Assembly: GCA_964016885.1 (NCBI GenBank) | Contig: OZ024742.1 | Coordinates: 247,566,001-247,630,000, forward strand | DNA length: 64,000 nt | Direction: 5' to 3' | Origin: Eledone cirrhosa | Taxonomy: Eukaryota | Part shown: positions 1 to 64,000 of the stretch, in pieces | Layout: each line of letters begins with the position of its first letter | Numbering within the stretch: the stretch's first letter is position 1 | Position numbers and translations under genes: made by a program | Notes under the pieces: model-generated | The model's database searches: none | What the model saw: the letters and a program-made list of their open reading frames with translations, nothing else | Told to the model about the DNA's origin: nothing

Positions 1-166
1 ATTAGAAATTGGAATAAATGCTCTGAAATAGCGATATATATGTGAATATAGACATAGAATATTCGAAAATATTCTGTATGTTTATAATAAACATTTTGAA
101 GACCTAATCGCTATAGAATAGAATACGTCACGTATTACAATTAGATTCTCGATAAAAGCAAGGGAA

Positions 167-209
167 GTAATCTACGCGTTTCATTCTCGTTAGAAATCAT
201 CAGGACTAC
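167..209 (-). ncRNA. Minimal type I hammerhead ribozyme (repeated at 477, 787, 1097, 1407, 1717, 2027)
   Basis: Minus strand reads GTAGTC-CTGATGA-T TTCT AACG AGAA T-GAAA-CGCG-TA-GATTAC. Intact core, helix I GTAGTC/GATTAC, helix II TTCT/AGAA, palindromic helix III CGCG, GUA cleavage triplet. Helix I is extended by TTCTCGATAAAAGCA/TGCTTTTATCGAGAA. Confidence 0.88.
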
Positions 210-2523
210 ATATCCAGTGCTTTTATCGAGAATGACACAGCTAGAGACTTATAGAATACTTAGCTGTGTACAGGAACTGGTTTGAAAGAGCGGTTGCCGG
301 TCCGGCAGAAATTAGAAATTGGAATAAATGCTCTGAAATAGCGATATATATGTGAATATAGACATAGAATATTCGAAAATATTCTGTATGTTTATAATAA
401 ACATTTTGAAGACCTAATCGCTATAGAATAGAATACGTCACGTATTACAATTAGATTCTCGATAAAAGCAAGGGAAGTAATCTACGCGTTTCATTCTCGT
501 TAGAAATCATCAGGACTACATATCCAGTGCTTTTATCGAGAATGACACAGCTAGAGACTTATAGAATACTTAGCTGTGTACAGGAACTGGTTTGAAAGAG
601 CGGTTGCCGGTCCGGCAGAAATTAGAAATTGGAATAAATGCTCTGAAATAGCGATATATATGTGAATATAGACATAGAATATTCGAAAATATTCTGTATG
701 TTTATAATAAACATTTTGAAGACCTAATCGCTATAGAATAGAATACGTCACGTATTACAATTAGATTCTCGATAAAAGCAAGGGAAGTAATCTACGCGTT
801 TCATTCTCGTTAGAAATCATCAGGACTACATATCCAGTGCTTTTATCGAGAATGACACAGCTAGAGACTTATAGAATACTTAGCTGTGTACAGGAACTGG
901 TTTGAAAGAGCGGTTGCCGGTCCGGCAGAAATTAGAAATTGGAATAAATGCTCTGAAATAGCGATATATATGTGAATATAGACATAGAATATTCGAAAAT
1001 ATTCTGTATGTTTATAATAAACATTTTGAAGACCTAATCGCTATAGAATAGAATACGTCACGTATTACAATTAGATTCTCGATAAAAGCAAGGGAAGTAA
1101 TCTACGCGTTTCATTCTCGTTAGAAATCATCAGGACTACATATCCAGTGCTTTTATCGAGAATGACACAGCTAGAGACTTATAGAATACTTAGCTGTGTA
1201 CAGGAACTGGTTTGAAAGAGCGGTTGCCGGTCCGGCAGAAATTAGAAATTGGAATAAATGCTCTGAAATAGCGATATATATGTGAATATAGACATAGAAT
1301 ATTCGAAAATATTCTGTATGTTTATAATAAACATTTTGAAGACCTAATCGCTATAGAATAGAATACGTCACGTATTACAATTAGATTCTCGATAAAAGCA
1401 AGGGAAGTAATCTACGCGTTTCATTCTCGTTAGAAATCATCAGGACTACATATCCAGTGCTTTTATCGAGAATGACACAGCTAGAGACTTATAGAATACT
1501 TAGCTGTGTACAGGAACTGGTTTGAAAGAGCGGTTGCCGGTCCGGCAGAAATTAGAAATTGGAATAAATGCTCTGAAATAGCGATATATATGTGAATATA
1601 GACATAGAATATTCGAAAATATTCTGTATGTTTATAATAAACATTTTGAAGACCTAATCGCTATAGAATAGAATACGTCACGTATTACAATTAGATTCTC
1701 GATAAAAGCAAGGGAAGTAATCTACGCGTTTCATTCTCGTTAGAAATCATCAGGACTACATATCCAGTGCTTTTATCGAGAATGACACAGCTAGAGACTT
1801 ATAGAATACTTAGCTGTGTACAGGAACTGGTTTGAAAGAGCGGTTGCCGGTCCGGCAGAAATTAGAAATTGGAATAAATGCTCTGAAATAGCGATATATA
1901 TGTGAATATAGACATAGAATATTCGAAAATATTCTGTATGTTTATAATAAACATTTTGAAGACCTAATCGCTATAGAATAGAATACGTCACGTATTACAA
2001 TTAGATTCTCGATAAAAGCAAGGGAAGTAATCTACGCGTTTCATTCTCGTTAGAAATCATCAGGACTACATATCCAGTGCTTTTATCGAGAATGACACAG
2101 CTAGAGACTTATAGAATACTTAGCTGTGTACAGGAACTGGTTTGAAAGAGCGGTTGCCGGTCCGGCAGAAATTAGAAATTGGAATAAATGCTCTGAAATA
2201 GCGATATATATGTGAATATAGACATAGAATATTCGAAAATATTCTGTATGTTTATAATAAACATTTTGAAGACCTAATCGCTATAGAATAGAATACGTCA
2301 CGTATTACAATTAGATTCTCGATAAAAGCAAGGGAAGTAATCTACGCGTTTCATTCTCGAATATTCTATGTCTATATTCACATATATATCGCTATTTCAG
2401 AGCATTTATTCCAATTTCTAATTTCTGCCGGACCGGCAACCGCTCTTTCAAACCAGTTCCTGTACACAGCTAAGTATTCTATAAGTCTCTAGCTGTGTCA
2501 TTCTCGATAAAAGCACTGGATAT

Positions 2524-2566
2524 GTAGTCCTGATGATTTCTAACGAGAATGAAACGCGTAGATTAC
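2524..2566 (+). ncRNA. Minimal type I hammerhead ribozyme in inverted terminal copy
   Basis: GTAGTC CTGATGA(2530-2536) TTTCTAACGAGAAT GAAA CGCG TA GATTAC; predicted cleavage after A2560. Confidence 0.88.
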
Positions 2567-2709
2567 TTCCCTTGCTTTTATCGAGAATCTAATTGTAATA
2601 CGTGACGTATTCTATTCTATAGCGATTAGGTCTTCAAAATGTTTATTATAAACATACAGAATATTTTCGAATATTCTATGTCTATATTCATATATATATA
2701 TATATATTA

Positions 2710-3317
2710 TATATAACCAAGAATGTATGTATGTCTGTCTGACTCCCTAAACTTGAGAACCACCCAACCGAGTTTTTTGAAACTTTACACATGTAATACT
2801 TATGGTTGTGTGAGTGTTTTGAGCCAGAACTATTTCAAATTTTCATATATAATATATAATTATATATATATATATATATTTATATATTCCTGTACAGATA
2901 TTTTGCATACACAATAACAACATATAAACAAACGTATTTATTTCGAGTGGCTCGATAAGGATAAATATATATCAAATATATAAGAACCCTAGTTCAAATA
3001 TTGTTCTCATTGCTGACTAGGTAGAAGAGGATATAGACGATTGGCTGAAGAAGGACGAGACTGTGTTAGTAGTACGACTAACGGCTGCTATCACACCAAC
3101 AGCAGCAAAAACAACAACAAAAAAGAGAGGGAACGCAATTACATGCTTTTGAAAAGTCTAAATGGAAAATTATTTGCGTATTCACCCAAAGCGACTTCAC
3201 TTTTTATTAGGACTTCTGCATCAATTTGTGAACATACGACGAAACTGTTTCAGAAAAGAAGGATAAATATGCCAATCTATGTTTAGAATCCCGAGCAACG
3301 CCGGGCCATTCTGCTAG
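2710..3317 (+). mobile_element. Non-autonomous Helitron-like element
   Basis: 3' end CCCGAGCAACGCCGGG hairpin followed by CTAG|T (3314-3317); 5' region with TGTATGTCTGTC repeats typical of Helitron-derived short elements. 5' boundary uncertain. Confidence 0.6.
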
Positions 3318-3325
3318 TTTATATA

Positions 3326-4452
3326 TCTATAATATAAAGCTGACGGTCGTATGTATGTAACAAACTTTTCGCCAAACGAATGGACCAAATTTGCACCATA
3401 GATGTAACTTTTTCGTTTAAAAATGTGAGGGTATTTTCGTGTACTGAATTTTGTTAAAAGATTAAAGACATTATTTAAATATTCACTTCTTTAAAATTTC
3501 AAATGTCAACACTTTCGGTTTTACGACATTCCTCGCTCTTTCTTAATCTGTCTTTGTAGATAGATACATAGCTATGACGTCGCGCCCTAATAATATGTCT
3601 CTGTATGTCTGGCTGTCTGCATTATATACATAGCTATGACGTCGCATAATATTCCTCTCTTTTTCTTAGTCTATCTTTTTAGATAGATACACATCTATAA
3701 CGTCGCGCCCTTATAATAAGTCTCTGCATGTCTGGCTGTCTACATTAGATAACGTTTTTCGAAATATTTACTTCTGCGTTCACAGATTGATTTTTTTAGT
3801 TTCAGAAGATCCCGTTAAGGGTGAAAGCAGCGATTCTTGGCTTAAACTTTAATCTGTTATTTTAATATATATATATATTCGTGTAAATATATTTTTGCGT
3901 ACACAAAAACAAAATATAAACGAACCTATTTATTTAACGAAAGCACAGACGGCTTATTGTCATTGTTACTGCCGATATGCCACCCAAAATGTCCCAGCCT
4001 GGTCACAAGATCAGATTTTCCAGAAGAAAAAATGTTACTAGAGTCTGAAGATGATCATGAACGTCGCCTTCAGCAGATGAGGACTCAAGCGAGAGCTATT
4101 CGATCAGCCCAGTCTCAAGAACAACGCCTGTCACGCCTTCAGCAACTGAGGTTCCTTGCAGAAGGCAGGAAAGCAACACAGACAGAACAAGCCAGATTAG
4201 AGCAGGTGAGTTCACAAGCTGATTGCATCAGCATTGTATTATAGCATCAGTGTGCCATACCGATCCTTGCAAAACTGAGTCCGATTCTTAACTATTCAAA
4301 CCCAACATCAGAACACGTTAACGCCCCCCCCCCCGCTGACTTGAGAGGGAGTGCGGTATCTTTGCACTGGTGGTGGTGGTGGGGGGGGGGGGTTCCTGAA
4401 AAGATAAAATGCCGGTATACTTAGCCGGGCGCCAGCCAGACGAACCAGCTAG
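3326..4452 (+). mobile_element. Non-autonomous Helitron-like element with RepHel N-terminal remnant
   Basis: Starts A|TC (3326) and ends CTAG|T (4449-4452). Internal duplication ~3557-3630/3679-3750. Shares the 3891-3935 segment with 2900-2943 of the neighbouring element. Confidence 0.6.
4032..4206 (+). pseudogene. Fragment resembling the ESxEERxxRL (STPR-like) repeats of animal Helitron RepHel N-termini
   Basis: ESEDDHERRLQQMRTQARAIRSAQSQEQRLSRLQQLRFLAEGRKATQTEQARLEQ, located inside a TC...CTAG element. Confidence 0.55.
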
Positions 4453-4855
4453 TATAATATATATATATATATATGCATATATGTAGCAGTAAATAAATAT
4501 ATACTTACTTTGTAATTAAATGTATTTTCCTTCTGCGGAAGAATTATGTTACGTAGGTAAATTGGCTGAAGTGTGAGCCAATCAAACCCTTCGGCGGAGC
4601 AATACGAGTTACTGGACTACTTAGACTAGATGACGTAAGTGAACTCACAGAGAATTGAGTTTCCGGAAATACTTGCTCGCATCAAAACGTCAATTCTTCG
4701 ATACAGATCAACCTTTTCTTGTCTTTATACTAATTCCATGCTTATTCCACGAATAAACGGAATTACATATTTATAATGGATTTCATCGTTATTTTATGCC
4801 TTCTGAATCAACTAACACTTGTAGCGACTAATAATCTTCATTATATATATACTCA

Positions 4856-5045
4856 GGCGGTGGATTGGCAGTATTGGTAGAGTGTCGGATGCCATGCTTT
4901 GGCGCATAGAGTTACGGCCATTGCCATTCTGAGTTCAAATCCCGCCGAGGTTAACTTTGCCTTTCATCCTTACGGGTTCGATAAAATAAAGTACCAGTAA
5001 TACACTAGGTAATTGCTGGCCTTGTGCCTAACGTAGAATCAATTA
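4856..5045 (+). mobile_element. tRNA-head SINE (Meta-domain-like core)
   Basis: A-box-like TGGCAGTATTGG, B-box GAGTTCAAATCCC, core GCCTTTCATCCTTACGGG-TCGATAAAATAAAGTACCAG; more than 12 related copies in the window. Confidence 0.8.
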
Positions 5046-5216
5046 TATATATACTCAAATATAAATATGTATGCATGGCTCTATGCATATGCGTATGTGT
5101 ATATTTTATCATACTTGTTGACATGCTACCATTTTAGCAACTGAATATATATACATACATATTCATACATACATACATACATATTCATACATACATACAT
5201 ACATATACATACATAC

Positions 5217-5248
<32 letters not shown>

Positions 5249-5625
5249 TCAATCCAATTGAATCCCTCAGTCCAGGACCTTCTCAGTCCTGCTGGAGAAA
5301 CCCTTCACCTCTTCCTGTTTAGTTTTGGTCATGTCAGGGTTGTAACCGTAATTACCACACTTGGCCACTTGTGTGAGTCTTTTTAACCCATAGCTGGGAT
5401 GGATGGCCTTGACTCTCAGGATTTCATTCACTATTTTTACAGACATTTTTTGGGGGGAGGGGGGGTTCTGGAGTTTAACCATCCTCCTTAACAGTGCTAG
5501 CTCATTCTCCCACCACTCGATCATGAAGTAGATTTTACTGTGTTACACCTCCCCCCTCTCTCCCTCTCTCTCTCCACACACACACACACACTTATACATA
5601 TATAAATATGGATTTTATTCTTCAC

Positions 5626-5683
<58 letters not shown>

Positions 5684-5687
<4 letters not shown>

Positions 5688-5953
5688 GAATAAACAAGAG
5701 AGATGAACACTAATATAAACATACATGTCTTCGAATCGTAAGGATTAGGTTAGCTAGGGTGAAAAAATACCAACTACAGCAATATGCTGTAGTTAGTATT
5801 TTTTCACCCTAGCTAACCTAATCCTTACGATACAAACACATGTATGTTTATATTAGTGTTCATCTCTCTTGTTTATTCAATTGTATTACACAACTCGGAA
5901 AAGCTTTTTTGTTAGAGCTATTTAATTGTAAGAGACTACTCTGAGTTCCTAAC

Positions 5954-5957
<4 letters not shown>
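5684..5957 (+). mobile_element. Fold-back insertion in (TA)n (~100-bp arms plus 3' tail)
   Basis: 5684-5780 is the near reverse complement of 5786-5882; unique tail to 5957; (TA)n on both sides. No intact HHR seen. Confidence 0.75.
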
Positions 5958-5995
<38 letters not shown>

Positions 5996-7164
5996 TATAT
6001 GCATTCGTGCGTGTGTGAATCTGCATGTGTGTTTGCATTGTCCCTGTCTGTGTGGGAATGTGTATGTGTGTGTGAAATAGATGACGTACAAATGTTCCTC
6101 ACTGGAATGGGTAGTAGAGACTAAATATTAAAAACATTCTAAACAGACTAGTACTATTTGATCCTTGTTGCAACTTGAATACATAATAGCTGTCGCCAAC
6201 TAACTTTTATACACACATTTGCACGCACACACACAGACACACATACATGCACACATTCATACCCAGACTCACACATACATACCTACACACAAACGCACAC
6301 ATACACACACTCAATCACCCACCACATATACACATATATATGTGATATATTCCAGAATTTTAAAGGTATCGGTTTTGATGTAAATTTTAATGACTTGTCT
6401 GATTAATCCTTGATTGACCTGGTCATGAATTACTGATTAGTTTTTAACCAATTGCTATCGAACTGTGGCAATATTACATCTTCAAATGTTATTTCCTAGC
6501 ATGTTTATCACGTATTTAAACGATGCAGTGACATATATTACGCGCAGTGCTTCTTCCCCTGTAACGTTATCCCTCTAGATATTCCTTCTTTACTCAGGCG
6601 TTAAATTACAGCTGTTCATCTATCCATCCGTAGCCCCTGAGTTCTGTCTGCATTATAAAGGGCAAATGTGTATGATCTTATCGATTTCACAAATCCCCAC
6701 CCCACAGACCAAACTGTAAGGCAAAACTACAAATTCCTAAAATGCATCGAAGCTTAACCCCTATCTTGAATCTCCGTCCGTTTTCACGACGTGTTCCAGC
6801 TGTTCTAAAACAGGAAGTTAACGTCGAAGCTGCTGAATACTCTACAAATAGTTTGATCCTTGACGTAGATCTTAGGGAGAATTATTGCTACAAAATGTCT
6901 TGTATCGTTGATCATGTGAAGTACCAATGCAATTCACGTTTTGCAGCTAAATGGATTGGCAATAATATATCTTGCTCAAAAACATGCCACGTCATCCTGT
7001 CCAGTAATCAAACGTACGATATTGCGATGATGAACTGAATACTTGATAGTTTCTCAAACTTTTGCCCCCACCCCCCCCCACAAGATACTCTGACCACCAC
7101 CTGACCCTATTTCTAGAGAGAACTGTCTATACGGAAATTGTAAATAATAATTTACATATAATAA

Positions 7165-7343
7165 ATAATTGTTTCTACTTTAGGCACAAGGCCAGCAATT
7201 ACCCAGTACATTACTGGTACTTTATTTTATCGACCCCGTAAGGATGAAAGGCAAAGTTAACCTCGGCGGGATTTGAACTCAGACTGTAAAGAGACGTAAC
7301 TATGCTAGAAAGCATGGCGTCCAACCCTCTACCGATACTGCCA
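7165..7343 (-). mobile_element. tRNA-head SINE, same family as 4856
   Basis: Reverse complement of family sequence (TTTATCGACCCCGTAAGGATGAAAGGC...GGGATTTGAACTC). Confidence 0.8.
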
Positions 7344-9619
7344 AAATGTGTATCATTTGATATTTGATATAATATTATATCATATATACCACCACTCCAA
7401 CGCCTCACTACGCCATAGCACCCTCTGGACCTTCTCAACACCCATCAGGGGCCGGTAGCGTCCACTTTGAGAACCTCTGCTTTACGTTAATCCACGTGCC
7501 TTTACCTCAGATAACCTGACAACGATATAACAAGCTTAGACATTTCTAGAATATGTCGTATAACCCATATACATTTCTTTGAAGATAAATCTAAAAGATT
7601 TCGACTCTGATGTAAAGTAATACATTGAGTAGTTCAACATCTCCGTTAAGTATTAATTCTCGAGTAATGTACAGGTTCTTTGAGATGCTGATTCCGAAGA
7701 GCTTCAAACGTTTTACATATATACTTGTAAGTATTCGTTATTACTGATAAATATTTTCCCCGAAATATATCTGATCAGATCCCTAATTGATAACTAAACA
7801 ACATGTGATAACCATGACAACAACTTTTATTGGTAGAACACTGAAGACGAAGATCGGAATCTACTAAATTAGCTGAGTGTTTTCCATAACATGAATAAAT
7901 TCTGCTTTCCCATTTCCCAAGAACACCTGGATTCAGCCAGAGTCAATAGTGACACCCCAATACGGTCGCTTGATCTGCAAGTAATAGCAGACAAATGCTT
8001 CTCAAATCTCAAACAAAAAGTTACTAATATTAAGTGGCATATTAGATATTGTACTTTCCTATATACAAAAAAATTGACGGTCGTTGTTGTACCAACTTTA
8101 ATCATAGCTGAAAGCCATTTAAGCAGACCTAGAAATAAAAATGTTTCCTTGGGTTTTATACCTTAGTGAAATCCGGAAAATACAAAATCAGTGTTTCCAT
8201 ACAGTTTAGCTCATTTCAAGGCTCATCCAGCAAAACGATGATGAAAGCGTTCCTGCCATGATCTTTCCCACATAATAGTTTCAAACAACAAGGCGTACAT
8301 TATATAACTGTACTTTTTTTATAATATAGCGACGTGTGATTTGAGGGAAATTTGGCTGCTATTCCTAAAGACCTCTTCGGTGTGTGTTTATATATTCATT
8401 TAATACAATAAATTCTACCCTTCATTTTGACAGTTCGTAAATATAAGGTACTTTTTAAATGGGAATTGGGCAGGGGGGAATAGAATGATGAATGTGAAGT
8501 CTTTGAAATTATGTTTCGTTCAAGAGAAATTTATGGCAAACAAGAAGTCAAATTGATTCAATTGAGAATCGAACGCGACTCCAACAGATTTCAAATCGAT
8601 TCATTTCTGCGGCAGATTTCAAACATATGTTTCCACACCATCTTAATGTTAAGAAATGACACACATACACACAGACATACAGAGGGAATAGACATACAGA
8701 GGGGGAGAGAGTATCTTCACAACAAGCACAAACTTGGACACACACACATGCATACAGAAATATAAACATATATACCTACACACACACACACAATCACTCA
8801 CATACATACACATACACACACACACACACAGTGTGTCACCTCACAACAATTACCATCCTTTATACACCTCACAATGAATCTGCTGCAGGGTACAATGTGA
8901 GATATGTCGGAAAACTTTTCAAGAAATCGAATCATAGGATGCAAAATAAATCAAAACCACCAAAACCAAAACAACAGCAACGAGTTTAAATAAGAACAAG
9001 TTCAAACAAAGCTATCTTCAGCGAAACAACAATAACAACAATAACAATAACAAAAACAACACCAACAACATTATCAACAACAACAAAAATAACAATAATA
9101 CAATCTCAATAACAACAACAACATAACAACAAAACTATCAACAGTAATCACAAGAACACCAGCATCAACCACATTGATAGGAAAATCATTTGAAACAAAG
9201 ATTGTTTCAGTTTAGTTAGATTAAGTAAAGTTTGCAAGAGTTTCCTTGCCTGTTTGGATATAACCCAAAAGATAAGTTACCTTGAGGGTCTCTAGACTTC
9301 TGAATGTGACAAGCAGAAGTTAGTAAAACGATGGAATATGCCGATGGAATGGTGAGCAACTGATATCTCAACGATTTTACCAATTTTACCAGTCTTGTCT
9401 CGAAGAAACTGCGCAATATATAACAATGCGGTAAGGCATATACAAACATACATACGCACACCCACATACGTAAAGACACACACACATACACACACACACA
9501 CATATATATATATATAATCATACATATATATACCTATACATACGTGCATACATACATACAATCACACACGCATTCATATATGTAGATCCATAAATACGGA
9601 CTTACGTATTCATGGATGT

Positions 9620-10083
9620 ACGATTTATGTAACATCAGCATCTTTCATAATGTTATCCTCATATATGTATATAGTTATGCATGCATCCGTGTATGTATGT
9701 ATGTATTTTTTTTCTCGCGCAATGGCCATACTCGATAACGAGGGGGCAGCCATCATGTATGTATATATGTATTTATTTATATATTTACGTATGCATGTTG
9801 GTATGTCTCTATATATGTATGTATGAATGTATGTATGTACGTATTTATGAGTGTATATAAAAATGTGTGTGTGTGTGTGTATGTATATATAAATATGTGT
9901 TCGTATGTACGTATCCATGAATACGTGCGTATGTACGTATCCATGAATACGTGCGTATGTACGTATCTATGAATACGTACGTATCCGTGAATACGTGCGT
10001 ATGTACGTATCTATGAATACGTACGTATCCATGAATACGTACATACGCACGTATTCATGGATACGTACATACGCACACATATT

Positions 10084-10116
<33 letters not shown>

Positions 10117-10329
10117 TTTTATATACACTCATAAATACGTACATACATACATTGATACATACATATATAGATATATACCAACATGCATACGTAAATATAT
10201 AAATAAATACATATATACATACATACATACATACATGCATACATACATACATACATACACGCATGCATGCATACATATATATATATATGAGGATAACATT
10301 AAGAAATATGCTGATGTTACATGAATCGT
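9620..10329. repeat. Long imperfect inverted repeat with central 24/16-bp minisatellite
   Basis: ~9620-9935 is the reverse complement of ~10038-10329 (ORFs 9625- and 9995+ give near-identical peptides). The centre is GCGTATGTACGTATCCATGAATAC repeats. Confidence 0.8.
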
Positions 10330-10912
10330 TTTATTCATTATAATTATTTCAACGGTTCCCCATACAATCAAGATGTAATTCATGCATTATTTCTTATTTA
10401 TTTTATTATTATTCTCACAGTCATCTGACTGCGGCCATGCGGGCGACTACCTTTGCAAATTCTTTTACTCAATCATAGTGCCTGCAGTATTTATTATATT
10501 CTCGTACTGATTTTTACCGACTTCTGTCAATTGATTAACTACGTTATGCTTTGAAATAATCATAACGCAAAAATAATATTTTACATCGGTAACCATTACC
10601 AAAGACACGGAACCTGCGTCAGACTCATTTCTATATATGAATGTATGTATGTATTTGTGTATGTATGTATGTATGCATGTATGTATCTATGTATGTATGC
10701 ATGTATGTATATATGTATTTATGTATGTGTTTTTGTGCGTATGTCTGTATGTATGCATTTATGTATGTATGTATGAATATATGTATGTATGTATCTATAT
10801 ATGTATGTATTTTTATATGTATGTATTTATGTATGTATATATGTATGCATGTTTGTAATGGGCTTCCGAGGAGCTTTCGATAAAAAATTAACATGAAGAA
10901 AGCATTTGTCAA

Positions 10913-10989
10913 CTAGACGCTATATGGTTTATATTACAAGGCACTTGACTAAGATATCATGTCATATCATTTTTACATACATTCAAAGA

Positions 10990-11053
<64 letters not shown>

Positions 11054-11130
11054 TCTTTGAATGTATGTAACAATTGTATGACATGATATCTTATTCAAGT
11101 GCCTTGTAATATAAAGCATATAGCGTCCAG
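10913..11130. repeat. Inverted repeat (~80-bp arms) centred on (TA)n
   Basis: GACGCTATATG...CATTCAAAGATGCA (TA)n TGCATCTTTGAATG...CATATAGCGTC. Confidence 0.85.
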
Positions 11131-12109
11131 TGTGTATATATATATATATATACACAAACATACACATATACAGACACGCACGCACACACACCAACACACA
11201 CACGCAGGCACGCACGCACACACACGCACACATATATGCATATATATATGTATATATATATGTATATATGTGTATGTGTTTATATGTAAATGATGTATGT
11301 AAATGTGTACCTGTTTGAATATATGTACGTAGACATGTATATATATGTATATATATATGTGTATGTGTGTGTGTGTGTGTGTGTATATAGAATGTGTGTA
11401 TATATATATATAAATATATATAAATATATATATTATGTATTACATCATAGCTGTTAGATATTTCTATCGTTGCCATTATTATATTTTATTATATATTTCC
11501 AAAATTATGTCTATTTTATCTCCATAATATTGTATTATATCATGTATTGCATTATATCTAAACTACATTCTACAGTGTTATTTTATATTTGATATATTAT
11601 ATATCATCCATCATATCTACCATATGGAATATGGAAACCTTATGCATATTGGTTAGAGCGTTGGGTTAACAATTACAAAGTCATGCGTTGTGTTTTTGCG
11701 CAAGGCACTTGATTTAACTGTCTCCAGTGTTCCCAGCTGGTATATGCATATATACCAGTGATAGTTGGGGGGGGGGGGGGTCAGATCCGAGTTATTGACC
11801 TTCAATCCATGTGTGTCTTGTATTCTTAATCAAGAAACATATAACAGGCCTGCTCAACAGCATGCACGCAAGAAGTAATTGACTTAGAAATCCTACTTTC
11901 CTTAATATATGAATCTAACTATCAATTTGTGTAAATATTTATCTATCTATCTATCTTGTTATATTTTATTTTATTTTTATATTTTGTTATTGCCTCCTCC
12001 TTATTGAGGACGCCTTGTTATGTAAACTCCCCCATTGTACTTGTACCACTTTTTGATGCCCTGGTGGCAAATAAAAAGAAAATTATCTATCTATCTATCT
12101 ATCTATCAA

Positions 12110-12208
<99 letters not shown>

Positions 12209-12304
12209 TTAATAAATATTTGCTCTACGGTTCTTATATATTTGATATATACTTATCCTTATAGAGCACTCTTTGGATTTTAGTCTTCAAATTTATTATT
12301 ATTA

Positions 12305-12361
<57 letters not shown>

Positions 12362-12362
<1 letters not shown>

Positions 12363-12546
12363 TTTATTCCGGGTTGAATCGGAGGTAACCACAGTAAGTA
12401 AGGTACTCAATACATTGCAGAGTATAAAAGTTTTAATATAGATGAGATTCTACAGGACTAGAACTGTTTCATTCTTTAGAAATTCCTGATGATTTCTAAA
12501 GAATGAAACAGTTCTAGTCCTGTAGAATCTCATCTATATTAAAACC
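12362..12546 (-). mobile_element. Fold-back insertion in (TA)n with partial HHR at the fold
   Basis: Arms ~12430-12483/12492-12545. Plus strand CTGATGA TTTCTAAAGAAT GAAACAGTTC at 12486-12514 lacks the 5' half of helix I. Flanked by (TA)n. Confidence 0.75.
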
Positions 12547-12568
12547 TATATATATATATATATGCATA

Positions 12569-12619
<51 letters not shown>

Positions 12620-12629
12620 GTGTGTATAT

Positions 12630-12973
12630 TAGAAAGTGAGGTTTATTTTACAAAATGAAAAATAACCGAGGTGTCCTACACGAGTGAAAGTATAAAGAAA
12701 AAGAGATGAAATCGAAAATGCAACTGGAGTCTTATTTTTTTTTTTTAAATATATATATTTATTTGGTTCCTTTACCGGTTTCGCAGTTCTTCTGCTTTTC
12801 AAAAGGTGAGTTGAGATGGAGGGTCTGTGGTTTTTCTAAAAACCACAGACCCTCCATCTCAACTCACCTTTTGAAAAGCAGTAGAACTGCGAAACCGGTG
12901 AAGGAACCAAATAAATATATATATTTAAAAAAAAAATAAGACTCCAGTTGCATTTTCGATTTCAGCTCTTTTT

Positions 12974-12978
<5 letters not shown>
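12630..12978 (-). mobile_element. Fold-back insertion (~135-bp arms) with variant HHR
   Basis: Arms ~12693-12835/12838-12980; unique tail 12630-12692; TA-rich flanks. Confidence 0.8.
12769..12806 (-). ncRNA. Minimal type I hammerhead, U3-A8 core variant
   Basis: Minus strand CCTT-TTGAAAA-GCAG AAGAA CTGC-GAAA-CCGG-TA-AAGG; mirror copy at 12867-12904 (+) has GUG at the cleavage site. Confidence 0.6.
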
Positions 12979-13043
<65 letters not shown>

Positions 13044-13111
13044 ATGCAAATATATATATACAATATATTGCAATATTTGTTTGTATATTTATATATATAT
13101 ATACATATGTG

Positions 13112-13194
<83 letters not shown>

Positions 13195-13791
13195 ATATAT
13201 ATGTATATTTATACATACATGTATTAGAAATACATGCACACACAATCCCTCGCTCATACACAGACACACGTACACACATATATACATATGACAGTATACT
13301 GAAACTATGAAGTATAAAGAGAAAACGACGAAGTTGCTAAATTATTTATCGAAATTCTTCACCGCATTTCTACGAATTATATCAATAATTCTATTTGATT
13401 GAAGAACATAACAAAAAAATAAACGAAAGTAATGATTGCAAAAATATACAACATTTATTAGTTGGTCGAAAATACTATTAATGTATAATAATAGTTTTAC
13501 CCTACTCGATAATAATTTTACTGAAAACTGCACACTTGGGAATATATGCTCATGCATTCAAGTGATGTGTTGCCTGTGTGTATCTCGTATTTAGTTGTCT
13601 GGGTCTCGGTTGTGCGTTCATATGAGTACTTTGTATGTGCTTTATGACTTAAGACTATGTTATGAAGTTCCCGTTTCCCCTGCCACCGATGTCAAGGAGC
13701 GTAAGTACACGGGAATCATACACACACATGTGTATATAAAAAGCGAGAGAAATACACGTGCATAATACACAAACATATGTATATACACAGC

Positions 13792-13851
<60 letters not shown>

Positions 13852-13879
13852 AAAAGAGAGAGAGTGAGAGGGTGAGAGA

Positions 13880-14130
13880 GAGAGGAAGTGAAAGAGATCA
13901 TTCATTCAAAAAACACCCAGTCCACACAGTAGGGTGGTCATTTTGTTGCCATAATCAAAAGCACCCACTCCATGCTGTAAATGTTGTGGAAGTTAGGCAG
14001 GGCATTCAGTCATAGAAACCAAGCAAGAAACAGTTGCGTATGATCAAGATACAGTCAAGTGATGTGTCTTGTCTCATAATGAGACAACTCATCTAATCCA
14101 TGCTAGTGTTGAAAAATGAACGTTAAAAGG
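13880..14130 (+). mobile_element. Degenerate SINE of a second family with RTE-like tail
   Basis: GCACCCACTCCATGCTGTAAATGTTG...GTTAGGCAGGGCATTCAGTCATAGAAACC and 3' CCATGCTAGTGTTGAAAAATGAACGTTAAA resemble cephalopod SINE motifs as I recall them. Confidence 0.45.
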
Positions 14131-14140
14131 AGATTATGAT

Positions 14141-14177
<37 letters not shown>

Positions 14178-14460
14178 AATATATGTATATATATATTTAT
14201 AATTTACTAAATTATTATTTAAAACGTCACAATCCAGAAGAGTAGGAACAAACATCTGTTGCAAAACACTTACGCGTGTTTCATTGATATGTAACATATC
14301 AGTCTAGGATCGCTAATTTTTGGCTATTTCAATCAAAGCAAATCGAGTAAAACACTACAATTGATTACTCCAACTGAAACTGAATAGTGCTATACATATA
14401 TGTTTATATATATATATATATATATGTATATGTATATACATACATATATATATATATATA

Positions 14461-16299
14461 AATTGAAACAAAATGAAAACGAAATTTCATTTCTCACTCT
14501 TAGTATGGCACTTACTTAAATGTAAGTATGCATGTATACGTACATACATATATGTATACAGACGTACAGTAGCATGCACATATATATATATATATATACA
14601 GACATATACATACATATGCATACAGGTACACATACATATATGCACGTATCAGTTTAGCGGCGCTAACGTCGCTTTGTTCGTTTGTAAACAAACTGAACAG
14701 CCTGAATTTATGCCATACGGTGTTAAGGCAACCACGTCACCTTTTTGTTCAACACTGACACAGGAACGATGTACTAGTTTCAAGCTTGTTAGCTATCATC
14801 AGCACCGTTTACCCATCTGCCAGATAGTTGAACGTTCGAAAGTATATACTTTCCTTATGAAAATTAACGGCTGAGCAGCCTAATTTGCATATTGAGTGAG
14901 TTAAATCGGTCAGGCATACCGAAAACGATAAATTGAAACAAAATGAAAACGAAATTTCATTTCTCACTCTTAGTATGGCACTTACTTAAATGTAAGTATG
15001 CATGTATACGTACATACATATATGTATACAGACGTACAGTAGCATGCACATATATATATATATATATACAGACATATACATACATATGCATACAGGTACA
15101 CATACATATATGCACGTATCAGTTTAGCGGCGCTAACGTCGCTTTGTTCGTTTGTAAACAAACTGAACAGCCTGAATTTATGCCATACGGTGTTAAGGCA
15201 ACCACGTCACCTTTTTGTTCAACACTGACACAGGAACGATGTACTAGTTTCAAGCTTGTTAGCTATCATCAGCACCGTTTACCCATCTGCCAGATAGTTG
15301 AACGTTCGAAAGTATATACTTTCCTTATGAAAATTAACGGCTGAGCAGCCTAATTTGCATATTGAGTGAGTTAAATCGGTCAGGCATACCGAAAACGATA
15401 AATTGAAACAAAATGAAAACGAAATTTCATTTCTCACTCTTAGTATGGCACTTACTTAAATGTAAGTATGCATGTATACGTACATACATATATGTATACA
15501 GACGTACAGTAGCATGCACATATATATATATATATATACAGACATATACATACATATGCATACAGGTACACATACATATATGCACGTATCAGTTTAGCGG
15601 CGCTAACGTCGCTTTGTTCGTTTGTAAACAAACTGAACAGCCTGAATTTATGCCATACGGTGTTAAGGCAACCACGTCACCTTTTTGTTCAACACTGACA
15701 CAGGAACGATGTACTAGTTTCAAGCTTGTTAGCTATCATCAGCACCGTTTACCCATCTGCCAGATAGTTGAACGTTCGAAAGTATATACTTTCCTTATGA
15801 AAATTAACGGCTGAGCAGCCTAATTTGCATATTGAGTGAGTTAAATCGGTCAGGCATACCGAAAACGATAAATTGAAACAAAATGAAAACGAAATTTCAT
15901 TTCTCACTCTTAGTATGGCACTTACTTAAATGTAAGTATGCATGTATACGTACATACATATATGTATACAGACGTACAGTAGCATGCACATATATATATA
16001 TATATATACAGACATATACATACATATGCATACAGGTATGGCATAAATTCAGGCAAACAAACAGGTAAACAAACTGAACAGCCTGAATTTATGCCATACA
16101 CCGTATGGCATAAATTCAGGCTGTTCAGTTTGTTTACAAACGAACAAAGCGACGTTAGCGCCGCTAAACTGATACGTGCATATATGTATGTGTACCTGTA
16201 TGCATATGTATGTATATGTCTGTATATATATATATATATATGTGCATGCTACTGTACGTCTGTATACATATATGTATGTACGTATACATGCATACTTAC

Positions 16300-16302
<3 letters not shown>
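14461..16302 (-). mobile_element. Retrozyme/PLE-type tandem array: 470-bp units (3.35 copies) plus terminal inverted segment, inserted in (TA)n
   Basis: AATTGAAACAAAATG recurs at 14461, 14931, 15401 and 15871; identical 133-aa ORFs support unit identity. ~16100-16302 is the reverse complement of ~14519-14721. (TA)n on both sides. Confidence 0.88.
14765..14809 (-). ncRNA. Minimal type I hammerhead ribozyme (repeated at 15235-15279 and 15705-15749)
   Basis: Minus strand AACGGTG-CTGATGA-T AGCT AACA AGCT T-GAAA-CTAG-TA-CATCGTT: 7-bp helix I, paired helix II, palindromic helix III CTAG, GUA triplet. Confidence 0.88.
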
Positions 16303-16365
<63 letters not shown>

Positions 16366-16372
16366 GTATATA

Positions 16373-16460
<88 letters not shown>

Positions 16461-16494
16461 TATAACGTTCATATATATATATATATATATATAT

Positions 16495-16547
<53 letters not shown>

Positions 16548-16549
<2 letters not shown>

Positions 16550-16710
16550 TCAGAAGATCCCGTTAAGGGTGAAAGCAGCGATTCTTTGCTTAAACTTTAA
16601 TCTGTTATTTTAATAAATATTTGCTCTACGGTTCTTATATATTTGATATATATTTATCCTTATCGAGCCCTCTTTGGATTGTAGTCTTCACATTTATTAT
16701 TATTACTATA
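16548..16710 (+). repeat. (TA)n-associated dispersed repeat; pieces also at 2950-2990 (-), 3801-3865 and 12210-12308
   Basis: Shared TTCAGAAGATCCCGTTAAGGGTGAAAGCAGCG... and TAAATATTTGCTCTACGGTTCTTATATATTTGATATA.... Confidence 0.7.
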
Positions 16711-16846
16711 TACTTTGTTATATATATCACATTTATTATTATTACTATATACTTTGCCTTTCATCCTTACGGGGTCGATAAAATAAAGTACCAGTAATGT
16801 ACTGGGTAGTTGCTGGCCTTGTGCCTAAAGTAGAAACAATTATTAT

Positions 16847-16896
<50 letters not shown>

Positions 16897-17516
16897 GCAT
16901 TTACGGGTGTATGTGTGAGTGTGTGTGTGTGTGTGTGTGTGAAGACTTACAGGAATGACAGTGTAATATGTAAAGAGCCAAAATGTGTCAGTAAGTCTAC
17001 GTTAAAGATAGAGAACTGACAAAAAGAGAAATAAACGCCAATTTTAACGAATTGGAGAATAAAATGGTCGAGCAAACTGCGTAATGTTTACACACTCTCT
17101 GAGGTTAATACAATACAAACAAACAGGTGCAGATTCATAGAATAACGCATATGAACACTATATGGACACACGCCGAGTTACAGAGTCAAATATACATATA
17201 CATCCTCGATATATACATAGAAACCGATATACCTATTACACACACTATATGTACATACAAAGAAACTGATACATATATACACAAAGTATATATACATATA
17301 AACATATAAACATATACACACATTATGATTGACATGGAAACAAAGAGATATACACAGACGATACACACCATATATGCAAACAATTATACACATACGCTCT
17401 CGGTTGTAGGCATACATACAGACTAATACACATATTCACTATTATATACACACACTATATAGTCACATACTACAGAGAGCCATAGCCACAATCTATATAC
17501 GCACACTTTATATATC

Positions 17517-17677
<161 letters not shown>

Positions 17678-17871
17678 TAACGAAGGAAATGTGGTAAGGA
17701 ACCAAGTGGACCATAACGTACCAAAGTACTCAATACTTCGGGTAGTAGAGTGGGTAATAGGAAACGAGTAGGACCCCGACGGCTGAGCTCAAGCCGTTTC
17801 GACGGCTAATTCTGTAGTCCAGAATTAGCCGTGGAAACGGCTTGAGCTCAGCCGTCGGGGTCCTACTCGTT

Positions 17872-17875
<4 letters not shown>
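17678..17875 (-). mobile_element. Fold-back insertion in (TA)n; family also at 21170-21308, 21467-21525 and 60853-61060
   Basis: Arms ~17758-17813/17821-17875; tail GTGGTAAGGAACCA..GGACCATAACG..GTACTCAATAC shared among copies. Confidence 0.8.
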
Positions 17876-17945
<70 letters not shown>

Positions 17946-18297
17946 TCATACACATACATACAATATATAGGCATACATGTCAGTCAGCTACATATTAACA
18001 ATTTTTACCGACACCTACATAGACATACACTGTATAGACATAAGCATATACACACGCAAATAGAAATGTATAGAACAGTGACCAGTGGCAATATCGGGAA
18101 CTGGGGGCCACAGCCAACGTTGGACTTCAATAATATTCAAATCAGAAGCTTAGGAAAGCCTCAAGGAATCATCGAATTAATAGTGTAATATGTGTACAAA
18201 CATATATAAATAAAGTGATTGACTGTACTAAGCTCGGAGTCTTATCAAGCCGGATTTACCCCTGTTGCATATACATATATATACATACATACACACT

Positions 18298-18337
<40 letters not shown>

Positions 18338-18347
18338 AAGAGAGAGA

Positions 18348-18428
<81 letters not shown>

Positions 18429-19235
18429 AGAGTAAGATACCTAAATGCATTGACGTTTTCAAATTTACACACATACCACAGAACAGCAGTTTTGCCTATA
18501 TATATATATATATATGTGTGCGTGCGTGTGTGTGTCTGTACATATATAGTATGTATGTATGCATCTGTATAAGTATATGTCTATAAATATATATGCATAT
18601 ATAAGCTCAGAAACACACACATATATAAGGATATGTGTGTTGGGCCGAGAACGACATTGTGCGTCTATTTGTACATCTCAACGAACTTCTCATTGAATTA
18701 GCGTTGAAAGTCGCTGAATATTTCACAGCACGCGTGCCCTAAACATAATTCTCAAGTAGAATCACTATGAAAATGTATAACTAGATGGCACCATTGAATT
18801 ACCGGAATATTCCATCCAACCGTTTCCCCTATAGTTTCTCTGAATACAATTTCAACTAAAATACTTGGGTTGACCAAAGGCTACTATAGAAGACACTGGC
18901 CAAAAATGCCAAGTAGTGGGATCCAAACGGGATTTCGTGACTGCCAGACAAACTTCTTAAACACTTGGCCAGGCCTATATAATGCATTGAAAGTATGTCC
19001 GGGGAATATACTGATTTCATGTGAGGATAAGGATCCGATAGTTTAAGACTCTATTGGATAGGATACCACACTGTCAGAAGATTAGCTCCCATATTTTCCC
19101 TGCACTATGATACTTGTTCAGTTGAAGGGAATGGAGAATTTTATATGAAGTGCCTTACTCAAGGACACAACATGAGCTCACACGACCTTCTAATCGTAAC
19201 TGCAAAACCCTTACCACTAGATCGTGCAAGCCTTC

Positions 19236-19368
<133 letters not shown>

Positions 19369-19494
19369 TAAAATCCCAACTACGGCGTCAAGTGGTTTCG
19401 GCTTGTGTCCAATATATACATATATTTATATATATATATTACACACACAGGCACACACATATATATATGTATATACGCATGTATTTATATACAA

Positions 19495-19526
<32 letters not shown>

Positions 19527-19541
19527 CGCATGTATTTATAT

Positions 19542-19575
<34 letters not shown>

Positions 19576-19783
19576 TATATAAATATTTATGTGTATGTTG
19601 GTATGTATATAATAAATATTATATTATATAATAACAATGATATACATATACATATATACATAAACACATATGTAGATATGTGTGTGCGTGCGTTTATAGA
19701 TGTATGTATGAATATATGTATATATGTATTTATATAGGTTTGTATGGATGTGTGTGTGTGTATATATATATATATAGAGAGAG

Positions 19784-19858
<75 letters not shown>

Positions 19859-20507
19859 TGTGTAAATGTTCATACTAGGTAAATAAATATATATTTATGT
19901 CTGTTCCTCTGAGTGTGTCTACTTAAACATATAACATAAATGAAGAACAACAGAAAATAAAAATAACAAAACACAAAACAACAAAACTAGATAAAGCAAC
20001 AACAACAACAAAAACTACCATAAATCTTGGTGCTTTTAGCTTGATGAGTTGTCGGTCAATCACTGTAGTTTAGTAATTTCATCAAGGGACCAGATGGATA
20101 TGAGGTGTTGCAAAGATTAACGGACGGTGGCTGTTCTCAGCTGCAACAACCAAGCTATTTATACTTTCCTTTTAGAATATATATCGTTTTCTCTCCCACT
20201 CTCCCTGTCTTTGTCTTAATGGAGATATTTATCAACAAATAACAACAATAAAATATATAATCATAAATGGTAGGAATCTTGAGTTGTTTTAGACTTAGAA
20301 TAAATAATCTTAGATGAGGTTCGGTGGTAAAAATATATGTAGCTATCATAACGAAATGAAGTGTTGCAATATTTGTTTTTCAAACGGGCATTATGCGGTA
20401 TACTTATGAAACCCTAGTTCAAGACCTATAAAGACCATCTGAAAGGCGTATACCGCGTTACGGTTTTTGTTGTTAAAACAGTGCGTTTGGGTGGCAAAGG
20501 GGAGTAA

Positions 20508-20910
20508 ATAATTGTTTCTACTTTTGGCACAAGGCCAGCAATTATCCAGTACATTACTGGTACTTTATTTTATCGTCCCCGTAAGGATGAAAGGCAAAAT
20601 TAACCTCGGCGGGATTTGAACTCAGAATGGAAAGGACCGTAACTCTATTCGTCAAAGCATGGCGTCCGACCCTCTACCGATACTGCCAATACAATAATGG
20701 TTTTTTAAATAGGCACAAGGCCAGCAACTTGGGGGGAGGGGAAAATCGCTTATATCGACTCTAGTGCATGCCTGGTACTTTATTTTATCGACCTCGTAAG
20801 GATGAAAGGCAAAGTTAACCTCGGCGGGATTTGAAATCAGATAATAAAGGGCCGTAACTCTATGCTGCAAAGCATTGTGACCGACCCTCTACCGATACTG
20901 CCAATCCACC
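20508..20910 (-). mobile_element. Two tandem tRNA-head SINE copies
   Basis: Family sequence at ~20508-20689 and ~20708-20910. Confidence 0.8.
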
Positions 20911-21333
20911 ACTCTAAAGTGAAGTAAATAATAGAAGCTCTGCACTATACCTGACTAGGTATTTTTACTTTCATTTAAAAATACATGTTGATATTTACAA
21001 TCTCCTCCACCCAACACCCACACACATATGCAAACCCACGCACATAGACAGGCACACTCGTACATGTCTTAACACATTTCCCACAAATAACAAAACAATT
21101 GTATAAATTGTATAATCTTTACTTTAAATAACTAAAATGCGTGATGTTTTATATATATATATATATATAAAGAAGGAGGTGTGGTAAGGAACCAGATGGA
21201 CCATAACGCACGAGAGTACTCAATACTTAGGGTAGTAGAGTGGGTAATAGGAAAATGTTTAACACCGGCGACAGAGCTCAAGCCGTTTCGGCGGCTATTT
21301 CTGGACGATATATATATATGTGTGTGTTTGTAA

Positions 21334-21399
<66 letters not shown>

Positions 21400-21407
21400 A
21401 TGTATAC

Positions 21408-21469
<62 letters not shown>

Positions 21470-21481
21470 TTGAGTACTTTG

Positions 21482-29617
<8,136 letters not shown>

Positions 29618-30943
29618 GACATGTGAAATTAAAGATGTTGATTCAGCGCGGTTATTCAGGTTACTAGAAAGAGCAGCGAAATCATTCCCAAATCGCAGTC
29701 GACTGTCATAAATAAACCTAGGATACATTAGATAATGTAATCGGTTCTATTACTAATTAAAAGGCGACAAGCTGGCAGATTTGTTAGAGTTTAGGTTAAA
29801 ATGGCTTACATGTTCGGGATCTCTACGTTCTGAGTTAAAACCCGTTGAAGTCAATTTTGCTTTACATCATTCTGAAGTCGATAAATGAGGCATTAGTACA
29901 GGGTAGTAGATTTGTGGAATTGTGATAACTCCTTCGTCGTTTGAATTCCGAGTTCGTATACGATGTCCCTAATGCCAAGCTATATCGGTTTTTATTTTCC
30001 CTTAACCCACACCGGATGTGGAAGAGCGGGAAGACATGCTTATATGTATGTATGGTCTTTAAATAATTTGAAGGAGGTCTTTCCAAGTGTAAATCCATAG
30101 TCTCAGACTGCATACGGGAGCTCCAGATATATGACTAATATAATGGCCTGGTAATTGATGGAATGCTTTTGATCATAGGTCTTTACGACCAAAGCTGGCC
30201 TTGGACTAAATAACAATAAAAATAACACGTCCAAACAATGACTAAGCATCTACACGATGAACATGCTCCGAGAAATAGTAGCCAAATTTTCTTGATACAA
30301 TATACACGAAAAGAAGGTGATAGTCTCATCAGGTGGGACTCATATCATAGGTTTCCTCGATCAGAGGGGATCTGAGACTAAACAACCACAGAAACAATAA
30401 TTGAGACCCATATTGTGACAGGGCTGCGCCATTGAAATGGAAATACATTCAAGTAGACGTGTTTCCAAATACACAATCTAACGCTCAAGGTTTAGTTTAA
30501 ATGAGGCAACGGTAAAAAAAAAAGAATTCCTGCAGATGCCACGGAACAGATCGAACTAGAATCCTCATGATTGTGAAGCAAATTTTTTAACCAGTTGGTT
30601 ACGATGTGCCTTCAGTGTATGAAGGTATATCATAAAACTACGACCACCAATGTGTCAGTGATCCTCTCCTTAAAACAAACTGCGATCTCCATCAATAAAC
30701 TATGACGCCACTCACCTCGTCTGTACCAGAGACTTGCCAAAAACAGCAACAGAAGAAAATTATTGTTTAAACTTCTCAGACACGTATTTCAAATATGGTT
30801 ATAAATCTCTACACCAAATTAGACATCTTTCCAAGAAAGCAAAACTTACGTTAACGCCGACACTCACTCACATTCACACACATATACATACACACACATG
30901 CACACACACGCACACACACATATACACACAAATATATATATAA

Positions 30944-30977
<34 letters not shown>

Positions 30978-31489
30978 TATACATCCCTGTAGAGATATAC
31001 ACATATATACAGATATACGGATATACACATCAGTTTCCTACTTGTTATTCTACATACACATGGGCAAACACACAAGCCTATACCAACACCCCTGTTGATT
31101 GATAACTTCTGGAATAACATATGAACACCACTCTTCATTGCCGTAATCTGGACTCCATGTATACCATTCTAGTTCTGTCTAATTAGTCTGCAGACATCAC
31201 CAGTCTTGGAAGTATAGGAAAAGGAAAATAAATAAATAAAAATAGATGCTGGTTTTAGCAATTTTCTCCGTAATTTATATCTAACAACTTCCGGAGTTTC
31301 AATTAGGCCAGCTTGACGAGTCCACACAGAAAACTTTAGAACAAATACAAGTTTTTGTTTATACCCTTAAACATATAATTACACAGACTAGAAAAATCTA
31401 TAAACACAATCGGACATTTGATATATGCATTCATACTTATATACCTACCTATGTACATCATATGTACAGGCACACAAATGCACATGCAC

Positions 31490-31568
<79 letters not shown>

Positions 31569-31917
31569 AATGATAATATTATATATATATATTTATATAT
31601 ACATATGCATTTAACTTCCATGTTCAGTCACTACACACCATGCAACTAACCAATAGCGCACACGCAGACCCACACACACGCACTCTCACACACACACGCA
31701 CGCACACACATATATATCCATATATTTATATTGTTATAATTGGGGAGGGTCATATTGTTATAATATTGCCAGAAATAATAACAGAACACACTTACTGTTT
31801 GGTTTGGGTTGGTTTTCGCTTCTGTATCTTTTATAGCTCCATAGTTAATTTATCTGGTAATCAATGTTCATCATTGATTGACCAACAGTTAAAAATACAG
31901 ATATATATTTATGTATA

Positions 31918-31991
<74 letters not shown>

Positions 31992-32394
31992 AAAAGTGAC
32001 CTGCATAGCTAAGAACATACAAAATGAATAAAAAACGGTTGGCGAAATCAAAGGAAAATCGGACGAAATATAGAACAGTCTTTTCTAATAAGTCAATCAC
32101 TGGAGGTCATCGTTGTTTCGATTGAAATATTTCGGTCGATACCTTTAGTTCCAGTGCACATTGGACAGTAACAAATGGGCACAAAGCAGGACGATTATTT
32201 TTTTTTTAGCTATTTACAAATAAATGAAATTTACGACAAACGAATATATTACAACTGGGAAGAAAAGATAGTAAGAAAGCCAAACATATTAGCCAAGAAG
32301 AGAAACTATACATAGAAGGGAAAGTGAGAGAAAAATATATACGTATGTCCTACATAGACAGAAAAAATGGGGAAAGAACATACCAGAGGAAGCA

Positions 32395-32505
<111 letters not shown>

Positions 32506-33268
32506 AACTGAGAACTCGAAAAAACTATACATACATCTTACAGCTAATTGAAAAAGCAATGCGTACAGACGACCAAATGTCTCCAGTAGATATTACCAGT
32601 ATTTAACAATGGGTTTCTATCGGTTTCTACGATGTGTTCCAACGGAACCACCTACTTGTAAAATTAACTTACATATGGTTGAACATTCCATAGGCACGTG
32701 TACCCTCAAGGTAATTCTCATCTTGATTCAACGTTTAAGGCCCAATGTGTTTATCAAAACTGATACCCTGAATCTCATGTACATCCACTTTGACAGAAGG
32801 ATTTGCTAAAAGATAATTGCTCAAGATATCGCAATGTGCTGATCAAAGCTGGGACTTCATGCTTGAGAAGCAACCTTCTCAAGCATTAATTTGTCATGTT
32901 TCCATTAGTATTTATGACATTTCTTACCTTAGTAGGAAAATCAAAATTACACTTGTAACAGAACACAGGTTGTAAAATATGTATATCAACAATAGTATAT
33001 ATATTCAACATTCAGCACTACCGACTCTCCCACAATGCCAACGTCCTTCGATATCAACATAATTAATTCATGAATCTTTGTCTGGTGAAATTCACAGATG
33101 GGTGTAACTCAAAAGAAATCGATAGAACATTTTTACTAAGTTTACTATCAAATGAACGGTTTAATTATAAATTCAACATTATATATAGTCATGTGTGTGT
33201 ATATATGTGTGCGTGCGCGTGTGAGTATGTACATATATATGCATACTTACACACACATAGTCACACGC

Positions 33269-33313
<45 letters not shown>

Positions 33314-35332
33314 CCAAGCCGTATGATTTCACGCTATATATCCTAAGAGAAATAAATAGGCTCTAGCTGGTGGCAAGACGTGACAAACATCTTGGGAGCA
33401 AGGAGGAATGTCACATTTAAGCAATGTCTATATTCTCACCATTTCTAGTGACTTCGTGTTCAATGAGAATGACTCTAATATATTCAAGTATTGGCTAATG
33501 TCAAAACACTTACAGATCATAAACATCTACTTTAACACTGGTTTCCTGTTGGTCGTAAAACTATTTTCATAAAATTAAATCTCAAGTTTTCGAAAAGTTA
33601 TTTCTAGTAGAAATGGAAATGGATGCCAGTACGTATTAGATGTAATATTTGGATTAGTAGTAGTAGTATTAGTAGTTACTGTTGTTGTCGATAATGGCTG
33701 CATTTTCATTATTAGTTAATACTGAAAACAGTAATAAAAGATATATATATATATATATACGTATATATACACTCACACACACTCACACATACTCACATAC
33801 ATAATCTACCCCCCCCCCCCGCACCCCCACATACACACACCACATACACAAATATATTATACATACAAATACACTATACATACAAATATAGTATTTACTC
33901 GGAAAGAAGACATCTCGGCAGCGTCTGAGAGTCAGTATATTCTAGCAATCATCATTAACCTTGTAAGAATTAGAAATTATTGTTTTTCACTAATTTATGA
34001 CTTGTCTAATGTCGTCCTATTATTTCGGAACGTTCTTCACTGAAAGCTATATCTTGCGTTTAGAAAAAATAACCGCTGCTTTATGTTGTGGTAGAGATAG
34101 AGAGGGAAAGTGCGTGTGGGGGGCAGAAAGAGAGATAGAGAGAGAGAGATGTGAGGTATGGGTGAGTGAGGGAGTTGGAGGGATAGATGGGATCGGAGAG
34201 GAAGTTATAGTAACGATCGATATATGAGAGAGACAAAGCAAGAGACGTGACGTGGGGAGGTTATAATGACGATAGATATTACAGCCAATCACATTACAGT
34301 ATTATAACTTGCCTTATTTCCTCACTTTCATAGATTCTCTCTCATAGAACAGTTTCGCAAGTTATCAAAAGACAGATTGGCTACAATAACTTCCGGTTGT
34401 TGAGAAATCAACAATGAAATCCTTTCATAATCCTCATCATTCTCTTTGATTAACACTTTCTCTTTTAATGGTGTTGGAATAAGCGATGGCTGTTTCTTGC
34501 TAAATTAGAATTAAGAATTCACCTGGTGCTTTGTATAAATAGCTGAACAGCCCAAGAGATGTTTTTATTTGAAAGTTCCTTCCGTGAAGAATCAGAACTT
34601 AATGCGAACATGATGAGGTCAGTCGTTGCTTTTCAATGTCTATTTAAGCGGGAGATTAAGTGCTGTGTTTGAGTGTGTGTACTTAAATGTACTTTGGACA
34701 CTCTCGATAAAAACAATCTGTGATAAATGCTATAGGTTTACTTGAAGATAAAATAATATAATATACAGATTATTTCAACTAAAATATGAACAAATAAAAA
34801 ATAAAAAAACAACAAAAAGCAGGCATCATTGACATCTGAAATATTTACTGAAGTGTTAATGGCTGATTACCAATCACGTGACAGAGGAACGAGAGTATAT
34901 AAATTGGTAAAACAACGGAGATATGAGTCAAAGCAGCATGACCGAGTGGTTAACGAGTTCAATTTCCAATCCTAAGTTTCCGAGTTCGATGCCACTCCGT
35001 GGCTGATTGTGCGACTATCTTATATCATAGTCTCAAGTCAACCCAAGACTGATGAGTTGAATTGGTTAGTCAGAAACTGTATGCAAGACCGACGGATAAA
35101 TTTTACTTATAAGGCTAAGGGCCAACTTTTTCATGGTTTATCACACCAAATCGACATGATAAATAAATTAAAGATTCATGAGTCTGTGAAATGCTAAACC
35201 ACTTAAACTACAATAAAACAATGCGTGTAGACACACACTTAACCCATAGAGTCAATAATCACCCCCAACTACGAATCCATAGGCACAGACTCATGCACAC
35301 ACACACATACACACACTCACACAAACACATAA

Positions 35333-35359
<27 letters not shown>

Positions 35360-35364
<5 letters not shown>

Positions 35365-35973
35365 AGATACTATTTATAGTTATGTATGTATATACTATAC
35401 TATAAACAACTATAAACAGGGAAGGTCAGTAATTTATTACTACCTTATTACCAGTAAGAGAAACAGCTCAATGTAAGAACATCAGTTGTTTTACAGAGCA
35501 GTAATATAGAATACACAAGTATCAAAGTTATGTTAAAAACATTTAATCGCTGACAATTGTTTCTTCGAAACTTAGGCTTAGCGTCCTCAGAGCATTATCA
35601 ATGTTAGTACATATAATTAACCACCTATTCAACTGAAGAATCATACAGATACATATATATTGATGTTGTGGACAACAGTTTCATGTTTATAGTGTGGAAT
35701 GGATGCGACATATATTATATTATACGAGAATTGTACAATGTTTGTACAATTCTCGTATAATATAATATATGTCGCATCCATTCCACACTATAAACATGAA
35801 ACTGTTGTCCACAACATCAATATATATGTATCTGTTTGATTCTTCAGTTAAATAGGAGGTTAATTATATGTACAAACATTGATCATACTCCGATGACCCA
35901 AGCCTAAGTTTGGAAGAAACAATTGTCAGCGATTAAATGTTTTTAACATAACTTTGATACTTGTGTATTCTAT
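35360..35973 (-). mobile_element. Fold-back insertion (~235-bp arms) with HHR in each arm
   Basis: Arms ~35505-35738/35742-35973; unique tail to the left; (TA)n flanks. Confidence 0.8.
35545..35596 (-). ncRNA. Minimal type I hammerhead candidate (helix III CAATTG, GUC)
   Basis: Minus strand AATGCT-CTGAGGA-CGCTAAGCCTAAGTTTCGAA-GAAA-CAATTG-TC-AGCGATT. The mirror arm (35888-35934 +) has CCGATGA and a cleaner helix II CCAAGC/GTTTGG. Confidence 0.6.
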
Positions 35974-36057
35974 ATATATATATATATATATATAAATACA
36001 CCCCCCACACACACACCCACACACACACACATATATATATATATATGTATATATATA

Positions 36058-36980
36058 TAAAATTGCAAGTCTGAAAATATAAAATATATACAGTATTTCC
36101 TCTCCTAGTCCGTATAAATCAACCACATGAAAAATCATTTAAACGATGCTATAAGTTTATAATGTAATTATGAAGAAATAATAGACAAATTATACAGACT
36201 ATCTTTCGCGATGTACAGCCATGACATTTATCTAAATATTTCTTTTAGCCTGTAGAAATTGACTAAACAGATAATTAACTACACGGGGTTAGGTACAAAA
36301 TAGAAGTTTGAAGAACAAATACACAAACTTTACAAAAATTCCTCTAGTCCTGAGCACCGGCGGTTCATTCTACTTTTTGGATATATCCGATCTTGGATCT
36401 ATCCACGAGGCTTGGAACTCATCAAGAGATACCTCAGACTGGACTAAGTTTTTTCTACCATGATCCCCGCCAGAAATGAATTCAAAATGGTAGAAACAAC
36501 TTAGTTCAATCTGAGGTATCTCCTGAGGAGTTCCAAGCCTCGTGGATAGATGCAAGATCAGGAATATCCAAAATGTGGAAGGAAATCGCCGGTGGTCCGG
36601 ACTAGAAGAATTTTGGTAAAGTTTATATGCATTTTATCTTCAAACTTCTATTTTGTACCTAACCCCGTGTAGTTAATTATCTGTTTAGTCAATTTCTACG
36701 GGCAAAAAGAACTAATTAGATAATTGTCATATGGCTGTACTTCCCGGAAGATAGTCTGTATCATTTGTCTATTATTTCTCCATAGTTACATTATAAACTT
36801 AAAGCCTTGTTTAAATGATCTTTTATGAGGTTGATTTATACGGACTAGGAGAGGAAATACTGTATATATTTTATCTAATAGTTCTTCAGACTTGCAATTT
36901 TATATATAGATCTCATTAATGATTATTTGCTTAATTAATTCTTCATTGAGCCACACCGTGAAAGGTAGCCAAACTCATAT
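36058..36980 (+). mobile_element. Long imperfect fold-back (~400-bp arms) plus tail
   Basis: AAAATTGCAAGTCTGAA (36059) pairs with TTCAGACTTGCAATTTT (~36885-36901). Arms are colinear up to a loop at ~36462-36486, with many scattered mismatches. Confidence 0.8.
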
Positions 36981-36981
36981 A

Positions 36982-37050
36982 AGTATCTGTGACTATGTCT
37001 AATTATATATATATACCCCTTTTATAGATATAGATATTTATTTATTTATG

Positions 37051-37146
<96 letters not shown>

Positions 37147-37220
37147 TATATACATACATAAATAAATATCTATATCTATACAAATGGGTATATATATATA
37201 TAATTAGACATAGTCACAGA

Positions 37221-37224
<4 letters not shown>
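36982..37224. repeat. Inverted repeat centred on (TA)n
   Basis: AGTATCTGTGACTATGTCTAATT... (TA)n ...AATTAGACATAGTCACAGATACT. Confidence 0.85.
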
Positions 37225-37261
<37 letters not shown>

Positions 37262-37374
37262 TATAGAAGTGGTTACACAACAGTTAGTTCACCATACCGA
37301 GAACAATTGTTTCACCTTAGCGGATCCTCAGCTCGTAATGGACATGGTATATGGAAAAGGAAGGACAACCGTAC

Positions 37375-37606
37375 AAACTCGCGAGCCACGTATGGTCTCT
37401 CAAGGACTCAAGTATAGACTACTCCATCCAATGAAAAGCCATCACTAAGTCCAAGCAATCCGTCGTGTGGACTATGTATTGATGAAGGAATACATATTCT
37501 AAAGATATTACGCAATAATGATTGCTTAAACACGAGAAATGAATTCTTCACACGTTGTCCACACGTCTGGAAACACCTCTTACATAACTACAAAGCTCCG
37601 GATTGA
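37375..37606 (+). pseudogene. C-terminus of PLE GIY-YIG endonuclease (disrupted)
   Basis: [26 protein letters not shown], then a frameshift to CGLCIDEGIHILKILRNNDCLNTRNEFFTRCPHVWKHLLHNYKAPD*. This matches the LSxHxWxLKD..W..CxLCxxE..LNxRxE..CxH..KxLL pattern I recognise from invertebrate PLEs. In-frame TGA at 37432. Confidence 0.75.
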
Positions 37607-37774
37607 ATTACAACAACATCCTAATTTTCTTATCAACTAGAAACTTTTGGACTTTCGCAGTTATCTCCCTTACACCTTTCGCACGCAATTTAGTTTTGCC
37701 TGTGTGAAGTGAATGTTTCTTCGCATGCGCATTCGTACGGTTGTCCTTCCTGTTCCGTATAACCATGTCCATTA

Positions 37775-37812
37775 CGAGCTGAGGATCCGCTAAGGTGAAA
37801 CAATTGTTCTCG
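37775..37812 (+). ncRNA. Minimal type I hammerhead (mirror copy 37298-37335 on -)
   Basis: CGAG-CTGAGGA-T CC GCTAA GG T-GAAA-CAATTG-TT-CTCG; helix I extended by ACCAT/ATGGT; GUU triplet. Confidence 0.75.
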
Positions 37813-37910
37813 GTATGGTGAACTAACTGTTGCATAACCTCTTCTACCTAACTCGTCCCATGGACTGAGTGCTCTACCACTACGGATATTACCTTCCATA
37901 TATATATATA

Positions 37911-38535
37911 TGTAGTGACTAGCGCCATCTCTCCGGAGAACCAAAACTATTTGAAGTTACTTCCTCGTGGCCAGTATATAAGGGAGTGTTCTGACGTCAC
38001 TCGACCTCTCTTGCTCACTTACTCTCTTTGCCGGTTAACCCTTGAAGTGAACACATCGAGCGCAAGCATGCTAACCTTTTTCAACCATATCTTATAATTC
38101 AGGATTATACCTCGTCATGTCACGAGGTACATTTGGTTACCATATTTACATGCCTCAGTTATTACTTCAAATGTAGTGAGAGATAATTCTCACAAAAAGA
38201 AATTGTATGAAAAATTCTACTATATCTTATTTCTATTAAATTTAGTAGTTGGGATCCGGTGGTACTTACTGAAGTAAGTAACCCAGGGACCAACTCACTA
38301 AAAGTTGTGACCCCGTTTGAACATATATTTTCTATCGACGTCTGAACAAATAATTTCTACCGACGTTTGCATATATAATTTCTCCCGACGTTTTGAAAAA
38401 GAAAATCATCTCTCTCGACCAAAAGAGGGTAAGTGAGCAAGAGATGTCGAGTGACGTCAGAACACTCCCTTATATACTGGCCACGGGGAAGTAACTCCAA
38501 ATAGTTTTAGTTCCCCGGAGAGATGGCGCTAGTCA

Positions 38536-38540
<5 letters not shown>
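37911..38540. mobile_element. Non-autonomous DNA transposon/MITE with ~120-bp TIRs and TGT...ACA termini
   Basis: TGTAGTGACTAGCGCCATCTCTCCGG... at 37911 and ...CCGGAGAGATGGCGCTAGTCACTACA ending 38540; no clear TSD. Confidence 0.8.
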
Positions 38541-38588
<48 letters not shown>

Positions 38589-38761
38589 TATATATATATA
38601 TATATTTACTTATTCATTTATATAGATATATACATTCGTCTATTTGAAAAGTGTAACTCGAAGTATCACTTTAAACCAGGATGTCACACGGCACAATTTT
38701 GTATGTGTGAATGTGTATATATATATCTGCGTATATATGCATGTTTTAAGCGCATGCGATG

Positions 38762-38795
<34 letters not shown>

Positions 38796-39522
38796 TGGAT
38801 AAACATTGTTGTCTCTGAGCGAGACGATGCGAGATTATATTTGAATTCATAGAAAAATGAGAAAACCTCTCACTAGAACATCCGTTAAAAGAGCATATTG
38901 CTGTCAATGTTAGTGATGGGCCAAAAAGCCTCAGAGGATAGAGACCAGCGGTCAGCCGTCGGTAGAGAGACAGTCTACGATTGTGCGGATAGGCAGACGA
39001 GATATAGAAAAGGGGAGGAGATCATGAAGAGGTGTGTTGACAGAGAAGTCATTTTCTTTCCTATCTTTTTTTTTCGTTCTTCTATCTGTTTTGTTTGTTT
39101 TATCACACAGACACATCATACCAGGAGAAAGAAATATTTACATTTACTGTTGCACGATCCAGCATTTTACAATGGTGCTCTCAATTAAATCGTGCGAAAA
39201 CATTTTGCTGGTTTGAGAGCCTTTTTTAATTTATTCTTCCAGTCACTTCTATGTCCAAACGCACTTCTTGTTGTATTACACCTCTCTCAATCTTTTCTAT
39301 ATTGTATCTTCCTGTCACCCACCTCGTCTCTGCCCACTGAGGCATTTTCTTCCATCGCTGCACTTAACTGCACTTGGTTGTGCTAATGGCTGTTCTAGCG
39401 ATGCGTTTTATCATTCTTCTATGAATTTATATATATATATATATATATACGCGTATATATATAAAATATATTCATATATATATATATATATATATTTATA
39501 TACGTGTGTGTGGGGGTGTATA

Positions 39523-39593
<71 letters not shown>

Positions 39594-39606
39594 TTGTGTG
39601 TGTGTT

Positions 39607-39704
<98 letters not shown>

Positions 39705-40096
39705 AGTTTGTGTTTATGTGTGTACGTAAATTTTTTATTTGAAATAAATCTCCGCGGCCATGTATTGGTGTATATGTATTTGCATGCGTGTGTTTCAACT
39801 CCATTTAGAGGTATGTGTGGATTTCTATGCTGAGACAGAGTTATATATGTATGTATGTGTTTTCATCTACGTGGTTGTATATGTTTGTGTGTGTGTTTAT
39901 ACATATACGGCCATGTTCATATTGATTTTGTTTCTTTTTTTTTTCATTTATCTGTATTAAAAATTTGGGGATTTTGAAAATCTATGGAAAATGATATTCT
40001 CTAGAAGCTATTGGAAAATATAGAGAAGATATCGAGAGATGAAATATTGATTTTGAGAAAGCAGAGCTAGAAAGTGAGAGAGAGAGAAAGAGAAGT

Positions 40097-40129
<33 letters not shown>

Positions 40130-40471
40130 CAGTAGAGTATGAATGAGAGAGATGTAGAGAAAAAGAAAAACAGAGTGAGAGAGATATATATAGAATGTGA
40201 GGGAGGTAGGCAGTGGGTCGTTTGATTTTTTGTGAATGAAATCAAGAATGAGACATGGGAAAATATATCAAAACACAAAACATAAAATCCTTTGTGTGTA
40301 TTTGTGTATGTATGAATATGTATGTATGCATGTATGTATGTAAGTATGTATGCATATATGTATGTATGTGTATATGCACACATACACACACGCACACATA
40401 TATATATATATACACACACATACACATACACACACACACCCATATATATATGTATGTATATATGTATGTAT

Positions 40472-40556
40472 ATATTGGGTCGTCAAGTATGAAATGTGTA
40501 GGAATTTGTTTAGCCTCTACAAATTTCTACAAATTTCATACTTACGACCCAATATC
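40472..40556. repeat. Short fold-back (~38-bp arms) next to TA-rich tract
   Basis: TATTGGGTCGTCAAGTATGAAATGTGTAGGAATTTGT / ACAAATTTCTACAAATTTCATACTTACGACCCAATA. Confidence 0.75.
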
Positions 40557-41799
40557 TTCAGTTACCAAGCATTAGGGGAACGAGATACATGACTGGTGAT
40601 ACACACAAAGGCAGTGATCCTACCACTATACTACAATACTAAACTACTGCTATAATTCAGTACTACATGTAGTCAGACATACAAATTATTTTGAGAAAAC
40701 ACTAATCAAATTGGCTTTCGTAACTCAGCGTTTGGAGGAACTGATTATACGAAAACAGAGTTAATTTTTTCTCTAATCTGCAGCTAATAAGTTATTTTCT
40801 GAGCTGGAAACATGCACCACAGCTATGTAATTAGAGTTAAAGAAAACAATAAAAACACAACTTCAACAAAATCTACAGCAACAACATCAGCAGCAGCACA
40901 ACAAGATCTAAAGCAACCCCACCAAATATAGCAACAAAAAACAAATCATGAATAAGTAGAAGAATAACAACAACAACAAATATAAAACTCTGCCCTCTTT
41001 AACTCTTCACGATTTTCAGCTTCAATACGGAATGAGAGTAGAGAGTTGGGACAACAAAACATTAACAACGATAATGATAACTGAAATAACAATAGTAGTA
41101 GCACAAATCTTAAAATGTTCAAAGGCTCTAGTCTCTGATAGGTCAATGAGTGATACTTTATAAAGCAGTGGAGACTTCTGGTGTCCTTGGCCCTAGGGCT
41201 ACCTCCCTACTCACCCCCATAGGCCTCTGAGCTGGCCAGTCGCAGGTGTGAGCATCGCGTATTGGAATGGCTCTTCCAGCGCATCTCCCTTACCCTCCTC
41301 CGGGGAAACACATTCTCCATTATGTCCGCGAGGGGCTGTGGGGAGGCCAGCACGTGGGACCCACTTTGCTCACCAGACAGAGAGATGGGGGGGGGGGGGG
41401 GGGCGAGAGATGGAAGCGTTGACAGTGGTATTTCGGGTCTCCCACGTTCGGACCATATCGTTGTGGTTGTGTTCATTATCTATAGAGTTCATTCATTTAC
41501 ACATCAGAAATCCATGATATTATCAGACTGCTAGCTGAATGATCTCCCAGCACAAATCTCCTGTCATATGAAAAACAATACACCAAAATGAAGATATTGT
41601 AAACGTAGCCCAAGATATTAATCTACAAACAGGACTAGTTAGTGATGAAATCCATGTATTACAGGACAACTGGATCACATCTGAAGTAGCTCAAAACAAC
41701 AACAATGACAACAGCAAGAAACACAACAGCAACAACATTAGCAATAGGTTTAACAGTAGTGTAGAGAGGGACGACAACAACAACACTGCTGACAACAGT

Positions 41800-42335
41800 A
41801 ACTATATGCGGCAAAGCATGTTGTCCAACACCCTACCGATACTGCCAATGCACCACCCCAATAGTAACAACAATAATAGCGGATTCTGATTTAAGCGCAG
41901 GCCAACAATTTCAAGGGAAGGGAAAAGTCAGTTAAATAGACCGCAGTGCATTACTGGTAAATTTATTTTATCGATCCCGTTAGGATGAAAGGCAAAGCTA
42001 ACCGCCGCAGGATTTGAACTGAGAACGTAAAGGGATGTGACTATATACTGCAAAGCATGTTGTCCGATGCTCTACCTATATTGCCAATCCACCTCTCTAA
42101 CACTAACACCAATAATGATTTCAGATTTAGGCACAAGTTCAACAAATTTGGGGACGGGGAACATTGATGAAACCGACCCCAGTGCATTACTGGTACTTTA
42201 TTTTATCGACCCCGTAAGGATGAAGGGCAAAGTTAAGCTCGGCAGGATTTGAACTCAGATCGTAAAGGGCCGTAACTCTATGCCATGAAGCATGTTGTCC
42301 GATGCTCTACCGATATTGCCAATCCACCTCCCTAA
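41800..42335 (-). mobile_element. Tandem cluster of tRNA-head SINEs (one partial, two full)
   Basis: Family sequence at ~41800-41858, ~41885-42095 and ~42118-42332. Confidence 0.75.
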
Positions 42336-42658
42336 CACTAACAATAACAATAACACATATAACAAGAACAATAACGACAATAGCAACAACAACTAATGAG
42401 TAGAGAGTAGAATGCTGGAGATTGAGGGCGTGGGGTTGTTTGGGTAGTTGAGTGTAGAATACGAAATGTGGAGTGTGTAATATAGGGGTGGCTGAATGGC
42501 GGTTGTGGGAGAGTTTGTGTAGAATGTGTGATGTGGAGTGTATATTGTGATGTGTAGGAGTTCGTGTGGTAGGTCGCTGAGTGTAGAACTGGGAATGTGA
42601 AGTGCATAATGTGGGTACGCAATGTGTAGCTTACTGGATGGGGATTATAAAGAATGAG

Positions 42659-42700
<42 letters not shown>

Positions 42701-42705
42701 ATTTC

Positions 42706-42746
<41 letters not shown>

Positions 42747-43473
42747 CCACATGTCTGATCGCTGCGGAGGAAAGTTATTATATGGAAACACACACACATA
42801 CACACACACACGCGCAAACACATACACATACATACACAGAAAAACCACATACACACACAGATACACACACACACACGCACATACACACAGATACACACAT
42901 ACTCACACACACATACACACACATACGCACACACACACACACAGGTGAAGGAAGTGGTGCAATATATTACTCGCTGTCTCCACATCAGTGCTGTTCAATA
43001 ATCCGAAGACAACAAATACATAATCTTTATATCGATTACCATTTGTGTCGACAGATTTAAAGGCCCCCACCCCATCTATCCAATAATACATACAATACAG
43101 CAGTTACTGGGTCAGGAGGTATTTGTTGGGGGTACTGGTGGGGAGACACTCAGTAATTCCTCTCTATATATCTTACCACAGCAACAAAATAACAATAATT
43201 GTAGTAACAACACCAATAATGAAAATAATGATAGTGATGGTGGTGGTGGTGGTAGTGGTGATGATGGTGATGGTGGCTGCGGTGGTGATTATAATTAGGA
43301 TGAACTCGATGATGATAGAGTTGGTGATTATCATCATGATGATGATGTTGGTAACGTGCCCTTAAAAATGTTGCTTCTGCTGCTACTGCTGTTCTACATA
43401 CACGCACACACATACGCACGCGCACGCACACACACACACACACACGCACACACACACACGCACACGCACACGT

Positions 43474-43506
<33 letters not shown>

Positions 43507-43637
43507 ATAATAATAATTGGGTCTACTTTTGGCACAAGGCCAGCAATAACCCAGTACATTACTGGTACTTTATTAATAATAATTGAATGAAGTGACAAGA
43601 GGCCGGAAAGTTGCGATTCCTTTAAAGTATTTATTTC

Positions 43638-43700
43638 TGCAGACACTATATATATTTCAATGGCCATCAGAATTCCTGCGATATCATCAGGTGCATTGCA
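43638..43700 (-). ncRNA. Possible minimal hammerhead (helix III TATATA)
   Basis: Minus strand TGCAATGCAC-CTGATGA-...-GAAA-TATATA-TA-GTGTCTGCA; base of helix II is weak. Confidence 0.4.
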
Positions 43701-43876
43701 TTACAATCACAAAAGAATCATGGTATCCAGAGGTCCGTCGAGCTTTTGGTTCAACAGTCGGACCAGATCGATACAGATCGAATCTTGAGCTGATCAATAG
43801 TGAAACACGCTTCACCAATCAATAAACGTAATGAAGGCTTAACAAATCGTCCTTGTATTATTATCATTATATTATT

Positions 43877-43919
<43 letters not shown>

Positions 43920-45387
43920 GACGTAAAATAAGAAAATTATAATAATTAACTTACTTAGATTTCACTCCAACTAATTAGTTTCTGAAAGTGAATAAACATG
44001 GTCTCCAAATGGAGACTTCTCCATTTGGAGATCATGTTTTTATCCTTAATTGGTGACATTTTCTAACAGCTAAGACTTTCAGAGTGAGTCTCTAGTATGT
44101 TTATTATACAGAAACCTATCACATTTGCTTTCATATACATTCATACACGATGCGTATTACGTAGGTATTGTTCCTAAAGGATTGGCATCTGTATCAGCTG
44201 TGCTATATCAATGAAGTACCACAAATGTGTTGTTCAGAAAAGAGTTACTTGTGTCTGTTGTGCTGAAATAATACAGAGATATTCTTCATTTAAAAAATAC
44301 GACTAAGTCAGTTGCAGTATAGTACTAAAATCCTATAGAGGTATTCATGGTAGAAGAATTGCTATGGCGGTAGGAAATATGAACCTGGTGAATTTCCAGA
44401 GACATTAGAGCATCCTGTTAAATACATCGGTATTTGCTCCGTCCTACTGAGCTCTGCGTTCATACCCCGCTGGGGTTAACTTTGCCTCTTCTGCTTTCAA
44501 TGTCGATAAATAAAAGTATTAGTCTAGTAATGTGTCAAGTTTCTGTTTCTATCGCTCGCTATCCTTCTCTGGAATAAATGTTCAGAACTTGATAGGGATG
44601 GGCTCCGCCATATTAAAGTGCTCACGACAACTACGAGCACATCAGTAATAAAGCGACATTTCATTTCCTACACAGAAATATATTTCAGAGAAGATATACT
44701 ACACTAAGTAGAAAACGATAGCGAAGTTATTTTAGCAATATATGTTTTAGTAATAAAAACAACACTGGACAAAGACATGACTGAGGGGTTAAGAAGTTAG
44801 CCTCGAAATCATTACGTGAACAGATCTCTTTAGCATAGTCTCGAGTCCATCCACGTCCAATGAATGAAATCGATGAGGCAGAACTGTTGATGTGAACTGT
44901 ATCTGTATTTCAAAGGTCTAGTTTTGTCACATGCTGTATCGCGCTGATGCTGCCTGAAAATTGCGTTATATGTAGAATACTCAGCCACGTACGCTATGAT
45001 ACAAAAAAAAATGTACCTCCATTTGAAAGGTGGAAACTAGCAGGCTGACACTGCCTGAAAATAAAGCTTCTCTCGTATATACAGAGTGTATTCAAAGTAA
45101 ATCGGATATTTATTTGAATGCACATAGTCGACACCGACGGAGTACTCATCAATAAAATAACAAGCTTAAAAAACTAAAAAGTGTCCGCAATCGATTCAAC
45201 AAGCATACGCGCTGATCTGACATATGCTTGACATATATCATGATGGAACTTACTCAGCTATGTCTGAAATAAAGAATATATTACCATTTCAGAAAAGGTT
45301 TTAGATAACGAAGAAAATTTGTCAGTCGTGTATAGTGTTGTGTTTATTTATATATAGAAGTATAATAAACCAAAAGAGATATGTTTT

Positions 45388-45438
<51 letters not shown>

Positions 45439-45571
45439 TGTATACTGTATCTATGTGTGTCAGTATATATTATGTTTTTAATGAAATTGGTTTTTAAATG
45501 AAATATGTTTTAATGAAATAGGTTTTTAAATGAAATAGGTTTTTAAATGAAATTATATACATATATTACAT

Positions 45572-45682
<111 letters not shown>

Positions 45683-45914
45683 ACATGCGTGTATCTATGT
45701 GTTTCAGTGTATATACAGTTTTTAATGAAATAGGCTTTCAAATGAAATTATAAATGTAGCTGACAATCACGAAGTGAAGACCTTAATGAACGGTGTGTCT
45801 AGTTACCGTCTTCTCGTTACTTAAACCTCACATTCTAATTATAAGGACAGAATATAGACATATGTACATAGACATAGATATAGGCACAGACAGACAGACA
45901 CACAGACAGACAGA

Positions 45915-45977
<63 letters not shown>

Positions 45978-46124
45978 GTACGTATTTAAAAACATTCAGG
46001 TTTAACTGTATGTATTTATATATTAATGTTTGTATATATTTATATATCTATTTGTGCGGGTATATTTTGTGAATATTTTTACATATATACATATATTAAT
46101 ATGTGTGTGCTTAAATATATCTAT

Positions 46125-46195
<71 letters not shown>

Positions 46196-46237
46196 CCCAT
46201 ATATCGATATATATATAATATAAATACATACCGATAT

Positions 46238-46274
<37 letters not shown>

Positions 46275-46299
46275 TGTATATATAAATATATATATATAA

Positions 46300-46413
<114 letters not shown>

Positions 46414-46581
46414 GTGAGTGTATGCATGTATGTACGTATGGGATAGGAAGAGAAGGAAATGAAAGTAAGAGGAAGTGTCTAGATGAAAATGTGTCTATCA
46501 TTGGTCACGGAATATTTTAAACATTCTTTTTTAGTGAAACCAAATCTGCGTTCTCTCTCTCTCACTCTCTCTCACTCTCTT

Positions 46582-46668
<87 letters not shown>

Positions 46669-47005
46669 GTACGCACACACCCTCGGACAGAAACACTTAA
46701 AGAAAGACATTCACAAACACACGCATATATATATATAAACTTTTGATATGAAAATTTAGAATTGCTTTCACTGTTTGTGAGGTGTCGTGCTATTCATATC
46801 TTTTCTCTTTGAATTATGGCATATCATTGAAATTTACGTTTCGAGGTTACGTTTAAACTGTTTTAACCAATAGGCCGCGGCCATGTTTAGATACTGGTTT
46901 CAATGATTTTCATCACTTTTATCGATACCAGTACCTTGTCTGCAGCCTGTAATACGTATCCCGAGTGAAAACATAAGACAAAAGTGATCGTTTGTTTGTT
47001 GGGAA

Positions 47006-47185
47006 AATAATTGTTTCTACTTTTGGCACAAGGCCAGCAATTATCAGTGCATTACTGGTACTTTATTTATCGCCCCCGTAAGGATGTCGGCAAAGTTAAC
47101 CTCGGCGGGATTTGAACTCAGATCGTAAAGGGACGTAACTATGCTGGAAAGCATAGCGTCCGACCTTCTACTGATATTGCCAATC
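47006..47185 (-). mobile_element. tRNA-head SINE
   Basis: Family sequence; TGTTGGGAAAATAAT occurs on both sides (possible TSD, ~46997-47011 and ~47189-47203). Confidence 0.8.
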
Positions 47186-48147
47186 CTCTGTTGGGAAAAT
47201 AATGACGGATGGAACTACCACAAGGTATTTCAATCTCATGCCCTTGCTTTGAACAAGGCAATCATTATGTCATGAGGATCTTTGTTGATAGATTCTCTAC
47301 TTTCTTTTATCAACCACAAATGGATGAAAGTCAATGTTGACATAGTATGATTTAAATATAGAATGTAAAGTGTCTGTGCAAAGTGTAACAATTCACCCAG
47401 TCAACCGTCTTTAACACCATACCTTAACACCTTCTGCTAATATTTGTACCAAGATTTCAGCTGTTACAAAAGGGATCCTGTACCAGAATTCGTTGGTGTC
47501 TGTTTTCCTCACCTCACCAAGATATAGTACATCTTATCTCATTTTTTCTCTGTTGGCTTTACCCTTGTTTTCACCGTTGTTGTTATTGTTGTTGTCGCTG
47601 TTATCGCTATCTAATCTATAACATAGGAAGGTCTGCGGGACTGCGTACGGTTTTTTTTTTTTTATCCCATTAGTAAAATAAGTTGGATTACTTTGAATAA
47701 ATAATGAATGAATATTACATAAGTTATCTACTAAATTTCGTAAACAAAAATAATTTCGTAAAAATAAATAATTTAAAAATGACTTCTTTTCAAAGTTGCA
47801 CTTCCGTTATACTTCAACTACCATATATATAGAAAGGTGTGATGTCAACACTTCCGGTGGCGATCACTTAAATAAACATACTAATTTTCTGTCACTAATT
47901 TTCTCCTAATGCAGTTTATATATAATATCGTCTTTTTTTAATGTATCATGGATTACGTTACTGATTAAATAAGACGGTGTAACACAGTCTTCGTTCAATT
48001 TCTGTTTATATTGGCAATTACGATTTTATTTGATGTATCATATCTACATGTATATATACTTGCGTATAATATCAATATACACACTACACATGCTAGCAGA
48101 AAACCACCCGAACGGTGGTTTTTCTGATAGTAATTAATAATGTTGCA

Positions 48148-49180
48148 AGGGCGGTGGATTAGTTGCATCGGTAGAGCATTGGACAACATGATTTGCGGCA
48201 TAGATTTAAGGCCCTCTATAATTCAATTTCCATCGATATTAGCTTTGCCTGTCATCCTTACGGAGTTGATAAGGTAACGTTCCTGTAACGCACTCGGGTC
48301 AATTTAAACGACAATCGCCTTTCCTTAAAATTGCTGGTCTTGTGCCAAAAATAGAGATCATTATTATTGATGTTGTCGTTGTTGTTATTATTACTTTTGT
48401 TGTGGAAGGGCGGTGGATTGGCAGTATCGGCAGAGAGTCGGACGCCATGCTTTGATGCATGGATTTACGGCCCTTGCCATTCTGAGTTCAAATACCGCCG
48501 AGATTAACTTTGTCTTTCATCCTTACGGGGTCGATATAATAAAGTACCAGTAATGCACTGGGTATGTGCTGGCCATGTGCCAAAAGTGGAAACAATTATT
48601 ACTTTTGTTGTTATTATTGATGCTATTGTCTTATTGTTGTTATTAGTAATATTGGAATTACCCCAAGGGATCGTCCGCTCATATTGGAGAACTTTTTCTT
48701 GTTTATCTTGATAATATTTTGTATTATTAACATATTTATTATCATTGTTATTTAGTAGGGCGGTGGCTTGGCAGTAACGGTAGAGTGTCGGACGCCATGC
48801 TCTGCAGCATAGAGTTACGTCCCTTTATGATCTACGTTCAAATCCCGCCGAGGTTAACTTTGCCTTTCATCGTTACGGAGTCGATAAAATACAGTACCAG
48901 TAACGCACTGGGGTTAATTTAATCGATTTTTCCCCTCCCCTAACATTGATGGCCTTGTGCCTAAATGTAGAAACAATTATTGTCATAAGGGCCGTGGATT
49001 GGCAGTATCGGTAGAGAGTCGGACACTATGCTTTGAAGCATAGAGTTACGTCCCTTTATGAACTGAGTTCAAATCCCGCTGAGATTAACTTTGCCTGTCA
49101 TTCTTACGGGGTCGATAAAATAGAGTACCAGTAATGTACTGTGTAATTGCTGGCCTTGCGCTAAAAATAGAAACAATTAT
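48148..49180 (+). mobile_element. Cluster of four same-strand tRNA-head SINEs
   Basis: Copies at ~48148-48362, 48408-48600, 48757-48980 and 48988-49180, separated by (ATT/GTT)n. Confidence 0.8.
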
Positions 49181-49657
49181 TGTCATTGTCATATCTTCTG
49201 TAAGGTTCCCTATCCTTTACCCGATTTAAACCCCACTTTACCTTGATTATTGTTCTTGCATTGTCCCTTGTATTGCCCTTGTGGCCAATGAAATAAATCT
49301 TTATTAATGTTGTTGTTATTGATGTTGTTCCTGATATTGAACATTTGTTATTGATATTTTTAATGTTGCTGGCGCTAATATTTTTATCGTAAATATTTTT
49401 GTTAGTGGTGTTGTTGTAGATTTGTGTACATATATAAGGTTTCACATGTGTCTGCACTGTTACTGTGTATTTGTAGTGTATTTAATATTTAGAGATATCC
49501 ATTGCTATCAACATAGTTATGGCGGCGTATGACGTTGGTATCCATTAATTGCGGATCATCATGCTGATATTGCGTTTGGCGTTTCCATTCCTAAAGCTGC
49601 TTCCGTTGACATTGGGTTGATTATTATTATTTTTATTATCATTGTTATTATTATTAC

Positions 49658-49695
<38 letters not shown>

Positions 49696-49746
49696 CTGTC
49701 TTTATATTGTCCCCTCCATGTCGGCTCTTGTGGCTAATAAATGAAA

Positions 49747-49863
<117 letters not shown>

Positions 49864-50064
49864 TTATTATTTTATCGTTGTTGATGTTGTTGTGGATGTT
49901 ATTTTTCTTATAGTTATTGCTGTTGGTATAGTTGATGTTATTGTAACAATTGATATTTTATTATTATTATCTTTACACACACAAAACCCACATCGTACCG
50001 TCCTGTACCGTCCTGTGCCGTCTGTAATGTTTTTCTTGAATCAGCCCTTCTGCCCAATAAAGAA

Positions 50065-50121
<57 letters not shown>

Positions 50122-50927
50122 GCTGGAGCCATTAATATCGTCTTTGTTTTATTTGTTCCTTTTTGTTTGTATATGATGATTATGCTGCTGCTGCTGCTGC
50201 TGATGATGATGATGACGTTGGTGATGGTGCTAGATGTGATTGCGATTTTCATGTTGTTGGTGGGGATGATGATAATAGTTGTAGTGTTTGCGATGATGAG
50301 GAGGATGATGATGATGGTGATGATTATAACCATGGCGGCGTTGGTGATGGTGGAAGGTGGAAGGTGTAGTTGTGATTTTGATGTTGTTGCTGGTGATGAT
50401 GATAGTAGCTGTAGTGTTTGCGATGGTGATGATAGTGATGGTGAGGAATATGAGGATGATAATAATGATAATAATGTTGATGATGATGTTGGGGAGGAGG
50501 TGGAGGAGGAGAAAGCGGAGAAGGGGAGAGGGAAAAGAGAAAGAGAAGGAGAACGCGGTGTAAGACGAGGAAGAGACAACGAATGTCTTTTTCTTCTTCT
50601 TTGTCATTTTTTGCAACTATTTGTCCGTTTCTTGTTTGTTAAATCGATGTTCACAATGCTGTTGTTGATATTGTCACCATCGTCGTCGTAAATTGTTGTT
50701 GTTGTTATTACTATTGTTATTTTTTTTTCTCTGTGTAAGTCGCCAGGAATTGCCAAGATTCTTTTATCAGTAACTCGAACTACAACTACAACAACACCGA
50801 CAAACAGAACAACAATAATAGCAAAACCAAACAAACAAACACATAAGCTAGAAAACGACAAATAAAGATACATGTTTGCATGGGTATTATATATACATAT
50901 ACATGCAAATATATATGTATATACATT

Positions 50928-51018
<91 letters not shown>

Positions 51019-51053
51019 GTTTATATATATATATACATGTTTATATATATATA

Positions 51054-51134
<81 letters not shown>

Positions 51135-51325
51135 ATATATAAACATATATGTATATATATAAACATATATGTGTGCGTGTGTATATACAAACGACAAAAG
51201 AAAGAAAACAAAATTAAATAAACTAAGCAGGAATGAAAGAAATAAAGAAAGGAAAGAACGAAAGAAAACAAATAAAAAATAACAGAAGGCAACAAGAAAG
51301 AAAGAAAGTGAGACAGGAAAAAACT

Positions 51326-51409
<84 letters not shown>

Positions 51410-51717
51410 GTGTGTGTGTTTGTGTGTGTATATATATATGTATGAATGTATATATGTATATATATATATATACATATACGTATATATATATGTATATGTA
51501 TATATACATACATATATATACACACACACATACACACATATATATGTACATACATATATACATATATATATATAGATATATATATACACATATATAAATA
51601 TATATATATATAGATATATGTGTGTGTGTGCCTATAGATATATATATATATATATGTGTGTGTGTCTGTACATAAATATATATATACATACATATGAAGT
51701 GAGAAAGAAAGATAAAT

Positions 51718-51827
<110 letters not shown>

Positions 51828-52479
51828 GAATAAAAGAATGAGAGAAAAAAGGACAGTAAGAAGGAAATAAGTGAGATATGTTGTGTTGTTAAATGTGTAA
51901 GATTGGTGTATGGCTCGAAGCGTAACATTGATAGATGGATAGAAAATGTTCAACTGAAGATTTTCCCAATAATATAATGGAATTGTGGACTAGAGCAAAA
52001 ATAGTGAGGACAACAATAGCAACGACTACAACAACAACAATAACAATTACAACAACTAGAAGAGCAATAGCAACAACTATAGCAATAAAAACAGCAACTA
52101 TAACGTCAACAACAACAATGCCAGCAACATCAACATCTACAACTACTAGTGGTTCAACAATAGCAACGACTACAACAGTAACAACAAAAACAAAACACTA
52201 CTACAACAACAGTAGCAGCAATAGTAACAGCTATATCAATAACAAAAAAACAGCAACTATAATGTTAGCAACAACAATATCATCAACATCACCAACAACA
52301 ACCATTACTACTACTAACTAAACAGCAGATTCTAGATAGATGAAAACCAAAACAACAGATTCAACAAAAATAACAACTAAAATATCAACAACAAAAACAG
52401 CAACAATAAATACTACTACAGTATCATCGACACCACCAACAAGAACAGCAATACCAACAAATTCCCTATTAACAGCAAC

Positions 52480-54677
52480 AAAATCAACAACACCACCACC
52501 ACCACCGCCATCATCATCTCCTTCCTCATCACCAACAACAACACCACTATCAACAACAACACCACTACTACCAACAACAACACCACTACTACCAAAGAAA
52601 CCACTACCACCTACAACAGCACCCCTACCACAAACAACAGCACCACAATCACCATCAACAACAACACTTCTACCAACAAAAACAACACTACCACCAACAG
52701 CAACACCACTACCACCAACAACAACACCACAATCACCACCATCAACAACAACACTACCACCAACAATAACACCACTACCACCAACAACAACACCACAATC
52801 ACCACCATCAACAACAACACTACCACCAACAATAACACCACTACCACCAACAACAACACCACAATCACCACCAACAGCAACACCACTACCATCAACAATA
52901 ACACGACTACCACCAACAACAACACCACAATCACCATCAACAACAACACCACTACCACCATCAACAACAACACTTCTTCCAACAAAAACAACACTACCAC
53001 CAACAGCAATACCACTACCACCAACAGCAACACCACTACCATCAACAATAACACGACTACCACCAACAACACCACCACAATCACCATCAACAACAACACC
53101 ACTACCACCAACAATAACACAACTACCACCAACAACAACACCACAATCACCACCAGCAACAACACCACTACCACCAAGAATAGCACCACTACCACCAACA
53201 ACATCACTACAATCACCACCAACAACACCACTACCACCAAGAATAGCACCACTACCACCAACACCAGCACCACTATCACAAACAACAACACCACCACCAA
53301 CAACAACAACAGCACCACAATCACCACCAACAACATCACTACAATCACCACCAACAACACCACTACCACCAACAACAGCACCACTACCACCAACAACAGC
53401 ATCACAATAACCACCAACAACAGCACCACAATCACCACCAACAACAGCACCACAATCACCACCAACAACAGCACCACAATCACCACCAACAACGGTACCA
53501 CAATCACCACCAACAACAGCACCACAATCACCAACAACACCACTACCACCAACAATAGCATCACAATCACCACCACCAACAACACCACTACCACCACCAA
53601 CAACAACACCACCACTACAACCAACAACATCACTACTACCAACAACAGCACCACAATCACCAACAATATCACTACCACCAACAACAGCACTACTACCACC
53701 AACAACAACAATACCACTACCACCAACAATAACACCACTACCACCAACAACAGTACCACAATCACCACCAACAACAGCACTACTACCACCAATAACAACA
53801 CCACTACCACCAACAACAACACCACTACCACCAACAACAGCACCACAATCACCACCAACAACAGCACCACAATCACCACCGACAACAGCACCACAATCAC
53901 CACCAACAACAGCACCACAATCACCACCAACAACAGCACCACAATCACCACCAACAACAGCACCACAATCACCAACCAATAACAGCACCACAATCACCAC
54001 CAACAACAGCAACACAATCACCACCAACAACAGCAACACAATCACCAACCAACAACAGCACAACTACCACCAACAACAACACCACTACCACCAACAACAA
54101 CACCACTACCACCAACAACAGCGCTACATTCACCACCAACAACAGCAACACAATCACCACCAACAACAGCAACACAATCACCACCAACAACAGCACCACA
54201 ATCACCAACCAACAACAGCACAACTACCACCAACAACAGCACCACAATCACCACCAACAACAGCAACACAATCACCACCAACAACAGCACCACAATCACC
54301 ACCAACAACAGCACCACAATCACCACCAACAACAGCAACACAATCACCACCAACAACAGCAACACAATCACCACCAACAACAGCACCACAATCACCAACC
54401 AACAACAGCACCACAATCACCACCAACAACAGCAACACAATCACCACCAACAACAGCAACACAATCACCACCAACAACAGCACCACAATCACCAACCAAC
54501 AACAGCACCACAATCACCACCAACAACAGCACCACAATCACCACCAACAACAGCACCACAATCACCAACCAACAACAGCACCACAATCACCACCAACAAC
54601 AGCACCACAATCACCAACCAACAACAGCACCACAATCACCAACCAACAACAGCACCACAATCACCACCAACAACAGT
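52480..54677. repeat. ACC/AAC-derived minisatellite (21/24/25-bp units, e.g. CCACCAACAACAGCACCACAATCA)
   Basis: Units become homogeneous rightwards; they produce the Pro/Thr-rich and Val/Gly-rich pseudo-ORFs. Confidence 0.9.
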
Positions 54678-54779
54678 CATTTGAGAGAATACAACCATCA
54701 GATAAAATCACAAGTAACATAAAAAAACAGCCTCTCTTGTAAAGCAACACAAACAATAACATCAATCATTGAGAGTAAT

Positions 54780-55380
54780 AACTTCAACTAAAACACAACA
54801 ACTCCACCTAACAACAACAAAATAAGACACGACTGTCCCACGTAACAACAGCACATGACTAAGCTCCACCTAACAACAAGACATAACAACTGCTGTACTT
54901 AAAAACACAGGACAACTGCCCCATCAAGTAATAACACACAACTATCCCACTTAACAACAACACATACCAACTACTCCACCTAAAAAGACATTGCTATTCT
55001 ACTTAACAACAGCACATAAGAACTTGTCCCTCTAAACAACAAATGACAGTTACTCGACCTAAAAAAACAACAACATATGGCAACTACTCCACCTAACAAC
55101 AACAGCCCCACCTAACAACAACACATAACAAGTATTCTACTTAACAACAAAACATAACAACTGCTCCATCTACACAAAACATGACAGCTACTCGACCTAA
55201 AAACAACATATCACAACTGCTCCACATAACAACACATAAAAACTGCTAAATCTAACAACAACGCATGACAGCTACTCGACCTAAAAACAAAACATGACAA
55301 ATACTCCACCTAACAACAGTACACTACAACTACTCCACCTAACAACAACTGCTCAACCTAACAACAACACACACTAACAC
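54780..55380. repeat. Diverged ~29-bp minisatellite (CAACTACTCCACCTAACAACAACACATGA-like)
   Basis: Recurring ACTCCACCTAAC/ACTCGACCTAAA motif at ~30-bp spacing. Confidence 0.7.
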
Positions 55381-55651
55381 ATATATTTCATCTAAAAATA
55401 GCACCACAACAGCCAACATTATTAACAAACAACACTAGAAGCACAACCGACTTCAGAGACAAGAGCAAACACCAACAAATATGAAACGAAAACAGGGACC
55501 ATTGACAACAAACAACAACAACAACAACAACAACAATATCAGTAACTGTATATGTTTGACTTCAACAAAGCAATCTACCAGGTTTAAACAATGGTAGCAA
55601 CAGCTGAACATTTTGTGCATGCTTATTGCTCACTTTGGAAAACATTAATGT

Positions 55652-55682
<31 letters not shown>

Positions 55683-55746
55683 ACACACACACACACACAC
55701 TGACACACACAGGCACACACACTGACACACACACACACACGCACAT

Positions 55747-55804
<58 letters not shown>

Positions 55805-56077
55805 ATAAAGAATTAGAAATAGAAGCCAGGACTATCCATCATCAGTGGTCTTCTAGCCATCATAGGTATTTCTTCGCATTACAGACCATATACCTCCGGC
55901 TAGGGCGATACAATAACTAAATTAAGTTATTGGGATAAAAAGAGTTGGGTGGAGAAAGAAAGAAAGACAGGTAAACAAGCACGAATGGTGAGGCAACGTA
56001 AAGAGAGGAAAAAATGACCAAAACCAAGTCAATGATTCATTTCGAACATAAGAACGTGCGAATATTGACGAGTGTGC

Positions 56078-56157
<80 letters not shown>

Positions 56158-56550
56158 GGAGGCTTAGTAAAATCGAATCTTTGGCGGTGTGCAAGCAAAT
56201 TCGACCTACGATATGAATGAGTTAGCAAAGCACTCGACAAGGTAGGTCCTTAGAGTAATAACATACGTTTAAATAGCTTGACAAATTGAACATTGTGGTA
56301 GGCAAAATCTAACACACAATACCAAAGTAACGAAAGAACTAAGAGGTTGAGAAAAATACGCCTGTTCAAATCAAACGTTATACGTTTAAAGTGTTTCTAT
56401 GAATCCGAAATCAAATATCAGACTTACGTAACTGGCAAACCCGTGGTATTCATGATCGAACAGAGGATTTATTTCATCAACAGGATTTCGTTCTACCAAA
56501 GAACGGGGCGAGATACTAAATGTTGTCACGTGTTATTTCCAACAAGTGAA

Positions 56551-56828
<278 letters not shown>

Positions 56829-57352
56829 TATTTATTTATATATATATATACACACACACACATACGTATATACAGTGGAAGGCCAAACTCGCGTGCGATT
56901 ACGGTCATTTCTTAGAAAAAAAAACAAAAAAAAACGCATTAGCAAAAATGTATTATTGATGTTGCTGTTGATGATGTTGCCTTAGATGGCTCATCAAATC
57001 AGGAAGTGACTTACATGTCATACCAAATAGTCTACAGCTAAGTGTCACACCTGCTTGAGTTTGATTGACGAGGCATGCTTTGCGTTACCGAGCTAGCCCA
57101 CCTAACGCACTTTGGTAAAGACGTCACATGCAAATACAAATAGAAAAAGAAACAAACTTACAGAGACATAGATCAGAAATATAAACATGTATGCTGTTAA
57201 ACATGTGTAGTATTATATATAGTGGTATATGTGTGTATGTGTCTAGTACAGTAACTTCATCTAGTGCATAGCATACAGAATATTATTGTATACTTGTAAA
57301 AAGGACATATGTATATATAACTGAAGATGACGATATATATATATATAAATAT

Positions 57353-57407
<55 letters not shown>

Positions 57408-57482
57408 AACTCATATCGATATGTAGGTACATATATTAATTTATTTTTATATATATTTTTTTTATGTATGTTTATATATATA

Positions 57483-57530
<48 letters not shown>

Positions 57531-57532
<2 letters not shown>

Positions 57533-57702
57533 TTTCTGAATTTGTTTAGCAAGATTCTTTATCTGAAATCGTGTGTTGAAACCGATATTGTTATACTTTG
57601 GGAGGGTCATGTTGCCAATAAGAAACACACGCACCAGTTGCTTTCAAGTGAAAGCAACTGGTGCGTGTGTTTCTTATTGGCAACATGACCCTCCCAAAGT
57701 AT

Positions 57703-57709
<7 letters not shown>
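57531..57709 (-). mobile_element. Fold-back insertion in (TA)n (~60-bp perfect arms plus tail)
   Basis: 57586-57646 is the reverse complement of 57649-57709; related sequence at ~31728-31757. Confidence 0.85.
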
Positions 57710-57751
<42 letters not shown>

Positions 57752-59679
57752 TATATGTCTGTTATGGATATATTTCGATCTTCACTATTATATCCATAAA
57801 GACGTTAAAGTATTACCAGGGTATTCAAAAAATATACATTCATGCACGTGTATGTGTGTGAGCATGTGTGTGTGCGTGTATGTGCGTACGTGTGTGTGTT
57901 TGAATTTATAGACCTGTACATATACATGTGTGGCTAAGAGTCTATACTATAAAAGAAGCTATTCACTGCATAAGGTCAAATAACCTCATGTTTTCCTACC
58001 ATTTATACAAAACATTTGATAAACATGTATATATATATATATATCCATTCATATCTTGCTTTTATGAACATTCAAGTAAATTCGCAACCTACTACTGATA
58101 TTTACATATAAACCCACACATATATATATGTATGTATATAGAAATATAAATATATATATACATATATTTCCTCGATATTTTGGCTAATAAAATGCGTGTC
58201 GTGGTCGTTATTTCTTTTTTATTTGCAAGGCGGAGATGGATGGGCGGTTCATAGATGTATAAATGTGTTTGGCTGTATGTCTTTCAGTCAGTCTGCATGT
58301 GCGCCTGTTTTCCTGACTGAATGTCTGTTTGTCTGTTTGTCTGTTAGGTAGCGTAGATTTGTAAACCTGCTGAATGGCGGCTTAGAATATCAATAGATAC
58401 GTCGACTGAATTTCAACAAATTAATGATAATTCAACAGCTACACAAGAGATGTTACATAAATTGGGGGAAAAAATACACAAAAATTTGATATATTCATTC
58501 ATCCGCCATCTTTTAAAATCTCGGAAAAAATATATATATATTCTATTTAGACGGGAACAAGTTGTGGCCGTAGTTTTGGTTGTTGTTGTCATTGTTTAAT
58601 AATATTATTATTAATATTAGTATTATTATTATTGGCTGTCAGATAGTGAAGACGTGTTACTGTGAGCTCCGCAAGGTAGTGCGTTATCAAGATTTTTCCT
58701 TTGTATTAATTGTTATATTTTTTTGGATAAAATGTTCGTAAGTGAAGGGGAGACCTTATAATATTGTGAAGGGGAAACCTTATAATATTTGGACCTTTTG
58801 GCGCAAGTATTTAGATGTTTGGACACATCCCACAACATTGAGTCTGCCGTCTCCTGACGGCGACTTAAAGATTGAGGGCAGAGATACGTTAACCACCACA
58901 AGCACCACTGTGGACACGCACACACACACACACACAAAACAATTACAAACACAACATCCAACATCAAAACTAACAACACCACTAACAACAACAACATGAA
59001 CAACGATAGCCATAACAGCCACAACGAAATAAATGAAGAAAATAACGGCAACAACAACATCAAGTGCAACAACGTAAGTAAAACAACAACAACACCAACT
59101 GCAGCAACGAAAACAACATCAACAACTGCACCAAGAACAACACCAACACCAACTTCAACAGCCACATCAATAACACCAACAACGACTACACCAACAAGAA
59201 CAAAATCACCGACAACGTGACCAGCAACACAGACAACAAGAACGCTTTCGCTGGTGCAGCAGCTCAAAAAAGGCCATGCTTCAGCATAGACCTCATCTAA
59301 AAGTTTTTCCCAGGCATGAAATCTCATAAAACAAGGACTAACCTGGACCAGGAACCAACTTAACCATCCAGGCAGACGCCATAGAAGCGGTGGATAGGAG
59401 AACAGATATCTTTAGATGCATTTCAGTGCAGCCTAAAAAACGAGCATCATTCCCAAGTAGAAGTCGAAGCTGTGCTGAAGTGCCTCAGAGATGACACCGA
59501 GTACTTAGCGAGGGGTAGACAATACAGCACCATCTCGATGCTAATTTAAATCAGCTCTCGCTGTGAATCAATCAGTGACCCCATGCAGAAGCAGAAAGGT
59601 CATTATGTAACAATCCCACATGGGAAAAAGAACAATTGCGGTCCCAGGAACATCAAGGGAGAACTGGTCCCAGGAACAT

Positions 59680-59892
59680 CAAGGGAGAACTGGTCCCGGG
59701 TTGATTTGGACATACTTCTCCAAATCAGACCAGAAGACCTAAAAAAGAAGAAAAAAAATCCCGGACCACATTTGTATCCAAAACGGGATTGTACTGCAAA
59801 TAGAGATCGATGGCAGAAAGCCGGACTGTTTCTTCTGCGGAGAAACAATTCACTTGCGAGCCTTCTGCCTTCAGCTCAACAATGGGGTTTAA
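59680..59892 (+). pseudogene. Degenerate gag-like ORF1 fragment of a non-LTR retrotransposon with CCHC zinc knuckle
   Basis: From 59761: PDHICIQNGIVLQIEIDGRKPD-CFFCGETIHLRAFC (CX2CX4HX4C at 59827-59868). Frameshift in the upstream A-run; 26-bp tandem duplication at 59640-59691. Confidence 0.65.
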
Positions 59893-60293
59893 ATCCTCTG
59901 TCGACGCTGGAGCGAAGACCACGACCAGCATAAACACAGGTAATACCATCAGGAGCAACATCAGTAGCAATTCCACCACCAACTTTAGCGACCCAGGGAG
60001 AAAACAAGGAGAACTCCCCACCCCCCAAATACACACAATGACACAAACACAAACAAAAACACAACACGCAGGCACAGATACACTTACAGACAGACTTACA
60101 GACACAGACACCTTGACTTGCAGTAGCGAAGACGAGTCAAACATAAAGGAAAGAAAAAAAAATGGCACACAAAAACACCCACACATCACACACATAGAAA
60201 ATGCAGACAGCACACACATAACAAACACAATCACTTCCGAAACAACACTTCTCTTCATTCTACTAATTGTATTTTTTTCTTTCGCAAAGAAAC

Positions 60294-60374
<81 letters not shown>

Positions 60375-60377
<3 letters not shown>

Positions 60378-60788
60378 GGAGGTGAGTTTTATTGTAGTAC
60401 AATAAAGCAATGCAGATATCGGATAAGAAGCACTCTACAGTTTGTAGGACTGGAGTATACATAATATAAGATCAAAAGATGGTTAAAGGAGTTCCATGTA
60501 TTTTATTATGCGCATTTCAAAAACAAACATCATCATGCAATAATATTTGTGTTTTCATCAGATAAAACAGGAGAACATGATATGAAGGCTAAAAAACACT
60601 TGTGGATAGTACAGTTTTAAATCAACATATGTTGATTTAAAACTGCACTATCCACAAGTGTTTTTTAGCCTTCATATCATGTTCTCCTGTTTTATCTGAT
60701 GAAAACACAAATATTATTGCATGATGATGTTTGTTTTTGAAATGCGCATAATAAAATACATGGAACTCCTTTAACCATCTTTTGATCT

Positions 60789-60797
<9 letters not shown>
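60375..60797 (-). mobile_element. Loop-less 336-bp palindrome with HHR in each arm plus tail, in (TA)n
   Basis: 60461-60628/60629-60796 with one mismatch seen; unique tail 60375-60460. Confidence 0.88.
60681..60766 (+). ncRNA. Type I hammerhead with long helix II (mirror copy 60491-60576 on -)
   Basis: TTTTAT-CTGATGA(60696)-AAACACAAATATTATT GCAT GATGATGTTTGTTTTT-GAAA-TGCGCA-TA-ATAAAA. Helix II pairs with G-U; helix III is palindromic TGCGCA; AUA triplet; outer GTTC/GAAC pairing. Confidence 0.75.
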
Positions 60798-60852
<55 letters not shown>

Positions 60853-61060
60853 GTATGACCCCGACGGCAGAGCTCAAGCCGTTTCGACGGCTATTTCTAG
60901 ACTAAATTAGAATTCTAATTGAGTCCAGAAATAGCCGTCGAAACTGCTTGAGCTCTGCCGTCGGGGTCATACTTTTTCCTATTACCCACTCTACTACCCT
61001 AAGTATTGAGTACTCTGGTGCGTTATGGTCCATCTGGTTCCTTACCACAATTCGTTCGTT
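60853..61060 (+). mobile_element. Fold-back insertion, family of 17678
   Basis: Arms 60853-60912/60913-60972; tail is the reverse complement of 17678-17760. Confidence 0.8.
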
Positions 61061-62033
61061 ATATAGAGAGAGATATGTCAAGGATATGAGAATATGTGGT
61101 GTTTATGCCTATCCTAACTTCAATATACAACATTTATAAAAATAATTTATAAAAATAATTGTTTCTACGTTAGGCACAAGGCCAGCAATTAACCAGTGCA
61201 TTACTGGTATTTTATTTTATCGACCCCGTAAGGATGAAAGGCAAAACATTTATAAAAATAATACTGAGAGAATCAGAGGGCGAGAGAGATGGAGGCGATG
61301 ACAGTGGGATTTCGGGAACTCTGTGTTCGAACCTTGTGTACGTGTATGTGCCTGCTTACTGTCTTATCATATAGACATATTTATGAATATATTTATTCGT
61401 TTGTTTACTTGTTCTATCACTTCCATTAATTATACCTGCTATATAAGGTTGTATAGATAAAGAAGCAACTGTCTTTAGTTCAACAGCAGGTGAATAGCGA
61501 CTGAAACGTCTAAATGTTCATATGGTATATTTGAAGTCCATTCTTTTAGTTTATTTACTTCACATAAATATAAATCATATTACATACTTCCTCGTACTAG
61601 ACTAGGACACTCTGTAAAAATATATTAAAACAGTATTAACGCTAGATTGAAACCGTTTCGCTGATTCACCTTTCTTTGTATGATTTATAGTTCGTGTATG
61701 CTGTGCTCAACTCTGTATTAAGATAGATACAATTAAGATAATTACACGTATTTATAATTTAATTGCTTAGTTTGCTACAAATTAGTTGCTTCTCCTTATT
61801 TTTAATTAACACCTTTTATCTTCTCATAAACTAACAGTAAAAACACAGACATTAACTTTACAGTTTATTTTCACGTGTGATATGCTACCGCTGTTGTTTC
61901 AGTTGTTGATGGTGTTATTATTATTAATAATAATGACATTATTCATATTATTGATGTTGTTGTCATAATACTTGTAATTATTATAATCATTAGCATTATC
62001 ACTATTATTATCATTGATATTATAAATAATCAG

Positions 62034-62073
<40 letters not shown>

Positions 62074-62947
62074 TATTATTATATTTTTTCGTTAGCTATA
62101 ATTAAAGGAGAGATCTGACATATGCAATATATACAATATTTTATTTCAAATTAAAATTCCTTTAAAAGTATTTCTTGTGGCTGGCTGTTTTCACCTTCGG
62201 AATATTTCTATATCGATCTGATTAAAATTTCGAGAATCTTGATTGAAAATTCATTTAAAATTATTCACTGTGTTAGTCTATTTTTCTTGGGTAGAGAGAA
62301 AATGTTGAATCCGCTCTGATGGATAACATCTATAACTCTAAAGTCCAACCCAATTAAATACTGTGTCTGACTGATTCTGCATCAAATTTACGTTAATAGT
62401 AGAGCTGTCAGTCTAAAGCCCAAACACTTACACGTTAAATTATGAGTCGGACGAGTGGTTGATCGAATAGCTGGATGGTCATCCTCGAAAATTAGGGAAA
62501 ACTCCAAAGATAACTTATAGACGCTCTGTGGTGCTAAGACTATAACACGTTTACAACAATATAATATATACGTATGAGACATGACAACCCATGACTAAAA
62601 TTATCTCATTTATCATATTCTTATATTCCCGTTTCAATCAATTCTCTTATTCTTCTTGACCGCATTCATTTATTTCTTTACACCAGGACCAACACTCTTT
62701 CCTCTATCATTTCTCCATCGTAATATATATATACATATATATGTACACAAACATATTTATAAGTACGCACACATTGATACACCCACCCATCCACACACAT
62801 ACGCACACACATTCTAATTCTATTCCATAGTAAGAGTCAACTTATACAGCTTCATATGCAAATGAGATTAATCACCTCATTTACACAGATGAGAAAACTA
62901 TATATTCTCACCTGTTTTTAAGTTCTGCAGCTGCAAAAGCGGGAGAG

Positions 62948-62991
62948 ATTGTCCTGATGAGAACCAGTTCAGTTCGAAATGCATCGACGAT
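62948..62991 (+). ncRNA. Solo minimal type I hammerhead
   Basis: ATTGTC-CTGATGA-GAAC CAGTTCA GTTC-GAAA-TGCA-TC-GACGAT; palindromic helix III TGCA, AUC triplet; outer AAGCGGG/CTTGCTT pairing; (TA)n ~135 nt downstream. Confidence 0.8.
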
Positions 62992-63165
62992 TGTCCCCCT
63001 TGCTTCTGCTCGACACCACCTGGTGGCGATAACTGTCGTTGTTTTTGCATAACTACTGCTTTCTAAATTTTTATGTACACACAGAGCGTATTTCATTAGA
63101 AATACGAAATTCCTATATAGGCACAACTATATATATATATATATACATATATATATGTAGAAACA

Positions 63166-63235
<70 letters not shown>

Positions 63236-63376
63236 TATATATATATATACACATATACATATATATAAATATACATTTACACATATATATCTCTATCTAT
63301 CTAATGCATTAAATGCATTGTCAATTGCGGATATGCAGAATATTGTTAAGTTGCATGTTTGCACAAATAGTGATAA

Positions 63377-63405
63377 CTAGCAGTGTATCCCGGCGTTGCA
63401 CGGGT
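63377..63405 (-). mobile_element. Helitron-like 3' terminus
   Basis: Reverse complement reads CCCGTGCAACGCCGGGATACACTGCTAG|T, similar to 3290-3318. Confidence 0.55.
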
Positions 63406-63472
63406 AAGAACATTGGTAATAGTACCTTAAATGAGAAAGGTTTATTTGTGAGCGCCTGTTAAAAACTCACGA

Positions 63473-63703
63473 ACTGGACATGCTCACCGACATCCAGAGT
63501 TGACACTGCACTCTGTGCTCCTGTGGGGCCCCCTGCATGGACACACTGGAAGAGGAAGACCGAAGTTAACATATGTTGATGCTCTAAGGACAGACACTGG
63601 TCAGTTGGAAACGCAGGACATGGCAGCGATAATGAGGGACAGAGACCGCTGGAGAGAACTCGTCGATGGATCTCGGGAATTTTACACGCCCTGGATAGAT
63701 AGA
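63473..63703 (+). pseudogene. 3' end of RTE-clade LINE reverse-transcriptase ORF
   Basis: TGHAHRHPELTLHSVLLWGPLHGHTGRGRPKLTYVDALRTDTG...MRDRDRWRELV, with the GH..R, GRP and DRxxWR motifs, followed by a (GATA)n tail. Confidence 0.8.
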
Positions 63704-64000
63704 TATGTATGTATATATATATATATATGTGCATATGTTTTTGTATATTTATGTATATCTATACATACATATACAAGTTAAATTATCTCTGTGTGTGTGT
63801 GACTCCTCATTTTTGCACCGTCAAGGAAGCACCAGAGATGTCACAGCCTCAGCGCGTGTTTCCGCATCATCAGCCACGGCATGCCCAGCCCTCCACGCAA
63901 CGGGTGTTGACAGCAGATGGATCGTCTGACCATGGGAACACGTCACTTCCATAAAAAGTGGAAGAGGAGGTGCTCCATTTTTGTCAGAATTGGGCCGGGG

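Follow-up and report, generated by a model that had tools for sequence, protein, structure and literature searches.

A protein-free 470-nt hammerhead repeat inserted in TA microsatellites of Eledone cirrhosa with the two-ended footprint of Penelope-like elements

The window considered here is a 64,000-nucleotide stretch of DNA (C3:247566001-247630000) from the 3.0-Gb, microsatellite-rich genome of Eledone cirrhosa, which also carries spliceosomal RNA genes. TRF and a script delimit in it an array with a 470-nt period at 14458-16038 that is 100% identical over 3.36 units, the first three being free of mismatches and the fourth matching over 168 nt, in good agreement with the 3.35 identical units counted in an earlier note on this DNA. 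The unit has a GC content of about 0.36 and is numbered in the ribozyme sense, such that the long 3′ end (window 14461) is position 470 and the cut is predicted at 159|160. The long arm of the insertion, comprising these head-to-tail units, occupies 14461..16038 on the minus strand (the ribozyme sense), and its 3′ end, unit 470, adjoins at 14461 the (TA)n-rich target microsatellite of the left flank (14391..14460), with 3 nt of microhomology reaching to 14458. A short opposed arm of 207 nt (unit 208-414), which lacks the ribozyme, lies on the plus strand at 16097..16303 and ends, at unit 414, on the (TA)n target microsatellite of the right flank (16304..16543; the tract is also given from 16303). 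The inverted segment and the (TA)n at both ends had been recognized in the earlier note and correspond to this arm and to the tracts at 14391-14460 and 16303-16543, respectively. The two arms meet in a 64-nt patchwork junction (16036..16099), a feature not mentioned in the note, which is made up of 19 nt in inverted orientation, some 10 nt of filler and 35 nt in forward orientation, and likely arose from template switches.

Within the unit, the 56 nt between the two 3′ ends (unit 415-470; 14461..14516, minus strand) form a tail that is predicted to fold into hairpins, with the short end falling in a loop. A TA/TG-rich self-complementary segment (14535..14651, minus strand) forms the long hairpin of the predicted circular fold and differs in length from locus to locus. 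A minimal type I hammerhead with an extended helix I (14747..14833), a TATA-like box TATATA (14843..14848) and a U6/U6atac-type upstream box TATGCAAATTAG (14880..14891), whose start lies 42 nt ahead of the TATA-like box, all lie on the minus strand and recur at +470 and +940. No ORF of at least 150 aa is contained in the array, as expected from the earlier statement that it has no recognizable coding capacity; the sole overlapping one, 15983-16465, extends into the (TA)n flank, and no ORF with reverse transcriptase (RT) and GIY-YIG domains is present at the array locus.

The hammerhead core CUGAUGA occurs once in each of the three full units on the minus strand, at 14802, 15272, and 15742. In the first of them, CUGAUGA (14802-14796) is accompanied by GAAA (14781-14778) and the helix III strand CUAG (14777-14774), and the predicted cut is at 14772|14771, the same position as had been predicted before; the minus-strand motif with helix III CTAG and GUA, read earlier from the letters, is thus borne out in 3/3 full units. 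Helix I, AACGGUG/CAUCGUU, is lengthened by two further helices, whereas helix II, AGCU/AGCU, carries a U.U at its base (10.1-11.1) and is followed by GAAA, the palindromic CUAG, UA, and the cut. Since a search of the window at the Rfam gathering threshold gave 0 matches, the hammerhead call is based on motif and covariation. Among 16 relatives from old and young subfamilies, 86% of the cells are paired, with 29 double-sided changes, 0/500 shuffles being as high and slid controls reaching 24-39% paired; it has to be noted that two of the five measures are not clearly above shuffles (34/500 and 346/500) and that kinship among the relatives inflates the remaining ones. To close, helix III would require a loop of 2 nt, but in pairing with a second copy the palindrome gives a 6-bp duplex, and the active form is therefore likely to be a double hammerhead joined through the palindromic helix III. 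Folding of the lone monomer predicts its catalytic core to pair with helix III, so that the monomer would not be expected to cut itself. The circular monomer has a predicted folding energy of -152 kcal/mol, as opposed to -107 ± 6 kcal/mol for 40 shuffles, with 67% of it paired, its low energy being due in part to the TA-rich segment. Self-cleavage of the 470-nt transcript at GUA is predicted from motif and fold.

The exact 44-nt ribozyme has 8,284 matches in the genome (4253 + 4031), as compared to 0 for the reversed-pattern control. The first 100 of these matches fall into 32 clusters, of which 12 are head-to-head, none tail-to-tail, and 20 of a single orientation, and by extrapolation from them the family is present at about 2,650 loci (also given as an estimated 2,600). 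A ribozyme dispersed over thousands of copies means that the array is not a local duplication, and the outcome named in the earlier note as contrary to its own reading, i.e. a unit found at a single locus through local tandem duplication, is not what the genome holds. Exact patterns retrieve 907 junctions of the long end (470) with (TA)n, 304 junctions of position 414 with (TA)n, and 4,785 internal unit junctions, and further short ends are found at 405, 408, and 411, positions at which 1-2 nt are common to unit and (TA)n. Most insertions consist of head-to-head arms that point outward; one of the two stops at unit 470, the other at 405-414, and (TA)n adjoins each. Among 20 loci picked by the long end alone, the opposed short end at 405-414 is present in 15 by strict pattern and in two more by alignment; at 19 loci picked for nearby long and short patterns, the two ends sit on opposite arms; and loci picked by the ribozyme pattern alone likewise end in TA-rich microsatellite, a target-site duplication being unreadable inside (TA)n. 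In 40 loci the arms are made of unit sequence, the exceptions being short pieces at junctions and a single locus that has captured flank.

Two tail-only insertions were also seen, one (L067:846-1140) with an inverted copy of the neighbouring genomic DNA separating the tail from a short arm of 18 nt, and the other (L055:844-913) with a 12-nt duplication in place of the second arm. The 470-nt unit is further present in six sequencing runs of unknown kind from four organisms, no RNA run being listed among those that contain it; four of the six runs yielded 4,271, 26, 1, and 1 contigs, respectively, counts from which nothing is concluded about expression or host range.

These data can be set against the reading of the array as an ordinary satellite or minisatellite, in which old single insertions would have been expanded by local slippage or unequal crossover and the inversion would be a later rearrangement. 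The identity of units within one locus agrees with such an origin, and local amplification from termini of Penelope-like elements (PLEs) is discussed by Li et al. (10.64898/2026.07.22.740005); however, the same two ends and the head-to-head geometry recur at hundreds of loci, both arms of one locus can be multimeric with common variants, and the tail-to-tail orientation is absent from the 32 clusters. The satellite reading is already largely refuted, and we regard it as exceedingly improbable.

The recurrent ends are readily understood in terms of PLE biology. PLEs are described as forming partial tandems with an inverted 5′-truncated copy, a 30-40-bp tail on one end and a bias for (TA)n, and non-autonomous Chlamys elements as forming multicopy head-to-tail insertions (Craig et al. 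2021, PMC8557442), while the in vitro work of Frangieh et al. (2024, PMC11167929) reports that a PLE protein cleaves AT-rich DNA on both strands and extends them, and that RT begins at two sites inside the RNA, between which the tail lies. The offset between the two ends of the present insertions (470 and 405-414) is, as judged from the layout of their termini, the PLE tail footprint. Because the ends match the two PLE RT start sites and the same layout is found at a coding PLE of this genome, the insertions point to PLE machinery. That coding element, L116:3260-6525 (C1:97887259-97890524), is a 3,266-bp head-to-head RT/GIY-YIG insertion, 99.7% perfect, in (TA)n and with a 54-nt tail; together with L105 it represents one PLE family with RT and C-terminal GIY-YIG, whose own minimal hammerhead is unusual in being small, with a 4-nt segment between the core halves.

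A first look at the genome gave 10,596 GIY-YIG candidates, of which 150 were scored. Pfam scanning of six long ORFs detected RVT_1 in all six and, in four of them, GIY-YIG at the C terminus, L105 having both; the three PLE ORFs inspected have the CxxxxCxxC linker of the Neptune/Nematis kind, and an atlas look-up of the L102 protein returned a PLE-like domain set. An autonomous PLE sharing the ends of the 470-nt unit was not found among 50 GIY-YIG loci, in a search that scored 150 of the 10,596 candidates; the only matches were inserted copies of the unit, and no pLTR relative was found. Taken together, the termini make it very likely that the 470-nt element is non-autonomous and PLE-mobilized.

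Twin priming produces head-to-head inversions, and rolling-circle DNA transposons produce tandem arrays, so that a different mobilizer, either a LINE RT or a Helitron-like DNA rolling circle, can be envisaged. The 470-nt unit, however, does not end 3′ in a poly(A) or simple repeat of its own, its second priming site keeps to 405-414 instead of being scattered, the geometry is identical at the coding PLE of the same genome, and type I hammerheads are known to accompany PLEs (PMC8557442, PMC7229834), all of which renders such a mobilizer highly improbable.

The window contains another hammerhead array, with a 310-nt unit, and the earlier note had stated that the two units are alike only in the catalytic core; their comparison indeed yields only a 37-nt core (76%, E 0.003) and low-complexity TA matches. 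A shared tail motif of the two families, seen by eye, was rejected by a profile test, in which a tail-plus-promoter profile of 17 relatives scored at best -0.4 bits on the 310-nt unit, with shuffles reaching 7.5. The U6-like box is absent from the 310-nt unit. A common hairpin at the short start was also considered and is not taken as a shared signal, being present in the 470-nt family and in another family of the window (core at +62954), marginal in the 310-nt family and absent from the MFE fold of the L116 PLE family. The 310-nt family has 4,018 exact ribozyme copies, with opposed arms in most of the matches listed, the arms being long and regular. Its array is complete when window 1-2690 is taken together with L101:9071-10000, the long end lying in (TA)n 930 nt to the left of the window and the opposed short arm ending near 2690. 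As the earlier note had held, the two arrays have the same layout, both with opposed arms, two 3′ ends and (TA)n targets. Its further proposal of an independent non-autonomous element on the same machinery is supported: the 470-nt element is separate, dispersed, and non-autonomous, and support for a common machinery is at the class level (PLE RT/endonuclease) and does not reach that of the family, since the tails are unlike in sequence and in length (56 nt and 43 nt in the 470-nt and 310-nt families, respectively) and no partner was found among the 50 GIY-YIG loci.

Several further features of the window were recorded. A single copy of the +62954 family (62856-63130, plus strand; core 62954, helix III UGCA) carries a U6-like box and TATA with 43-nt spacing and a (TA)n end, and has many copies genome-wide. 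A short near-perfect palindrome in (TA)n around a 310-related hammerhead core (about 12430-12545) looks like a tiny head-to-head insertion, and two large palindromes of 473 and 860 bp (35504-35975 and 36049-36911) are likely to be more of these. Additional hammerhead-like cores at 37331 (-), 37779 (+), 35049 (+), 35590 (-), and 43690 (-), among them one head-to-head pair with a palindromic helix III CAAUUG, are probably other PLE termini or retrozymes. A 4-kb direct duplication (21482-25414 / 25615-29617, 94.6%) flanks a 200-N gap and is possibly an assembly artefact, and a long Pro/Thr-rich repeat open in several frames (52340-54742, plus strand) is mucin-like or a plain minisatellite.

The upstream box of the 470-nt unit can be compared directly with host genes. 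The U6 genes L121, L122, and L123 have TATGC(A/T)AAT(T/G)AG at about -78 and TATA at -30, the U6atac gene L210 has a one-letter variant of this upstream box, and the U2 genes carry a different element. The box of the unit is identical, over 12/12 nt, to the -78/-77 box of L122; a U2-type promoter was rejected as its source, the host U2 genes being without the box. The spacing from box to TATA is 42 nt in the 470-nt family, 43 in the +62954 family and about 47 in a third family, as compared to 47-48 in U6. The U6-like box is at the expected place in three of the 14 U6 matches listed and in 1/8 U6atac matches, most of the others being pseudogene-like and lacking it. A genome search for box plus TATA, with a pattern that excludes the young 470-nt family, gave 3,417 matches, as opposed to 327 for the control; of the 29 loci listed, 15 show a strict hammerhead core between +89 and +106 and most of the others a decayed one. 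These loci represent older 470-nt subfamilies, the +62954 family and two more families. Two loci, L191 and L192 (C1:21716275 and 22607353), belong to a hammerhead repeat family with about the U6 box-TATA spacing (47 nt), and this family may be the closest to the captured promoter. No U6-like box was found in 14 coding PLE loci of the genome. The host also has a tandem U6 cluster at C19:31780605-31840331 (about 1.8-kb period) and a U2 cluster at C3:307349256-307453739 (about 2.2-kb).

With regard to the polymerase, the 470-nt subfamily of the window has T runs of only T4, and every unit of an array-forming sister subfamily has runs of T7-T15. Pol III should stop at runs of the latter length, and these, together with the short spacing, argue against plain Pol III. 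That the unit has a working U6-derived promoter is suggested by its box and TATA and is, in our estimate, somewhat probable.

The nature of the RNA template was approached through the clonality of units within loci. Unit positions 1-283 were compared at 64 loci (the window and 63 on C1), dropping diverged units that did not align end to end, which provided 168 units at 36 loci with at least two units. In 10/36 of these multi-unit loci a rare variant (found in at most two loci) is present in all units, which we infer to be about what would be expected from the copying of one random monomer, although “private” here means rare among 64 loci, nearly all on one chromosome, and such variants may mark unsampled subfamilies. 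At three loci the fixed rare variants extend across both opposed arms (L042, 8/8; L054, 7/7; L060, 4/4). A 6-nt insertion occurs in 18 loci, at most 1/36 having units both with and without it, and single-unit variants amount to 70 in the 168 units, about 0.4 per 283 nt. The longest array, L050, has about 19 units. Rare variants fixed in both arms and arrays of this length suggest that one monomer was copied over and over, in the simplest case a circle, and this is probably the template; given PLE mobilization, it is fairly likely that the monomer circle is the main one.

The inner ends of the arms, read off by hand at 44 two-armed loci, provide a second constraint. None of the 88 lies within 2 nt of the cut site and five lie within 150-170, as compared to 3.9 expected; the absence of enrichment at the cut site means that cut linear monomers are not the template, and this candidate was ruled out. 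Long arms end within 400-450 in 9/44 cases, as opposed to 4.8 expected, a weak hint at tail-only arms. An alternative that accounts for the inner ends equally well is that PLE insertion proceeds from an uncleaved linear read-through transcript of an array, e.g. an intronic one, in which the ribozyme would be a passenger and the uniformity of units would derive from a few uniform masters or from gene conversion or unequal crossover. Consistent with that, PLE insertion in vitro was reported to be independent of ribozyme cleavage, with unprocessed RNA being used and ribozyme mutants having no effect (PMC11167929). Moreover, three loci are non-clonal (L050, with 139C>T in 3/18 and in both arms; L218, with 253A>G in 6/8; and L220, 2/3); these mosaics fit multimeric templates or later local duplication, and uncut multimers explain them better than a monomer does. 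On the other hand, the rare variants fixed in both arms of three loci would in this case need a one-monomer bottleneck followed by amplification, the frequency of fixed rare variants about matches the copying of one random monomer, arrays cannot lengthen by linear copying, yet L050 has reached its present length, and the pairing of the ribozyme has been maintained by compensatory changes over old subfamilies. The linear template is thus unlikely, albeit much less so than the satellite or the other mobilizers, and the monomer circle is retained as the preferred template.

The dispersion of the unit, its opposed arms with two 3′ ends, its (TA)n targets, the near-clonal arrays, the conserved ribozyme fold, and the U6-like box are properties of the DNA itself. 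The model that best connects them, and which we hold to be moderately probable as a whole, is that of a protein-free hammerhead repeat of 470 nt copied into TA microsatellites by a PLE RT-endonuclease, probably from a circular RNA monomer. According to this model, an array would be transcribed across several units, likely from the U6-like box and TATA of the upstream unit, the polymerase being uncertain. Adjacent minimal hammerheads would then pair via the palindromic helix III and cut at GUA, freeing 470-nt monomers, which would be ligated into circles. The PLE protein would open a (TA)n tract by a nick in either strand; from the two 3′ ends so exposed, reverse transcription would be primed at one or the other of two internal sites separated by about 56 nt, each RT circling the template for a variable number of turns. 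Once joined, the two cDNAs would form arms placed head-to-head, only one side of which would have the tail, and through circular permutation the element could bring along an upstream promoter of its own.

A broader and more tentative proposal, which we would put at somewhat below even, is that these elements are an old radiation of protein-free circular-RNA parasites with a captured host U6/U6atac promoter, not descended from a PLE terminus. In such a scenario, circular permutation by the ribozyme would carry along a promoter that is otherwise external, and a recruited PLE dimer would nick both (TA)n strands and carry out rolling-circle reverse transcription twice on a single circle, from two fixed starts. 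If true, each insertion would directly document, in genomic DNA, that a circRNA had undergone rolling-circle target-primed reverse transcription in the germline of an animal. The 470-nt repeat is likely to be parasitic, its RNA, which is probably circular, serving PLE enzymes as a template for DNA, and no host function is indicated for the family by the sequence evidence. Both the mobilizer of animal retrozymes and the circle as its template are given as hypotheses in two published studies (PMC7229834, 10.64898/2026.07.22.740005); thousands of young insertions, with ends matching PLE RT starts and with clonality that can be scored genome-wide, make both questions directly testable. The unit further offers a minimal substrate for the existing in vitro PLE system, and an snRNA-promoter origin is indicated for a ribozyme-bearing, SINE-like group.

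Among known elements, the 470-nt family resembles the EN+ PLEs (Neptune/Naiad types) and Chlamydomonas MRC1 in its one-end tail, inverted 5′-truncated arm, partial tandems, and (TA)n target, and the non-autonomous members also in multicopy head-to-tail insertions (PMC8557442), and the reported location of one PLE RT start in a stem-loop (PMC11167929) is paralleled by the predicted loop at the short end of the unit. It differs from coding PLEs in lacking an ORF and in the length of its tail, 56 nt as compared to 30-40 nt, and from MRC1-type elements, which resemble the 3′ end of their partner, in that no such partner was found among the 50 GIY-YIG loci. With respect to its promoter, the unit is similar to newt satellite 2, which has an snRNA-type promoter used by Pol II, and to the schistosome hammerhead satellite, with a Pol III promoter (PMC2220036), in being a hammerhead repeat with an internal small-RNA-gene promoter; in contrast to these, its box is the host U6/U6atac element and not that of U2, and its spacing to TATA is shortened.

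The closest relatives are the non-LTR retrozymes, which were defined, and their circles and, in axolotl, cleavage that depends on dimers shown, by Cervera and de la Peña (2020, PMC7229834), who also proposed a model with a circRNA template and a PLE helper. Frog retrozymes have since been linked to PLE pLTRs, with cleavage in 1/9 predicted retrozyme dimers (Li, Clavereau and Pollet 2026, bioRxiv 10.64898/2026.07.22.740005). With a type I hammerhead in each unit, a non-coding tandem unit of GC <50% and many loci, on the one hand, and a one-end tail, an inverted truncated copy with partial tandems and a microsatellite target, on the other, the 470-nt element is by sequence criteria both a non-LTR retrozyme, a class that the earlier note had not named, and a non-autonomous PLE. 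Its length is slightly above the 150-450 bp given for retrozyme units in PMC7229834 and within the 51-972 bp of 10.64898/2026.07.22.740005. The axolotl motifs, in which a weak palindromic helix III makes dimers necessary and helix II has a U.U at its base (PMC7229834), are matched by the palindromic helix III and the U.U of the 470-nt family. Listings of openly accessible literature on hammerhead ribozymes, on cephalopods/octopus and on Pol III with PSE contained no description of the 470-nt family or of the promoter link, and the main texts of PMC7229834 and 10.64898/2026.07.22.740005 make no mention of tails, inverted arms, promoters, or within-locus clonality for retrozymes. The class as such is already known; new here is the U6/U6atac box with TATA, and the PLE footprints are unusually clear. 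In the latter, the 470-nt family differs from the retrozymes described before: their mobilization by PLEs has been hypothesized from co-occurrence and pLTR phylogeny, whereas the 470-nt insertions themselves carry the two-start footprint of a PLE.

What the first reader, a model, noticed from the sequence alone, without database searches (positions are those of the whole stretch)
37265..37897. Link to the autonomous partner: fold-back insert retaining a Penelope-like GIY-YIG endonuclease C-terminus
Seen: not in the ORF track, a disrupted reading frame [11 protein letters not shown]...CGLCIDE...LNTRNEFFTRCPHVWKHLL* followed by an HHR-bearing repeat, whose inverted copy forms the 5' end. This sets the sense strand (ORF, HHR and tail all +) and directly connects the palindrome/HHR/(TA)n layout with a PLE. 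The Cys/His-rich tail suggests a Naiad-like clade (tentative).
Basis: partly seen in the sequence, partly recalled or inferred. Interest (0 to 1): 0.78.

Follow-up and report, generated by a model that had tools for sequence, protein, structure and literature searches.

The report
Truncated Hydra-clade Penelope retrotransposon fold-back
This is a broken, shortened copy of a known class of animal jumping gene (a Hydra-clade Penelope-like element) sitting in a TA repeat with a mirror-image piece of its own end in front, and the family's two fixed end points suggest it was likely written from both sides of a DNA cut.

Summary
The clade call is wrong. 37375-37606 holds the last ~75 codons of a GIY-YIG endonuclease, broken by a stop and a 14-base gap that other copies of the family do not share. 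Relatives are ~700-aa proteins with a telomerase-like RT first and the endonuclease last, with the CxxC-E…N-CxH motifs of the Hydra clade. Naiads have an N-terminal endonuclease and no hammerhead. A Hydra-style hammerhead follows, and a 114-nt inverted copy forms the 5' end. This layout is in print for PLEs. The family has two TA-joined 3' ends 64 nt apart, at about 1:1 in four runs. A small tail hairpin just past the short end is shared with four other fold-back families in the window and with published Hydra consensi. The element shares no BLAST-level DNA similarity with the other fold-backs, so it is not shown to be their autonomous partner. This scan already noted the two ends, the hairpin and two-ended priming on other DNA. 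Verdict: a new family of a known clade; the mechanism is inferred.

The parts
37225..37263 (.). (TA)n target microsatellite, left flank
   Evidence: sequence; arm end 0 nt from the TA run
37264..37377 (-). inverted 5' arm: copy of the element's own 3' region (37732-37846), ending outward at the family's short end
   Evidence: 94% over 115 columns; short end defined by reads
37298..37335 (-). type I hammerhead motif in the inverted arm, identical to the + copy
37372..37377 (.). arm/ORF junction; both parent sequences share a 5-base word here and this copy lacks one base of it
   Evidence: loose ends before 37375 in 25, 24 and 1 contigs of three runs, read by eye against the arm; naive chance about 0.007 before allowing for the lost base
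37375..37456 (+). endonuclease remnant, piece 1 (the 'L.KHIW.LK…W.I' region), with an in-frame stop at 37432-37434 private to this copy
   Evidence: profile test; 13 of 25 identical to P0016 631-655; other copies have a sense codon in about 99% of depth
37457..37606 (+). endonuclease remnant, piece 2: CxxC, catalytic-position E, LN, CxH, stop; follows a 14-base gap relative to other copies
   Evidence: phmmer, 5 hits at E 3e-5 to 9e-4; 40 relatives; GIY-YIG fold of a relative, I-TevI Z 9.8
37607..37846 (+). 3' untranslated region / pseudo-LTR part, ending at the family's short end (37846)
37775..37812 (+). type I hammerhead motif of Hydra style: CUGAGGA core, U-flanked 2-bp stem II, palindromic stem III (CAAUUG), predicted cleavage after 37808; stem I extendable to 37769-37818
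   Evidence: compared by eye with File S2 of PMC8557442; not the minimum-energy fold as a monomer (-7.6 vs -12.2 kcal/mol)
37847..37898 (+). one-sided tail; this copy stops 12 nt before the family's main long end
37851..37870 (+). tail hairpin (RCTC - stem - bulge - GAGY), starting 4 nt past the short end
   Evidence: fold z -2.7, 1 of 200 shuffles as good; 8 sites in window vs shuffle mean 0.62, maximum 3 (pattern set after seeing examples)
37898..37911 (.). (AT)n right flank
   Evidence: sequence

Best explanation
This is a dead, 5'-truncated copy of a Hydra-clade Penelope-like retrotransposon sitting in (TA)n, and it was likely written from both sides of a DNA cut, each side copying the element's RNA from one of two fixed start points. 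Shown: the endonuclease remnant and its C-terminal position in relatives, the hammerhead-shaped motif, the inverted arm, and two TA-joined family ends at about 1:1. Inferred: the family's GIY-YIG domain cut (TA)n. The right-hand DNA end primed reverse transcription near the long site and ran about 520 nt into the endonuclease codons. The left-hand end primed at the short site and ran about 110 nt. The two cDNA ends then paired through a 5-base shared word and were filled in. The stop and the 14-base loss came later. The tail hairpin is my candidate for the protein-binding or start signal. Odds: identity about 0.95; two-ended priming about 0.5.
For: Identity. Piece 2 finds 5 proteins with the same CxLC…E…LNxRxE…CxH pattern among 1.84 billion representatives. 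A profile of these finds 40 longer proteins among 3331 candidates. 27 of 40 hold YRDD upstream of the match, 35 of 40 the CxC linker, and the match is at the C-terminus. In 34 of 40 the best match of piece 1 lies just upstream of that of piece 2. A model of full-length relative P0008 (pLDDT 88.5) has telomerase RT structures as its top five Foldseek hits. The C-terminal domain of relative P0035 matches I-TevI (Z 9.8, rmsd 2.5, 90 aligned), T4 EndoII (8.2) and UvrC (6.7). Craig 2021 defines Hydra by a C-terminal EN, CxxC and CxH beside E and N, hammerheads and (TA)n targets, and lists a Hydra copy with an inverted 5' copy. Mechanism. Short:long end counts were 88:93 contigs (X1), and 2034:2164, 2326:2402 and 2096:2139 reads (X13-X15). 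12 of 20 local inverted repeats in the window have one end within 3 nt of a TA run and the other 50-151 nt away; two of the 12 look like TIR elements instead. In vitro an anole PLE cuts and extends both strands and starts at two RNA sites that bound the tail (PMC11167929).
Against: No full-length member of this family was recovered: no genome is held, and the direct protein search found no hit. So RT linkage rests on relatives matching over the ~45-residue piece at 30-52% identity. No tree against Naiad, Neptune or Poseidon was built. The score of piece 2 against the 40-protein profile is circular. Pfam names nothing in the pieces or the relatives, and Foldseek gave the endonuclease domain no match at E<=0.001. 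On mechanism: 9 of 11 tailed fold-backs examined have unpaired centres of 0-5 nt, which a cDNA snap-back explains as readily. This copy's right end is 12 nt short of the long site. The junction word lacks one base. The end counts come from the 24 best-supported of 636 loose-end rows, and three of the four runs are reduced-representation libraries from one study.
Confidence: 0.85

Rival explanations
1. Same element, one priming event: a single cDNA started at the long site, its 3' end snapped back on itself at the 5-base word, copied its own pseudo-LTR, and was cut or stopped at the short site by the endonuclease or the tail hairpin before joining the left flank.
For: It predicts exactly the same junction. 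9 of 11 tailed fold-backs have 0-5 nt centres. Self-priming was proposed from junction palindromes (PMC3846280), and endonuclease resolution of the tail in PMC8557442. The arms are identical over an uninterrupted stretch covering the whole hammerhead.
Against: The short end matches a second RT start site in the one PLE tested in vitro, where both strands are extended. A snap-back across a 354-nt loop is less easy than across a short one (inference).
Confidence: 0.35
2. This family is the autonomous partner that mobilises the window's non-coding hammerhead fold-backs and arrays, recognising them by the tail hairpin.
For: The same hairpin lies 6-12 nt past the arm end in four other families of the window. 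Reads show a sister group that shares only 37791 onward and differs upstream (987-1099 reads per run in X13-X15). PLE mobilisation of retrozymes is proposed in PMC7229834 and bioRxiv 2026.07.22.740005.
Against: No BLAST similarity to those families. The short fold-backs could simply be stubs of other Hydra families, since their arms are shorter than this family's 3' UTR. The 310- and 470-nt arrays lack the hairpin on the ribozyme strand. The hairpin is in other species' Hydra consensi too, so it cannot single out this family.
Confidence: 0.2
3. The remnant belongs to a Naiad element.
For: Naiads also target (TA)n and make inverted 5' copies with tails.
Against: Naiad EN is N-terminal with CCHH, and Naiads lack canonical hammerheads. 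Here the EN is followed by a stop, a 3' UTR and a hammerhead, and relatives have the RT upstream.
Confidence: 0.02
4. The peptide is a chance reading or a captured host-gene fragment inside a non-coding fold-back.
For: No Pfam match. Single-sequence E-values are only 3e-5 to 9e-4.
Against: The independent piece-1 test. Other copies keep the frame open and continue it upstream. Thousands of reads from diverged copies were laid on it.
Confidence: 0.02

Closest known systems
Hydra clade of C-terminal EN+ Penelope-like elements (Craig et al. 2021, PMC8557442; sections 6 and 11 read whole, passages, supplement parts 2, 52, 53, 58, 59 of 59)
   Same: C-terminal GIY-YIG with CxxC and CxH around E and N; type I hammerhead with U-flanked stem II and short stem III; (TA)n target; inverted 5' copy (listed for Penelope-13_HM); one-sided tail.
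   Different: A different family from all six consensi in File S7 by eye, including Hydra-1_Obim, whose 3' UTR and ribozyme differ. The family tail is 64 nt, against the 30-40 nt quoted. Stem II is only 2 bp. The tail hairpin is not mentioned in the main text (0 hits for 'hairpin' and 'stem-loop').
PAc, Poseidon-clade PLE of the green anole (Frangieh et al. 2024, PMC11167929; passages and second half of the main text read)
   Same: AT-rich target, hammerhead in the pseudo-LTR, two fixed ends bounding a tail, a stem-loop near the start sites.
   Different: Different clade, with the CCHH endonuclease. Activity was shown in vitro there and only inferred here.
Adineta vaga Pen2a and related PLEs (PMC3846280, passages read); truncated PLE hammerhead pairs on opposite strands (PMC4209133, first quarter and passages read)
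   Same: Inverted pLTR plus one-sided tail; microhomology at 5' junctions; two hammerheads 100-700 bp apart on opposite strands.
   Different: Those have target-site duplications; none can be read here inside (TA)n.
Metazoan non-LTR retrozymes (PMC7229834, passages; bioRxiv 2026.07.22.740005, first fifth and passages)
   Same: Type I hammerhead with palindromic stem III; proposed dependence on PLEs.
   Different: This element is coding-derived and is not a tandem array.
Naiad clade PLEs (PMC8557442)
   Same: (TA)n target, inverted 5' copy, tail.
   Different: N-terminal EN with CCHH; no canonical hammerhead.

Membership tests
Hydra-clade PLE | [quoted passage not shown] | tested here: met
   Remnant ends in a stop followed by 3' UTR; matches the last ~75 residues of ~700-aa relatives; that domain folds like I-TevI, Z 9.8
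Hydra-clade PLE | CxxC before catalytic E and CxH after N | tested here: met
   CGLC-IDE and LN…CPH in piece 2; definition
Hydra-clade PLE | Telomerase-like RT with DKT motif upstream in the same ORF | tested here: inconclusive
   Lost from this copy. Present in relatives: DK[TS] at the expected place in 13 of 16 proteins of 660 aa or more; TERT is the top fold match. Reads show only about 30 bases of continued frame upstream
Hydra-clade PLE | CxCX5C linker and no CCHH | tested here: inconclusive
   Region lost from this copy. Relatives: linker in 35 of 40; 0-1 Cys in the 40 residues after it in 30 of 32
Hydra-clade PLE | Type I hammerhead in the 3' pseudo-LTR | tested here: met
   37775-37812 by descriptor scan, Hydra-style layout. 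No Rfam hit at gathering score; cleavage not tested
Hydra-clade PLE | Insertion into (TA)n | tested here: met
   Both flanks; family ends join TA runs
Hydra-clade PLE | RT phylogeny places it in the clade | not testable with these tools
   No RT of this family in hand; no genome held
Naiad-clade PLE | N-terminal endonuclease ahead of the RT | tested here: not met
   Stop and 3' UTR follow the EN; the RT is upstream in relatives
Naiad-clade PLE | No canonical hammerhead | tested here: not met
   Hammerhead motif present; Naiad definition
Non-LTR retrozyme | Non-coding tandem units, each with a hammerhead | tested here: not met
   Single direct copy with a coding remnant

The most novel reading that the evidence does not exclude
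A bulged hairpin just past the short end is the clade-wide signal on which a Hydra reverse transcriptase-endonuclease dimer docks. Each insertion is written from both cut DNA ends, one from the short and one from the long start site, and non-coding hammerhead elements that carry the hairpin borrow the enzyme. This copy would be a snapshot in which one side ran into the coding region.
Probability: 0.3. Interest if true: 0.65.

Novelty: new member of a known kind. Interest (0 to 1): 0.3.

Why it matters
As an annotation it is ordinary: one more dead copy, from an apparently unlisted family of a clade described in 2021. It does correct the clade call and ties the window's hammerhead fold-back layout to Penelope-type insertion. 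How PLEs make their inverted ends and one-sided tails is still open in print (PMC8557442, PMC11167929). The 1:1 short/long end ratio and the conserved tail hairpin give a cheap genome-wide test and a defined RNA element to mutate. This scan had already raised both points on other DNA; here they were checked on one more family.

Tried and rejected
Whole genome: none held, so copies could not be counted or extended. Rfam gathering scan: 0 hits. Pfam: 0 families for both pieces, and nothing meaningful for 8 relatives or for 37 aligned relatives. Word-indexed protein search with piece 2 alone: 3 candidates, none significant. PDB sequence search with the 34-protein profile: 1 hit at E 0.82. Foldseek on the C-terminal model: nothing at E<=0.001, with GIY-YIG nucleases only as weak rows. 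No RNA holder listed among 15 runs; this says nothing on expression. No tRNA genes in the window, so an A-box-like stretch on the minus strand of the tail was dropped. Free folding of the monomer does not give the hammerhead shape (z -0.4); this is expected for dimer-type motifs and is no test. Read starts at 37724 and 37802 fall on GCATGC and AATT words in reduced-representation libraries and are taken as restriction sites (inference), not biology. No other Hydra coding relic was found in the window (profile search, next best E 3). A wider hairpin pattern gave 11 sites vs mean 1.74 (maximum 5 in 50 shuffles), 4 of them on the strand opposite the ribozyme in the 470-nt array; these 4 were not counted as support. 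Hydra-1_Obim as the parent family: rejected by eye. No earlier scan note lay near this place or resembled its sequence.

Full report
Observation. The + strand carries two peptide pieces in different frames: piece 1 from 37375 with a TGA at 37432-37434, and piece 2 from 37457 to a stop at 37604-37606. A masked self-BLAST of the window shows 37264-37377 as the reverse complement of 37732-37846 (94%, 115 columns) and no other match of 40 columns or more for this element in the 64 kb. Both ends abut TA runs. A descriptor scan finds hammerhead-shaped motifs at 37775-37812 (+) and 37298-37335 (-), among 19 sites in the window against a shuffle mean of 0.67. Rfam at gathering score finds nothing. The host was not identified, and no genome is held.

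Protein identity. Pfam and a word-indexed search with piece 2 found nothing. A full phmmer scan of 1.84 billion representatives gave 5 hits at E 3e-5 to 9e-4, all with CxLC…LNxRxE…CxH. A profile of these found 40 longer proteins among 3331 candidates, 16 of them 674-727 aa. 27 of 40 hold YRDD upstream, 35 of 40 the CxC linker, and the window matches their last residues. The piece-2 score against this set is circular, so I tested piece 1, which was never a query. It was the best of 6390 six-frame windows (18.3 bits, E 5e-4; next unrelated 7.8), and it aligned just upstream of piece 2 in 34 of 40 relatives. A model of relative P0008 (pLDDT 88.5) has telomerase RT structures as its top five Foldseek hits. 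A model of the C-terminal part of relative P0035 gave no Foldseek hit at E<=0.001. In the wide VIA search its residues 189-293 match I-TevI at Z 9.8 (rmsd 2.5, 90 aligned), T4 EndoII at 8.2 and UvrC at 6.7. The window's pieces map to P0035 235-261 and 270-309: the second half of the GIY-YIG domain. The GIY and YIG strands themselves are lost.

Clade. Craig et al. [quoted passage not shown] Naiads have an N-terminal EN and lack canonical hammerheads. The remnant fits Hydra and fails Naiad on both tested points. The ribozyme has the U-flanked stem II and short stem III seen in most Hydra rows of File S2 (by eye). By eye it is not any of the six File S7 consensi, including Hydra-1_Obim. No RT tree could be built.

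The family in reads. Ten of 15 listed runs hold part of the stretch, none half of its words. Four runs laid at 80% show that the stop is private to this copy: about 99% of the depth in each run has a sense codon. The frameshift corresponds to 14 bases seen in other copies (1 contig in X4, 2 reads in X13, loose ends in 17 contigs each of X1 and X2). Other copies continue upstream of 37375 in frame (25, 24 and 1 contigs). So this is a decayed, 5'-truncated copy of a multi-copy coding family. At the junction the ORF and the arm share a 5-base word, and this copy lacks one base of it. The naive chance is 0.007, higher once the lost base is allowed, so it is only suggestive.

Two ends. A second lay on 37700-37912 shows TA-joined ends at 37846 and 12 nt beyond 37898, 64 nt apart. 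Short:long counts were 88:93 contigs in X1, and 2034:2164, 2326:2402 and 2096:2139 reads in X13-X15. The short count adds two rows that end at the same place. Only 24 of 636 loose-end rows were shown, and X13-X15 are reduced-representation runs of one study. In this copy the inverted arm has the short end, and the direct arm stops 12 nt before the long end. In the window, 12 of 20 local inverted repeats have one end within 3 nt of a TA run and the other 50-151 nt away; two of these look like TIR elements.

Tail hairpin. After reading scan note e1-8804881 I tested for a hairpin past the short end. 37851-37870 folds well (z -2.7 for the tail). A pattern set after seeing examples finds 8 sites vs a shuffle mean of 0.62 (maximum 3 in 100). 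6 of the 8 lie 4-12 nt beyond an arm end on the tail side, in five families including this one. Among the six published File S7 consensi, read by eye, it is clear in 3 (twice in Hydra-1_Ajap), degenerate in 1 and not seen in 2. The paper's main text does not mention it. Four literature searches listed no paper on it by title or abstract start; the preprint's supplements were not seen. The two plainly non-coding arrays of the window lack the hairpin on their ribozyme strand.

Mechanism. In vitro an anole PLE cuts AT-rich DNA, extends both strands and starts at two RNA sites that bound the tail; its ribozyme needs the protein and is dispensable for insertion (PMC11167929). By analogy I infer that each cut end primed a cDNA, one near the long and one at the short site, and that the two joined at the shared word (about 0.5). 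The rival is one cDNA that snaps back and is resolved at the short site (about 0.35; PMC3846280; PMC8557442). It gives the same junction, and 9 of 11 tailed fold-backs examined have centres of 0-5 nt. The two differ on whether a short-end arm can ever reach further 5' than its partner; that needs the genome.

Verdict. The inverted 5' copy, one-sided tail and opposite-strand hammerhead pairs are all in print for PLEs. This is a new member of a known kind. The two-ended reading and the hairpin were noted earlier by this scan on other DNA and remain untested at the bench. Interest 0.3.

Noticed in passing
window 1-2689: Tandem array of 310-nt units with a hammerhead in each (7 on -) and an inverted end arm ending in TA (1 on +): retrozyme-like with a PLE-type footprint.
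   Followed up: partly
window 14460-16302: Array of 470-nt units with 3 hammerheads on - and an inverted 205-nt arm ending in TA.
   Followed up: partly
window 12405-12545, 17679-17871, 35499-35970, 60432-60793, 60850-61060, 21172-21306: Fold-backs or single arms of four unrelated families with the same tail hairpin 6-12 nt past the arm end; coding upstream parts unknown.
   Followed up: partly
window 37791-37898 (reads): A sister group shares only this part and has a different sequence upstream of the ribozyme's stem II (987-1099 reads per run in X13-X15, 51 contigs in X1): another subfamily or a non-coding derivative.
   Followed up: no
window 37914-38537: MITE-like element with 116-119-nt terminal inverted repeats directly right of the finding.
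   Followed up: no
window 36049-36911 and 36983-37223: An 863-nt palindrome without a hammerhead core, and a TA-centred palindrome, just left of the finding; each has one end at a TA run.
   Followed up: partly
window 21590-25414 vs 25707-29617: Near-identical (>98%) direct duplicate of about 4 kb; a recent duplication or an assembly artefact.
   Followed up: no
window 4856-5050, 7161-7344, 20505-20917, 41795-42353, 47005-47186, 48148-49181, 61134-61263: Dispersed SINE-like repeat family at 70-98% identity; no tRNA gene called.
   Followed up: no
window 43643-43694 (-), 62947-62992 (+), 12769-12806 (-), 56232-56256 (-): Single hammerhead-shaped motifs, one with a variant core, and a lone tail-type hairpin at 56.2 kb.
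   Followed up: no
window 52011-55371: Long degenerate C/A-rich tandem tract with extreme strand skew.
   Followed up: no
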